DNA of 64,000 nt from assembly GCF_051105105.1 (NCBI RefSeq), contig NZ_CP185339.1; one strand, 5' to 3'. The position numbers and the translations under genes were made by a program. Under the pieces are notes generated by a model, which made no database searches, was not told the origin of the DNA, and was given only the letters and a program-made list of their open reading frames with translations. This document shows, in pieces, positions 1 through 64,000 of the stretch. How positions within the stretch are numbered: the first letter of the stretch is position 1; every line of letters starts with the position of its first letter. The DNA comes from Nannocystis pusilla. Lineage in GTDB: Bacteria; Myxococcota_A; Polyangia; Nannocystales; Nannocystaceae.

Positions 1-19
1 GTTCAGTTACTCTCCCCGC

Positions 20-2144
20 ATGGCCCTCGATAGGGATCTGATCGGCGCCGTGATCGCGGAGCGTTGGGAGGTGGTCGAGCACCTCGGCGCAGGCGCCATG
101 GGAATGGTCTATCGCGCCCGCCACATCCAGCTCAAGATCGACGTGGCGATCAAGGTGCTGAAGAAGACGGCCGGCCTGACAGCCTCCGATATCGCCCGGT
201 TTTATCGCGAGTCGCAGCTCATAGCCTCGCTCGACCATGACCACATCGTCCGCGTCCAGGACACCGGCAAGACCGCGAACGACGATCTGTTCTTCGTGAT
301 GGAGTACCTGCGGGGGCCGAACCTGCGCACGCTGCTGCACCGCGAAGGGCCCCTGTCCTGGGCGCGCACCCGGACGATCCTCCTGCAGGTCTGCGACGCT
401 TTGAGCGCGATTCACGGTAGCGGCATGGTCCACCGCGATCTCAAGCCGCACAACATCGTCCTCGACCCGCGGCGAAACCATCCCGACTTCGTCAAATTGC
501 TCGACTTCGGCGTCGCCAAACCGCTCGGGGAGGACCGCCAGCACCTCACGCAAACCGGCTTCATCGTCGGGACTCTGCCGTACATGTCCCCCGAATATCT
601 GCTGGGCCACCCGGTCAACGTCCGGATCGACATCTACGCGCTGGGCACCATCGCCTTCGAGCTCGTCACCGGGCGCCTGCCTACGACCAACCCGGCCACC
701 AATGAGGCGATGCTCCGATCGCACGGCGTGCCCGCCGCGGCCCAGGTTGTCATCGCGCGGGCCATGGCCCGCGACCTCGAGCAGCGCTACGAAGACGCGG
801 ATACCCTGGCCGCCGCGCTGAGCGCGACGCCGGCCGACGCCGGAACCGAACCCGAGGAGTCCACCACGACGCGATTCACCGCCAGCCCCGGTAAAGGGCT
901 CCTGGCTGCCGATCGCTTGACCGTGTCGGTCCCGGACGGTGACTCCCAGGCGATTACGAACGCGAACCCGGAGCCGCTGCCGTTGACCCCGACGGTCCGC
1001 CGCCAGCCGTCGCTGCGCCTGGCCGACAAACTCTTGCCCCCTCCCGACCGCTCGGACCCGGCTCGTACCACCGTGCACGAAGCGATATCGGCCTCGTCCA
1101 CGGACCACTTGCCGCCTCCCACCACCCCGGTCGCCCGTCTCGCACCGTCCCATGCCGAGCCCCGCCCGAAGGACGTCGCGAGCGAGCCCACGGCACCCGC
1201 GTCCGCACCGACGGAACTAGCCGCGACACGGCCCACTATCGCAAGCCCGTCTCCGATCTCGCCGCATTCGCCCCACCGCTCGGCCCCGTCGCCCTCGCCG
1301 CCGAGCCCGGTCTCCGCCACACCGGCCTCGCGCCTCGGGACGCTCGCGCCGACCACGACGCGAGATCCCGTCCCATCGCCCGCCGCGGCAAAGCCCCGAC
1401 CGCCCGAAGTCCCACCGACCCTCTCGCAATCCGCGGAATCCTCCCGGCGCGAAGCGGTGATCGACCCCGCCCAAACCACCTCCGATCGCACCCCTGCTCG
1501 CTTCTCGCGCGCTCCTGTGCGGTGGGCGACCTATGCGGGGCTCGCCGTGGCGGCTGGCGCGCTCTTCTACAGCCTCGGGAAGGGGCCGCCGGACGAACCG
1601 ACCCCTCCCCCCGTCTCCGCGCCGAAGACGGAGACCCCGGCCCCGCCTCCTCCACACGAGGTCCCGCCGGTCCCTCCCGAGCCCGCGAGCGACCCGACGC
1701 CAGAAGAGGCCTTCCACGACCGGCGAAGAGCCCGGAGCAAGAGGCACCACCGACCCCGACGAATCGCCCGTCTCCGGCGCCCCCGACGGTCTCATCGCGT
1801 CCCCGCCCGCGGCCGACCCCACCGACCCGCCCGAGCCCGCGAAGCCGAAGAGTACGAAGTCACCCTCTCCCGGTTATGCAGCCTTCAAGAAGCTGAGACC
1901 GGCGATTACGAAGGCAGTGTTTGAGTGCGGCGCTCACCATCACGCGTCTCGCGGCGATTATCTCGACATCCACATCACCCTGGACGGCGAGAACGCGAAG
2001 ATCGGCGCCATCGTGCTAGGTCCGCCTTTGCGAAAGAAAGACCCGGTCGCAAGATGCGCCGAAATGCTCATCTCGAATGTCCCGGGCCGAAAATTCCCCG
2101 GCGATAAATACTTGACCGAGAAAGAATTCCTCCTCGCCAAGTAA
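20..2144 (+). CDS. Ser/Thr protein kinase (Hanks-type) with Pro-rich linker, single TM helix and a C-terminal extracytoplasmic domain; apparent +1 frameshift near 1700-1740
   Basis: Kinase motifs GAGAMGMVY, VAIK, HRDLKPHNIVL, DFG, PYMSPE in ORF 20..1924. The tail of that frame is Arg-rich junk with A-rich third positions. A well-formed C-terminal domain (AAFKKLRPAITKAVFECG...KEFLLAK) lies in ORF 1533..2144 in the +1 frame. Confidence 0.7.
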
Positions 2145-2158
2145 ACGCCGTCGAGGCA

Positions 2159-3202
2159 ATGAAGACAGCATGCGACCAGCGCTCGCCGAGAAGCTTCGAG
2201 CTGGGCGTCCCGCCCGAGGCGGCGATCGCCCGCGTGAAGGCACGGCTGTGCGGCACGAACGGGAAGCCCGGGTCCGTCACCTTTCGCGAGCACGCGCAGG
2301 CCAATCGGTTCTACCTCGACCGCTGGTACGCCGCGCAGGGCGTACGCGCCTCGTGCAGCATCCTCGTCACGGTCCGGCCCGAGCGCGACGGGTGCGTCCT
2401 GGCGCTGGCCGCGGCCCACGCCCTCCGCCCGAGCGACGCCAAGCGGGCGACCTTCATGCTCTGGCTTTGGCTCTTTCTCCTGCCCAATGTGCTGTTCACG
2501 GGCGGCCTCGCCTGGCTTCTACTCGGCCCTGGCCTCGTCGGCGTGTTCGCGCGCACCCAGGCGCGGGTGTGGCCAGACGAGCACCACCGCGAGATCGTGG
2601 CCGCGTTGAGCCAGGCGGTGGCGGATGTCCGGCGCGGCGGCTACCGGGCACTGGCGCCCAGCGAGCCGCAGGCTGAGAAAGGCCGGGCACCGGCAGGCGA
2701 CCTGGTCCTGTCGCCGCTGGACGCGGTGGCCCACGCCGCGGCGCACGTCGGCGATGGCGACCGGATCGTCTATCAACCGCACTTCGAGCCGGGCTGCTTT
2801 CAGGTCGAGCGCCGGCGTCGCCCCGGCGATCCGCTCGGCTCGACCCTCGTCGAGGTGAGGGCCCACGGCGACGCCTCTGGTTGTCACCTCGAGCTGCGCC
2901 CGCACGAGCCGAACCTGTGGGTGGGGGCCAGCTGGGTCGCGCTGGGGGTCCTGAGCCTTGTCAGCCTGTTTTGCAGCCCGATCGTGCTGCACGTCTTCGT
3001 GCCCCTCACGGTGGTCGTCCACTTCGCGCTGAAGCGAAGGCGACTCCACCTGCAGCCACGTACCGACCTCGACTGCAGCGAAATCGAATCTGCAGTGAAT
3101 CGTGCGTTCGCCTCGGTCCGCCGGCACCCGAGCGCGGGTTCTGGCGCGTCGCCGACGATTGCACACACCGAGGATTCCGCGCCGCCCGATCGGTGCAAAT
3201 AA
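2159..3202 (+). CDS. hypothetical membrane protein
   Basis: Stop-free 347-aa ORF with strong GC3 bias and several hydrophobic helices (FMLWLWLFLLPNVLFTGGLAWLLLGPGLVGVF; VALGVLSLVSLFCSPIVLHVFVPLTVVV). No recognisable domain. Confidence 0.5.
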   Translation: MKTACDQRSPRSFELGVPPEAAIARVKARLCGTNGKPGSVTFREHAQANRFYLDRWYAAQGVRASCSILVTVRPERDGCVLALAAAHALRPSDAKRATFMLWLWLFLLPNVLFTGGLAWLLLGPGLVGVFARTQARVWPDEHHREIVAALSQAVADVRRGGYRALAPSEPQAEKGRAPAGDLVLSPLDAVAHAAAHVGDGDRIVYQPHFEPGCFQVERRRRPGDPLGSTLVEVRAHGDASGCHLELRPHEPNLWVGASWVALGVLSLVSLFCSPIVLHVFVPLTVVVHFALKRRRLHLQPRTDLDCSEIESAVNRAFASVRRHPSAGSGASPTIAHTEDSAPPDRCK

Positions 3203-3337
3203 GACGAGGCCCCCTCGAGCCTCGCTCGACGAGACCTCGCCCCCGGGCGCCTCTTCAGCAGTATCCACCGCTTCTTCGCCCACCCGAGGGGCGCGGTGCG
3301 GGCACCTGGCGTGCGCCTCGCCGGGATCCCCGGCGCG

Positions 3338-3814
3338 CTACGTGATCGGCAGCGCGTCGTCCCCGCCCGCCTTCACGTCTCTTCGCCGGGGGCGGGTCGT
3401 GCGTCGCTCGACGGCTTCACCGCGGAGACTGCGTCCGCGCTGAAACACGAACACCCGGCCGAACACGCCGACGGCGACGGTCGCGGCCCCGGTGGTCGCC
3501 GAAACCAGGAGGTAGTCCCCGTGGACGAGCGCGGGATCGTTCAATGAGGCGGCCGCGCGGAGCGCCGTCAAATGCTGCGTCCGGTCCGGCTTCGTGAGCA
3601 GGGCCAACATCACCAGCGCCACCACTGCCGCCTTGTCGAGCCAGCGAGGGCGGGCCCGGTGCCTCGCCCGCAACGCGAACCAGAGCAGCGCCAGGAAGGC
3701 GACGAACACCGGGATCACGACCGCCTGCTTCATGAGAGGGCTGATCGCGCCCCCCGTCAGCGCAGCGTTGATGAGGGTCGGAACGGACTGCGAGTCCAAC
3801 AGGCTTGGTTGCAT
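3338..3814 (-). CDS. hypothetical small membrane protein
   Basis: Start placed at internal ATG (MQPSLLDS...) of ORF 3338..3916. Hydrophobic segments VVIPVFVAFLALLWFAL and AAVVALVMLALL. No known domain. Confidence 0.35.
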   Translation of the reverse strand: MQPSLLDSQSVPTLINAALTGGAISPLMKQAVVIPVFVAFLALLWFALRARHRARPRWLDKAAVVALVMLALLTKPDRTQHLTALRAAASLNDPALVHGDYLLVSATTGAATVAVGVFGRVFVFQRGRSLRGEAVERRTTRPRRRDVKAGGDDALPIT

Positions 3815-4677
3815 CGGGATCGTCTTCCGCGATCGCTCCTGCGATCTGCGGAATGGCGGCCCGACCACTCCAGAACCTGTGACGGACCTCCCGCCACACC
3901 CTACGCGGATACGCACCGCGTACTACGTACGTACTGCACCACGGCTCAGCATGCAAGCGGCTTCCGACTGCCATGAACAGAGCGCCCCCCGCGCCCCGCT
4001 CCAGGCCCACTCGCTCGATTGATTACCCGAATGTCATCTTCGGCTCGCGGCTTGGACAGCTCGCGGCTCGCGGTCGCGGCGCTCGCGGGAGGTCCTCCAC
4101 GGGCCGCCGTCGTCGCTCGCCGCGCTGCTCCGCGCCCTCCGGCGCTCGGGCCGGCCGCGAGGCATCGCCAGCCGCCTCTGCAAGGCGGCGCAGCCGCCGC
4201 GGCAACCGGGGCACAACGCTCCGAGCCGGGGGTCGATGAGCACGCAGCGACTCCTGGCGCATGCCCGCCGAGATGACCCTGCGGGCCGACGGACGGGGTC
4301 CGGAGCGCATCGAGGGCCTCAGCCCGCAGGCGCCCTCCCGAGCGTCGGCGGACTGCCGACAGGAACCCCCCAGGCGCGAGCACCGAGCGCTCGCGGCGGC
4401 GGTCGACCGCCGCGAGCCGTCGCACCGACGACCGGGCTCGGACCCGCTCTGCAGAATGAACGATCGAGCGAGCCCGGGACCACGCAAGCGCCGAGAGTGG
4501 CGAACGGCAGGAGCTCCTCCGACCCACCGGAAAATCATCGCAGCCCGCCGCAATCCGGCGCCGCGAGGTCACACCATTCGCTGCAGCAGCGCGCCTCGGC
4601 GCAGCCGGCACGTGCTCGGCTGGAAGACACAGCTCGCCCGCTCCACATTGAACATAGTCGCAGTCGGTGTTTTGCCG

Positions 4678-5634
4678 CTATCCCGCGAGCTCTGCCACGA
4701 GTCGCCTCGCCTCCTCGCGCACGCTGGGCTCCGGATCGTCGAGGAACCGCCGCATCCTCTCGATGCAATCGGCTGGCCGCCGCTGGAACACGCCCTGAAG
4801 CACCGCGAGGCGGATGTTGGCTGCTTCGTCGCGGCGAAACGACCAGAGCAGCTCCAGCGCGCCCGGGTGCGGGTTGGCGCCGAGCCCGAGCACGACCTCG
4901 TACGAGCGATACGCCGGCGAGGCGAGCGCCTGACCCAGGGCATGGAGCGCTTCGTCGGTTCCGTGGCGAGACAACCGCTTCAGCGCCACGAAGGGCCGCT
5001 CCCCGGGGTGTCGCAGCAGCCGCACGTAGTGCGAGACCACGCGGCTGTCTTCGACGGTGGCGAGCGCCTGCTCCGCCTCGCGCCAGACGGTGTCGTCGGC
5101 GGACAGCGTCTGGCGTCCCAGCTCGTCGATGACCGAGCCCAGCGCCGCGCGATCGGGCGGCTGGACCGCGAGCGTGGTCGAGACCTGGACGCCGATCTCC
5201 GCTGCCGGTCTTCGCAAGCTCTCCGCGGACCACGGCTCTTCGGCGCATCGCAGCTGCTTGGCGATCACGATCCGGTGCGCGCCGGCAGCCTCGAAGCGGA
5301 CCCAGTGCGCGAGCAGCAGCCGCCTCCGGAACGGCCTGTCGCCGGTGAGACGCCGGCCGCTGACCACACCTCCCAGCTGGGGTCCTGCGTCGCGGATCGG
5401 CAGGCTGCGCCCGCGCTCCACGTCGATCGCCGCCAGTTCGTAGCTCTCGGGCCGGCCCAGGCGGTTGCGGTAGTCGCCGCCCTCGATCAGGATGAGCGGC
5501 TCGCCCGCGACGAGCCGCACCTGGAAGGTCAGGTAGAGCGGCTCGCCCTGTCGAAGCGTCCACCGATCGGGCGCGACAGACACGGCGAGCTCGCGCGCGA
5601 GCACGTCCACGTGAAACGACGACTCGGGCGTCAT
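4678..5634 (-). CDS. HEAT/PBS-lyase repeat-containing protein
   Basis: C-terminal helical repeats (EALHALGQALASPAYRSYEVVLGLGANPHPGALELL; ANIRLAVLQGVFQRRPADCIERMRRFLDDPEPSVREEARRLV) typical of HEAT-like repeats. Coherent GC3. Confidence 0.5.
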   Translation of the reverse strand: MTPESSFHVDVLARELAVSVAPDRWTLRQGEPLYLTFQVRLVAGEPLILIEGGDYRNRLGRPESYELAAIDVERGRSLPIRDAGPQLGGVVSGRRLTGDRPFRRRLLLAHWVRFEAAGAHRIVIAKQLRCAEEPWSAESLRRPAAEIGVQVSTTLAVQPPDRAALGSVIDELGRQTLSADDTVWREAEQALATVEDSRVVSHYVRLLRHPGERPFVALKRLSRHGTDEALHALGQALASPAYRSYEVVLGLGANPHPGALELLWSFRRDEAANIRLAVLQGVFQRRPADCIERMRRFLDDPEPSVREEARRLVAELAG

Positions 5635-6206
5635 GCGCCGAGGATGTCAGACCCGGCGGGCGACCGCCAGCAGCGCCGCCCGCCGATGCGTCCCATGCAG
5701 GGAACGTCCTCGGCCATGCGCTCGTCGGAGCCATCGCCGAACATCTGCTCGTGGAGCGTCTTGGCCAGGTCGTCGCAGCGCTGCATCGCCACCCAGCGAT
5801 GGGTCACGGTGAGGGCCGCGCCGCGCTCCGGGTCACCTGTCTTCACGGCCAGGCGGGTCGCCAGTGGCGGTCATGGCCAGCAGAGAGACCCAAACGAAGG
5901 AGTCACGCAGGTGCATGCAATTGCTCGCTCGAGCAGTTCGAGGCCGCGTTCTCGGGCCCGCGGGTGTGGATGGGTCCGCTCGATCCGGATTCGTCTCAGG
6001 ACGACCGGCCAGCGCGCGCTCCACGGTGAAGCGCCGGGACCCTCCTGCTTGCGATCCAAAACAGTTCGAACTTTGCTCGCGCGCCTGCCAGGCGCACCCG
6101 AATGCGTTGACGGGGCGAGCGATCTCGCTCAGACTGCCGCCGCATGGGCTCAGGACCGTCCCCACGGAGGGCGACGCGCCGCAATGGCCCGGGCGAGGAG
6201 GATCCC

Positions 6207-6860
6207 ATGATCACGCTCTACGGCTTCGGCCGGGTCCATCCAAAGGTCATCGGCGAGACGCGCGACCTGCGGGTCCAGTGGGCGCTCGAGGAGCTCGGGC
6301 TGCCGTACCGCGTCCATCCGCTCGATCACACCGGCGGCGAGTTCGACGGCCCGGCGTTCGCGGCGATCAGCCCGTTCCACCAGGCGCCGGTGATCGACGA
6401 CGACGGCCTCGTCATCGCCGAGACGGGCGCCATCCTGCTCTACCTGGCGGACAAGGCCGGCGCGCTGCCGGCAGACGCCGCCGGTCGGGCCGCGGTCGAC
6501 CAGTGGTGCTTCGCCGCGCTCACCACGGTCGAGCCGCCGCTCGCGATGATTCAGCTGTCCGACGCCGGCGGCCTGCCGAGCTCCGGCGAACAGAGGGCCG
6601 CGCTGGTCCGCTGGTCCCACCGCGTGCTCGACGGGCTCGAGCGCCGGCTCGACGGACGGACCTGGATCGCGGCCGACGCCTTCACGGTCGCCGACATCCT
6701 CCTCACGAGCGTCCTGCGCGAGATCCGTCGGACCGACCTCCTCGCCGACTACCCGCGGCTGCGGGCCTATTTCGAGCGGACCCAGGCGCGCCCGGCCTGG
6801 CAGCGGACGCTCAAGCGCTACGCCGAGCGGCTCGGCGTGACCGTCGCGGACATCCGCTGA
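6207..6860 (+). CDS. glutathione S-transferase family protein
   Basis: MITLYGFGRV...FHQAPVIDDDGLVIAETGAILLYLADKAG (GST N-terminal thioredoxin-like fold). C-terminal helical domain ends ADYPRLRAYFERTQARPAWQRT. Confidence 0.8.
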   Translation: MITLYGFGRVHPKVIGETRDLRVQWALEELGLPYRVHPLDHTGGEFDGPAFAAISPFHQAPVIDDDGLVIAETGAILLYLADKAGALPADAAGRAAVDQWCFAALTTVEPPLAMIQLSDAGGLPSSGEQRAALVRWSHRVLDGLERRLDGRTWIAADAFTVADILLTSVLREIRRTDLLADYPRLRAYFERTQARPAWQRTLKRYAERLGVTVADIR

Positions 6861-7097
6861 TCACGACGATCGCAGCCGGCGGGGCTCGGTGGTTCAGGCG
6901 CAGCAACCTTTGAGGCGCTCCGCCGCGAGCTCGGGTTCCTTACAAACACCCGAGGGTGTGCATCCCGTCACCTGGGTGTCCGTCATCGCAGCGCCTCTCG
7001 TGAATCATGGTCCGCGCCAAAGCGCGTCCGGCCGCACCCTTCGCAGCGGCAGCGCCCGAAGCTTCGGGCCGCTCGCCCCCGCGGTCGTCCTCTGCTG

Positions 7098-8030
7098 TCA
7101 GGTCGCGCTCCGTCGCAGCGTGCCCGTCGCCCCGCGCCGCCGCGCCCGCAGAAACTCGACCAGCGCGCGCAGCTTCGGCGGCACCTGCGTGCGGCTCGGG
7201 TAATACAAGAACAGCCCCGGGAACGGCGGGCAGTACGACGTCAGCACCCGGACCAGGCGCTTCTCGGCCAGCGCCTCCGTCACCGAGTTCTCGAGCAGAT
7301 ACGCCAGCCCGACCCCGTCGAGGGCCGCGCGCACCATCACGTCGTACTCGTTGGTGACCAGCCGACCCTCGACCGCCAGGCTGATGTCGCGGCCCTTCTC
7401 GGTGAACTCCCAGCGGTACACCGCCCCGCTGGAGACCTGACGGTAGTTGATGCATTCGTGCGCGAGCAGCTCGCGCGGGTGCCTCGGCTTCGGGCGCGTG
7501 GCGAAGTACGCCGGCGAGCCGACCACCGCCGAGCGCATGTCGCCCGTCAGGCGGACCGCGACCACGTCCTTGTCGAGCATCTCGCCGATCCGGACGCCCG
7601 CGTCGAAGCCCTGCGCGACGATGTCGGCGAACCCGTCGTCGGTCGTGATCTCGAGGCGGATCTCCGGGTGCGCCGCCAGGAACGGGGCCAGGATCGGCTC
7701 CAGCACCCAGCGGCTCGCCACCCGCGGCACGTTCAGGCGCAGCGTCCCCGTCGGGCGCCCGCGCACCTGATCGAGCGCTTCGAACGCCGCCTCGACGCCG
7801 GCCATCGCCGGCCGCAGCTGGCCGACGAAGCGCTCCCCCGCCTCGGTCAGCCCGACGCTCCGGGTCGTGCGCTGGAGCAGCCGCACCCCCACGCGCTCCT
7901 CGAGCGCGCGGACGCTCTGGCTCACCGCCGACGGGGTCACGCGCAGCTCCGCCGCCGCGGCCGTGAAGCTGCGCTTGTCGGCCACCACCAGCAGCGCCGT
8001 CAGACCCGAGAGATCGTGCATCGCCGCCAC
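7098..8030 (-). CDS. LysR-family transcriptional regulator
   Basis: N-terminal HTH (DLSGLTALLVVADKRSFTAAAAELRVTPSAVSQSVRALEERVGVRLLQRTTRSV) plus LysR substrate-binding domain. Divergently arranged with the SDR gene at 8118, a classic LysR layout. Confidence 0.85.
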   Translation of the reverse strand: MAAMHDLSGLTALLVVADKRSFTAAAAELRVTPSAVSQSVRALEERVGVRLLQRTTRSVGLTEAGERFVGQLRPAMAGVEAAFEALDQVRGRPTGTLRLNVPRVASRWVLEPILAPFLAAHPEIRLEITTDDGFADIVAQGFDAGVRIGEMLDKDVVAVRLTGDMRSAVVGSPAYFATRPKPRHPRELLAHECINYRQVSSGAVYRWEFTEKGRDISLAVEGRLVTNEYDVMVRAALDGVGLAYLLENSVTEALAEKRLVRVLTSYCPPFPGLFLYYPSRTQVPPKLRALVEFLRARRRGATGTLRRSAT

Positions 8031-8117
8031 TTTTTAGCAGAACTAAAAAGCGAGCGGCAATTCGCGCGCTTCTCCCTCGCGGCGCGGGCGCCTAGCTTCT
8101 TCCGCCAGGAGACCGCC

Positions 8118-8984
8118 ATGAGCACTCGCCCCGCCCCCACCTCCGCGACCGCCAAGGTCTGGTTCGTCACCGGCTCGTCCTCCGGCTTCGGCCGCGCCCT
8201 CGTCGAGGAGGTCCTCGCCCGCGGCGACAGCGTCGTCGCCACCGCGCGCCGGCCCGACGCCCTCGCCGACCTGGCCGCCCGCGCCCCCGATCGCGTCCAT
8301 CTCGCCGAGCTCGACATCACCCGCCCCGAGCAGGTGCGCGCCGCCGTCGCCGCCGCCCTGGCCCGCTTCGGCCGCATCGACGTCCTCGTCAACAACGCCG
8401 GCTTTAGCATCCTCGGCGCGCTCGAAGAGACCGACGACGACGCCCTGCGGGCGACGATGGAGCTGATGTTCTTCGCCGCGGTCGCCACCACCCGCGAGGT
8501 CCTGCCGCACATGCGCGCGCGCAAGAGCGGCACGATCGTCCAGATCACCAGCGTCGGCGGCATCACCACCGCGCCCGGGTTCGGGGCCTACTGCGCGGCC
8601 AAGCACGCGCTCGAGGCGGTGTCCGAGAGCCTCGCCGCCGAGGTCGAGCCGCACGGCGTCCGCGTCCTCGTGGTCGAGCCGGGCGCCTTCCGCACCGCCC
8701 TGTTCGGCGCCGCCTTCCGTCACATGCCGGCCATGGACGCCTACGCCGCCACCGTCGGGGCGATGCGCTCGTGGGTGACGCAGACCCATGGCGAACAGGG
8801 CGGCGATCCGGCCAAGGCCGCGCGCGCGATCGTCAACGTCGTCGGCCGCTCCGTCGTCCCGCTGCGCCTCCCGCTCGGCGGCGACGCGGTCGACCAGATC
8901 CGCGCCAAGCTGGCCAAGATCGCCGCAGACGTCGACCAAGCCGAGGCGCTGGCCCGCGCCACCGACTTCGACCCGCAGGCCTGA
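8118..8984 (+). CDS. short-chain dehydrogenase/reductase (SDR) family oxidoreductase
   Basis: VWFVTGSSSGFGRAL (TGxxxGxG), NNAG, YCAAKHALE (YxxxK). RBS AGGAGA precedes the ATG at 8118. Confidence 0.85.
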   Translation: MSTRPAPTSATAKVWFVTGSSSGFGRALVEEVLARGDSVVATARRPDALADLAARAPDRVHLAELDITRPEQVRAAVAAALARFGRIDVLVNNAGFSILGALEETDDDALRATMELMFFAAVATTREVLPHMRARKSGTIVQITSVGGITTAPGFGAYCAAKHALEAVSESLAAEVEPHGVRVLVVEPGAFRTALFGAAFRHMPAMDAYAATVGAMRSWVTQTHGEQGGDPAKAARAIVNVVGRSVVPLRLPLGGDAVDQIRAKLAKIAADVDQAEALARATDFDPQA

Positions 8985-9061
8985 GCCGCCGGCAGGCCGC
9001 TCAGCGCCCGCCGCGTCCCGCGAGCACCCGCTCCGAAGCGACGCCGCGCCCCGACCCCGTC

Positions 9062-9331
9062 ACTGCGCCGGCGGCGTCGCGTAGGTCACCGCGGTCGCGC
9101 CGTTCTTCTTGAGCGCCTCGCCGATCGCGAACACCCACGTCCTTTGGCCGTCCAGCTCGCACGGATCGTGGCTGATGTCCTCGCACAGGTGGAACGGCAG
9201 CGGCGACCCCTGTCCGGGGACCACTGCGAAGCCGGTCCAGCGCGGGCACCCGCCGTACTGCAGATTGAGGAGCAGCTTGTCGCCCTCGAGCGGGGTCGGG
9301 CCCCTGCCGCGAGGCGGCGGAGCCTACAACG
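9062..9331 (-). CDS. small hypothetical protein (C-terminal part clear, start codon not identified)
   Basis: Minus-strand frame translating ...GPTPLEGDKLLLNLQYGGCPRWTGFAVVPGQGSPLPFHLCEDISHDPCELDGQRTWVFAIGEALKKNGATAVTYATPPAQ* has strong GC3 bias. No ATG/GTG at the 5' end of the frame, so the N-terminus is uncertain or frameshifted. Lies immediately downstream of the CATGTCC-N7-CATGTCC motif. Confidence 0.25.
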
Positions 9332-9383
9332 AAACTCCGCGCCGAGTCACCCCGCGCCAGGTCTCCGGACCCGCGATTTTGAA

Positions 9384-9404
9384 CATGTCCGTTCGAGCAT
9401 GTCC
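9384..9404. promoter_or_regulatory. CATGTCC-N7-CATGTCC direct-repeat motif (copy A)
   Basis: gaaCATGTCCgttcgagCATGTCCtatc. The same 7+7+7 arrangement recurs at 22172..22192 and 33769..33789. Confidence 0.4.
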
Positions 9405-9698
9405 TATCAATCCACCCCGCGAGCCGCGTCGCGCCGCCGCGCGCAGGAAGCTGGCGGCGGCTCGTGGCGAGCGGGTCCTCGAAGCCCCATCGCAGTCGTT
9501 CGGCGATCGTGAGTTTGCGAGCGGCCGCGCCCGCGAGCCACCGCATCCACGACGCGGGTGCTGCACCACGCGCGGGGAGCCCTCGCCCGCCGGCCCGTCG
9601 CTCGCTCGCGCTGCCCGGTCCGAAGCCCGTCCGATCGCTCGCGTGCACGGCCGGAAGATCGGTGAGCCGCCGCGATCGGCTCGCGCGACTGCAGCATC

Positions 9699-11142
9699 AT
9701 GACTCGCCTTCACCACTGCCCACCGCGCCGCCTGCTCGGCGCCGTGCTCCTCGCTTTCAGCGCTTGCAAGCCTGTCACGCTCGATCCCTTCGAGACCGAC
9801 GGCGCCACCGTCGATCCCGGCAGCACCGGCGGCAGCGGGGGCGACGACACCGGCGCCGCCGACTCGGGCCCGAGCACGACCGCCGACCTCACCACCACCG
9901 GCGACGAGCCGCTGCCGAGCTGCGACGGGCCGGTCACCGATTGCAAGCTGGACCAGGACCGCGACGGCTTCATGGCCCATTGCGACAACGCCCCCGATCA
10001 CTTCAACCCCGATCAGTCGGACGTCGACGGCGACGGCCTCGGCAACGTCGCCGACCTGTGCCCCACCCTCCCGGTCGGCGAGCCCAAGGCCGACAGCGAC
10101 AAGGACGGCATCGGCAACGCCTGCGACCTGTGCGCGAAGGCGGCCGCGCACTACAACGACCCCGACGCCCCGATCTCCGAGCGCATGAAGGTGCGCAACA
10201 TCCCGAGCACCGCCGACAGCGACCGCGACGGCATCGGCGACGCCTGCGACAACTGCGTGCGCACCCCCAATTGCGGCGACTACGGCGAGGGCCTCGACCC
10301 GTACGAGCCTCGGCGACCCGATCGCCGTGGACGGTCCTGACTGTCAGATCGACGCCGACAACGACCTCGTCGGCGACGCCTGCGCCGGCACCATGTTGCC
10401 CGGCGCCGCCGGCCCGGTCGGCTTCCTTCTCACGGACGACTTCGACCAGGACGGCCTGGCCAACAGCGACGACGCCTGCCCGCGCCAGCCCGTGCCCCTG
10501 CAAGCGTGCGACGACGACGCCGACTGCCCGGCGGCCAGCAAGTGCGTCCAGGGCCAGTGCGGCCACGCCGACTTCGACGGCGACAACGTCGGCAACGTCT
10601 GCGACACCTGCCCCTTTGACAAGAACCCGCAGCAGGTCCAGCCCGGCCAGGCGGAGGAGAGCGACCAGGACGGCGACTTCGTCGGCTTCCACTGCGAGTC
10701 CACGCCGGACGCCGACCTCATTCGCGACCCGCGCCGGATCGGCTTCTACGACCTCAGCGCCAACGGCTATTGCTGCGTCCGCCTCCACCCTGACGCCACC
10801 ACTCTGGATCCCGACGGCGCCACCGTGCCACTGACCCCCAAGGTCCTCGACCAACCGGGCGTCGTCCAGCTCCCGCCCGGCTGCGCCCAGGAGGGCCAGC
10901 CGCTGAACGGCACCGTCGACCTTGCGACCCTGTGGGCCAGCTTCTGCCTCATGCCGCAGTGGGACCAGGACTTCGACGGCATCGGCGACGCCCTCGACCT
11001 CTGCCCCTACTCGTTCGACCCCGTCAACACCCTCTACGTCGACGACGAGGACATGCAGTGGGAGCACTACGGCGAGTTCTGCCACGGCGAGTACAGCCCG
11101 GAACACCTCGACCCGGCGATGATGTGCCTCCCCGGCACCTGA
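9699..11142 (+). CDS. secreted thrombospondin type-3 (Ca-binding DxDxDGxxDxxD) repeat protein; +1 frameshift near 10300
   Basis: Signal peptide/lipobox (LLGAVLLAFSAC). Repeated DQDRDGF, DVDGDGLGNVADLC, DSDKDGIGNACDLC, DSDRDGIGDACDNC, DFDGDNVGNVCDTC, DQDFDGIGDALDLC. ORFs 9699..10340 and 10327..11142 join if a C is removed from gagCctc at about 10305. Confidence 0.7.
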
Positions 11143-11199
11143 TCGACGAGCTTGCCGCCACGCGTACCACCGCGTCGCGGCGGCGACCGCCGCCTCGCG

Positions 11200-12753
11200 T
11201 CACGGACACAGCTTCATCAGCACCATGTCGTAACCGTCGATCTCCTCGAGCGCGTGACCGTCGATCGTCAGCGAGTCGCGGAAGGCCCCCACGACGTACA
11301 CTGCCCCGTCGACGTCGATCCCGACCTCGGAGGCGTCGCCCCACTGCGCCGTCCCCAGCGCCCGCGCCCACAGCGGCGACCCGTCGGCGTCGAGCTTGGC
11401 CACGTAGCCGTCGACCCCGAGATTTCCGGCCAGGGAGACGTCGCCGCCGAAATCGATCGCGGTCTCGAAGTCGCCCGCGATCGCCGTCCTGCCGGCGGGG
11501 TCGCTGGCGATGTCGAAGAGGCGCTGCGCCGGGTCCTCGCCCGCGCCGAAGGCCCGGTGCCACAGCGGCGCGCCCCCGCCGTCCAGCGCGACCACGAACC
11601 CGTCTTGCCTCCCGGTGCTCGTCAGCGTTGAGCCGCCGAATTCCAGCTCACCCGAGAACGAGCCGCCGAGGTAGAGGCGGCCGTCGTGGTCGGTCACCAG
11701 CGCCGACGCGTACGGCGCGTGGGTGGTCGCCTGGCTCGCGGGCGACAGGACCTCCAGGAGCTGGCCGCCCGCCGTGAAGTGGCTGACGTACAGGCTCGTC
11801 TCCGCGACCGGGACCGGCGGGCCGCCGCCGAAGTTCGCCTCCTTCTCGAACCGGCCGGTCACCCACACCTCGCCCGCGACGTTGACCGCGACGCCGCTCG
11901 ACTCGAAGCTCCACGGGCCGCCGCTGCCCATCGCGTGGCTCCACACGTGCCCGCCGCCGGCGTCGAGCTTCACGACGAAGCTGTTGAGGCTGTCGGGCAG
12001 GCCGAGCGGCCCCCCGCCGAAATCGCTGCTGTCCTGGAGGTCGGCCGTCAGGACCGTCTCGCCGCCGGCGATCGCGATCTCGGTCACCAGCCCCGTGGTG
12101 AACTCGTCCGAGCTGGTGAAGTTCCGGCTCCACACGTGCTCGCCGTCGGGCGTCAAATTGGCGACGACCACATCCATGAAGCTGACGGACGTGAGCGGCC
12201 CGCCGCCCACATCGATCTCCCCGCTGAACCGCCCGCCGAGCGCGATCGTGCCGTCCTCGTCGACCGCCACCACGTCGATGCGCTGCTCGCCGGGCCCGCC
12301 GAAGTGGCGGCTCCACACATGGTTGCCCCCGGTGTCGAACTTGGCCACGAACGCGTCGGAGTGAGGGTCCGTGACGACGAAGGTCTCGCCGCCGAAGTCG
12401 GCCGTGCCGAAGAACGCGCCGACGAGGATCACGTTGCCCGCGCCGTCGACCGCCAGGCTCGTCGCGTTGTGGCCCGTGTCTGGATACGCGTCGAACTGGC
12501 GGATCCACCGCACCTGCCCCGGATCTCCGCAAATCGCCCCGGCCGAGTCGCTGTCGGTGCCGTCGTCGCCCGTCGTCGAGTCCCCCGAGTCCTCCTGCGT
12601 CGTCAACGTCGTCGGTGTGGCGCCCGTCGTCGACGCGTCGTCGGGGCCCGTCGAGGTGCTCGTCGCCTCCGTGGCCGAGCCCGGATCGTCGGGCGGGCCA
12701 CAGGCCACGAGGGTCGCGCTGGTCGTCCACAACGATAATTTGGCGATCGTCAT
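11200..12753 (-). CDS. secreted lipoprotein with SBBP-type beta-propeller repeats
   Basis: Start at internal Met (MTIAKLSLWTTSATLVACG, lipobox). Ser/Thr/Asp-rich linker. At least 7 repeats of the form FGG..DFGGG....DAFVAKLD.GG..VWSR.FG. Confidence 0.6.
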   Translation of the reverse strand: MTIAKLSLWTTSATLVACGPPDDPGSATEATSTSTGPDDASTTGATPTTLTTQEDSGDSTTGDDGTDSDSAGAICGDPGQVRWIRQFDAYPDTGHNATSLAVDGAGNVILVGAFFGTADFGGETFVVTDPHSDAFVAKFDTGGNHVWSRHFGGPGEQRIDVVAVDEDGTIALGGRFSGEIDVGGGPLTSVSFMDVVVANLTPDGEHVWSRNFTSSDEFTTGLVTEIAIAGGETVLTADLQDSSDFGGGPLGLPDSLNSFVVKLDAGGGHVWSHAMGSGGPWSFESSGVAVNVAGEVWVTGRFEKEANFGGGPPVPVAETSLYVSHFTAGGQLLEVLSPASQATTHAPYASALVTDHDGRLYLGGSFSGELEFGGSTLTSTGRQDGFVVALDGGGAPLWHRAFGAGEDPAQRLFDIASDPAGRTAIAGDFETAIDFGGDVSLAGNLGVDGYVAKLDADGSPLWARALGTAQWGDASEVGIDVDGAVYVVGAFRDSLTIDGHALEEIDGYDMVLMKLCP

Positions 12754-13231
12754 CGCCCCGCAGTCTACACGGGCCCGTCTGCCGCGGACGGACGCGCCTC
12801 GGACCCTGGCGCGGCTCCTCGTCGTTCTGCCCGCGGATACTGGGTTTCTCGCCGGATCGCCCGCGAGCTCGCCACCGGTCACGACGAGGTAGCCGCTCGT
12901 GCCACCGCGCCCGGTCGCCAGCACCCATTTACCTGTCCTTCGCAACATGCCCCATGGAGCATAAGGCTCGCACCGGCCCGCTCGACCACGCGACCCATCG
13001 GCTCCCTGTCGCTCGAGCGACGCGCGGCACCCACCCGTGAATCAGCACGCGCGCGACGAAATGCCTCGACCGCCGCCGGGACCCCTGAAGCGGTGTGATG
13101 AATGGCGGATCGTCGAAACTGCCCGCGCATTGGCGAAAGCAGCCGCGCCGCGCGCATCACCGCTGCGGGTAACGCGTGCGGCCAGCGGAGCGGCCGCGGC
13201 GCATGTCACGGGCGACGCAAAAACGACGCGG

Positions 13232-13270
13232 CGCGCCTGCAGGTCACGGGACCTGCAGGCGCGCCGAATC
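13232..13270 (-). terminator. probable intrinsic terminator of csbD-like gene
   Basis: Perfect 16-bp inverted repeat ggcgcgcctgcaggtc-acggg-gacctgcaggcgcgcc. On the minus strand it is followed by a T-run (cgtcgTTTTTgcg), 34 bp downstream of the CsbD stop. Confidence 0.5.
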
Positions 13271-13303
13271 GCATCGCAGAGCGGCGCGGAGCGCCGACAA
13301 TCG

Positions 13304-13510
13304 TCACAGGTTGCTGTTGTTTTCGGCCTTGTAGCCGAGCTTGCGCTCGATCTCTTCGCGGCGCTCACCCGAGCGCTCCTGAATGATCCCGCACAGCTTG
13401 TCGGCGTTGCCTTCGGCCTTGAGGAAATCGTCGTCGGTCAGGTTCCCCCAGAACTGCTTCGCCTTGCCCTTGAGCTGCTCCCACTTCCCCTGAATTTGAT
13501 CGCGGTTCAT
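13304..13510 (-). CDS. csbD: CsbD-family general stress protein
   Basis: 68 aa: [48 protein letters not shown]...; canonical CsbD pattern. Confidence 0.8.
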
Positions 13511-14012
13511 GGTCGGTTTCTCCGCTCACCAGTTTGATCGTGGTTGCACCGCGCGCTCGCCCGACTAGCGCCACGAAACGGCGCCAGGCGCTCGGCGAAG
13601 GGCCTTGTCGGCCGTCGATTTCGGCGGCGCGTTCGCCATTCCCACCGTTCGCGCGCATGACGCAGGCCGATCGTACGAATCGGACCGCAGCGGGCTCGGC
13701 CGTCAGAACCTCTTCCTCCTCGGCCTCCGGGGCCGTTCTGTCGGGGACGCGGGCGTGCTGACGGGGGTATCGCCGGGCCCGCAGGGGAGACACCGATCGT
13801 CGCAGCGCCTTTCATGCGCGTCATGCGAAAGATCACCCGTCCTGCCGCGCTCGGCCCCCCTGCGCGCCCCACCACGAATCACCATTCGTGCGAATCATGG
13901 ACCCTCACGGGCTGCCGCGGCCGGGCCGGCCACGCGCTCGTCGGGGGTTCGCCGCGCCGCGGCCATCGGCCGGCGGGGCGCCTCGGGCACCGCGGACACC
14001 AAGGAGCATCGG

Positions 14013-17000
14013 GTGAACCTCACCAGGGACGAGCAGCGCACGTCGCTCACCAAGCGGCTCACCGTCGCGATCGCCACGCCGATCGCGCTCCTGTTGCTGC
14101 TCGGCGTCGTCCTCGGCCGGCAGATCCTCCTGATGGCGGACGACGCCGCCTGGGTCAACCACAGCAACGAGGTCATCTCGCAGGCCAACGCGACGATGCT
14201 CGAGATCGTCGATCAGGAGACCGCGCTGCGCGGCTATCTGCTGTCCGGCGATCGCCAGTACCTGGGGCCCTTCGAGCGGGCGCACCCGGACGGCAAGTTC
14301 GAGCGCCTGCACGAGCTCGTCGCCGACAGCCCCTCGCAGCAGGCTCAGTTCGATCAGGCCCACCAGCACTACCGCGAGTGGTACGCCACCTGCGAGGCCG
14401 CGCTGAGCGGTCACGACCTCGACCAGGCGCGCAGCCCCGCCGCCATGCTCGCGCGCAAGGCCCGGATGGACGCCATCCGCGAGGCCATGGCCGTGGCCAC
14501 CGACATCGAGAAGGACCTGCTGCGCGCCCGCGCCGTCGCCTCGGAGCGCTCCACCGCGATCGCGCGGACCGCCTTCGTCGCGCTGCTCGCCGGCGTCGCC
14601 CTCCTGCTCGCGTTCCTCTCTCGCCGCCAGCTCGCCTCGATCGCCAGCATCTTCGGCACCGCCCTCGACGCCGAGCAGCAGGCCCGCGCCGCGCTCGAGG
14701 CCGAGGCGTGGATCCGCGAGGGTCACACGCGCGTCGCCGAGGTCGTGCAGGGCGAGAAGAGCACCGTGCAGGTCGGCCACGACTGCCTGGCCGCGCTCGC
14801 CGCCCACGCCGGCGCCGACGTCGGCGCCTTCTTCGTGCGTGACGGCGGCGACTGGGTGCGCCGCGTCGGCCTCGCGCTCGACTCGCGGGTCGCCGGGCCG
14901 GAGACGTTCGCCGCCGGCGAGGGCGTCGTCGGCCGCGCCGCTGCCGGCGGCCAGGTCGTCGAGCTGCGCGACGCCGACGAGCTGCCCCTGCGCACCGGCA
15001 CCAGCGAGCGCTTCCCCGCCCACGTGCTCGTCCTGCCCGCGCGCGTCGACGGCGTCACCATCGCCGTGCTCGAGCTCGGCTTCCTCCGCCCGGCCGAGCC
15101 GCGCGTGCGCGCCTTGCTCGAGCGGATCGGCGAGACCGTCGCGCTCGCGGTCCGCAGCTCGGAGCAGAAGGAGCGGCTCGCCGCCCTGCTCGAGGAGACC
15201 CAGCGTCAGGCCGAGGAGCTGCAGACCCAGCAAGAAGAGCTGCGGGTCCAGAACGAGGAGCTCGAGCAGCAGACCCGCGCGCTCGAGGAGTCGCGGGCGC
15301 GCCTCGGCAATCAGCAGGCCGAGCTCGAGCAGATCAACGCCCACCTCGAGGAGCAGACGCAGGCGCTGCAGGCCGAGCGCGACACCCTCACGCAGGCGCA
15401 GATCCAGCTCAAGAGGACCTCGGCCTTCAAGTCCGAGTTCCTCGCCAACATGTCGCACGAGCTGCGCACCCCGCTCAACAGCTCGCTGATCCTCGCGCGC
15501 CTGCTGGCCGACAACCGCCAGGGCAACCTCGACGCCGAGCAGGTCAAGTTCGCCGAGACCATTTACTCGGCCGGCAACGACCTCCTCACCCTCATCAACG
15601 ACATCCTCGACCTGTCGAAGATCGAGGCCGGCATGCTCGAACGTCCGGCCCGAGACCATCTCGCTGGCGCGGGTCACCGACCAGATGATGTCGACCTTCC
15701 GCCCGGTCGCCCGCGACCGGCGGCTCGCCCTCGACCTCAACGTCCAGCGCAACGTCCCGGGCGCGCTGCAGACCGATCCGACGCGGCTGTCGCAGATCCT
15801 GCGCAATCTATTGTCGAACGCGCTCAAGTTCACCGAGAAGGGCGGCGTCAAGCTCACGGTGCGCGCCGCCGGGGCCGGTGTGGTCGCCTTCAACGTCACC
15901 GACACCGGCATCGGCATCCCGCCCGATCAGCAGGAGCTGATCTTCGAGGCGTTCCGCCAGGCCGACGGCACGACCAACCGCAAGTACGGCGGCACCGGCC
16001 TCGGTCTCTCGATCTCACGCGACCTGGCGCGCCTGCTCGGCGGCGAGCTCACCGTCGCCAGCGTCGTCGGCCGCGGCAGCACCTTCACCCTCACGATCCC
16101 CGCGCAGCTCGTCGCGCACGGTTCGGCCCCGGCGCCGACCCTCGCGCCTTTGCCACCTCCGGCGCCGATCCCTCCCTTGCGTCGCCTCCCCGCGCCGCCG
16201 CCCCCGCCCCAGCCGCCGACCGCCGCGCGCTCGATCCTCCTCGTCGAGGACGACCCCACGTTCGCCGGCATCCTCGCCGGCCTCGCCCGCGAGCTCGACT
16301 TCCACCCCCTCCTCGCCGACACCGCCGAGGAGGGCCTGGCGCTCGCGCGTCAGCAGCGGCCGAGCGCCATCGTCCTCGAACGTCTCCCTCCCCGATCGCT
16401 CCGGCCTCAGCGTCCTCGACGCGCTCAAGCACGACCCCGCGACCCGGCACATCCCGGTCCACGTCATCTCCGCCAGCGACCACACGCGCACCGCGCTCGA
16501 GATGGGCGCGGTCGCCTACGCGATAAAGCCCGTCGTCCGCGATCAGCTGGTCGCGGCCCTGCGGCGGCTCGAGTCGAAGGCCACGCAGTCGCTGCGGCGC
16601 GTCCTCGTCGTCGAGGACAACGTCGTCCACCGCGAGAGCACCTGCAAGCTGCTCGCGGCCGACGACGTCGAGACCGTGCCGGTCGGCACCGCCGCCGACG
16701 CGCTCCGCGCGTTGCGCACCACGACCTTCGACTGCATGGTCCTCGACCTCAGCCTGCCCGACAGGTCCGGCTTCGAGCTGCTGCGGGAGATGGCCCAGGG
16801 CGAGCAGTACGGCTTCCCGCCCGTCATCGTCTACACCGGCCGGGCGATCAGCCGCGCCGAGGAGCAGGAGCTCGGGCGCTTCTCGCAGTCCATCATCATC
16901 AAGGGCGCCCGCTCGCCGGAGCGGCTGCTCGACGAGGTCACCCTGTTCCTCCACCAGGTCGAGACCAGCCTCCCGCCCGAGCGGCAGCGCATGCTGCGGG

Positions 17001-17399
17001 ACGCTCGCCACCGCGACGCCGTGTTCGAGGGTCGGCGCGTGCTCGTCGTCGAGGACAACGTCCGCAACGTGTTCGCCTTGACCAGCGTGCTCGAGCCGCG
17101 CGGGGCCAAGGTGGAGATCGCGCGCAACGGCAAGGAGGCGCTGCAGCACCTGAAACTCAAGCCGGGCGTCGACCTGATCCTGATGGACCTCATGATGCCG
17201 GAGATGGACGGCCTCACCGCCACGCGGGCGATCCGCGCCGACCCGGCGACCGCCAAGATCCCGATCATCGCCCTCACCGCCAAGGCCATGGCCGACGATC
17301 GCGCCAGCTGCCTCGCCGCCGGCGCCAACGACTACATCGCCAAGCCGCTCGAACGTCGACAAGCTGCTGTCGCTGGCGCGGGTGTGGATGCCCAAATGA
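14013..17399 (+). CDS. hybrid sensor histidine kinase: TM-CHASE3-TM-GAF-coiled coil(EEL heptads)-HisKA-HATPase-REC-REC-REC; three +1 frameshifts (about 15640, 16380, 17350)
   Basis: GTG start with AAGGAG RBS. CHASE3 signature ([40 protein letters not shown]). GAF domain. H-box [15 protein letters not shown], then (next frame) N/G1/G2 boxes [31 protein letters not shown]. Three receiver domains with DxxxP...D...K patterns continue in successive frames. Each frame change sits at ctcgaACGTC. Confidence 0.75.
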
Positions 17400-18211
17400 C
17401 GACCGCGCCCGACCCCGAGCTGACCGCGCTGCTCGACGCGGTCTACCACCGCTATCACTACGACTTCCGCGGCTACGCCGAGGCCTCGCTGCGCCGGCGG
17501 ATCGGCGCCGCCCTGACCCACCTCCGCTGCCCCACGGTGAACGACCTGCGCGAGCGCGTGCTCGCCGAGCCGCGCGGCTTCAGCGAGCTGCTCCGCTTCC
17601 TCACCGTCCAGGTCAGCGACCTGTTCCGCGACCCCTCGTATTATCGGGCGATCCGCGAGCGCGTCGTGCCGTACCTGCGCACTTATCCCTCGCTCAAGGT
17701 GTGGGTCGCCGGCTGCGCCACCGGCGAGGAGGCCTACTCGCTCGCCATCGTGTTCGCCGAGGAGGGCCTGCTCGACCGCACCCTCATCTACGCCACCGAC
17801 ATCCACCCCGAGAGCCTGCGCGCCGCCGAGGCCGGCGTCTACGACCTCGACCGCTTCGCCCGCTTCTCCGACAGCTACCGGCAGGCCGGCGGGCGCGGCT
17901 CGCTGTCCGACTTCTACACCGCGCAGTACTCGTCGGCGATCCTCGATCGTCGGCTCAAGCAGGCGATCCTGTTCTCCGACCACAGCCTCGCCACCAACGT
18001 CGCCTTCGCCGAGGTCGAGCTGGTGTCGTGCCGCAACGTCCTGATCTACTTCGACCGCCCGCTGCAGGACCGGGCGATCGGCATCTTGCGCGACTCGGTG
18101 CGGCGCAAGGGGTTCCTCGGCCTGGGCGCCAAGGAGACCCTGCGGTTCTCGTCGCACGCCGAGGCGTTCACCGAGCTCGTCCCCGAGGACCGGATCTATC
18201 AACGGCGGTAG
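17396..18211 (+). CDS. cheR: chemotaxis-type protein-glutamate O-methyltransferase CheR
   Basis: CheR N-terminal and SAM-MTase signatures (VWVAGCATGEEAYSLAIV, LVSCRNVLIYFD). Start ATG overlaps the kinase stop (ATGA). Confidence 0.85.
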   Translation: MTTAPDPELTALLDAVYHRYHYDFRGYAEASLRRRIGAALTHLRCPTVNDLRERVLAEPRGFSELLRFLTVQVSDLFRDPSYYRAIRERVVPYLRTYPSLKVWVAGCATGEEAYSLAIVFAEEGLLDRTLIYATDIHPESLRAAEAGVYDLDRFARFSDSYRQAGGRGSLSDFYTAQYSSAILDRRLKQAILFSDHSLATNVAFAEVELVSCRNVLIYFDRPLQDRAIGILRDSVRRKGFLGLGAKETLRFSSHAEAFTELVPEDRIYQRR

Positions 18212-18214
18212 GCC

Positions 18215-18811
18215 ATGGCGACGCGCGACATTCACATGATCGTGATCGGCGGCTCGTCGGGGGCGCTCGACGCTCTCGCCGCCCTGCTGCCGGCGCTGCC
18301 GCCGGGCTATCCGCTGCCGCTGGCCGTGGTCCTGCACCTGCCGCCGACCCAGCCCAGCCACCTCGTCGAGGTCCTGCGGACGAAGGACTCGCTGCCGACG
18401 CGGGAGCCCGACGACAAGGAGCCGATCGTGCCCGGCACGGTCTACGTGGCCCCGCCGAACTACCACCTGCTCGTCGAGCGCGGGCGCAGCTTCGCCCTCT
18501 CGGTCGACGGCCCCGTGCTGTTCTCGCGGCCCTCGATCGACGTGCTGTTCGAGTCGGCCGCCGACGCCTTCGGCCCGCACCTCGCCGGCGTCCTGCTCAG
18601 CGGCGCCAACGAGGACGGCGCCCGCGGCCTCTCGCGCATCGCCGAGGCCGGCGGCCTCACCGTCGTCGAGTCGCCGGCCACCGCCGCGGTCCCGATCATG
18701 CCGGCGGCCGCGCTGCAGCGGGTCGCCATCGACCACGCCGCGCCGGCGGCCGCCATCGGCACCTTGCTCGCGCGGCTCGCCGCGCCCACGCGCTCCGGGG
18801 AGGCGACATGA
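18215..18811 (+). CDS. cheB: protein-glutamate methylesterase CheB catalytic domain (no receiver domain)
   Basis: IVIGGSSGALDAL, PGTVYVAPPNYHLLV, VLLSGANEDGARGL: the CheB methylesterase Ser-His-Asp fold. Only 198 aa, so it lacks the usual N-terminal REC. Confidence 0.8.
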   Translation: MATRDIHMIVIGGSSGALDALAALLPALPPGYPLPLAVVLHLPPTQPSHLVEVLRTKDSLPTREPDDKEPIVPGTVYVAPPNYHLLVERGRSFALSVDGPVLFSRPSIDVLFESAADAFGPHLAGVLLSGANEDGARGLSRIAEAGGLTVVESPATAAVPIMPAAALQRVAIDHAAPAAAIGTLLARLAAPTRSGEAT

Positions 18812-20281
18812 ACCTCGAACCGATCAACTTCCTCCTCGTCGACGACACCGAGCAGAACCTCATCGCCCTCGAGGCGCTCCTGCGGCGCGACGGCCTCAAC
18901 ATCCTCACCGCGCGCAGCGGCTTCGAGGCGCTCGAGCTGCTGCTCGTCCACAACGTCGCCCTGGCGTTCCTCGACGTGCAGATGCCGGGGATGGACGGCT
19001 TCGAGCTGGCCGAATTGATGCGGGGCACCGAGCGCACCAAGAACGTCCCGATCATCTTCATCACCGCCGGCGCGCGCGACAGCGAGCGGGTGTTCCAGGG
19101 CTACGAGTCGGGCGCGGTCGACTTCCTGCACAAGCCGATCGACCCGCGGGTGCTGCGGAGCAAGGCCGACGTGTTCTTCGAGCTGTCGCGGCAGCGCCGC
19201 GACTGCACCCACGCCCTGCGCCTCAACGAGATGTTCGTCGGGATCCTCGGCCACGACCTGCGCACCCCGCTGTCGGCGATCCAGACCGGCACCGAGATCC
19301 TCGAGCAGCTGGTGGAGGACGACGACCAGCGCGGCATCTTGCGGCGCATGTTCGTCTCGAGCCACCGCATGAACGAGATGATCGAGCAGCTGCTCGACCT
19401 GACGCGGGCGCGGCTGGCCGGCGGCCTCGGCTTCGCCCGCGCGCGCGGTCGCGTCAACGTCGTCGAGCTGGTGCAGCGCGCCGTCGACGAGCTGCGCACC
19501 ACCCATTCGCAGCGCGAGGTCCGGGTCGAGACCCTCGGCGACACCGTCACCGCCGGCGATCCCGACCGCCTGGTCCAGGCGCTGTCGAACCTGATCGGCA
19601 ACGCGATCCAGCACGGCCTGCCCGACGGCCCGATCGGGATCCGCGTGTACGAGGACGGGCACCAGATCGCGGTCGAGATCCGCAACCGCGGCGTCATCCC
19701 GGCCGAGGCTCGTGCCGGTGCTGTTCGACCCGTTCCGCGGCCGCGACCACTCGCCGTCGCGCACCAACGCCCGCGGCCTCGGCCTCGGCCTCTACATCGC
19801 CCAGCAGATCGCCCAGGCCCACGGTGGCACCGTCTCGGTGATCTCGAGCGACGAGACCGACACGGTGTTCACGCTCCGCCTGCCGCGCGTCTCGCCCGAG
19901 CCCACGCTCGCCGATCGCCCGCCGCGCGGCCACACGGTGCTGATCGCCGACGACGACGAGGCGACCCGCGAGAGCCTGCGCGAGGCCTTCGCCGGCGAGG
20001 GCTACGCGACCATGACCGCGGCCAACGGGCGCGACGCGCTCGACCAGTTGCTGCACGCGCGGGTCAAGCCCGACCTCGTGATCCTCGACCTGGTGATGCC
20101 GCTGCTCGAGGGCGGGCAGGTCTATCAGGCCATGCAGGCCGTCCCCGAGCTGGCGCGGATCCCCGTGATCGTGTCGACCTCCGATCCGGCCCGCGCCCCC
20201 GCCGGCACGATCCTGATCCCCAAGCCGGTCAAGCTCGGCCGCCTGCTCGACACCGCCGGGCGCCTCGTCCGCTCGCGCTGA
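18808..20281 (+). CDS. hybrid histidine kinase REC-HisKA-HATPase-REC; +1 frameshift near 19705
   Basis: N-terminal receiver (FLLVDDTEQNLIALEALL...FLDVQMPGMDGFEL...GAVDFLHKP). H-box ILGHDLRTPLSAIQ. ATPase boxes LSNLIGNAIQHG and (next frame) GLGLGLYIAQQIAQAHGG. C-terminal receiver (VLIADDDEATRE...LDLVMP). Start overlaps CheB stop (ATGA). Confidence 0.75.
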
Positions 20282-20285
20282 CGCG

Positions 20286-20807
20286 CTACTTCTGCCCCGC
20301 CTCGACGAGCGAGCGGGCCGCCTCGGGGCCGAGCATGCCGAGCACGCGGAAGCGCCTCCCCTCGAGCTCGTTGTAGTGGACGAAGAACTGCTCGAGGTCG
20401 GCCAGCGCGCGCGGGCTGATGTCCTGCACCCGCCGCAGCTGCTCGTACGTGCGGGACGCCGCGCTGACCGCGAGGAAGCGGTCGTTGCGGACCGGCTCCT
20501 CGCCGGCGACCGATTGCTCGGCGGTCATCACCCCGAGCAAGCGGGCCCGCACCAGGCAGCCGGCGAACGTCGGTTCGTCGGTGAGGACGAGCGCGTCGAG
20601 CGGGTCGCCGTCGCCGCCCTTGGTGCCGGGGATGAACCCGAACTCGAGCGGGAACGCCATCCCGGCCGGCAGCACCTTGTGCAGGGTGAAGGTCTCGAGC
20701 GCCGGGTCCCACTTGAACTTGCTGCGACTGCCGGCCGGCGACTCGATCACTGCGTGGACATCGCCCTCGACGAACGCCGGGATCCTTGCGAATTTGTCGC
20801 GCGACAT
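20286..20807 (-). CDS. ppa: inorganic pyrophosphatase
   Basis: MSRDKFARIPAFVEGDVHAVIESPAGSRSKFKWDP...GDGDPLDALVLTD...: family I PPase signature. Confidence 0.85.
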   Translation of the reverse strand: MSRDKFARIPAFVEGDVHAVIESPAGSRSKFKWDPALETFTLHKVLPAGMAFPLEFGFIPGTKGGDGDPLDALVLTDEPTFAGCLVRARLLGVMTAEQSVAGEEPVRNDRFLAVSAASRTYEQLRRVQDISPRALADLEQFFVHYNELEGRRFRVLGMLGPEAARSLVEAGQK

Positions 20808-20942
20808 GCTCGCCTCATAGCACTCGCTCGCAAGCGGTCGAATCGCCGGACTCATCTTTGAAGGCCCGGACGAGCGATCGGGCGGTCGAGCCCGCCCTGG
20901 GATAATTCCCGGGGCTCCTACCGTCCAGGCCGCGCTCGAGTC

Positions 20943-22124
20943 ATGCACTGCCTCATGAAAGCACTGCGCTACCACGGGGCCCGCGACGTGCGGGTCGAGA
21001 CCGTCCCCGATCCGCAGCTCGTCGACGCCAAGGACATGATCGTCAAGGTCACCGCTTGCGCGATCTGCGGGTCCGACCTCCACCTCTACGACGGCCTTAT
21101 CCCGACGCTGCAGAAGGGCGACGTCCTCGGCCACGAGTTCATGGGCGAAGTGCTCGAGGTCGGCCGCGAGGTGCATGGCGTGCAGAAGGGCGACCGCGTG
21201 GTCGTCCCGTTCAACATCAGCTGCGGCGACTGCTTCTTCTGCAAGCGCCAGCTGTGGTCGCTGTGCGATCGCAGCAACCCCAACGCCGCCCTGGCGACCA
21301 AGCAATTCGGCGCCGCGCCGGCCGGGCTGTTCGGCTATTCGCACATGTTCGGCGGCTACCCGGGCGGGCAGGCCGAGTACGTGCGGGTGCCGTTCGCCGA
21401 CATCAACCACGTCAAGGTCGAGACCGACCTCAGCGACGAGCAGGCGCTGTTCATCGGCGACGTCTTCGCCACCGGCTTCATGGCGGTCGACGTGTGCGGC
21501 GTCCAGGAGGGCGACGTCGTCGCGGTGTGGGGCTGCGGGCCGGTCGGGCTGTTCGCGCTGAAGAGCGCCCTGATGCTGGGCGCCAGGCGGGTGATCGCCA
21601 TCGACCGCTTCCCCGAACGCCTCGAGCTGGCGCGGACGAAGTGCGAGGCCACCCCGGTCAACTACGAGAAGTCCGACGTCATCGAGGTCCTCAAGGAGCT
21701 GACCAGCGGGCGCGGGCCCGACATCTGCATCGACGCCGTCGGCATGGAGGCGCACGGCCACGGCCTCGAGTTCTGGTACGACCGGGTCAAGCAGGCCGTC
21801 GGGCTGCAGTCGGACCGCCCGACCGCGCTGCGCCAGGCGGTGATGGCCTGCCGCAAGGGCGGCACCGTCTCGGTCCCCGGCGTCTACGGCGGCCCCATCG
21901 ACCACTTCCCGTTCGGCGCCGCCTTCAACAAGGGGCTGACGATCAAGATGGGCCAGACGCACACCCACCGCTACGCCCCGGCCCTGCTGCAGCGGATCGC
22001 CGCCGGCGAGATCGACCCGTCCTTCATCGTCACCCACCGCCTCCACCTCGAGGAGGCGCCCAAGGGCTACGACATCTTTCAGAACAAGAAGGAAGGCTGC
22101 ATCAAGGTCGTGCTGCGGCCGTGA
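20943..22124 (+). CDS. Zn-dependent alcohol dehydrogenase (MDR superfamily, formaldehyde/threonine dehydrogenase-like)
   Basis: CAICGSDLH, GHEFMGEV, CGDCFFC (structural Zn), GCGPVGL Rossmann motif. Confidence 0.85.
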   Translation: MHCLMKALRYHGARDVRVETVPDPQLVDAKDMIVKVTACAICGSDLHLYDGLIPTLQKGDVLGHEFMGEVLEVGREVHGVQKGDRVVVPFNISCGDCFFCKRQLWSLCDRSNPNAALATKQFGAAPAGLFGYSHMFGGYPGGQAEYVRVPFADINHVKVETDLSDEQALFIGDVFATGFMAVDVCGVQEGDVVAVWGCGPVGLFALKSALMLGARRVIAIDRFPERLELARTKCEATPVNYEKSDVIEVLKELTSGRGPDICIDAVGMEAHGHGLEFWYDRVKQAVGLQSDRPTALRQAVMACRKGGTVSVPGVYGGPIDHFPFGAAFNKGLTIKMGQTHTHRYAPALLQRIAAGEIDPSFIVTHRLHLEEAPKGYDIFQNKKEGCIKVVLRP

Positions 22125-22158
22125 GCCAGGCGTGCCCTCTCGGGCACGTCGATCCGAC

Positions 22159-22192
22159 CATGTTTTAAGGGCATGTCCTCCGTGACATGTCC
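22159..22192. promoter_or_regulatory. CATGTTTTAA + CATGTCC-N7-CATGTCC motif (copy B)
   Basis: ccATGTTTTAAgggCATGTCCtccgtgaCATGTCCtttc, lying between convergent adh and kinase genes. Confidence 0.4.
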
Positions 22193-22194
22193 TT

Positions 22195-23523
22195 TCAGGT
22201 GTGCGACGCCGGCCCGCCGTCGCTTGGGCGCCGGCCCTCGCTCCCGCCGCCCGTCACCGCGACGGCCTCGCCGCCGGGCGGCTCGTACATCGGCAGCGCC
22301 AGGCGGAAGCAGGCCCCGGGCCCGTCCGCGTCCTCGACCACCAGCGAGCCGCCGTGCGCCTGGACGATGCTGCGCGCCAGGTAGAGGCCGAGGCCGAGGC
22401 CGGACGACTTCGGCCCGAGGGCGAAGCGGTCGAACAGCGTCGGCAGGAGCTCGGCGGGGATGCCGGGCCCGAAGTCGCGGACGCGGACGAGGCTCCAGTT
22501 GGCGCCGTCGAAGCGATCGCGGCGGATCGTCAGCGACAGCCCCGCCCCCTCCGGGGAGTGGGTGATCGCGTTGTGCAGCAGGTTCTCGAGCGCCTGCCGC
22601 AGCGCGTCGGGATCGGCTCGCGCCAGCACCTGCGGCGGCGCCTCGATCTCGATCGCCTGCCCGTCGGTGGCGAACAGCGCGGCGGTGCTGCGCGTGAGCT
22701 CGACGAGGTCGACGACCTGCAACCGGAGGTCGAACATGCCGCGCTCGATCCGCTCGACGCTGAGGAGGTTGGTCAGCACCCGCGCCAGCCGCTCGACCCC
22801 GCGGCTCGCCTTGCTCAGCTCGTCGACGTCGGCCGCGCGCCCCTCCGCCTCCGCCCGCACCGTCAGCACGTCCAGCCGCCCTGCCAGCGGCGTGATCAGG
22901 TTGCGCAGGTCGTGCGCCACGACCGCGACCAGCTCCTCGGCCGTCCGCTGGCGCGCGCGCTCGGCGGCCGCGCGGGTGGCCTCCTCGACCAGCTCGGCGC
23001 GGTGCGTCACCACCCCGACCCAGTGGGCCACCGCGGCCAGGAACTCGAGGTCGCTCCAGCGGTACTGGTTCCGGGTCGCCGACGTCACCATCAGCACCCC
23101 GCGGCGCTTGCCTTGCACCTCGATGGGCACGGCGATCGCCGACTGCACCTTGAGCCCCTCCTTGACCCCCTGCAGCTCCCCGGCGTCGGCCTGCACGTCG
23201 TCGCAGAAGTAGCGCTTGCCGGTCTGGAACACCTCGGCGGCGCGGCCCCCGTTGCTCAGCGGCATGTGGTCGAGGCCGAGCGCGCGCTGGGTGCGGGACA
23301 TCGGGGAATCGTTGGTCCCGAGCGCCACCAGCGAATCGCGGGCGGCGTCGTGCAGGAACGCGTCCACCTTGTCGGTCTCGATCACCGCGGCCACGACCTC
23401 GCAGGCCTCGACGAGGGTCTCGCGGACCGACGTGACCGGCAGCGCGAGCAGCCGCGTCAGCGCCACGAACAGCGGCGGTTCGGGCGGGCGTTCACCGACG
23501 GGGGTTTCGGGCAGATCGACCAT
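22195..23523 (-). CDS. GAF-domain sensor histidine kinase
   Basis: Start at internal Met (MVDLPETPV...). GAF region, H-box VVAHDLRNLITPL, N box LENLLHNAITHS, G boxes DFGPGIP, GLGLGLYLARSIVQAHGG. Confidence 0.75.
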   Translation of the reverse strand: MVDLPETPVGERPPEPPLFVALTRLLALPVTSVRETLVEACEVVAAVIETDKVDAFLHDAARDSLVALGTNDSPMSRTQRALGLDHMPLSNGGRAAEVFQTGKRYFCDDVQADAGELQGVKEGLKVQSAIAVPIEVQGKRRGVLMVTSATRNQYRWSDLEFLAAVAHWVGVVTHRAELVEEATRAAAERARQRTAEELVAVVAHDLRNLITPLAGRLDVLTVRAEAEGRAADVDELSKASRGVERLARVLTNLLSVERIERGMFDLRLQVVDLVELTRSTAALFATDGQAIEIEAPPQVLARADPDALRQALENLLHNAITHSPEGAGLSLTIRRDRFDGANWSLVRVRDFGPGIPAELLPTLFDRFALGPKSSGLGLGLYLARSIVQAHGGSLVVEDADGPGACFRLALPMYEPPGGEAVAVTGGGSEGRRPSDGGPASHT

Positions 23524-23884
23524 GGGCACACGGACGTGCAGGCCCGGACCATATGGACCCGACTCCGGCGATGGGCGAGCTCGCGCTTTCTGGCGGGCAG
23601 CGGGCGCGGAGAGCAACTCGCCCGCCGCATCGCTGCCCGGGTGCGGCGCGCCCGGGCGCATGAGACGCACCGTCCACCGCCTGCGCCCGGGCCGGGAAAA
23701 ACCCCGGCGAACCGCCCCCGCGGGCCCATGGCTCCGTCGCCCGATCGAAGCCCGCCCCATGCCCCGGGCGCCCCGGCGCCCTGCTGTGATTGCCTCGAGG
23801 ACATGTCCGATCGGTCCTGTCATGCATGGCCGAGCCCGCCGGCCCTCGCTGGCGCCCCGGCGAATCGCCCGCATACTGCGCGAG

Positions 23885-24877
23885 ATGAGGCGCGCGGGCG
23901 AATCGAGGGTCGCGGTCGTCACCGGCGCGTCGAGCGGGCTCGGGCGGGCGACCGCCTACGGCCTGGCGGAGCGCGGCTGGCGGGTCGCCGTGGCGGCGCG
24001 CCGCGAGGGCGAGCTCGAGCGCACCGCCGCGGGCTGCCGCGAGCGCGGCGGCGAGGCGCTGGTGGTCCCGACCAACGTCACCCACGAGGACGCGGTGATG
24101 CACCTGGCCGAGGCGACCCTGTCCTGCTGGGGTCACATCGACGCGTGGATCAACAACGCCGGCGTGACCCTGTTCGCCCCGCTCGAGGGCGGCTCGCTCG
24201 CGGATCACCGGCAGGTGATCGAGACCAACCTCCACGGCGCCCTGCACGGCGCGCGCGCGGTGGTCCCGGTGTTCCGCCGCCAGGGCCACGGCACGCTTAT
24301 CAACATCGGCTCGGTGCTCAGCAAGATCGGCCACGCCTTCGTGCCCTCCTACGTGATCAGCAAGTTCGCGCTGCACGGCCTGTCCGAGGCCCTGCGCGTC
24401 GAGCTGGCCGAGTACCCCGACATCCACGTGTGCACCGTCTTCCCCTACGCGATCGACACGCCGCACTTCCAGGTCGCGGCCAACGATCTCGGTCGCCACG
24501 TCAACGCCATGCCCCCGGTGCAGTCGCCCGACGAGGTCGCGGGCGCGGTCGTCGACCTCGTCGAACACCCCCGGCGCCAGCGCTTCGTCCCGCGGATCGC
24601 CGAGCTCGGCCTTTTGATTCACCGCGTCTTCCCGCGCACCATGGAGCGGCTGCTCTACCGCGCGCTCGGACGGTTTCACCTCGGCGCGCCCGAGCCGCCC
24701 GTCGAGGGCAACCTGTTCCGCCCCACCGGCGAGCACGCGGCGGTCCGCGGCCATCGCCCGCCGCGGCTCGGCACCCCGGCGTTCCTCGCCTGGACCGCGC
24801 GCGAGCTGCTGCGCATCGAACTCGACGCCGTCCGCCACCGCCTCAAAAAATGGCACGTGACGCGTACGACGCAGTGA
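23885..24877 (+). CDS. SDR-family oxidoreductase
   Basis: VAVVTGASSGLGRA, NNAG, YVISKFALHGL. An alternative start at 23822 is possible. Confidence 0.75.
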   Translation: MRRAGESRVAVVTGASSGLGRATAYGLAERGWRVAVAARREGELERTAAGCRERGGEALVVPTNVTHEDAVMHLAEATLSCWGHIDAWINNAGVTLFAPLEGGSLADHRQVIETNLHGALHGARAVVPVFRRQGHGTLINIGSVLSKIGHAFVPSYVISKFALHGLSEALRVELAEYPDIHVCTVFPYAIDTPHFQVAANDLGRHVNAMPPVQSPDEVAGAVVDLVEHPRRQRFVPRIAELGLLIHRVFPRTMERLLYRALGRFHLGAPEPPVEGNLFRPTGEHAAVRGHRPPRLGTPAFLAWTARELLRIELDAVRHRLKKWHVTRTTQ

Positions 24878-26275
24878 TCGTCGGCGCCGGGCCCAACGGC
24901 CTGGCCGCCGCCATCACCCTCGCCGCCGCGGGTCACTCGACCCTCGTCGTCGAGGCCGGCGCGACCCCGGGCGGCGGCTGTCGCTCGGCCGAGCTCACCC
25001 TGCCCGGCTTCGTCCACGATCCCTGCGCCTCGATCCACCCGCTCGGCCTGGCCTCGCCGTACTTCCGCACCCTGCCGCTCGCGCGTCACGGCCTTTCGTG
25101 GATCGAGCCGCCGACCCAGCTCGTCCACCTGCTGAACGACGGCCGGGCCGTGCGCCTCGAGCGGTCGATCGCCGCCACCGCGGAGCAGTTCGGCGCCGAC
25201 GCCCCGGCCTACCGCGACCTCGTCGCGCCGTTCGTCGAGCGCTTCGACACCCTGTTGCCGATGATCTTGAGCGCGCTGCGCTGGCCCGCCGATCCGCTGC
25301 TCCTGGCTCGCTTCGGCGTGGTCGGCCTGCGCTCGATGCAGGGCCTCGCGCGGCGCTTCACCGGCGAGCCCGCGCGCGCCTTGCTGGCCGGCATCGCCGC
25401 CCACGCCATGGTCCCGCTGGACGCCCCTGCCACCGCCGCCTTCGCCCTCGTGCTGACGATCGCCGCCCACGCGGTCGGCTGGCCGCTCGCCCGCGGCGGC
25501 TCGCAGGCGATCGTCGACGCCCTCGTCGCGCACCTGCGCGAGCTCGGCGGCGAGCTCGAGCTGAACCACGAGGTCGCCCACATCTCCGAGCTGCCGCCGG
25601 CCCGCGCATACTTGTTCGAACGTCTCGCCGCGGCGCCTCGCCTCGATCACGGCCGGCCGCCTGCCCTCCGCTTACCTGCGCCGGCTCGGCCGCTTCCGCT
25701 ACGGCCCCGGCGTCTACAAGCTCGACTGGGCCTTGCAGGCGCCGATCCCCTGGCGCGATCCGGCCTGTGCGCGCGCCGGCACCGTCCACCTCTCGGGCTC
25801 CCTCGAGGCCGTCGCCGACACCCTCGTCCACGTCCACCGCGGCGCCCTCGCGGCCGAGCCGTTCGTCTTGCTCGCGCAGCCGACCCTGTTCGACGCCGGC
25901 CGCGCACCGCCGGGCATGCACATCGCCTGGGCCTACTGTCACGTGCCGCACGGCTCGGCGATCGACGCCGGCGCGCAGATCGAGGCCCACATCGAGCGCT
26001 TCGCCCCCGGTTTCCGCGACACCATCCTCGCCCGCTCGGCCCGCACCGCCGTCGACATGGCCCGCTACAACCCCAACTACGTCGGCGGCGACATCAACGG
26101 CGGCCTCGCCGATGTGCGCCAGCTGTTCTTTCGCCCGCTCGTCCGCGCCGATCCGTACACCACCCCCGCGCCCGACATCTTCCTCTGCTCGTCGTCGACC
26201 CCGCCCGGCGGCGGCGTCCACGGGATGTGCGGCCACGCCTGCGCGCGCAGCGTGCTCGCGCGGGTGTTCGCGTGA
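24850..26275 (+). CDS. FAD/NAD(P)-dependent oxidoreductase, phytoene-desaturase (CrtI)-like; +1 frameshift near 25620
   Basis: YDAVIVGAGPNGLAAAITLAAAGHSTLVVEA dinucleotide-binding fold. C-terminal half continues in ORF 25733..26275 (GTVHLSGS...YVGGDINGG...). Frames join when the extra A in ttcgaACGTC is removed. Confidence 0.7.
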
Positions 26276-26293
26276 TCGATCACCCTGTCGGGC

Positions 26294-27067
26294 ATGACCC
26301 GGATCCTGTCCCTCAACATCGGCGGCTACGGCGATCGTCACGGCCCGTGGAGCGCTCGCCGGCCGCTCGTCGCCGCCATGCTCGCCGAGCAGCGGCCCGA
26401 CCTCGTCGCCTTGCAGGCGGTCGCGCGCGACCCGGCGATCGAAGGCGGCAGCGACCAGGCGAGCCAGCTCGCGCGCGACGTGGGCGGCTACCAGGTCGTC
26501 TGGCGCCCCGCGGCGGCGGACGCGGACGGCCCTGAGCTCGGCCTCGCCTTGCTGTCGCGGGCGCCCGCGATCGCCACGCACGTCCGCCCGCTGACGCGTC
26601 GCCGCGACGCCGACGACCCGACGGACCGCGTCCTGCTGCACGGCGTGTTCCCGTGGCCGCGCGGCCCGCTGCACGTCGTGTGCGCCCACCTGTCGTGGAC
26701 CGAGGCGCAGGCGCGCGACAACGTCGGCGAGGTCCTCGCCTACCTCGCCGGCGTCCCCGGCCCCAGGCTCCTCCTCGGCGACTTCAACCAGACGCCCACC
26801 AGCGACGCGCTCGCCCGCCTGCTGGCCGCCGGCCTCGTCGACGCCTGGGCCGCGCTGCACCCCGACCTCCCCGGTCACACCTTTTACGAGCGCGGCGCCC
26901 TGCGCAAACGCATCGATTATCTGCTGCTCGATCGCCACCTCGCCGCGCGGCTCGGCGACGTCTCGCTCGTCCTCGACGGGCCCGGCGAGCGTCGGGCCTC
27001 CGATCACGCCGGCCTCCTCGCGCGGCTCGCCAGCGGCGACGAGCGGGCGGACGTCGTGCAATCATAA
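26294..27067 (+). CDS. endonuclease/exonuclease/phosphatase (EEP) family protein
   Basis: ILSLNIGG, LVALQAV, LLGDFNQTP and ASDHAGL: the EEP catalytic motif set. Confidence 0.7.
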   Translation: MTRILSLNIGGYGDRHGPWSARRPLVAAMLAEQRPDLVALQAVARDPAIEGGSDQASQLARDVGGYQVVWRPAAADADGPELGLALLSRAPAIATHVRPLTRRRDADDPTDRVLLHGVFPWPRGPLHVVCAHLSWTEAQARDNVGEVLAYLAGVPGPRLLLGDFNQTPTSDALARLLAAGLVDAWAALHPDLPGHTFYERGALRKRIDYLLLDRHLAARLGDVSLVLDGPGERRASDHAGLLARLASGDERADVVQS

Positions 27068-27191
27068 GACCCGGGTTTTCGCCAGCCCGCGCCCCGCTGA
27101 CCCGAATCGGCGCAGTCGGCGACAATCACACGACCTTGCGAGATGCACCGACCGGGCGGGATTCGACTGGCCCCATCCGATAGGCCGTGTC

Positions 27192-27674
27192 ATGAACGGC
27201 CCGATGATCGAAACCGCTCAAGACCCCACCATCTACCAGGTGATCCGCGAGCAGCACCGCGCCGTCGCGGAGCTGCTCGCCGCGCTGTCGCGCGAGCGGG
27301 ACGTCGCGCGCGGGCAGCAGCTGTTCGGCCAGGTCCGCGACGCGCTCGAGCGCCACGCGCGGGCCGAGGAGGCCGTGTTCTACGACATCCTCGCCCAGCA
27401 GGACGCGCAGGGCAAGGCGCTGGCCAAGGACGCCGAGCGCGACCACGCGCAGGTCCGGCAGCAGCTGGCCGAGCTCGAGGCGATGCGGGCCGACGACGCG
27501 AAATGGGCGACGAAGGTCGAGGCGCTGACGCGCAGCGTCACCGAGCACGTCGCGTTCGAGGAGAGCACGATCTTCGCCGCCGTCGAGGCCATCCTCGACG
27601 ACGATCAGGCGCGCACCCTCGCCGAGACCTTCGAGGCGCTCGAGTCGCGGGTCGAGCCCGAGGCCGCCGCCTGA
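27192..27674 (+). CDS. hemerythrin-like (HHE cation-binding) domain protein
   Basis: Four-helix pattern with His/Glu ligands (IREQHRAV, LERHARAEEAVFYDIL, ERDHAQVRQQLAELE, VTEHVAFEESTIF). Confidence 0.6.
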   Translation: MNGPMIETAQDPTIYQVIREQHRAVAELLAALSRERDVARGQQLFGQVRDALERHARAEEAVFYDILAQQDAQGKALAKDAERDHAQVRQQLAELEAMRADDAKWATKVEALTRSVTEHVAFEESTIFAAVEAILDDDQARTLAETFEALESRVEPEAAA

Positions 27675-27719
27675 TCGCCCGACTGTGATGATTCGAGGTT
27701 CGCCGGGCAGGGGTCGCCA

Positions 27720-28805
27720 ATGAGCGGAGTCGTATCACCGGAGTTCGCGCTCCCCTCGCCGGCGAGGGAGCCGGAGCTGCGCGCGCGGATCGGCGGACAG
27801 GTCCGCCCGCCGCGCGAGGTCGTGGTCATGCGCGCCCTGCCGGGCCTCGGCGACTTCCTGTGCGCCACCCCGGCGCTGCGGGCCCTGCGAGCCGCGCTGC
27901 CGCGGGCCAGGATCACCCTCTTGGGCCTCGCGCGGACCCGCGAGCTCGTCGCCCGCTACCCGCACCTCGTCGACGACCTGCTCGAGTTCCCCGGCTTCCC
28001 CGGCCTGCCCGAGACGCCCGCCGACGTGCGCGCCCTGCCCGACTTCCTGCGCGCCGTCCAGGGCCGCTTCGACCTCGCCCTGCAGATGCACGGCGACGGC
28101 CTCGTCAGCAACATCTTCGTTCAGCTGCTGGGCGCGCGCGCCAGCGCCGGCTTCTACGCCCCGCCGCAGCCGTGCCCCGATCCTGCGACCTTCGTGCTCT
28201 ACCCCGGCGACTTCGCCGAGCCGCGGATCCTCCTCGCCTTGCTCGCCGCGCTCGGCATCGAGGCGCGCGGCGAGCGGCTCGAGTTCCCGCTCGCGCCGGG
28301 CGACGCGCACCAGTGCGACGCGCTGCTGCAGGCCGCCGGCCTCTCGCCCGACGCCGCGTTCGCGGTCGTCCACCCCGGCGCCGCCGAGCCGCACCGCCGC
28401 GTCGACCCCGGCGTGCTCGGGCAGGTCGCCGACGGCCTGGTGACGCGCGGCCTCGCGGTCGTCCTCACCGGCGCCGCCGACGAGGCCGACCTCGCCGCCG
28501 CGGTCCGCCGCCACGCCGGACGCGACCTCGTCGATCTGGTCGGCCGCACCGGCCTCGGCTCGCTCGGCGCGCTGGTCGAGCGCGCCCGCCTCGTCGTCGC
28601 CGGCGACACCGGCGTCTCGCACCTGGCCAGCGCGCTGTCCACCCCGAGCGTCGTCGTCTTCCGCAGCACCGCGCCGGGCCGCTGGGCGCCCCTCGATCGC
28701 GAGCGTCACCGCGTCGTCGACGCCCGCGCGGTCCCGCCGACTTCCGCGGCCATCCTCGCCGAGGCCGACGCCGCCCTGTTCCTCGCGGGGGTGGATCGTG
28801 CTTGA
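27720..28805 (+). CDS. glycosyltransferase family 9 (LPS heptosyltransferase-like)
   Basis: VVVMRALPGLGDFLCATPALRALRAA, AVVHPGAAEPHRR, VAGDTGVSHLASALSTPSVVVF: the GT9 pattern. Confidence 0.75.
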   Translation: MSGVVSPEFALPSPAREPELRARIGGQVRPPREVVVMRALPGLGDFLCATPALRALRAALPRARITLLGLARTRELVARYPHLVDDLLEFPGFPGLPETPADVRALPDFLRAVQGRFDLALQMHGDGLVSNIFVQLLGARASAGFYAPPQPCPDPATFVLYPGDFAEPRILLALLAALGIEARGERLEFPLAPGDAHQCDALLQAAGLSPDAAFAVVHPGAAEPHRRVDPGVLGQVADGLVTRGLAVVLTGAADEADLAAAVRRHAGRDLVDLVGRTGLGSLGALVERARLVVAGDTGVSHLASALSTPSVVVFRSTAPGRWAPLDRERHRVVDARAVPPTSAAILAEADAALFLAGVDRA

Positions 28806-29320
28806 CCCGCGGGTCGCCCTCCGCCGCGCTCGCCGGCTGCTCGTCGTCCCGCCGGCGGCCGGCTGCGACGAGCTCGGGCCGGCGCTCGTGCGCCTGCGCG
28901 TCGCGGTGCCGCAGGCGATGGTGGTCCTGTTGGCCGACGCGCGCGCGGCCGGGCGCGTCGCCGCCTTCGTCGACCAGGTCGTGCCTGCCGGCGCCCTGAC
29001 GCGGTGCGACGCCCCGCACCTCTCGACCCTGGTCGAGCGGCTGGCCGCGGCGCGCCTCGACGCCGCTTCTGGTGTTTACGGCCGTCGGCGAGACCGCCTT
29101 CGAGGTCGCCTACCTCGCCTATCTCGCCGGCATCCCGGTGCGCGCCGGCTTCGCCGGCGAGTTCGGCGGCGGCGTGCTCGCGCCGGCCGTCCCGCCCCCG
29201 TCGGCCCGCGTCATCGGTCCGGGGCGTCACCTCTCCCTGCTCGACGCGCTCGACCTGAGCGCGGCGCTCGCCCCCGCGAGCGCGAAAGCGAGGCCCTCGT
29301 GCGACGACTCCGCGTCCTGA
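28798..29320 (+). CDS. GT9-like N-terminal-domain protein, short and internally frameshifted (possible gene fragment)
   Basis: Segments LLVVP...VVLLADARAAGRV and (next frame) VFTAVGETAFEVAYLAYLAGIPVRAGF resemble the first GT9 Rossmann domain. Only ~170 aa, and the frame changes near 29066. Confidence 0.3.
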
Positions 29321-30430
29321 CCTGGCACGTTCACGGCAGCTACCTCTACTACCTCACCCAGGCGCCGCACGAGTTCTACCTGCCCGTAAAGCCAGGTCGA
29401 CCCGAGGGCTACGGCGGGCGCAGCGGCAGCTTCGCCTGGGGCGCCAACGTCCACGAGGTCCCGGTGGAGGCCCTCGCGCAGCAGCAGTTCGACGTCGTCC
29501 TGTTCCAGTCGCGCCGCAACTACGAGTGCGACCAATTCGAGGTCCTCGGCGCCGCCCAGCGCCGGCTGCCGCGCGTCTACCTCGAGCACGATCCGCCGCG
29601 CGAGTCGCCGACCGACACCCGCCACCCGGTCGACGACCCCGACGTCTCTGCTCGTCCACGTCACCCCGTTCAACGCCCTGATGTGGGACGCCGGGCGCAC
29701 CCCCGTGCGGGTCGTCGAGCACGGCGTCGTCGTCCCCGACGACGCCGCCTACAGCGGCGAGCTCGCGCGCGGCATCGTCGTCGTCAACGACCTCGCGCGG
29801 CGCGGGCGTCGGCTCGGCCGCGACGTGTTCGACCGCGTGCGCGCCCACGTCCCGCTCGACCTCGCCGGCATGGACTCGGCCGCGCTCGGCGGCCTCGGCG
29901 ACCTGCCGCTGCGCGAGCTCCACGCCCGGCTCGGCCGCTACCGCTTCTTCTTCAACCCGATCCGCTACACCAGCCTCGGCCTGGCGGTGTGCGAGGCGAT
30001 GATGATCGGCCTGCCGATCCTCGGCCTCGCCACCACCGAGATGAGCACCGCCGTGCAGAGCGGCGTCAACGGCTACGTCGAGACCGACCTCGACCGCCTG
30101 CTCGCGCACATGCGGCGCCTGCTCGCCGACCCCGCCGAGGCCGCCGAGCTGGCCGCCGGCGCGCGCCGGATCGCCCGCCAGCGGTTCGGCATCGGCCGCT
30201 TCGCCGCCGATTGGTCGCGGGTCCTGGGCGAGGTCACCGGATGTCCCGAGGGACAGCTCGTCGCGCCGATACCGGGATGTCCCGAGGGACAGCTCGTCGC
30301 GCCCGCCGCCGGATGTCCCGAGGGACAGCTCGTCGCGCCCGCCACCGGATGCCCCGAGGACCAGCTCGTCCCGCCGATCACCACCTGTCCCGCGGGACAG
30401 GCCCCCGAGCCGGCCCGGAGGACCGCGTGA
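29299..30430 (+). CDS. glycosyltransferase family 4 with C-terminal GCPEGQLVAPxx 12-aa tandem repeats; +1 frameshift near 29655
   Basis: GTG start (VRRLRVLTWHVHGSYLYY). GT4 C-terminal domain FFNPIRYTSLGLAVCEAMMIGLPILGLATTEMSTAVQSGVNGYV in ORF 29681..30430. The two ORFs join at gacgtcTctg. Confidence 0.65.
30239..30410 (+). repeat. 36-bp in-frame tandem repeat (x4.5) encoding GCPEGQLVAPxx
   Basis: ggatgtcccgagggacagctcgtcgcgcc repeated with 36-bp period inside the 3' end of the GT4 gene. Confidence 0.8.
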
Positions 30431-32298
30431 AGCCGCTGCCGTTCGAGACCGGCGCGGGCGTCGGTCAGCCGCAGAGCCCGCTGCGGATCGCCATGATCAG
30501 CGAGCACGCCTCGCCGCTCGCCCCGCTCGGCGGGCGCGACAGCGGCGGCCAGAACGTCTACGTCGCCCAGGTCGCGCGCCACCTCGGCCGCCTCGGCCAC
30601 CGCGTCGACGTGTTCACCCGCCGCGACAGCCCGACCTTGCCGACGGTCGTCGAGCTGGCCGACGGCGTGCGCGTGATCCCGGTCGACGCCGGCCCGCCCG
30701 CGCCGCTGGCCAAGGAGTCGCTGCTGCCGCTCATGCCCGCGTTCACCCGCGAGGTCGCGGCCCACGCCCGGCGCGAGCGCTACGACCTGGCCCACGCCAA
30801 CTTCTTCATGAGCGGCCTCGTCGCCGCCGACCTCAAGCGCGAGCTCGGCGTCCCGTTCGCGGTCACCTTCCACGCGCTCGGCAAGGTCCGGCGCCAGCAC
30901 CAGGGCCAGGCCGACGGCTTCCCCGACGAGCGCTTCGCCATCGAGGAGCGGGTCGTCGGCGAGGCCGACGTGATCGTCGCCGAGTGTCCGCAGGACGAGG
31001 TCGACCTCATGACCCTCTACTCGGCCGACCCCGAGAAGCTCGTCATGGTCCCGTGCGGCTTCGACCCCGAGGAGTTCTGGCCGGGCGGACGCGCCGAGGC
31101 CCGCGCCGCGCTCGGCCTCGCCGACGGCGACCGCATCATCTTGCAGCTCGGGCGCATGGTCCCGCGCAAGGGCGTCGACAACGTCATCCGCGCGCTCGCG
31201 CGGCTGCCGGGCGAGCTGCGGGCGCGGCTCGTCGTCGTCGGCGGCGAGTCGCGCCGGCCCGACCCGGCGCTCACCCCCGAGATCGGCCGATTGATGGCAG
31301 TCGCCCGCGACGAGGGCGTCGCGGATCGCGTCACCTTCGTCGGCAGCCGCGGCCGCGGCGAGCTGCGCGACTACTACGTCGCCGCCGACGTGTTCGTCAG
31401 CACCCCCTGGTACGAGCCGTTCGGCATCACCCCGCTCGAGGCCATGGCCTGCGGCGTCCCCGTCATCGGCGCCAACGTCGGCGGCATCGCCCACACCGTC
31501 GCCCACGGCGAGACCGGCTACCTCGTCCCGCCGAGCGACCCCGACGCCCTGGCCGACAAGCTCGCGCTCGTGTTGTCGCAGCCGCGCCTGGCCCGGCGCC
31601 TGGCCCAGCTCGGCCTGCAGCGCGTCCACGCCCTCTTCACCTGGGAGAAGGTCGCCGCGCGCCTGGCCGACGCCTTCGCCGCGGCCGCCGGCCGGCGCCC
31701 CGCCCAGGCGCCCACCGCCGCCTTCGCCGCCGTCGACCGCGGCTTCGACGACCTGCTCGCGGTGCTCTCGCGCGCCAAGACCTGCCTGCGCGACGACATC
31801 GTCCGCGCCGCCGACCTCGTCAGCGGCGCCTTCGCCCGCGGCGGCAAGGTGCTCGTGTGCGGCAACGGCGGCAGCGCCACCGACGCCCAGCACTTCGCCG
31901 CCGAGCTCGTCGGCCGCTTCCTCGCCCCCGACCGCGCCGCCTTGCCGGTCATCGCCCTCAACGCCGACACCGCGGTGCTGACCGCCTGGGCCAACGACGT
32001 TGGCTACGCCGACGTGTTCGCCCGCCAGGTCCGCGCCTACGGCCGCCCCGGCGACGTGGTGTTCGGCATCTCGACCAGCGGTCGCTCGGCCAACGTCGTC
32101 GCCGCCCTCAAGACCGCGCGCGACTGCGGCCTGCGCACCTTCGCCTTGCTCGGCGGCACCGGCGGCGAGGCCGGCGACCTCGCCGACTGCGCCCTCATCG
32201 TCCCCTCGCCCGACACACAGCGCATTCAGGAGGTCCACACATTGGCCCTGCACCTGATCTGCGAGCTGGTCGAGGCGCGGGTCGCCCCGCTATCCTGA
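30421..32298 (+). CDS. fusion protein: GT4 glycosyltransferase (MshA-like) + SIS-domain sedoheptulose-7-phosphate isomerase (GmhA)
   Basis: N-terminal part RIAMISEHASPLAPLGGRDSGGQNVYVAQVARHLGRLGHRVDVFTRR ... EPFGITPLEAMACGVPVI (GT4 E-x7-E). C-terminal 190 aa GGKVLVCGNGGSATDAQHFAAELVGRF...VFGISTSGRSANVV...IQEVHTLALHLICELVE matches GmhA. One continuous frame, no stop between the two domains. Confidence 0.75.
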   Translation, partial: DRVKPLPFETGAGVGQPQSPLRIAMISEHASPLAPLGGRDSGGQNVYVAQVARHLGRLGHRVDVFTRRDSPTLPTVVELADGVRVIPVDAGPPAPLAKESLLPLMPAFTREVAAHARRERYDLAHANFFMSGLVAADLKRELGVPFAVTFHALGKVRRQHQGQADGFPDERFAIEERVVGEADVIVAECPQDEVDLMTLYSADPEKLVMVPCGFDPEEFWPGGRAEARAALGLADGDRIILQLGRMVPRKGVDNVIRALARLPGELRARLVVVGGESRRPDPALTPEIGRLMAVARDEGVADRVTFVGSRGRGELRDYYVAADVFVSTPWYEPFGITPLEAMACGVPVIGANVGGIAHTVAHGETGYLVPPSDPDALADKLALVLSQPRLARRLAQLGLQRVHALFTWEKVAARLADAFAAAAGRRPAQAPTAAFAAVDRGFDDLLAVLSRAKTCLRDDIVRAADLVSGAFARGGKVLVCGNGGSATDAQHFAAELVGRFLAPDRAALPVIALNADTAVLTAWANDVGYADVFARQVRAYGRPGDVVFGISTSGRSANVVAALKTARDCGLRTFALLGGTGGEAGDLADCALIVPSPDTQRIQEVHTLALHLICELVEARVAPLS

Positions 32299-32424
32299 AA
32301 TCATCGCACTCGGAGGACCGATGACCCTCGTGATCGCATCACCCCTCGTCACCGGCGGCCCGGGCCTCTGCCTGAAATCATCGCACTCGGAGGACCGATG
32401 ACCCTCGTGATCGAATCACCCCTC
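32294..32424 (+). repeat. 77-bp-period direct duplication of the RBS/start region of the downstream SDR gene
   Basis: cctgaaatcatcgcactcggaggaccgATGaccctcgtgatcg(c/a)atcacccctcg occurs at 32294..32347 and 32371..32424. Confidence 0.85.
32321..32401 (+). CDS. 26-aa upstream ORF created by the duplication (MTLVIASPLVTGGPGLCLKSSHSEDR), stop overlapping the SDR start (ATGA)
   Basis: Same RBS (GGAGGA) and first 6 codons as the SDR gene. The stop TGA at 32399..32401 overlaps the ATG at 32398..32400. Confidence 0.3.
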   Translation: MTLVIASPLVTGGPGLCLKSSHSEDR

Positions 32425-33139
32425 GCGGACAAGATCGTGCTCGTCACCGGCGGCGGCTCGGGCCTCGGCGCCGAGATCGCCCGCACCCTCGCGGCCGCCG
32501 GCGCGCACGTGATCGCCGCCGACATCCAGACCGGCCCGCTCGCCCGCCTCGTCGCCGAGGTGCGCGACCTCGGCGGCCACATCGAGGCCGCCGAGCTCGA
32601 ACGTCCGCGACGCCGACGCCGGGCAGTCCTTGATCGACGCCATCGTCGCCCGCCACGGCCGGTTCGACGTCCTCGTCAACAACGCCGGCACCGACAAGAC
32701 CCTCGCCGTCGACGAGCTCAGCGTCGACGACATCGACCGCGTCCTCGCGGTCAACCTGCGCGGCCCGTTCGTCCTCAGCCGCGCCGCCTTCCCCCAGCTG
32801 CGCGCCCAGGGCGGCGGCTACATCGTCAACATCGTCTCGACCGCCGCCAAGCGGGCCTGGCAGAACGCCAGCGCCTACCACGCCAGCAAGTGGGGCCTCC
32901 TCGGCCTGTCGCACGCCCTGCACGTCGAGGGCCGCCCGTTCGGCATCAAGGTCACCGCCCTGCTGGCCGGCGGCATGCGCACCCCCTTCATCCTCGACCG
33001 CTTCCCCGACACCCCGATCACCAACCTTCAGGACCCGCGCAACGTCGCCGAGACCATCCGCTTCCTCCTCGCCATGCCCGGCGAGTCGGTCATCCCCGAG
33101 CTGATGGTCGTGCCGATGCGCGAGACGAGCTGGCCATGA
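32398..33139 (+). CDS. SDR-family oxidoreductase (LPS/sugar-modification cluster); +1 frameshift near 32598
   Basis: IVLVTGGGSGLGAEIAR. Second half in ORF 32630..33139 (VLVNNAGT, YHASKWGLLGL). The halves join when the extra A in ctcgaACGTC is removed. Confidence 0.7.
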
Positions 33140-33721
33140 CCCGCCTCCGCCCCGCCGCCTTCCTCGACAAGGACGGCACCCTCATCGACGACGTCCCCTA
33201 CAACGTCGACCCCGCCCACGTCCGCCTCACCCGCGGCGCCCGCGACGGCGCCTGGTCGCTGCGGGCCGCCGGCTACGCGCTCGTCGTCGTCACCAACCAG
33301 TCCGGCGTCGCCCGCGGCCTGTTCAGCGCCCACGACCTGCTCGGCGTCCAGGCCCGCGTCGAGGACCTGCTCGGCCTCGAGCTCGACGGCTTCTACTGGT
33401 GCCCGCACCTGCCCGCCGGCGTCGTCGCCGAGTACGCCGTCGTCTGCGGCTGCCGCAAGCCCGCGCCCGGCCTGCTCACCCGCGCCGCCGCCGAGCCTCG
33501 GCCTCGACCTGGCGCGCTCGTGGATGATCGGCGACATCGCCAGCGACGTCGAGGCCGGCCGCCGCGCCGGCTGCCGCACCGCCCTGCTCGCCGCCGCGCC
33601 GCCCCCGACGCTCCGCCCCGCGCCCACCCTCGTCGCCGCCGACCTCGCCGAGGCCGCCCGCCGGATCGTCGGCGACTCCCCCCGCAGCGACCACGACGAG
33701 CACCCCGCGCCCCTCGCCTGA
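33136..33721 (+). CDS. gmhB: D-glycero-beta-D-manno-heptose-1,7-bisphosphate 7-phosphatase (GmhB, HAD family); +1 frameshift near 33497
   Basis: AAFLDKDGTLIDD (HAD motif I), VVVTNQSGVARG, CPHLPAGVVAEYAVVCGCRKP (Zn-binding Cys cluster). Continues in ORF 33524..33721 (MIGDIASDVEAGRRAG). Junction at gagCctc. Start overlaps the SDR stop (ATGA). Confidence 0.7.
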
Positions 33722-33768
33722 GCGCCCGCGATGTCCCCCCGACGCCCACGATCGCCGGACCGTTCAGA

Positions 33769-33834
33769 CATGTCCTTTTCGACATGTCTAAAAAACAACG
33801 TCCGAACGGACATGTTCTCGGCGGCATGTTTTAA
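33769..33834. promoter_or_regulatory. motif cluster upstream of hldE (copy C): CATGTCC-N7-CATGTCT, GGACATGTTC and CATGTTTTAA
   Basis: cagaCATGTCCttttcgaCATGTCtaaaaaacaacgtccgaacGGACATGTTctcggcggCATGTTTTAAaag. Ends 28 bp before the hldE ATG. Confidence 0.45.
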
Positions 33835-33861
33835 AAGACACCTTCACCCGGAGCGCCCGCG

Positions 33862-35325
33862 ATGACTCACGTCCTGCTCCCCGTGCTCGACGCCTTCGCC
33901 GACCTGCGGACCCTCGTGATCGGCGAGGCCATGCTCGACGCCTACCTCGACGGCCACAGCGAGCGGCTGTGCCGCGAGGCCCCGGTGCCCGTCGTCGACG
34001 TCGACGCGCGCCGCAACGTCCCCGGCGGCGGCGCCAACACGGCCGTCAACGCGGCCGCGCTCGGGGCCCGGGTCACCTTCCTCTCCGTCGTCGGCGGCGA
34101 CGACGAGGCCGACCGTCTGGCCCGCGCCCTGGCCGCCCTCGGCGTGCCCGCCCACGGCCTCGTGCGCGCCGGCGGGCGCCGCACGCTCGTCAAGCAGCGC
34201 GTCCTCGCCGGCGGCCAGATCCTCCTGCGCCTCGACGCCGGCAGCCGCGACGACCTCGACCCCGTCACCGAGGCGCGCCTGTGCGAGCGCCTGCGGGCCG
34301 CCTGGGGCGACGTCGACGCGGTCATCGTCTCCGACTACGGCTACGGCGTCCTCACGGGCGGCGTGATCGACGAGATCGCCGCGCTGCAGGCCGCCCACCC
34401 GCGCGTGCTCGTGGCCGACGCCAAGGACCTGCGCCGGCTCGCGCGCGCCCGGCCCACCGCCGTCAAGCCCAACTACTGCGAGGCCGCGCGCCTGCTCGGC
34501 CTCAGCAACGGCCACGGCGACGGCCGCGTCGAGCAGATCGCCGCCCACGAGGCCGAGTTCCTGCAGATCACCGGCGCGCGGATCGCCGCCGTCACCCTCG
34601 ACTGCGCCGGCGCCCTGGTCTTCGAGACAGGTCAGCCCGCCTACCGCACCTACGCCCGGCCCTCGTCCGACGCCAACGCCACCGGCGCCGGCGACACCTT
34701 CGTCGGCGCCCTCGCCCTCGCCCTCGCCGCCGGCGCCCCGACCCACGCCTGCGCCGACCTGGCCTCCAGCGCCGCCAGCCTGGTGGTCGCGCGCGACGGC
34801 ACCACCGCCTGCAGCGCCGCCGAGCTGCGGGTCCACCTGGCCTCGCAGGACAAGCTGCTCGGCCACGACGACCTCGCCCTGCTCGCCGACTGCCTGCACC
34901 GCGCCGGCAAGCGGCTCGTGTTCACCAACGGCTGCTTCGACATCCTCCACCGCGGCCACATCACCTGCCTCAGCCGCGCCAAGGCGCTCGGCGACGTCCT
35001 GATCGTCGGCCTCAACGCCGACGCCAGCGTCCGCCGGCTCAAGGGCGCCGCCCGCCCGATCAACTGCGCCGCCGATCGGGCCCAGGTGCTGGCCGCCCTC
35101 TCGTGCGTCGACCACATCGTCGAGTTCGCCGACGACACCCCGACCCGCCTCATCGAGCTCGCGCGGCCCGACGTCTACGTCAAGGGCGGCGACTACAGCC
35201 TCGACAAGCTGCCCGAGGCCCCGCTCGTGTCGCGCCTCGGCGGCGAGGTCTGCTTCATGCCGTACCTCGACGACTTCAGCACCACCGGGCTTTTGGCCCG
35301 GCTCGGCGAACGGGGCCCGGGATGA
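33862..35325 (+). CDS. hldE: bifunctional D-beta-D-heptose 7-phosphate kinase / D-beta-D-heptose 1-phosphate adenylyltransferase
   Basis: N-terminal ribokinase-like domain (VLVIGEAMLDAY, ATGAGDTFVGAL). C-terminal cytidylyltransferase domain (LVFTNGCFDILHRGHITCLSRAKALGDVLIVGLN). Confidence 0.85.
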   Translation: MTHVLLPVLDAFADLRTLVIGEAMLDAYLDGHSERLCREAPVPVVDVDARRNVPGGGANTAVNAAALGARVTFLSVVGGDDEADRLARALAALGVPAHGLVRAGGRRTLVKQRVLAGGQILLRLDAGSRDDLDPVTEARLCERLRAAWGDVDAVIVSDYGYGVLTGGVIDEIAALQAAHPRVLVADAKDLRRLARARPTAVKPNYCEAARLLGLSNGHGDGRVEQIAAHEAEFLQITGARIAAVTLDCAGALVFETGQPAYRTYARPSSDANATGAGDTFVGALALALAAGAPTHACADLASSAASLVVARDGTTACSAAELRVHLASQDKLLGHDDLALLADCLHRAGKRLVFTNGCFDILHRGHITCLSRAKALGDVLIVGLNADASVRRLKGAARPINCAADRAQVLAALSCVDHIVEFADDTPTRLIELARPDVYVKGGDYSLDKLPEAPLVSRLGGEVCFMPYLDDFSTTGLLARLGERGPG

Positions 35326-36425
35326 GCTGGTCGTCCGCCCGCCGCGTCCTCGGCGTCCGCCTCGACACCGTCGGCGACGTGCTCATGACCACCCCGGCCC
35401 TGCGCGCGCTCAAGGAGGGCCACCCGCAGCGCCACCTCACCCTTCTCACCTCGAGCCCCGGCGCCGTCGCCGGCCGCCTCGTGCCCGAGATCGACGACGT
35501 CTGGACCTACGACGCCGCCTGGCTCAAGGCCAGCCCCGCGCGCCGCGACGCCAGCCTCGACCGCGGCGTGATCGACCGCCTCCGCGCCGCCCGCTTCGAC
35601 GCCGCCGTCGTCTTCACCGTCTACAGCCAGAACCCGCTGCCCGCCGCCCTCCTCACCTACCTCGCCGACATCCCGCTGCGCCTGGCCCACTGCCGCGAGA
35701 ACCCCTATCAGCTCCTCACCGACTGGGTCCCCGAGACCGAGCCCGAGCGCGGCGTGCGGCACGAGGTCACCCGCCAGCTCGACCTCGTCGCCGCCGTCGG
35801 CCTGCGCCCCTCGCATCACCGCCTGTCTCTCCGGCCATGTCCTGAAGACCACCTCGCAGCCGAGGCCGAGCTCCGCCGCCTGTCCCTCGGCCGGCGCTGG
35901 GCCGTCGTCCACCCCGGCGCCACCGCCAGCTCGCGCCGCTACCCGCCCGCCGCCTTCGCCGTGGTCGCCCGCGCCCTCGTGCGCGACCACGGCGTGGGCC
36001 TCGTGTTCACCGGCGCTGGCGACGAGGTCTCCCTGGTCGAGCAGATCCGCGGCGCCGCCGGCGTCCCCACCCACTCGCTCGCCGGCCGCCTCTCGCTCGG
36101 CGCCCTCGCGGCCGTGATCGGCCGCGCCGGCCTGCTCATCAGCAACAACACCGGCCCCGCCCACGTCGCCGCCGCCATGGGCACCCCCGTCGTCGACCTC
36201 TACGCCCTCACCAACCCGCAGCACACCCCCTGGGCCGTCCCCGCGCGGGTCCTGAGCCACCCGGTCCCGTGCGCCCCCTGCTACCGCTCGACCTGTCCCG
36301 AAGGCCATCACCTGTGCCTGCGCGGCGTCGCCCCGGCCGCGGTCGTCGCCGCCGCCCTCGAGCTGCTGCGCCCCGGCGCCCGCGAAGCCTCCACCGCCGC
36401 GCCGGTCCCCCTCGTCCTCTCGTGA
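35322..36425 (+). CDS. GT9 ADP-heptose:LPS heptosyltransferase (WaaF/WaaC-like)
   Basis: VLGVRLDTVGDVLMTTPALRALKEG, AVVHPGATASSRRYP, ISNNTGPAHVAAAMGTPVVDLY. Start overlaps hldE stop (ATGA). Confidence 0.8.
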   Translation: MSWSSARRVLGVRLDTVGDVLMTTPALRALKEGHPQRHLTLLTSSPGAVAGRLVPEIDDVWTYDAAWLKASPARRDASLDRGVIDRLRAARFDAAVVFTVYSQNPLPAALLTYLADIPLRLAHCRENPYQLLTDWVPETEPERGVRHEVTRQLDLVAAVGLRPSHHRLSLRPCPEDHLAAEAELRRLSLGRRWAVVHPGATASSRRYPPAAFAVVARALVRDHGVGLVFTGAGDEVSLVEQIRGAAGVPTHSLAGRLSLGALAAVIGRAGLLISNNTGPAHVAAAMGTPVVDLYALTNPQHTPWAVPARVLSHPVPCAPCYRSTCPEGHHLCLRGVAPAAVVAAALELLRPGAREASTAAPVPLVLS

Positions 36426-36696
36426 CGCATCGCCCAGGCCCCCGACCGCTCCGAATCGCCCTCCACAATCTCATGAGCACGCCCCCCGCTGTCGCTTGCG
36501 ACCTCGCAATGTCATGAGTCCACCCGCTCACATCGCCGCCCCGAGCCACCGAGCCCGCCGCTCCCCAAGCCACGAGTCAGCTCGCTCTCCGCGGCTCAAC
36601 ACGGTGCCCTGCGTTCGCCCGAGCGACCATCTCCCCCTGCTCACCGCTCCCCGTCACCCATCCCGCGCAATGCCATGACCTGCCCGACGTGAGCCC

Positions 36697-37885
36697 ATGC
36701 CTCCACGCAACGACCTGCTCCCCGACGTCGCCCCGCTCGCCCTCGATCCCCGGCCGCGGCTCGGCCGCGACTACTCGCGGGTCGCCGCGCCGGGCCCCGC
36801 CGCGTCTCTCGATCGCGCGCGTCCCCTCGACTGGTCGCGCGTGCGGCGGATCCTCGTCGTCCGGCTCGACAACCTCGGCGACGTCATCCTCACCGGCCCG
36901 GCCCTGCGCGCGCTCAAGGCTCATCTCCCGCACCTCCACCTCACCCTGCTCGCCAGCCCCGGCGGCGCCGCGGCGGCCGCCCTGCTGCCGTGGGTCGACG
37001 ACGTTCGAGCCCTGCCGCGCCCTGTGGCAGGACCTGGGCCGCCTCGCCTTCGATCCTGCGCGCGAGCGCGAGCTCATCGCCACCCTGCGGCGCGGCGAGT
37101 ACGACCTCGCCCTCATCCTCACCAGCTTCAGCCAGACCCCGCACCCGGCCGCCCTCGCCTGCGCCCTGGCCGGCATCCCGATGCGGGTCGGCGAGTCGCG
37201 CGAGCGCGGGCGGGCCCTCACCCTCGCCCTGCCGCACGCCGACGACGGTCTCCACCAGTGCGAGCGCAACCTCCAGCTCGTCGAGCGCCTCGGCGTGCCG
37301 GTCGTCGATCGCCGGCTCGAGATCCGGCTCCCGCGACCGGCCTGGAGCGCCGCCCAGGCCCGCCTGGCCGCCCACGGCGTCGCCGGCGACTACCTCGTGT
37401 GGAACCCCTTCGCCAGCTGCGCCGCGCGCACCTACGACCCCCTGCGCCACGCCCTCGCCGCCCGCGCCCTGGCCGAGTACGCCGACCTGCGCCTCGTCGT
37501 CTGCGGCGCCGCCCGCGACCGCGAGCGCGCCCGCGAGCTCCTCCCGCTGCTCGGCCCGCGCGGCCTCGACCTGGTCGGAGAGACAGATCTACCCGAGTTC
37601 GCCGCCCTCCTCGCCGGCGCCCGCCTCGTCCTCACCAACAACACCGCCGCCCTCCACCTCGCCGACGCCCTCGCGGTGCCCCAGCTCGTCACCTACGCCG
37701 GCACCGACCGCGACAGCCAGTGGAGGCCCCGCACCTCGCCCCACCGCCTGCTGCGCCGCCCCACCGCCTGCACTCCTTGCTATCGCTTCGCCTGCCCGAC
37801 CGGCCACGAGTGCCTCGCCCTGGCCCCCGCCGAGGTCCTCGCCGCCGGCCTCTCGCTGCTCGCCGAGACCGCCGTGCGCACCTGA
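36697..37885 (+). CDS. GT9 heptosyltransferase-family glycosyltransferase; +1 frameshift at about 37003
   Basis: ILVVRLDNLGDVILTGPALRALKAHLP in ORF 36697. Remainder (YLVWNPFASCAARTYDP, LTNNTAALHLADALAVPQLVTY) in ORF 36689..37885. The two join when the extra T in gacgTtcgag (reverse complement ctcgaACGTC) is removed. Confidence 0.7.
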
Positions 37886-37999
37886 AGCCCGGTCCACCTG
37901 CGGCGTGCGCGAGAGCTGAGAGCGAGCCGCAGCGTCGCCGCGACGGCAGGCCGCTGACCTGCCGCGCGTCCGACCGAGCTCGCTACGAGCGCGGCGCCG

Positions 38000-38542
38000 C
38001 TACGGCGCGGGGCACATGCCCTTGTCGTTGTACCCGTTGTAAAACAGCCCGCGGCAACGTCCGCAGTAGCGCCATTGCCCCTGGCCGATCGAGCTATTGC
38101 CGCCTTGATGGTCATTCGGCAGGTAGAACACCCAACCGACGGGGGAGTGCTCCCCGCCTGCGGGACATACCGAGCCGAGGCTCTGATTGCCTGGTGCCCA
38201 GAACAGGCCGTGGCACTTGCCGCAGAACCGCCAGTCTCGTTGGCCCGTGCTGTCGGTCGCGCCCATCTGATCGTTCGGGAGATAGAAGTTCAACCCCTGG
38301 AGAGCGTGTTCCCCTCCGGACGGGCATACGGTGCCGACTGTCTCCCCATTTTGCGCATAGAACATCCCGAAGCACTTGCGGCAGAACCGCCAGTCCTCCT
38401 GGCCGGGGAGCGCGGGGGCCCCCGCGGCGTCATTGGGGATGAAGAACTCCCAGCCCGCGGCGACGTGCCCGCCGACTCTGGAATGTTGGCACCCGTCGCG
38501 CCGATCGGCGAAAGGCGCGCCGTTCGAATGGTCTTTCGTCAT
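38000..38542 (-). CDS. small Cys-rich protein with three ~49-aa tandem repeats of unknown function
   Basis: Repeat pattern Q.DWRFC.KC.G(L/M)F.......G.VCP.GGEH...G..FYLPND occurs three times (WRFCRKCFGMFY, WRFCGKCHGLFW, WRYCGRCRGLFY). Each repeat carries C-x2-C...C-x4-H, suggesting a metal-binding knuckle. Good GC3. No signal peptide. Confidence 0.55.
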   Translation of the reverse strand: MTKDHSNGAPFADRRDGCQHSRVGGHVAAGWEFFIPNDAAGAPALPGQEDWRFCRKCFGMFYAQNGETVGTVCPSGGEHALQGLNFYLPNDQMGATDSTGQRDWRFCGKCHGLFWAPGNQSLGSVCPAGGEHSPVGWVFYLPNDHQGGNSSIGQGQWRYCGRCRGLFYNGYNDKGMCPAP

Positions 38543-39139
38543 GGTCTCCTCCGATTCCAGGAAACGATGCCTCGAGACGGACCCCCGGCCGGCCGAATCG
38601 TGGTGCCGACCACAGCAGCGCCACGAAATCGCTCGCCCCGCGGAAGACATCGCGCTTTGTCGCCACGACACGGCGGAGCCTTCTCGGTCGGAGCGCAGCA
38701 GCGAACCTCGGAGCGCGCGAGGAGCACGCAGGGCCCGGCCCGGGCGCCGAGGACGACGCACGAGCGCTCCCGCAGCGCCGGTCTTACGGCCTCGCGCCGC
38801 CGCCCCGGACCGATTTCGCGCCCTTCCTGGGCCGGCCGCGCCACGGGGTCCCGCCTGCGAGCACCCGGACTCGCATCATTCGCAAATCTCGAGTCTGCTG
38901 CAGCAGCCTGAAGTATCGACGCCCCGAGCTGCGGCTGAGACCGTCCCACGGCCCGCGGCGCACCGATCGATCCGGCCGCCGCGCACCGTGCGCGATCGCC
39001 TGAGACCCGGCATCGAGCGCAAACGGGACCCCCAGCAGAGCGGCCCGCACACCCCTCTACGCCCCATCCCCTGCGATTAGTGGGAACCGCCGCGCAGGCA
39101 ACTGCCAACAAAATCTCCCCCGAGGAGGGAACACTCGCC

Positions 39140-39325
39140 ATGCATCTCGAACGAGTCGAAACCCGATCGGAACAGAGCCACGGCACCGCCGTGGAGCCGT
39201 GGAGCAACCTCGACGAGGACGACTTTCTCCTCGCGGCCGAGGCCAGCCTCGAAGCGCTGTACGAAGGTGAGGACGAGGAGGAGCTGTCCCCGGACGACAT
39301 CGAGGAATTGCCCGAAGATCCGTAG
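39140..39325 (+). CDS. small acidic hypothetical protein
   Basis: MHLERVETRSEQSHGTAVEPWSNLDEDDFLLAAEASLEALYEGEDEEELSPDDIEELPEDP. Short and compositionally biased; may be spurious. Confidence 0.25.
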   Translation: MHLERVETRSEQSHGTAVEPWSNLDEDDFLLAAEASLEALYEGEDEEELSPDDIEELPEDP

Positions 39326-39641
39326 GCCGATCTTGCCGTCCGGTCCGACATCCGGGACCCGCCGCTCTACATAATCTCTACATCACCCAGACTTGCTCAC
39401 CGCCGGGCACCGCGCAGACCGCTGATACCCATCATGGCCCTCGCCCCGAGGAGTGATTGCCACCCGGACTGACGCCCGCGCCATGGCTCGGAGCCTCGCC
39501 TCGGCGCCTGCCTGACGCAGCGCGCCGCGGGACGCCCGGCGCCTCGGCGCCTGCCTGATGCAGCTCCCCGCGCGACGCCCGGCCGGGACTCTCACAGCGG
39601 CTCCGCCGTCCCGCCCCGTCCTGCGGCATCATGGCGCTGCC

Positions 39642-40454
39642 ATGCGGTTCGGTCCCGGACAGTTTTTCGGCCGCTTCGAGCGACGGCGTACGGCTCACGG
39701 CCTGGCGCTCGCCGATCTGCGGCCGACCGTGCCCGAGCACGAGGTTCACCGGCACACCCACGAGGACGCCCACTTTCTGCTCTTGCTCGCCGGTCGCTAT
39801 CTCAGCAGCGCGCGCGGCATGCCGGCCGTCTGCGAGCACCCCGCGCTCGTCCTCAACCCGCCGGGCACCACCCACCAGGATCGCTTTCGCGGCCTCGACG
39901 GCCGCTTCTTCACCCTGTCCATCCCGGTCGCGGCCTGGCGAACCGCCGCCAACACCTGCCCGCTCCCCGACCACCCCGTGCGGCTGGGGACGGCGGCCCT
40001 GCTCGCGGGCTATCGCCTGTGCCACGAATTGCCGCGCTGGGACGATGCCTCGGCGCTCGTCGTCGAGTCCGAATATCACCTGCTCCTCGGCGAGGCCGCG
40101 CTCGACGCCCGCGAGCGGCGCTCGTCCGGACCGCCCTGGCTGGCTCGCGCGCGCGAGCAGCTGCACGACACCGGCGCCGCCACTCCGCGCCTGGCCGAGC
40201 TCGCCGCTGCCGCCGACGTCCACCCCGTGCACTTCTCGCGCGCCTTCCGGGCCCGCTACGGCCGCTCCCCCGGCGAGTACCTGCGCCACTGTCGCCTCGA
40301 GCGCGCCAGCGCCATGCTGCGGGACCTCCGCAACTCCCTCGCCGACATCGCGGCCCAGTGCGGCTACGTCGATCAGAGTCACTTCAGCCGCGCCTTTCAC
40401 CGCGCCTATCGGCTCACGCCCGCCGCCTTCCGCCGGCTCGTGCGGCCGGCCTGA
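39642..40454 (+). CDS. AraC-family transcriptional regulator
   Basis: C-terminal double HTH ([43 protein letters not shown]...[30 protein letters not shown]). Confidence 0.8.
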
Positions 40455-40521
40455 CACGTTCACTGCGTACAAGACCGGGCCCCGCCGCGCGGTTAGCCTC
40501 GCGCCCTCTCGAGACGGCCCG

Positions 40522-41613
40522 ATGCCCGCCTTCAAGCTGTTCGCCGCCTGCCCCCTCGCCCTGCTGCTCCTCGTCGACGCCACCGCGGCGTCTTGCACCG
40601 CCGACGCTCCGGCCCCGCTCGCCTCGCCTCCGCCGCCGCGCCTCGAGGACGCCACGAGCGCCGTCGAGGCCGGCGAATTCGGCCACATCACCAGCGTCCT
40701 GGTCGCGCGCGACGGCCAGCTACTCTACGAGCATTACTTCGACGACGGCGGACGCGAGGCCGCGCGCAACACCCGGTCCGCCACCAAGACCCTCGCCGGC
40801 ATCCTGGTCGGCCAGGCCATCGCCGACGGCAAGCTGCCCGGTCCGCAAGCCCCGATCCTCGATTATCTCGCGTCATACGGCCCGCCCGAGCACCCCGATC
40901 CGCGCAAGGCGGAGATCACCGTCGAGGACCTGCTGACGATGTCGTCGCTGCTCGAATGTCACGACGAGAACCAGTTCTCGCGCGGCCATGAGGAGCGCAT
41001 GTACCTCGTCGAGGATTGGGTCAAGTTCTACCTCGACCTGCCGATCCAGGGCTTCCCGGCCTGGATGCCGAAGCCGGCCGATTCACCGTACGGCCGCAGC
41101 TTCCGCTATTGCACCGCCGGCGTGACCACGCTCGGCGCGGTGCTGCAGGCCGCGACCGGCGAGCGCCTCGACGCCTACGCCCAGCGCCGGCTGCTCACGC
41201 CGCTCGGCATCGCCGCTCCCAAATGGCAATACTCGCCGCTGGGTCTGCCGCAGGCCGGCGGCGGGCTCGGCCTGCGCAGCCGCGACCTGCTGGCGCTCGG
41301 CCAGCTCTACCTCGACGGCGGCCGCCATGCCGGCCAGCAGCTCGTGCCCGCCGAGTGGGTCGCGCGCTCCGTGCAGCCGCACGCCCGCGTCGACGAGGGC
41401 GTCGAGTACGGCTACCTGTGGTGGCTGATGCAGTTCCCGGTCGGCGACCAGATCTGGCACTCGTGGGCGATGAACGGCAGCGGCGGCAACACCGTGCAGG
41501 TGTTTCCGGCCCAGCGAGTCGTCGTGGTCATCACCACCACCAACTTCGACCGCCCCCAGCCGCATCGCCTCACCGCCAAGCTGCTGACCGACAAGCTCCT
41601 CCCGGCCCTGTGA
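40522..41613 (+). CDS. secreted serine hydrolase, beta-lactamase/transpeptidase-like fold
   Basis: Signal peptide ([24 protein letters not shown]). S-x-x-K motif (RSATKTLAG). YGYLWW and [19 protein letters not shown] typical of class-C beta-lactamase-like proteins. Confidence 0.75.
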
Positions 41614-41681
41614 GCGGCGACGAAGCGAGGGACGCATCGCCGGCAGGCGACGCGCCCCTCTCGCGCCCGCAGCTCGCCGGC

Positions 41682-43517
41682 TCAGGCCAGCTCGCAGGCC
41701 ATGTGCGGGCGCTCGTCGGGCAGCGCGAACAGCGGCCGCTCGCGCGGGTGCTGCGACGGCGACAGCTCGTGCACGGCGCCGTCCTCGACGAACAGCACCC
41801 GGTCGAACAGCGACAGCAAGCTCCAGCGGTGGCACGCGGCCAGCACCGTCGCCTCGGGCGACGACTGGAAGATCGCGGCCAGCACCTCGCGCTCGGTCGG
41901 CGGATCGAGGGCCGCGGTCGGCTCGTCGAGCAGCAGCAAGTCCCGCGAATGCGCCCGCAGCAGCCCGCGGGCCAGCGCGATCCGCTGGCGCTCGCCGCCG
42001 GACAGGTTGAGGCCGCTCTGGGCCAGGTGCGTGTCCCAGCCCGCCGACAGCTTGGCGATCACCGGCCCCAGACGCGCCAGGCGGATCACCTGCGCCAGCA
42101 CCTCCTCCGGCACGGCTTCGCCGAGCGTCACGTTGTAGCGCAGCGTCTCCGAGAAGATCTGCGGCTCCTGCGGGATCAGCAGCGTGCGCTGGGCCAGCGC
42201 CTCGAACGAGCTGCGGCGGCCGTCGAACGCCACCTCGCCGGCCTCCGGGCGCAGCATCCCCGCCAGCAGCTTGAGCAGCGTCGACTTGCCGCCGCCGCTC
42301 GTGCCGACCACCGCGATCTTCTCGCCGCGGCGGATCGTCAGCGACCCGCAGCGGAGGGCCCGCTCGTCGCCCGCGTAGCTGAACGCCAGCGCGTCGAGCT
42401 GGAGCTCGCGCCAGCGCGGCGCGGCCGTCGACGCCGGGATCGCCGTCGGCGACCCGCGCAGCAGCTCGCTGGCGTCTTCGTAGGCCGTGCAGGCCTCGAC
42501 GATGTTGCCGTAGTAGGCCGAGAAGGAGCTGATCGCCCCGAAGATCTTGTCGAGGTAGGCGATGAGCACGTAGACCTGCGCCACGTCGAGCGCGGTGCCC
42601 TTCAGCCCGGCGCCGTGGAAGTACCATAGCAGCGACGTTGCCATCACCAGCGCGTAGCCGCAGCTCACCGCCCCCCACTTGAGCTCGCTGAAGCGCGACA
42701 CCCGGCGCACCAGCTCGCCGCCCTCGGCCCGCTGGCGCCCGAGGTCGGCGCAGGCCAGCGCCTCGAGGTTCAGCGTCTTCACCGTGACGACGTTCGTCAG
42801 GTAATCGACGCACACCCGGCCGACCTTGTTGTCGAATTGATTGACCAGGCGGATGTTGTCGACCATGCGGCGGTTGAAGTACAGCATCGCCGCGATCGTG
42901 ACCCCGCCCATGACCACCACGTTGGCGGCCACGCGCACGTCGAGGGCCCACAGCGCCACGCTGGCGAGCACCACCTTGACGCTGCCCTCCAGCACCTGCC
43001 ACGAATACTGGCCGACCACGTTGCCGACCGCGAGCGCCGAGCGGTTGAGCTTGGCCAGGTTCTCGCCGGTGTGGCGCTCGACGTGCCAGTGCAGCCCGTA
43101 GCCGAGCAGCGCCTGGAACACCCCCGTCATCGTCGTCATACGCGCCTGGTAGGCCACCCCGCTCTGCAGGTAGCGCCCCAGGTGGTGCAGCAGGATGCTG
43201 GCGAAGCGCAGCCCGAGGTAGGCGCCGATGCCGAGCAGCGCCCCCTCGTAGGCGACCTGCGAGAAGCCGTGCTCGACGAACACCCCGACCGTGTAGCCGA
43301 TGGCCCAGGGGACCAGCAGCTCGGCCGTGTTGGCGGCGATGAACAGGGCGACGAACGCCCAGAACCGCGACCGGCTGGGAGCCAGGGCCACCCAGGCGGC
43401 CCGCAGCAGCGGCGCCAGCCCGCGCACGGGCGGCAGCGGCCGCGCCGGCCCGGCCTGTTCGCGGGCGCCGACGCCCGCCCAGGACAACGGCGAGAGGAAA
43501 CGAGCGAGTGCGTGCAT
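41682..43517 (-). CDS. ABC transporter fused permease/ATP-binding protein (type I exporter, MsbA/peptide-exporter-like)
   Basis: Six TM segments N-terminally. Walker A GTSGGGKST. Signature LSGGERQRIALARGL. Walker B LLLLDEPTAALD. Confidence 0.85.
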   Translation of the reverse strand: MHALARFLSPLSWAGVGAREQAGPARPLPPVRGLAPLLRAAWVALAPSRSRFWAFVALFIAANTAELLVPWAIGYTVGVFVEHGFSQVAYEGALLGIGAYLGLRFASILLHHLGRYLQSGVAYQARMTTMTGVFQALLGYGLHWHVERHTGENLAKLNRSALAVGNVVGQYSWQVLEGSVKVVLASVALWALDVRVAANVVVMGGVTIAAMLYFNRRMVDNIRLVNQFDNKVGRVCVDYLTNVVTVKTLNLEALACADLGRQRAEGGELVRRVSRFSELKWGAVSCGYALVMATSLLWYFHGAGLKGTALDVAQVYVLIAYLDKIFGAISSFSAYYGNIVEACTAYEDASELLRGSPTAIPASTAAPRWRELQLDALAFSYAGDERALRCGSLTIRRGEKIAVVGTSGGGKSTLLKLLAGMLRPEAGEVAFDGRRSSFEALAQRTLLIPQEPQIFSETLRYNVTLGEAVPEEVLAQVIRLARLGPVIAKLSAGWDTHLAQSGLNLSGGERQRIALARGLLRAHSRDLLLLDEPTAALDPPTEREVLAAIFQSSPEATVLAACHRWSLLSLFDRVLFVEDGAVHELSPSQHPRERPLFALPDERPHMACELA

Positions 43518-44254
43518 GATCACCAATCGGCGCCGGAGGACCGGGTCGAAGGGGCGCTCAGCCCCGCAGCTCCACGAGGTTCGCAACGAACGATCGTGCG
43601 CGGATAAAAGAGGTTCTCGGGCAGGGACGGCGCGTCGGCGTGATCATGAGGAATGAACGTCGGTGCGAAGGCATCGAAATGCGTAGAGTCCAGGGAAGGC
43701 GAGGACGTCCTCCGACGATCGCTCGCAGCAGCAGAGGCGGCTCACTATAACAGACGGCCGTCCGCCGCCGCCACCCATGAATCGCAGCGGCGGCGGCTCC
43801 GCCGGCGGAGCGAGCGCCGCGCCGCCCCGCGCCTATGATCATAGCGCTCTCGCCGATCGCCCTGCGTCCGCGAATGAGAGACCCTCTCACGGATCGCGAC
43901 AATCGGTCGCAGCCTCGCCGCACCGAGCATGCACCAGCGCCAATCGCCGCGATCTCACGCCGTGCTGGCGCGCGGGCCCCAGACGGCCCTCTCTGCCGGC
44001 ATTTGCCCCCGCTTCGCTGTTGCGGCCCGCCGGCGCGTGTTCTCCTCGGCAGAGTCCGCTGACTCACCGGTCCCGGCGCCGGGGAAGCCCCCGAATCGCG
44101 CCTCGCCCGGCCCTGCGAACCCTACCGGCGTTCCCCCCAGCGCGGGGGTATTTGCCAGGTTGACCCCTGTCCCCGCCGCGATTTAGCCCGGTACGATGCC
44201 CCCCGCGACGAGCAAACCCGGCAGCGCTCCCGCGACGAGACCATCGTCTGCAAT

Positions 44255-44788
44255 TTGACGTATCAAGCCCGGCGCTTCCTGGTGCTCCGCGGCGACCTCG
44301 CGTCGACGGGCGACGATCGAGCGCTGCAGCCGCGCTCGGAGATCGAGGCGAGGTTCGAATCACTGTGGCAGACGGCGCTCGAGCCGGCGCTGCGAGACGG
44401 TCACGAGCTTACGTTCGCCGAGGTCGAGGCGCGGCTGGGACCGCATCCGCTGCTCAAGTCGAAGCGCCGCTACCGCGAATGCGACTGGCTCGGCGCGGTG
44501 TTCATCGCGCGGCTCAGCCCGGACGGAGCCTCCTGCGAGCACCTGTGGCCGGTCTCGCCGCGGCCCGATCCGCGCCGGCTCGAGATCCACTTCCCCGACG
44601 CCGCCGCCCTGGCCCGCTTCCGCGCCGCCGCCCACCGCGCCCGACGCGAGCCCGACGAGCTGGCCGCCTGTCTCCTCGACGGCTTCGCTGCCGACGCCCC
44701 CGCCGGTCAAGTCGCCGACGACGCCGCCCAGGACCCTTCCTCGGGCCCGGAAGCCGCCGACCACGCCCCGCGCCGCCTCCCCTCGTGA
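44255..44788 (+). CDS. hypothetical protein
   Basis: 177-aa ORF with strong GC3 bias. No recognisable domain. Confidence 0.4.
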   Translation: MTYQARRFLVLRGDLASTGDDRALQPRSEIEARFESLWQTALEPALRDGHELTFAEVEARLGPHPLLKSKRRYRECDWLGAVFIARLSPDGASCEHLWPVSPRPDPRRLEIHFPDAAALARFRAAAHRARREPDELAACLLDGFAADAPAGQVADDAAQDPSSGPEAADHAPRRLPS

Positions 44789-45219
44789 CCGCCCGGAACG
44801 CTCGCCCCGACCGCTCGCGGCGCCACGACGATTCGGAGCCACGCGCGCCGACCTCGCCCTCGCGGTGATTCGCGGCGACGACCTCACGATCGGCCTCGGA
44901 GCGCGTCGCCGCGGATGACTCGCGCTACGAGCCGAGCGTGACGACACGGGTGACTCGGCGGCCGAGCCGACGCGCCTGCGATTGCTCGCGGCGACTCGCC
45001 AAAGCCATTCAACGCACCGGGAGCGCACCGGACTCCTCGGTCCGCGTCCCCAGCGTGCTGATGCGACGAACCCGGCCGCCGCTCCCAAAATCACCGCTCG
45101 GCCAGGCGACGATGCTTTGCGCCCGCCTGACTCCCCGCTCGCGGCAATGCCATGATTCCCCCGCGCTTCGACGCTGCGGATGACGCCGCGAATATCGCCT
45201 CGCGGCCGCCCGCGCGACC

Positions 45220-45810
45220 AGCCCGTGCCGCCATGCCGACGAGACCCCACTCCTTCGCGGCCGTCCGCCCCGCCCGACCGGCCCGTGCCGCAGGCCGCCC
45301 TGATGCCGACGACACCGCGATCCCTCAATTCGCGGCCGCCCGCCCGCCCGACCGGCCCATGCCGCAATGCGAACAGGCGGCCTGATTCCGACGAAGCCCC
45401 AATTCCCTCCATTTGCGGCCGTCCCCCCGCCCGACCCGTGCCGCAATGCGAACAGGCGGCCTTGATGCCGAGCGAACAGGCAGCCCTGACGCCGACGGCG
45501 CGCCGATTCCTCAATCTGCGGCCGGCCACCCGCCCGACGGAGCCGCAATGCGAACAGGCGGCCCTGATGCCGAGCGAACAGGTAGCCCTGATGCCGACGA
45601 CGCGCCGATTCCTCAATCTGCGGCCGGCCACCCGCCCGACCGGAGCCGCCATGCGAACACGCCGCCCTGATACCGACGACGCCGCAATTCGTCAATTCGC
45701 TGCTCCACGGATTGGCGCCCGTCCGCCCCGCCCGCACAACCCTGGCCGCAATGCGAACAACCGCCTTGACGAGACGGCGCCGCGATTCGCGGCCGGCCGC
45801 CCGCGCGGCC
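45220..45810. repeat. tandem repeat array 1 (~100-110 bp units, 24-bp sub-repeats gcgaacagg(c/t)rgccctgatgccga), core CGCAATGCGA
   Basis: About 5 imperfect units, each containing cgccgattcctcaatctgcggccggccacccgcccgac and gccgcaatgcgaacaggcggccctgatgccgagcgaacagg. Confidence 0.8.
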
Positions 45811-45884
45811 GGCCGTACCGCAGGCGGTCCCGGCACCGCACGAGGAGAAGCCGGAGCTCGCGCGATGGAGGTCCGCCGAGACTG

Positions 45885-46289
45885 TCAGCGCTGGCGGTGC
45901 CCGCCGCCCTGTCCGCCGCCCTGCCCGCCGCCGCGCTGTTGCGACTGCGACGAGCGGCGCTCACGCTCCTCGTCCGTCCCGCGGCCTCCCTCCTCGCCGC
46001 GGCCCTCGCCGGAGCGGCGGCCGCCGTGCGACGCGTGGCCGCCTTTGGCGCCGATCTCCGCCATGTGCTCGCGATCCTGGCTGACCGCCTCGCCGCCCTT
46101 GCGTCCGGCCTCGCGCGCCTCCTCGGACGTGAACTCGTGCGCGGTGCCCTTCTCGTGGGCGGCGTGGCCGCCCTTGCTGGCGATCTCGCGTTGTTTGTCC
46201 TCGTCCATTCCGGCGAAGCCGCGCCCACCGCCGCGCTGGCCCTTGTTCTCGCCCTTGTTCTCGTTGCGGTTGTCGTCCCTGGTAGGCAT
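45885..46289 (-). CDS. KGG-repeat general stress protein (YciG/con-10-like)
   Basis: IASKGGHAAHEKG, AGRKGGEAV, IGAKGGHASHGG: KGG repeats, Gly/Glu/Arg-rich tail. Confidence 0.7.
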   Translation of the reverse strand: MPTRDDNRNENKGENKGQRGGGRGFAGMDEDKQREIASKGGHAAHEKGTAHEFTSEEAREAGRKGGEAVSQDREHMAEIGAKGGHASHGGRRSGEGRGEEGGRGTDEERERRSSQSQQRGGGQGGGQGGGHRQR

Positions 46290-46582
46290 GACGTCCTCGT
46301 ATTCCCTGGCGCGGGCGCGCCGGCCTCCGGACATCGGAGACCCGCCGCGACCGCATTGCGGGGTGGAGTATGGCGCGCTACCGCCCCGGGACAAGCTCGA
46401 CTATGACGATTTGCCGACCGCGGCGAATCATAGTACTCCCCAGTTCGCCCCATTTGCCCAGGCCGAGGGCGGTGGACCGCAGGCGGGGGCTCCGGCGGGG
46501 GCTGGCGACCGAGGGAAAATCCGAGGGTTGCCGAGCGTGCGGACCCGACCATACCTGGGACATGAGAGCCGGTCTCGAAGGT

Positions 46583-47728
46583 ATGTTGAACGAAATGGAT
46601 CGGCCTCCGCCGGCGCAGACGAGCGCCGCGGGCCATCCGGTCCTGTGGGTCTCGCAGCTCGCCTGGGACGCCATACCCCGGCGCCTACGGCACCTCCTGG
46701 CCCGCGGCGCGCGGCAACGGCGCGTCGTCTTCGTCGAGGCCGTGGTGCCGACCGCCGGCCCGCCGCGGATGGACTTCGATCACCGCGAGGGCCTCGTGGT
46801 CGCCACTCCCTTCGTGCCGCGCGGCTTGACCGGCGACGAGGCGACCGCCCTGCTGCGCGGCCTGCTCGACGGCGTCGTCCGCGACCTCGGCCTCGGGGGC
46901 TTCGTCCTGTGCCACGATTCGCCGCGGGCCCTGGCCGCCTGCCGCCTCAAGCCGATCGCCACCATCTATTACGATTGTCCGGGCGGGCCGCGGTCGCCGC
47001 TCGAGGGCGACGAGGCCCTGCGGGAAGAGGCCCTGCGCCGCGCCGACGCCGTGTTCGTCGACGCCGGCCACGACCCGCTCGGTCCGGAGTTCGGCCCGGC
47101 CACCCACCTCCTGCCGAGCGGGGTCGACGTGGCCCACTTCGTCAGCGCCCGCGCCGGCAGCCCCGACCCGGCCGATCAGCGCGACATCCCCCACCCCCGC
47201 CTCGGCTTCTACGGCGCCATCGACCGCGACGTCGACGTCGACCTCCTCGTCGCCGTCGCCGACCTGCGGACCGACTTCCACATCGTCCTCATCGACCACG
47301 AGGGCGGCCCCGACCGGCCCCGCCTGCCCGCCCGGCCCAACATCCACGAGCTCGGGCCCAAGTCGTACGCCGAGCTGCCGGCCTACCTCGCCGGCTGGGA
47401 CGTCGCCCTCCTCCCCTTCGACCACGAGGCCGCCGTTCGCCGCGCCAAGCCCTCCCAGACCCTCGAGTATTTGGCCGCCGGCAAGCCGGTGGTGGCCACC
47501 CCGCTGCGCAACGTCATCAACCCGTACGCCATCCAGGGCATGGTCTCGATCGCCGAGGGCGCCGAGGACTTCGTGATCGCCGTCCAGTGCGAGCTCCACC
47601 GCGCCGACCGGCGCCGCTGGCTGCAGCGCGTCGACACCTGCCTGCGCGGCAGCTCGTGGGACGACACCTGGGGCGTCATGGAGGCCGTGCTGACGCGCCT
47701 CGTCGCCCCGCCCGTCGCTACCCCCTGA
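46583..47728 (+). CDS. glycosyltransferase family 1/4-like protein
   Basis: C-terminal domain with KPSQTLEYLAAGKPVVATP (E-x7-E-like) and FYGAIDRDVDVDLL. Start uncertain (alternative ATG at 46562). Confidence 0.5.
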   Translation: MLNEMDRPPPAQTSAAGHPVLWVSQLAWDAIPRRLRHLLARGARQRRVVFVEAVVPTAGPPRMDFDHREGLVVATPFVPRGLTGDEATALLRGLLDGVVRDLGLGGFVLCHDSPRALAACRLKPIATIYYDCPGGPRSPLEGDEALREEALRRADAVFVDAGHDPLGPEFGPATHLLPSGVDVAHFVSARAGSPDPADQRDIPHPRLGFYGAIDRDVDVDLLVAVADLRTDFHIVLIDHEGGPDRPRLPARPNIHELGPKSYAELPAYLAGWDVALLPFDHEAAVRRAKPSQTLEYLAAGKPVVATPLRNVINPYAIQGMVSIAEGAEDFVIAVQCELHRADRRRWLQRVDTCLRGSSWDDTWGVMEAVLTRLVAPPVATP

Positions 47729-47829
47729 GCGGCGTCGCCTGCGCGCTCTCGGCCGTCCGAGGCTCCAGTTCGCCGCACGGCGAGCCGAACCTCGCGCGGC
47801 CCCCTCGTCCGCCAGGCGCGGCGCGTATC

Positions 47830-48530
47830 GCCTGCTCGCATTGTCCGGCCGCCTGCTCGCATTGCCGGCGGCCGACTCGCATTGCGCGGTCGCTCGTGAG
47901 CGGTGAAATCCCGACCGCCTGCTCGCATTGCCGGGCTGCCGCATGGCCTGGCCGCTTGCTCACGTTGCGCAGGCCCTCGCCCGCGAGGCGCGGCCCGGCC
48001 GCTTGCTCACGTTGCGCAGGCCCTCGCCCGCGAGGCGCGGCCTGGCCGCCCGCATTGCGCAATCGCTCGTCCGTGATGCGAGCTTGGCCGCCCGCATTGC
48101 GCAATCGCTCATCAGCGATGCGAGCCTGGCCGCTCGCTCGCATTGCGCAGTCCCTCGCCCGCGGCCCCCGCTCGCATTGCGCAGTCCCTCGCCCGCGATG
48201 CGAGCCGGCCCCCTCGCATTGCGCAGTCGCTCGTCCGCGATGCGAGCCCGGCCGCCCCCTCGCATCGCGCAGTCCCTCGCCCGCGATGCGAGCCCGGCCG
48301 CCCCCTCGCATTGCGCAGACGCTCGCCCGCGATGCGAGCTCGGCCACCCCCTCGCATTGCGCAGTCGCTCGTCCGCGATGCGGCCTGGCCGCCCGCTCGC
48401 ATCGCGCAGTCCCTCGCCCGCGATGCGAGCCCGGCCGCCCCCTCGCATCGCGCAGTCCCTCGCCCGCGATGCGAGCTCGGCCGCCCCCTCGCATCGCCTG
48501 GCCGCCCGCTCGACGCCCGCCCAATCGCCG
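47830..48530. repeat. tandem repeat array 2 (~47-bp units x ~14) with internal imperfect hairpin CTCGCATTGCG...CGCGATGCGAG; inverted relative to array 1
   Basis: Unit ctcgcattgcgcagtccctcgcccgcgatgcgagcccggccgccccc. Both the hairpin-forming part and the spacer-like part are conserved. Confidence 0.85.
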
Positions 48531-48808
48531 AGCCCGCCCGTCGCCGGCCCGAAAGTCATTCAACGTAGCAGCCGCCGGGTCGGGGGCCAGCGCGGCGCGC
48601 TCGTCCGATCGGGGGTGGCTCGCGCCGCGGCGTCTCGGGCGTGCCGAGCCCGACGTTGCGTTCGTGCGCCACCTACGCCGAGGCATTCGCGGCCAGCGAG
48701 GCCATGCACGCGGCCCGTGGCTCGCGCGCCGCGGCTCCGATCGAGTCGCACGAATGGTGGCCCGCGCGGGCGATTCGATCAAAGACCTGCGCGACCGGAG
48801 AATTCATC

Positions 48809-49345
48809 ATGAACGAGAACAAGCGCAATCAAGAGCCCCTGAGCAACCTCGCCTACGATTGGGTCACCATCGTCCAGCACAAATCGGAGGCCCTCCGCGC
48901 CTACGAGCAGTACATTCAGGACGCGCAGCAGGCGAACTCGCCCGAGTGCGTCGAGCTCATGCAGCAGATCTACGAGCAGGACGCCCGGCACATCGAGCAG
49001 GCCACCCGCCACCTCATGGAGGTCCTGCGCAGCGGCCGGATGGGCCAGACTCAGGGCGAGAGCCAGACCGGCCAGGGCGAGGGCGGCCGCATGGGCCAGA
49101 CGAGCGGCCAGGGCGGTCGCGCAGGCACGAGCCAGGGCGAGAGGGGCGGCGCAGGCACCAGCCAGGCGGCCAGCCAGGGCCGCATGGGCGGCATGAACCA
49201 GGGCGAGGGCGGCCAGGGCCGCATGGGCCAGACGAGCGGCCAGGGCGGCATGGCCGGCGGCAGCGGCATGACGCAGGGCGAGAACCCCCGCGAGTCGATG
49301 CAGGGCGAGTCGACCGAGCGACGCGGCCAGCGGAACCCTCGCTAG
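48809..49345 (+). CDS. hypothetical protein with N-terminal helical domain and Gly/Gln/Met-rich repetitive tail (stress-protein-like)
   Basis: MNENKRNQEPLSNLAYDWVTIVQHKSEALRAYEQYIQDAQQ...; tail repeats GRMGQTSGQGG. Confidence 0.45.
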   Translation: MNENKRNQEPLSNLAYDWVTIVQHKSEALRAYEQYIQDAQQANSPECVELMQQIYEQDARHIEQATRHLMEVLRSGRMGQTQGESQTGQGEGGRMGQTSGQGGRAGTSQGERGGAGTSQAASQGRMGGMNQGEGGQGRMGQTSGQGGMAGGSGMTQGENPRESMQGESTERRGQRNPR

Positions 49346-49531
49346 GATTCGTGCCAGCGGACTGGACCGCTGCATGCAATCGTCCCGCGAGCGCATCACG
49401 CGCTCGCGGTCGACGGCAGACACGACATTGACTGACGAAAGTGTAAACCGGATCACAAATCCGGCGCCTCATTCGCATTGTTCACGATTTGGCTTGCCCA
49501 GGGCCCGCGAGGATGAACTATAAGCGTCACC

Positions 49532-50587
49532 TTGACGAGAGCAAACCCCACGGCCTCACGCGACATCGTCGTGATGGGGGCGTCCGCCGGCGGCCTCACC
49601 GCGTTGTTCGACATCGTGCGGGGGCTGCCGCGCGACTTCCCGGCCGCGGTGTTCGTGGCGATGCACATGTCACCGGACAACCCGGGCGTGCTGTCGGACC
49701 TGCTGGGGCGCGTCGCCGCCTTGCCGACCGCGCTGGCTGAAGATCGTCAGGCGATCGAGCGCGGCCGGATCTACATCGCCCGCCCCGATCACCACCTGCT
49801 GATCAAGCGGGCCCACGTGCGGGTCACTCGCGGCCCCAAGGAGAACGGGTTCCGCCCCGCGGTCGACCCGTTGTTCCGCAGCGCCGCGCTGGCCTACGGC
49901 GCGCGCGTCATCGGCGTCGTCCTCTCGGGCGGCCTCAACGACGGCACCGAGGGCCTGCTGCGGATCACCGAGGCGGGCGGCCTGGCGATCGCCCAGGACC
50001 CGGCCGAGGCCACCATCCCCAGCATGCCGCTCAGCGCCATCCAGAACGTCGAGGTCCACAGCGTGCTGAAGGCCGCCGCGATCCCCGAGGTGCTGAGCCA
50101 GCTGGTCGTGCAATCCGTGGACGACCCCAACGCGCTCGGCGCCCCCGAGGTCGAGGACACCGCCGAGACCGGGCGCGCCCTTCAGCAGAGCCAGCCGGTC
50201 GGCGCCCGCTCGCCGTACACCTGCCCCGAATGCGGCGGCGCGCTGTGGGAGCTGGCGGAGCACGACAAGCTGCTGAAGTTCCGCTGTCACGTCGGCCACG
50301 GCTTCACCGCCGAGGCGCTGCTGGCCGAGCAGGGCGCCAAGCTCGAGGGCGCGCTGTGGGGCGCCCTGCGGGCCCTCGAGGAGAACGCCGCCCTGTACCG
50401 CCAGCAAGCGGAGCGCACCGGCTCGGCCGGCTACCTCGCGCTGTCGCTACAGTACGGCAAGAGCGCCGCCGAGATCGAGGAGTACGCCAGCACCCTGCGG
50501 CCGCTGCTGCACCGGACCTCCGTGCAGTTGACCCCGCCCGCTCCGACTGCGCCGCCGCCCGAACCACCGGAAGGGATTGAGGACTGA
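49532..50587 (+). CDS. cheB: CheB-type methylesterase domain protein with C-terminal zinc-ribbon-like extension (no receiver domain)
   Basis: IVVMGASAGGLTALFDIV, IYIARPDHHLLI, VVLSGGLNDGTEGL. C-terminal YTCPECGGALWE...FRCHVGHGF. Confidence 0.75.
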   Translation: MTRANPTASRDIVVMGASAGGLTALFDIVRGLPRDFPAAVFVAMHMSPDNPGVLSDLLGRVAALPTALAEDRQAIERGRIYIARPDHHLLIKRAHVRVTRGPKENGFRPAVDPLFRSAALAYGARVIGVVLSGGLNDGTEGLLRITEAGGLAIAQDPAEATIPSMPLSAIQNVEVHSVLKAAAIPEVLSQLVVQSVDDPNALGAPEVEDTAETGRALQQSQPVGARSPYTCPECGGALWELAEHDKLLKFRCHVGHGFTAEALLAEQGAKLEGALWGALRALEENAALYRQQAERTGSAGYLALSLQYGKSAAEIEEYASTLRPLLHRTSVQLTPPAPTAPPPEPPEGIED

Positions 50588-50638
50588 CCGGCCCTCTCGT
50601 CGCCGGCTCGGCCGCTCGATTACGCTGTACCTGTCATC

Positions 50639-55258
<4,620 letters not shown>

Positions 55259-55415
55259 CCGTCACGACGGCATCCGCGTCGAGCTGCACATCCCGCTCGC
55301 CGACGGCGGACCGTCACGACGGCATCCGCGTCGCGCTGCACATCCCGCGCGCCGAGAGCGGACCGTCACGACGGCACGCGGCGAGCTGCACATCGCCCTC
55401 GCCGAGGGCGGCTCG

Positions 55416-56057
55416 TCAGTCGCGCTTGCGCAGCGGCGCCAGCCCGTGCTCGAGCGCGTAGCGGGTCATCGCCGCCCGCGAGCGCAGCCCGAGCTGCTGG
55501 GAGATCCGCGCCTTGTGGAACTCGACCGTCTTGAGCGCGATGCCGAGGTCGCCGGCGATCTCCTTGCCCGCCATGCCGGAGGCGACGCGGACCAGGATCT
55601 CGCGCTGACGCGTGGTGAGCAGGTTGCCCCCGCGCCGCCGCGGCGCCGTCTCGCTCGTCCCCTTGAGCAGCGCCTCGATCGGCGGGCTGACGTGGCTGCC
55701 GCCGGCGGCGACCGTGCGCACCCCGGCGACCAGCTCCTCGGGCGACGCGTCCTTGAGCACGTACCCGCGGGCCCCCGCGGCCAGGGCCGAGTGGGCCCAC
55801 TGCGGATCGGCGTGGCGAGTGACGACGACCGCGCGGGTCGCCGAGCTCGTCTGCAGCGCGCGCAGCAGATCGAGCCCGCCCAGCGTCGGCAGCTCGAGCT
55901 CGAGCGCCACCACGTCGGGCTGCAGCTCACGCGCGGCCGCCAGCGCCTTCGCGCCGTCGGTGAACGCCCCGACGACCTCGAACTCGACGCCGAGCAGGAC
56001 GCTCAGGCACTCGAGCACCATCGCCTGGTCGTCGACGAGGATCACCCGCGGTCGCAT
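55416..56057 (-). CDS. NarL/FixJ-family response regulator (REC + LuxR HTH)
   Basis: Start at internal Met (MRPRVILVDDQ). REC motifs (VVALELELPTLGG, RGYVLKD). C-terminal LTTRQREILVRVASGMAGKEIAGDLGIALKTVEFHKARI. Confidence 0.8.
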   Translation of the reverse strand: MRPRVILVDDQAMVLECLSVLLGVEFEVVGAFTDGAKALAAARELQPDVVALELELPTLGGLDLLRALQTSSATRAVVVTRHADPQWAHSALAAGARGYVLKDASPEELVAGVRTVAAGGSHVSPPIEALLKGTSETAPRRRGGNLLTTRQREILVRVASGMAGKEIAGDLGIALKTVEFHKARISQQLGLRSRAAMTRYALEHGLAPLRKRD

Positions 56058-56133
56058 GCAAGCTTCGGTGAACACCGTACCCGATCGACCATGAAGTTCA
56101 AGCACGTGTCCGCTCCTCTCGTGACATGGACCC

Positions 56134-56819
56134 TCAGCGACCCGGAAGCAACCCGTGTTCGACCGCGTAGCGGGTCAGCTCGGCGACGGTGCGGAGGCCC
56201 AGCACTCGCATGAGTCGCGCCTTGTGAAACTCGACCGTCTTGCGCGAGATGCCGAGGATGTCGCCGATCTCGCGGGCCGGCCGGCCCTCTGCGACCAGCT
56301 GCAGCACCTCGCGCTGGCGCGACGACAGCTCGCCCCCGGCCAGCCCCTCTTCGAGCGCGCCGGGTCGCGGCTCGTAGACCAGCCCCGGCGACACGTACGT
56401 GCCGCCGGCCAGCACCTTGCGGATCGCCACCAGCAGCTCCGACGAGGCGGCCGTCTTCACCACGTAGCCGTGCGCCCCGGCGCGGAACGCCTCCTGCACG
56501 TAATCAGGCTCGGCGTGGACCGTGACGAAGATGATCCGCCCCCGCGGACACGCGCGCTGCAGCTGGCGCACCGCGTCGAAGCCGTTGAGCAGCGGCATCG
56601 TCACGTCGACGAGCACCACGTCGGGTTGACATTGTTCGGCCGCGGCGACGAGCGCGCGGCCGTCGGCCACCGCCCCCACGATCTCGAGCTCGGCCGCCAA
56701 CAAGCGCACCAGGCCCTCACGGACCAGCGTGTGGTCGTCGGCCAAAAGCACCCGCGGGCGCGCCCGCGAGGGGGATGCGTCCGCGCCAACGTCCGCGTGA
56801 CTGGCTGCGTCCTCGTTCA
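56134..56819 (-). CDS. NarL/FixJ-family response regulator (REC + LuxR HTH)
   Basis: VLLADDHTLVREG...VVLVDVTMPLLNG...HGYVVK. LSSRQREVLQLVAEGRPAREIGDILGISRKTVEFHKARL. GTG start inferred; the upstream 1.5 kb of ORF 56134..58404 is repeat DNA, not coding. Confidence 0.7.
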
Positions 56820-57949
56820 CCCCAGCTCCGAAAGCGTCGCCGTCCCCGACGCTAACAAACACCTCGAAGACGTTCAGCCCGGAAAAACCCCTGACCCCGA
56901 GCTCGCCTCGTGGACGGGCTCGGTCGTGCGGCTCGCCCGCCCCGCAGGCGAGGCGCGCACTACAGTTCGGTGACGACGCATCGTCGACATCAGGCTCGGC
57001 GTCGACCGCCACCGAGCGCCCGCGCAGCCCGCATGCACCGCTCTCGTGATCGCGGGCGGACGACGCACCGACTGGGGCCTCGCCGGACTCCCGCTCATCC
57101 TCGAACCCGTCGACGATGCGGAGAGCCCCGCCGCGGGCGCCAGGGGTGAGCACAAACGTTTTTTCGCCGCCGACGCCGCTCGCGCCCGGCGGTCTCGGCC
57201 CATCGATCGAGGAGGCGCCCAATTCGCCTGACTCACAGGCGACCGCGCCGCCCCCGGAATTCTCCGGGGAGACCGTCCTGCGCGGACTCGACACGATGGG
57301 CCGCGGCCCGTGAGCCGAATGGACATTCGCCACGCCGGCCCGCTCGCGGGCCTTGCGCCGATTTTCCCGGCTCGTGTCCGGTCCCTGCAGCCTGTGGGGC
57401 CGTATTGCGGTAGCGATTTCGCGCATCGTCGACCGGCCAACCTTGGTCGAGCCGGCCGGGGCGGCAACCGCTCCGCGCCGTACGAAAGAGGGAATACGCG
57501 GCGCTCTTCGTCGGCGGAGATTAGAGTTGGAGCATGGATCACAGCCTCGCATTCCCGGGGTTCTTCCCAGATGTGGCGCGATTCGCGGCGGCGAGGCGAG
57601 CGCACCGACGCCCGCGGCTCGAGCGTGCCGCGGAGCGATTGCTCCGAGTCCGCGGCCGGCCTGTATCTCTGAAATCACCGCCGCCTTGCACCCCGGGCGC
57701 CCTCTCCCAAGATTGCGCCGCAGTCGTCGGCCTCGCGAGCTCACGGGATTATGCGCACCCGCTGCGGAGCGAGCAGGCGCAGGCCGACGACTGCAAGCGG
57801 CGGAATTCGCCGCGACTGCCGACGTCATCGCCTCGTCTCGCTCCTCGGCCGCCGAACGACCGGCCATCCTCGACCTGCTCGAAAGACCAGGTAAGAGCGC
57901 GCCGCTCCTGGCCCGCGGCCCTGAAGACGCCGACCTTCGGTTCCTGTCG

Positions 57950-58330
57950 CGAAGAGCCCCGCTCTCCTCCGCCCGCCGGGCAACATCACTGTCCGCGGAG
58001 AGCTCCGCCCTTCGCCCGTCAGGAAACATCACAGTCCGCGAAGGACCCCGCCCTCCCTCCTGCGCCGCACTCCTCCGCCCGCCAGGAAACATCACGGTCC
58101 GCAAAAAGCCCCGCCCTCCCTCCTGCGCCGCACTCCTCACGCCCGTCGGGAAACATCGCTGTCCGTGAAGAGCCCCGCCCTCCTCCTCCGCCCGCCGGGA
58201 AACATCCCTGTCCGCCGAGAGCCCCACGCTCTCTGCTTCGCCCGCCGGGAAACATCCCTGTCCGCGCAGGACCCCGCCTCCCTCCTTCGCCGCTCTCCTC
58301 CGCCCGCCGGGCCGAAGCCAGCCTCGTCGC
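57950..58330. repeat. tandem repeat array 3 (~57-bp units x ~6), core CCGCCCGCCGGGAAACATCCCTGTCCGC
   Basis: Units separated by gagccccgccctccctcctgcgccgcactcct. Contains short palindrome GGGAaacaTCCC. Confidence 0.8.
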
Positions 58331-58629
58331 GCCCCCTCGCCCCGGCGCCGGCGCCCGCCCGGAAAAACCCCCGCCCTCGGCTCCCACCCCCCGTCGCGGC
58401 GCACCCATCAGAGCTCTCTTTCACGAGCTGCCCCAAAGCACAGGCGCTCGCCCTCGCGGCGCCGCTCGACCGCACCTCGCGCATCGCCGAGGGCCGCGAC
58501 CGACCGGCAACTCTCGCCGTCGTTCGCACCAGCGTCTCGCAGCAGTCTCGCGGCCGGCGAACAACGATTCGTCACACCCGCGACTTGCGACCTCGCGCGC
58601 ACCCGAACACGCTGGTCTTCAGCGCCGTC

Positions 58630-59514
58630 ATGACCCCCGCCCGCTCCTCGGCTCTCTCTCCGCGCGCGCTGGCCCCGGCGGGACGGGACCGGCCCCTCGA
58701 CGCGCTGCCCGTCTCGCGCCACCCGTCCACCGGCGCCGCCGTCCGCTGCTTCGAGCTGCGCGCCGAGCTGTGGCGCGCGCTGCTCGGTCAGCCCGCCGCG
58801 CTCGCCTCGATCGTCGAGCTCGCGCACCGGGCCCTGCACCCCGAGCTGCGCCCCGAAGGCCCCCTGCGGCGCCTCGAAGCCGCCGCCCAGGTCCTCGGCT
58901 GCGGCGACGACCTCGGCGCGCGCCTGGCCTACGACGCGGCGCGCCGGGCCGCCTCCGACGCGCTGGGGCCCGCCAATCCCGACCGCTGCCTGGTCCGCCG
59001 CCTCGTCGGCGACATCCTGGCCCGTCGCTCGGTCCCCCTCGCCGAGCCCGCCCTCGGCCGCTGGTGCGACATCTTGGAGCGGCGCCAGGCGGCGCTGGAC
59101 GCCGCCCTGAACCTCCTGCGCGCCCGCGACGAGCAGATCGGCCGCATCGTCCGCGCCTTGCGGCCGCCCGGGGGCGGCTGCGCCGAGTTGGTCGTGGTCG
59201 CCAGCCAGGGGCTGCAGTGGGCCGTGGGGCGCTACGATCCCCGCCGCGGCGTCCGCTTCGACCGGTTCGCCGAGTGGTGGATCCGGCGCATGCTCCGTCG
59301 TCACCTCGCGCCGCCGCCGGCGCCCGGACCTCGCCCGCGGGCCGAGCTGCGCAGCACCTGCGCGCAATTCACCACCCTCCACGGACGGGCCCCGACCGAG
59401 GAGGAACTGATGGCATTGACAGGCGAACCACTGGAGCAGGTCCGCCTTGCCCGGTCGCTCGACTCGCACCATCGCTACGCCCGCGAGAGAGACATCGACC
59501 CCGCGCCCCCATGA
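58630..59514 (+). CDS. sigma-70-family-like protein retaining region 2.3/2.4 and 3 motifs but lacking region 4 (truncated or pseudogene)
   Basis: YDPRRGVRFDRFAEWWIRRMLRRHL resembles the sigma region 2.3-2.4 core (FD..RG.KFSTYA.WWIR). GRAPTEEELMALTGEPLEQVRLAR resembles region 3.0. The ORF stops before any region-4 HTH. Confidence 0.4.
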   Translation: MTPARSSALSPRALAPAGRDRPLDALPVSRHPSTGAAVRCFELRAELWRALLGQPAALASIVELAHRALHPELRPEGPLRRLEAAAQVLGCGDDLGARLAYDAARRAASDALGPANPDRCLVRRLVGDILARRSVPLAEPALGRWCDILERRQAALDAALNLLRARDEQIGRIVRALRPPGGGCAELVVVASQGLQWAVGRYDPRRGVRFDRFAEWWIRRMLRRHLAPPPAPGPRPRAELRSTCAQFTTLHGRAPTEEELMALTGEPLEQVRLARSLDSHHRYARERDIDPAPP

Positions 59515-59563
59515 CGCCGCCACAGGTCGTGCCATCGGGACGCGCACGAGAAAGGAACCGACC

Positions 59564-59890
59564 ATGCGCTCCCATCGAACTTCTACCCTCCGGCTCGGCC
59601 TCGCCTGCCTGATCGGGCTCGCGGCCTGCGGCGACCGCACGAAAGAGACCCCGCCGGCGAACCGCAATCCAGGGCCGGGGACCCCGGCGCCGGCCGACAC
59701 GCGCACCAACCCCCATCCCACGGCCCAGCCCGCGAACAGCGGCACCCCCGGGCCCTCCGCCGGCGCCGCCAACCCGAGCAACGTCCACACCCCCGACCCG
59801 GGCCACGAGCCGCCCGGCGGGGCCGCGGGCGCCGCTTCGCCCGACAAGCCCGCCGGCGAGCCCGCCCCGACCAAGGGCCAGGCGAACTAG
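59564..59890 (+). CDS. small Pro-rich lipoprotein
   Basis: RBS GAAAGGAAC. Lipobox LIGLAACG. Low-complexity Pro/Gly/Ala tail. Confidence 0.45.
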   Translation: MRSHRTSTLRLGLACLIGLAACGDRTKETPPANRNPGPGTPAPADTRTNPHPTAQPANSGTPGPSAGAANPSNVHTPDPGHEPPGGAAGAASPDKPAGEPAPTKGQAN

Positions 59891-60701
59891 CAGCCCGCCT
59901 TCGCGGGTCCACACGGCCGGCCGACGCCCTCGCGCGTCGGTCGGCCGATTCGCGCCAGGCGAGCGCCGCGGCGCGAGCATCCTCGTCACGACCGCCAGCC
60001 GCGACGAATCACGGCTGCGGGCGCACCAGGCCCACGCGCACGACCGTCCCCCCGCGAGCTCCGGCGAAGCATCCCCTCGTCATTCGGGCCCGGCCCGGCT
60101 TCTCGTCACTGCCGACGCCGCCTCCCGCGATCCGACGAATCACCGATCTTCGTCCCACGCACCGCGGACACGACGCGCATTCCTCTCATTCGACCGCTGC
60201 CGCCCCGCTCCCCCGAATCACCGCATCCTCGTCGGCCACCGCTCGCATTCTCATCCTTCGCCCAGCCGACGCGGCCCCGCGACTCTGTCGAATCGCCGGC
60301 GTCCCCGCGGACAGGACTCGCATCCACCTCGCCTGCAGTTCGCGCTCTCGCCAGCGGCGATCGCTGCAGCGAAACCACAGCGAGTAGCCGGCGCGGCAGC
60401 ATCTCGTTTTCGCTTTTGATTCTTTTTAAGTGGAAAAAGAAAACCAATGGATTGTCCGAGGTCGCGTCCTGCGCGCGAAGCTCGACCGTGGTCGCAGTGA
60501 CCTTCGTCGTCGCGGCTGCGGCGGCGGACTCTTCTGCCTCACACTCCCGCGGCTTCGCCCCGTCGAGCGATCGACCGCCGCTGTGCGCGACCGCGACGTC
60601 GTTCGGCCGCCGTCTCTTGCCCATGCAACAAATCCGCGCACCCTCGTTCCAGGCCGCCGGATCGGTATCGCCGAGCTCGCGGAGGCCGGAGGAGCGTCAT
60701 C

Positions 60702-61211
60702 ATGGCCTCGATCTTCCAGCACCTGCGCGAGGAGCACGAGCGGCTCCAGCGCTCGATCGTCCGCCTCCGCGGCGTCGAGCCCGGGGCTGACCGACTGCAG
60801 CCGTTCAATCAGCTGCGCCGCCAGTACGTCGCCTACGCGCGCGCCGCCGCCGGCGTCCTCTACAGCTACCTGATCCACGTCAAGACCACCCAGCAGCGGG
60901 CCCTCCAGGGCCTCGAGGAGCACAAGCGCCTCGAAGTGCGCCTCCTCGACGCCGAGCGCGCCCTCGCCGACGACGATCACTGGCGCCCCACGATCGTCTC
61001 GCTGTGCGAGGAGCTGGCCCGGCACCTGGACGAGGAGCGCGGCCTGTTCTCCACAGCGAGGGTCGCGCTCAGCGACCGCGAGGCCACCGGCCTCGGCGCC
61101 TGCTTCGCGGCCGAGCGCGCTCGCTTGCACGGCGATCTCAGCAACCTGACCGGCAGTCCCCCCGAACCACTCGCATCGGCGGCCGGGACCGGACGCCTGC
61201 CGATCCACTGA
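60702..61211 (+). CDS. hemerythrin-like (HHE) domain protein
   Basis: FQHLREEHERL, YLIHVKTTQQRALQGLEEHKRLE, ELARHLDEERGLF: His/Glu ligand pattern. Confidence 0.6.
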   Translation: MASIFQHLREEHERLQRSIVRLRGVEPGADRLQPFNQLRRQYVAYARAAAGVLYSYLIHVKTTQQRALQGLEEHKRLEVRLLDAERALADDDHWRPTIVSLCEELARHLDEERGLFSTARVALSDREATGLGACFAAERARLHGDLSNLTGSPPEPLASAAGTGRLPIH

Positions 61212-61240
61212 CCGACCCCAAAACCACAAGGAACACGACC

Positions 61241-61771
61241 ATGCCCAAGAATCAGCCCCAGCCCCAGATCCAGATCTACGACATCCTGAAGCGCGAACAC
61301 GAGGAGGTGAGCGAGCTGCTGCACCAGCTCAAGGAAGCCAAGGGCAACGCCGCCCAGAAGCTGTTCGCCGAGATCCAGCTCAAGCTCGTGCCACACTCGC
61401 GCGGCGAGGAGGCGACCGTCTACTCGCGGCTGCTCAACGAGAAGACCGCCTCGGAGAAGATCCGCGTCAGCCTCGAAGAGCACCGCCAGGTCAACGTCCT
61501 GCTCGAGGAGCTGGGCGACATGTCCCCGCGCGACGAGGAGTGGTCGGCGAAGGTCCACGTGCTCGCCGACATGGTCGGCCACCATGTCGACGAGGAGGAG
61601 GGCGAGCTGTTCCCGATGGCTCGCGCAGTGCTCTCCGACCGCGAGGCCGCCCAGGTCGCCGCGGAGTACGAGCAGGCCCGCGACGAGGCCATGCAAGCCA
61701 TGACCGGCGAACTCGAAGCGGGCGAAGAAGTCGAAGAAGGCGGAGAGGAAGAAGAGCGCGGCGCCGCATGA
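61241..61771 (+). CDS. hemerythrin-like (HHE) domain protein with acidic tail
   Basis: ILKREHEEVSELL, LVPHSRGEEATVYSRL, LEEHRQVNVLLEEL, VGHHVDEEEGELF. Confidence 0.65.
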   Translation: MPKNQPQPQIQIYDILKREHEEVSELLHQLKEAKGNAAQKLFAEIQLKLVPHSRGEEATVYSRLLNEKTASEKIRVSLEEHRQVNVLLEELGDMSPRDEEWSAKVHVLADMVGHHVDEEEGELFPMARAVLSDREAAQVAAEYEQARDEAMQAMTGELEAGEEVEEGGEEEERGAA

Positions 61772-62171
61772 CCCCACTCGCCGCACCGACGCCTCTCGCC
61801 GCGAGCGCTTGACCGCCCTCGCTGCACCGTGGGTTCTTGGCGCGAGCCCGCCGGGGCGCGCGCTTGACGAACCCCTCGTTCGCCGGCGTCGCACGACTCC
61901 TCGCCGTCACCGGCCTGCGGCGGCTCTCGCCAGGGTCGCCGCACGCGCGTCGCGGCGCCTCGCTCCGACGCGCGTTCGCCCGGGAGGCGGCCGTGTTGCC
62001 GTCCAAGCCGACGACCATGAGCCGCTGAGCCGCGATCACGATCATTAGTGGATCAGCGGCTCAGCGCCCCGAACGCGCCGGCCACGACACCCGCGAGAAT
62101 CGCCGCGGCGACACGATATGTCCCAAAGGCCATCCACGCCAATCGCCGCTCACGTGGCTCGCGCCCCGCGC

Positions 62172-62543
62172 TCATTCGCCGAACACGCACGATAGCCCGT
62201 CGCGCGTCAGCAGCTCGCGCGACACCGATTGGCCGGTCCGCCACGTCAGCGTGACCGCGGCCACGCGCTCGTACGAGCCGTCCTGCCCCGGCCGCAGCGC
62301 CGCGCCGTCGCCGTCGCGGGTGGCCACCGAATACGTCGGCGCCCAGCCCGAATGAAACCAGCGATTGGCGCGGCACAGCGCCTTCGTCTCCTCGCTCGCG
62401 GTGGACGCCGCCGCGATCGATCGCGCCAGATACGCCACCACCGCGTACGGGTACACGAAGTACGCCCCGGCCGCGAGCCCGACGACGATTGCGATCACGA
62501 GCTTGCGCGCGCGCAGCCGAGCCATGGGCGCCCAGTCTAGCAC
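62172..62543 (-). CDS. hypothetical small membrane protein
   Basis: N-terminal TM helix LVIAIVVGLAAGAYFVYPYAVVAYL. GC3 consistent. Confidence 0.4.
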   Translation of the reverse strand: MLDWAPMARLRARKLVIAIVVGLAAGAYFVYPYAVVAYLARSIAAASTASEETKALCRANRWFHSGWAPTYSVATRDGDGAALRPGQDGSYERVAAVTLTWRTGQSVSRELLTRDGLSCVFGE

Positions 62544-62596
62544 CCGCGCCCGCGGCCCGACGCCACGGTCTCGCCCGGGGAACGCACCTCGGCGTC

Positions 62597-63982
62597 ATGA
62601 CCTCGTCCGCCACGCCGGACGCCGGTCGGCGCGTCCGCGGGGCGCCGCCTCGGCCGCAGCGTGATACCGTGCCCGCCATGCTGATGACGGTGTCCTGCTC
62701 GCGCTGGTCCGACGTCGATCCGGTCGGGCGCGAGTTCGATCTCGAGCCGGCGCGGCGGATCGTCGAGCGTCTCGTCCAGGCGACGGTCGCGCATCGCGGG
62801 CCGGACTGGCGCGCAGTCCCCCAGAACGTCCGGGACGCCCTCATCGAGCAGTTCGACCGCGAGTTCGTCGCCGAGTACGGCGCGTGGGCGTCCGGCTGGC
62901 ACTGGGCCGCCAGCGAGCCCGGCGGCGGCGGTCCGGTGCGCGGCTGGTGCTGCTCGCGCGACAGCCTGTTCCGCCGCGACGACCCCGACCCTCAGGCGAC
63001 CGTCGAGCGCGTCGTCGCGGCGCTCGGCGAATGGCAGCAGTTCCTCGTCGACCTCGCCGCGGCCTTCGCCGACCTGTACCAAGAGACAGCCGACCTCCCG
63101 CTCGCCCAGCAGGTCGAGCGCGCCGCGGCCCGCCTGCTGCCGCTCGTCGTCGAGCGCACGGGCGCCGAGGACGCCTGGTACCACACCTTCACCCGCGCGC
63201 TCCTGTGGTGCCTCGAGTCGTTCGGCCGCGCCGATCGCGACGTCCAGCTCGCCGTGGAGTACGTCGTCGGCGGCCACTTCTCGAGCTGGTGCGCGCCTGA
63301 CCCGGACGCCGCCCGCGAGGCCTGCGTCCGCCTCGGTCTCGCCGTCGCCGACGCCGCCCGTGACTCGGACACGGCTCCGCGCCCCGACGCCCTCGCTGCC
63401 TGGCTCGAGACCCGCGTCGCCGCCTTCCGCGACCCTCCGCGCTCGCGGCGGCGGACCCCGCTCCACCGCGACGGTCACCTCCTCTTCATCGAACAGCGCG
63501 ATCGGCCCCGCGATCCGGTCCGCGCCGATCGCATGCTCGCCGCGCTGACGGCCTGCCGGGCCCACGCCCGCTCCGGTGATTCGCTGACCTTCGACGCCCT
63601 CGCCTCCTGGCAGGCGCAGGTGCTCGGCGTCGACGCGCCCCGCTTCCGCATCACCGAGGCCTTCGCCCGCGGCGGTCACGACCGCTACGGCCTGGCCGCC
63701 GACACCTTCGAGCGCTTCACCGCCTGCCTCGCCGAGACCGCCTCCGCGGAGCCTTTGACCGTCCGCGCCGCCCGCGTCTACCTCGACGTCTGCTTCTTCC
63801 ACCCCTTCGTCGACGGCAACGCCCGCGCCGCCCGCCTCGCCCTCGACCACGTGATCACCCGCGCCGGCCTCGGCCTGCACAGCGTCGAGCCGCTGTTCAT
63901 CATCGCCCGCGACGCCCACGACGCCCGCGGCGCCTGGGGCCTCGCCCGCGCGCTCGAGCAGCTGCTCGGCTCGCCCGCTTGA
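62597..63982 (+). CDS. Fic/DOC-family protein (C-terminal Fic domain with variant motif HPFVDGNARAARL) with large N-terminal domain of unknown function
   Basis: Fic core H-P-F-x-D-G-N-[A]-R-x-x-R at the C-terminus (FFHPFVDGNARAARLALDHVI). No domain recognised in the first ~350 aa. Confidence 0.6.
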   Translation: MTSSATPDAGRRVRGAPPRPQRDTVPAMLMTVSCSRWSDVDPVGREFDLEPARRIVERLVQATVAHRGPDWRAVPQNVRDALIEQFDREFVAEYGAWASGWHWAASEPGGGGPVRGWCCSRDSLFRRDDPDPQATVERVVAALGEWQQFLVDLAAAFADLYQETADLPLAQQVERAAARLLPLVVERTGAEDAWYHTFTRALLWCLESFGRADRDVQLAVEYVVGGHFSSWCAPDPDAAREACVRLGLAVADAARDSDTAPRPDALAAWLETRVAAFRDPPRSRRRTPLHRDGHLLFIEQRDRPRDPVRADRMLAALTACRAHARSGDSLTFDALASWQAQVLGVDAPRFRITEAFARGGHDRYGLAADTFERFTACLAETASAEPLTVRAARVYLDVCFFHPFVDGNARAARLALDHVITRAGLGLHSVEPLFIIARDAHDARGAWGLARALEQLLGSPA

Positions 63983-64000
63983 CCGCGCGCCCCACGAATC

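Follow-up and report, generated by a model that had tools for sequence, protein, structure and literature searches.

Two tandem-repeat arrays around a KGG stress gene and a glycosyltransferase gene of Nannocystis pusilla: probable lineage-specific minisatellites

Layout of the locus and the shared core

In Nannocystis pusilla, a gene for a KGG-repeat stress protein and a glycosyltransferase gene lie between two tandem-repeat arrays that carry the same short core in opposite orientations. Such an arrangement raises the question of whether the arrays mark the ends of an invertible or excisable segment, serve as regulatory elements of the adjoining genes, or have simply grown as intergenic repeats. 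We analysed a 64,000-nucleotide stretch of N. pusilla DNA (the window) together with orthologous loci from other strains and species. The genes that frame the question are as follows.

45885-46292, - strand: KGG-repeat stress-protein gene, 135 aa (Pfam PF10685 KGG, E 2.7e-15)
46595-47728, + strand: GT1/4-type glycosyltransferase gene, 377 aa (Pfam PF13692, E 4.8e-06)
48806-49345, + strand: downstream gene, 179 aa, with a Gly/Gln-rich repeat tail and preceded by a genus-conserved leader of ~170 nt

The original prediction that two arrays with a shared inverted core bracket the KGG and glycosyltransferase genes was borne out, far beyond chance, and the core proved longer than first given. The two genes form a divergent, back-to-back pair and each array is thus positioned 3' of its own gene; the "inverted" layout follows from this position, since in both arrays the motif keeps one orientation with respect to the adjoining gene. 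Assignment of the KGG gene agrees with the N. exedens ortholog, which is annotated with the same family. For the glycosyltransferase, 46565-47728 was translated for the Pfam scan and the start was set to 46595 after a match to N. pusilla XWX07346.1 (P0126), to which the protein is identical. The downstream gene has no match in Pfam or NCBIfam. Its leader was considered as a structured RNA and as a coding extension and rejected as both: the covariation term was unfavourable (+1.99) with few compensatory pairs, and indels in RBIL2 and N. exedens break the frame. The neighbours of the arrays comprise an ABC transporter gene, the KGG and glycosyltransferase genes, the gene lacking a family match and CheB/CheR genes; array 1 sits between convergent gene ends and array 2 upstream of the gene with the strongly conserved leader.

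The motif common to both arrays is GGCCGCCTG(C/T)TCGCATTGC, of 17-19 nt. Within the window, CGCAATGCGA occurs ten times against 0.29 expected, always inside the arrays (four copies on the + strand in array 1, six on the - strand in array 2), and GCAATGCGAACAGGCGGCC pairs with GGCCGCCTGCTCGCATTGC over 19 nt with 95% complementarity. Searching with an 18-mer and up to three mismatches gave 19 hits against 0.52 expected, all on the - strand in array 1 and the + strand in array 2. The core contains a small palindrome, GCA-T-TGC, which is broken in the common CATCGC variant. Between the arrays, the 19-24-nt motif alone aligns cleanly, the remainder being low-complexity G+C similarity.

Beyond the two arrays, the motif is absent from the window and from ~100 kb of orthologous loci. 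An exact-match census of a 19-mer in 185,579 species genomes, with one genome per species and all of them other than the source genome, found it in multiple copies solely in Nannocystis sp. RBIL2, at the locus orthologous to this one. A metagenome scan for GCTCGCATTGC-N(8-38)-GCTCGCATTGC returned at least 120 unrelated repeats (a coding EARIA-type, a low-G+C family and others), the paired pattern being unselective in that any tandem repeat with this 11-mer matches; among the matches listed, the 16-nt core CGCCTGYTCGCATTGC appeared as a single copy in L060 (46% G+C) and never in tandem. Two outlying copies of a related motif had also been described as solitary. One of these, GCAATGCCATGA near 45141 (exact start 45144), is in fact the outermost degenerate unit of array 1. 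The other, GCAATGYCATGA near 36669 (exact start 36667, with a one-mismatch copy at 36506), resembles array 1 over the 12-mer alone, and six of 200 shuffles scored as well.

Composition of the two arrays

Array 1 consists of the following elements.

45141-45815, - strand: array 1, immediately 3' of the KGG gene and on its sense strand, with eight tandem units of 61-103 bp; approximate unit starts 45141, 45226, 45287, 45361, 45440, 45542, 45645 and 45745
45364-45382, - strand: core copy GGCCGCCTGTTCGCATTGC, with identical copies at 45443-45461 and 45545-45563
45648-45665 and 45748-45765, - strand: diverged core copies
45791-45814, - strand: perfect G+C-rich palindrome GGCCGGCCGCCCGCGCGGCCGGCC, ~70 nt 3' of the KGG stop

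These unit lengths replace the uniform ~105-bp period first attributed to array 1. Tandem Repeats Finder reported 45369-45676 with a period of 102, 3.0 copies, 87% matches and a score of 460; identity is 96% between the units that start near 45440 and 45542, and the outer three units carry deletions within the core. The palindrome GGCCGGCCGCCCGCGCGGCCGGCC is paired in both the minimum-free-energy and centroid folds. It has no U tract and the terminator scan made no call there; judged from its sequence, it is a candidate transcript-end hairpin.

Array 2 (47829-48551) combines short units of ~20 nt with about 12 hairpin units of 42-47 nt.

47829-47949, + strand: proximal part, three short units of 20-35 nt with core CCGCCTGCTCGCATTGC and one 46-nt "long" unit (47869-47914)
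47950-48043, + strand: two 47-nt variant units with the diverged core CTCACGTTGCGCAGGCCCTCGCCCGCGAGGCGC
48044-48499, + strand: expanded part, two 42-nt units, one truncated 35-nt unit, seven 43-46-nt units and one terminal 21-nt unit
48500-48565, + strand: degenerate tail, followed by the motif AAAGTCATTCAACG at 48552-48565

Array 2, first described as ~47-bp hairpin-forming units, is a composite of short, 42-47-nt and truncated units. Tandem Repeats Finder gave a period of 20 with 2.8 copies for the proximal part, a period of 47 with 96% matches for the variants (47945-48049), and a period of 46 with 7-12 copies, 80-88% matches and scores of 499-571 for 47965-48497; the 46-nt units show 88-92% matches. 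The 46-nt unit is a short unit joined to an imperfect inverted copy of its own core, and hence forms a hairpin. Nine units of the expanded part contain this hairpin, in which CTCGCATYGCG pairs with CGCGATGCGAG in a stem of 8-12 bp (11-12 bp in the seven 43-46-nt units) around a loop of 12-14 nt. The terminal motif AAAGTCATTCAACG has a second copy on the + strand at 45001-45014 (two hits against 0.07 expected); it is conserved in RBIL2 and L172, with partial conservation in N. exedens and N. bainbridge.

Both arrays are non-coding. Unit lengths of 46, 79, 100 and 103 are not multiples of three, the arrays lack codon-position G+C periodicity, and a protein-database search with translated array 2 returned no matches. 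As a test for comparable arrays elsewhere that had been called as spurious reading frames, this search is a weak negative.

Variation among strains and species and the origin of the arrays

Comparison of ten orthologous loci, representing six or more species or strains, revealed a locus that is structurally variable in copy number and unit type, with no inversion seen. The order and orientation KGG(-)/glycosyltransferase(+) were the same in all ten, with or without arrays, and within these loci the arrays are no inversion or excision switch. In four loci (L172, L171, L008 and L049) the glycosyltransferase gene retains 94-95.5% nucleotide identity to that of the window, and the intergenic spacer that follows it is 1184, 605, 807 and 408 bp, respectively, compared with 1078 bp in the window. 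A short/short/long/short layout of the proximal part of array 2 is common to all loci of the N. pusilla clade. Beyond this common layout the arrays differ widely: the repeat is a 21-nt unit in 22.7 copies in L172 and in 12 copies in L171, and a mixed 64-nt unit in 4.3 copies in RBIL2, and the metagenome contig L049 has four short units only. Array 1 is represented by an 80-nt unit in 4.4 copies in L172 and by one or two remnants in L008, L171 and L176. The 17-nt core is kept across strains and unit architectures (21, 46 and 80-100 nt) and the flanking unit sequence differs; many core copies within the arrays are visibly decaying, for example in L172. The arrays of ILAH1 and RBIL2 are identical at 803 of 807 positions, and thus the arrays are not hypermutable on very short timescales.

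The gene pair is ancestral: N. exedens, N. punicea and N. bainbridge all possess it and lack the motif. Indeed, N. exedens and N. punicea have neither arrays nor motif at the locus, which makes the gene pair older than the arrays. N. bainbridge possesses at the same intergenic site an unrelated 51-nt array of 6.3 copies; a relationship with the N. pusilla arrays was considered and discarded, as the alignment was no better than shuffles. The IS630-type genes found in N. exedens are an independent insertion.

Taken together, these observations lead us to conclude that both arrays are probably lineage-specific intergenic minisatellites of the variable-number (VNTR) type, restricted to the N. pusilla clade and grown from a shared seed. 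Their units of tens of base pairs stand head to tail (Tandem Repeats Finder periods of 20, 46-47 and 83-102), copy number and unit type vary between conserved flanks, and the close similarity of neighbouring units points to recent duplication. We suggest that a seed of 17-19 nt, CCGCCTG(C/T)T(C/T)GCAT(T/C)GC, came into the 3' flank of each gene; having the same sense relative to each divergent gene, the two copies would be inverted relative to each other on the chromosome. The starting point on the glycosyltransferase side may have been a small short/short/long/short proto-array and on the KGG side a unit of about 80-100 nt. The pattern among strains is one of independent expansion, for which replication slippage or unequal recombination between units is a likely mechanism, with the window strain amplifying the 46-nt unit and other strains the 21-nt unit. 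G-quadruplex motifs were considered as a driver of instability and rejected, each array having only two or three relaxed motifs, on the - strand. The arrays most likely have no sequence-specific function; if they alter the 3'-end stability of both mRNAs, or the distance to the downstream control region, they would do so incidentally. Constancy of the core across unit architectures and strains counts against such an origin, as a functional motif would look the same.

Alternative roles and comparison with known repeats

It is tempting to speculate that the arrays are functional RNA elements, transcribed as the 3' UTRs of the KGG and glycosyltransferase mRNAs and co-regulating the two genes, with the sense-oriented core, and in the window strain the hairpin units, blocking 3' exonucleases, ending transcription, or binding or titrating an RNA-binding protein or small RNA. 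We regard this as unlikely. The constant sense of the motif relative to each gene in every locus of the N. pusilla clade is equally compatible with a 3'-UTR element, with chance and with common descent, and the conservation of the 17-nt core over different unit types is as such a role would have it. Array 2 folds better than shuffles when read on the sense strand (z -6.35), and its units form hairpins of -13 to -23 kcal/mol; however, the antisense strand also folds well (z -4.73), and array 1 has no excess structure on either strand (z -0.51 and +0.49). One-sided changes in the array 2 stem are mostly G.U-compatible on the + strand, with wobble pairs at five positions (20 cells) and two A.C cells at a sixth, but compensatory double changes are found in none of the 11 pairs. 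Of the stem cells, 89.8% are paired, with values equal to those of shuffles; because the units are paralogous copies, these comparisons have little power. Furthermore, the arrays of L171, L172 and L176 consist chiefly of 21-nt units free of hairpins, and neither N. exedens nor N. punicea has an array at all. Neither a search of Rfam at E <= 1 across 43500-49500 (ASdes alone was reported, at chance level) nor scans for sigma-70 promoters and intrinsic terminators across 44700-48900 gave a family match, a terminator-like site or anything else relevant.

A broader form of this idea, which we consider a slim prospect, is that the 17-19-nt core is a real cis-element, acting either as 3'-UTR RNA or as 21-bp-phased DNA, and that the arrays are copy-number-tunable platforms for coupling expression. 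The KGG gene, the glycosyltransferase gene and perhaps the downstream gene would then be coupled, strain-specific expansion would heritably retune that coupling, and the N. bainbridge array would reflect selection for an array at this site and not a mutational accident. Only a functional role of the shared core, as an RNA or DNA site, would raise the importance of the finding, and current evidence does not require such a role.

Slimmer still is the prospect that the arrays act at the DNA level, as platforms of phased protein-binding sites (iterons, operators or a centromere-like array) that organise or regulate the neighbourhood of the stress gene. The dominant 21-bp period in L171 and L172 approximates two helical turns, as expected of such sites, and the core holds its small palindrome; yet the palindrome is lost in the common variant, many cores have decayed and unit architecture differs between strains. 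Array 2 does precede a gene with a strongly conserved leader, but array 1 has convergent gene ends on either side, a position in which promoters are not expected, and the sister species have no sites. A precedent is sopC of plasmid F, with 12 direct repeats of 43 bp, each containing a 16-bp inverted repeat bound by SopB (PMC3177203). The resemblance lies in the approximately twelve ~46-bp direct repeats of the window strain, each with an internal inverted repeat, and in the 21-bp phased short unit of other Nannocystis strains. Unlike sopC, the Nannocystis arrays are chromosomal, contain putative sites only and vary in architecture between strains, and at no locus does a partition, replication or obvious cognate DNA-binding gene adjoin them; neighbouring genes and unit architecture thus disagree with an iteron or centromere.

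That the arrays are recombination substrates or REP/MITE-like ends for inverting or excising the 2-kb cassette they bracket, as was initially proposed, is extremely improbable: cassette orientation and position are the same in all ten loci, array-less species included, the inverted copies agree at only 18 of 19 nt, which leaves uninterrupted matches of 9 nt and is judged short against the minimal homology lengths of homologous recombination, no recombinase gene was called in the compared loci and the arrays have no linked transposase, the motif is confined to two adjacent arrays and not dispersed (in the window, the ~100 kb of orthologous loci and the 19-mer census), and a terminal inverted repeat with target-site duplication was not seen.

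Returning to the minisatellite reading, the closest known counterparts are bacterial VNTR loci such as the mycobacterial interspersed repetitive units (MIRUs) of M. tuberculosis (PMC3635867). Shared features are tandem units of tens of base pairs in a high-G+C genome, an intergenic position at gene ends, and strain-variable copy number or unit composition between conserved flanks. MIRUs form a family at many chromosomal loci, whereas the related Nannocystis units are known at two adjacent loci only, within a census limited to the exact 19-mer and to genomes other than the source. The unit type itself, moreover, changes between Nannocystis strains (21, 46 or 64 nt), and the two arrays share only the 17-19-nt core. 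REP sequences occur scattered through a genome, in tens to hundreds of copies that often form inverted pairs, and are associated with a RAYT transposase. Like the REP/BIME elements (REPINs) of Enterobacteria and Pseudomonas, the units of array 2 are imperfectly palindromic and lie in an intergenic region on the 3' side of a gene, and stabilisation of the upstream mRNA by array 2 is conceivable; in contrast, the Nannocystis units stand head to tail at one locus, the palindrome is restricted to the long units of array 2, array 1 is not palindromic and no RAYT-like gene is seen among the called genes. The tandem arrangement likewise disagrees with MITEs, as does the ancestral gene pair between the arrays, which other species have without the motif. 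CRISPRs resemble the arrays in having regularly spaced and sometimes palindromic repeats, but the Nannocystis arrays repeat the whole unit at irregular lengths; as had been anticipated, the segments between cores are themselves repeated, leaving no unique spacers, and no cas gene occurs among the neighbours.

Thus, the locus offers a well-documented case of the origin and diversification of a bacterial minisatellite, in which one proto-array would have given rise to 21-nt repeats in some strains and to 46-nt hairpin repeats in another, and the corresponding site of a sister species acquired an array of unrelated units. The arrays are usable as VNTR markers for strain typing of Nannocystis pusilla. 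They also carry a warning for annotators, as open reading frames called across them are spurious, for example a 328-aa call in L171. The minisatellite reading is further supported by other local arrays of unrelated units in this genome, for example a 52-nt duplication of the 3' end of a histidine-kinase gene, in four copies at 55215-55418, and an array at 57944-58291.

Architecture of the two arrays

Two non-coding tandem arrays flank two genes between 45141 and 48565 of the window, in which the G+C content is ~72%. The enclosed genes, encoding a KGG-repeat protein and a glycosyltransferase (GT), are divergently transcribed, and each therefore has an array directly 3' of it, array 1 in the case of KGG and array 2 in that of GT. 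The start of the GT gene was called after the match to P0126 (N. pusilla glycosyltransferase XWX07346.1), to which the window protein is identical across 377 aa; the Pfam scan used the 46565-47728 translation.

Table. Genes and TRF repeats of the array locus
45250-45476, TRF repeat, period 83
45369-45676, TRF repeat, period 102, 3.0 copies, 87% matches
45885-46292, minus strand, KGG-repeat protein gene (PF10685, E 2.7e-15)
46595-47728, plus strand, GT1/4-type glycosyltransferase gene (PF13692)
47829-47885, TRF repeat, period 20, 2.8 copies
47945-48049, TRF repeat, period 47, 96% matches
47965-48497, TRF repeat, period 46, 7-12 copies, 80-88% matches

Unit maps, drawn from direct reading of the sequence together with repeat families, divide array 1 (within 45141-45815) into eight units of 61-103 bp each, the outermost three having a partly deleted core. 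Array 2 starts with four proximal units, three short (20-35 nt) and one long (46 nt), and continues with a pair of 47-nt variants, a pair of 42-nt units, a truncated unit, then seven units of 43-46 nt and one last short unit. Codon-position G+C revealed no coding periodicity across either array, the unit lengths do not run in multiples of three, and translated array 2 has no match in the protein database.

The original prediction of two arrays carrying the same core in inverted orientation was confirmed, with corrections. The block common to both is 19 nt long (GCAATGCGAACAGGCGGCC versus GGCCGCCTGCTCGCATTGC, 95% complementary), and beyond it alignment of array 1 with array 2 returned only low-complexity G+C similarity. 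Ten copies of the 10-mer CGCAATGCGA stand in the window where 0.29 would be expected, all of them within the arrays, on the plus strand in array 1 and the minus strand in array 2. Likewise, the 18-mer core (≤3 mismatches) gives 19 matches against 0.52 expected, every one inside the arrays and with strict strand polarity. A pool of 83 core copies, drawn from every array, delimits a conserved block of 17 nt, CCGCCTG(C/T)T(C/T)GCAT(T/C)GC, with 1.0-2.0 bits per position and no conservation of the sequence on either side; many core copies in the long arrays are visibly decayed. Read on the sense strand, the motif is the same for the KGG and GT genes, 5'-GGCCGCCTG(C/T)TCGCATTGC. Its same-sense position 3' of two divergent genes thus yields the inverted layout on the chromosome, and no mobile or invertible unit bounded by terminal inverted repeats need be assumed.

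Variation among strains and distribution of the motif

Orthologous loci were retrieved via the glycosyltransferase. Gene order and orientation are identical in all ten of ten loci: ABC transporter, KGG (minus), GT (plus), next gene (plus; 48806 in the window) and CheB (plus). The array 2 side was measured as the spacer from the GT gene to the next gene.

Table. Array content of orthologous loci
Array 2 side
Window (N. pusilla), spacer 1078 bp, four proximal units, then ~12 long hairpin units
L172 (N. pusilla), spacer 1184 bp, 21-nt unit x 22.7
L171 (N. pusilla), spacer 605 bp, 21-nt unit x 12
L176 (N. pusilla), spacer 918 bp, units of L171 type, arranged differently
RBIL2 and ILAH1, spacer 807 bp, 64-nt mixed unit x 4.3
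L049 (metagenome contig), spacer 408 bp, four short units
N. exedens, spacer 368 bp, motif absent
N. punicea, spacer 405 bp, motif absent
N. bainbridge (L046 7285-7611), spacer 740 bp, unrelated 51-nt unit x 6.3 at the same GT-to-next-gene site
Array 1 side
Window, 8 units
L172, 80-nt unit x 4.4, core variant GCAATGCAAACAGGCGRCC
RBIL2, ILAH1, L171 and L176, one or two remnants
Other species, none

The locus is variable on strain comparison, as had been anticipated, with both spacers and unit types differing among loci. In the N. pusilla clade, where the GT genes are 94-95.5% identical to that of the window in nucleotide sequence, array 2 has a common short/short/long/short start in every locus, after which a different unit has been amplified in each strain; the RBIL2 and ILAH1 spacers are identical at 803 of 807 positions. 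The N. bainbridge array, which contains a 100-nt super-unit (95% matches), has no similarity above shuffles to the N. pusilla arrays, and suggests that the GT 3' site is prone to, or tolerant of, array formation.

The region from the ABC transporter to the KGG gene is generally plastic. An A+T-rich foreign insertion lies between these genes in N. pusilla GCA_026626665.1 (L171 2901-3600), N. exedens has IS630-type genes (DDE_3, HTH_32) at the corresponding place (L173 2529-3669), and RBIL2 has a truncated or decayed version of a 177-aa window ORF (44255-44788).

A census of the exact 19-mer, with Y at the variable base, in one genome for each of 185,579 species returned 45 loci, 44 of them single matches in unrelated organisms. 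The single match that was inspected (L038) sits in apparent coding sequence, and we take the others to be chance occurrences. The only multi-copy locus, with three copies in 125 bp, belongs to Nannocystis sp. RBIL2 and is the ortholog of the window locus. Across the window and ~100 kb of orthologous loci, the 19-mer with ≤4 mismatches is found in the arrays only, and the 14-mer core with ≤2 mismatches almost only in the two arrays (isolated window matches at 14603, 28229 and 31752), with constant polarity throughout. As far as these searches reach, the motif does not form a dispersed family.

Origin of the arrays and alternative readings

Taken together, our findings fit a reading of the arrays as lineage-specific minisatellites, which started as a small seed and were enlarged separately in each strain, most probably by slippage or unequal exchange between units. 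This reading rests on recent amplification, from a shared proto-array, of units that differ between strains, the lack of arrays in sister species with the same genes, the confinement of the arrays to one locus, the lack of conserved structure, and the presence in the same genome of other local arrays of unrelated units (e.g. 55215-55418).

Array 2 is more stably folded than its shuffles whichever strand is taken (z -6.35 and -4.73), and array 1 has no excess structure (z -0.51 and +0.49). In nine array 2 units CTCGCATYGCG pairs with CGCGATGCGAG to give an 8-12-bp stem (11-12 bp in the seven 43-46-nt units) with a 12-14-nt loop, and the unit hairpins have energies of -13 to -23 kcal/mol. Among 16 long units from five loci, which are paralogous copies, 89.8% of stem cells are paired, compensatory double changes are absent and the values equal those of shuffles. 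One-sided stem changes in this set are mostly G.U-compatible on the plus strand (two cells are A.C), which may be a weak sign of RNA-level constraint. The 46-nt unit is made of a short unit to which an imperfect, inverted duplicate of its core is joined, and this origin explains the hairpin without selection for it. The array region has no Rfam family match, and a promoter/terminator consensus scan of it found no sites.

It is conceivable, with low probability, that the core is a 3'-UTR element, or, also with low probability, a phased DNA-binding site. Both would accord with one seed following each of the two genes in a constant sense and with a 17-nt core that is recognisable across arrays of differing architecture; the 21-bp period, approximately two helical turns, would additionally suit phased binding. 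The proposal that the arrays allow inversion or excision of the KGG/GT cassette is not supported and is very probably wrong as a mechanism, given a single orientation in ten of ten loci, inverted identity of just 18/19 nt and no linked recombinase.

The minisatellite reading agrees with the generic minisatellite/VNTR definition, as the arrays are tandem, non-coding and strain-polymorphic with units of 10-100 bp. They resemble mycobacterial MIRU loci (PMC3635867) in unit size and setting; however, MIRU are dispersed and these, in the genomes and loci searched, are not. The earlier suggestion of REP/MITE-like elements fails, for REP/REPIN and MITE alike, for the same reason, and because associated transposase, terminal repeats and target duplication are lacking, whereas the exclusion of CRISPR stands, as the arrays have neither unique spacers nor cas genes. 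In plasmid F the sopC centromere comprises 12 x 43-bp repeats with an inverted repeat in each (PMC3177203); the array of the window strain looks similar, but has no adjoining partition genes, and its architecture varies between strains. Our literature search turned up no publication on Nannocystis tandem repeats. The arrays add another case to a kind of sequence already known; they can serve as a strain marker and illustrate minisatellite evolution cleanly, and would gain wider interest if the core proved functional.

Other repeats and motifs in the neighbourhood

Scored tandem arrays are frequent in the window. At 55215-55418 the last ~40 nt of a histidine-kinase gene (…GHGTRVELHVPLADG, stop) plus ~10 nt are repeated ~4 times in tandem (52-nt period, 88% matches), the copies decaying away from the gene and filling the gap up to a convergent response-regulator gene (55416-56174, minus strand); this genome therefore builds arrays from gene 3' ends. 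A further intergenic array of unrelated 43-63-nt units (…GGAAACATCACTGTCCGCGAAGAGCCCCGCCCTCC…) occupies 57944-58291, inside ~2 kb of non-coding sequence (56791-58741).

Two copies of the motif AAAGYCATTCAACG are present in the window (0.07 expected), at 45001-45014, left of array 1, and at 48552-48565, directly right of array 2, both on the plus strand. RBIL2 and L172 retain the latter copy, and N. exedens and N. bainbridge retain it in the form CAACGTAGCAGC. Related short motifs (CAATCTCATGAG at 36468, GCAATGTCATGA at 36506 and GCAATGCCATGA at 36667) lie in the intergenic interval 36468-36680 upstream of the gene starting at 36697; the third matches 45144 exactly as a 12-mer, and no longer similarity links the interval with array 1.

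The ~170 nt upstream of the gene at 48806 (48632-48805) are unusually conserved across Nannocystis species (window compared with its equivalents in L008, from RBIL2, L171-L176, L046 and L048), the blocks GTTCGTGCGCCGCCTACGCCG, CCAGCGAGGCCATGCAC, GGTGG and TCAAAG surviving little altered even in N. punicea and N. bainbridge. Indels that break the frame speak against a coding leader, RNAalifold gave no covariation support, and the leader may be a promoter/operator or 5'-UTR element.

Coding repeats and one questionable gene call were also seen. The 36-nt x 4.6 repeat at 30235-30400, with the palindrome TGTCCCGAGGGACA, has a period that is a multiple of three, would read GCPEGQLVAP and is probably a C-terminal coding repeat, not an intergenic array. 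The deposited 328-aa gene call at L171 6290-7276 reads through the 21-nt array into the true downstream gene (start 6740) without a change of frame and is likely an annotation artefact of a stop-poor, G+C-rich array. Finally, the 21/42-nt repeat at 52686-52903 (EELQTANEELQSTNEEL-type coiled coil), within the CheB/CheR-PAS sensor gene, is an ordinary coding repeat conserved in L171.
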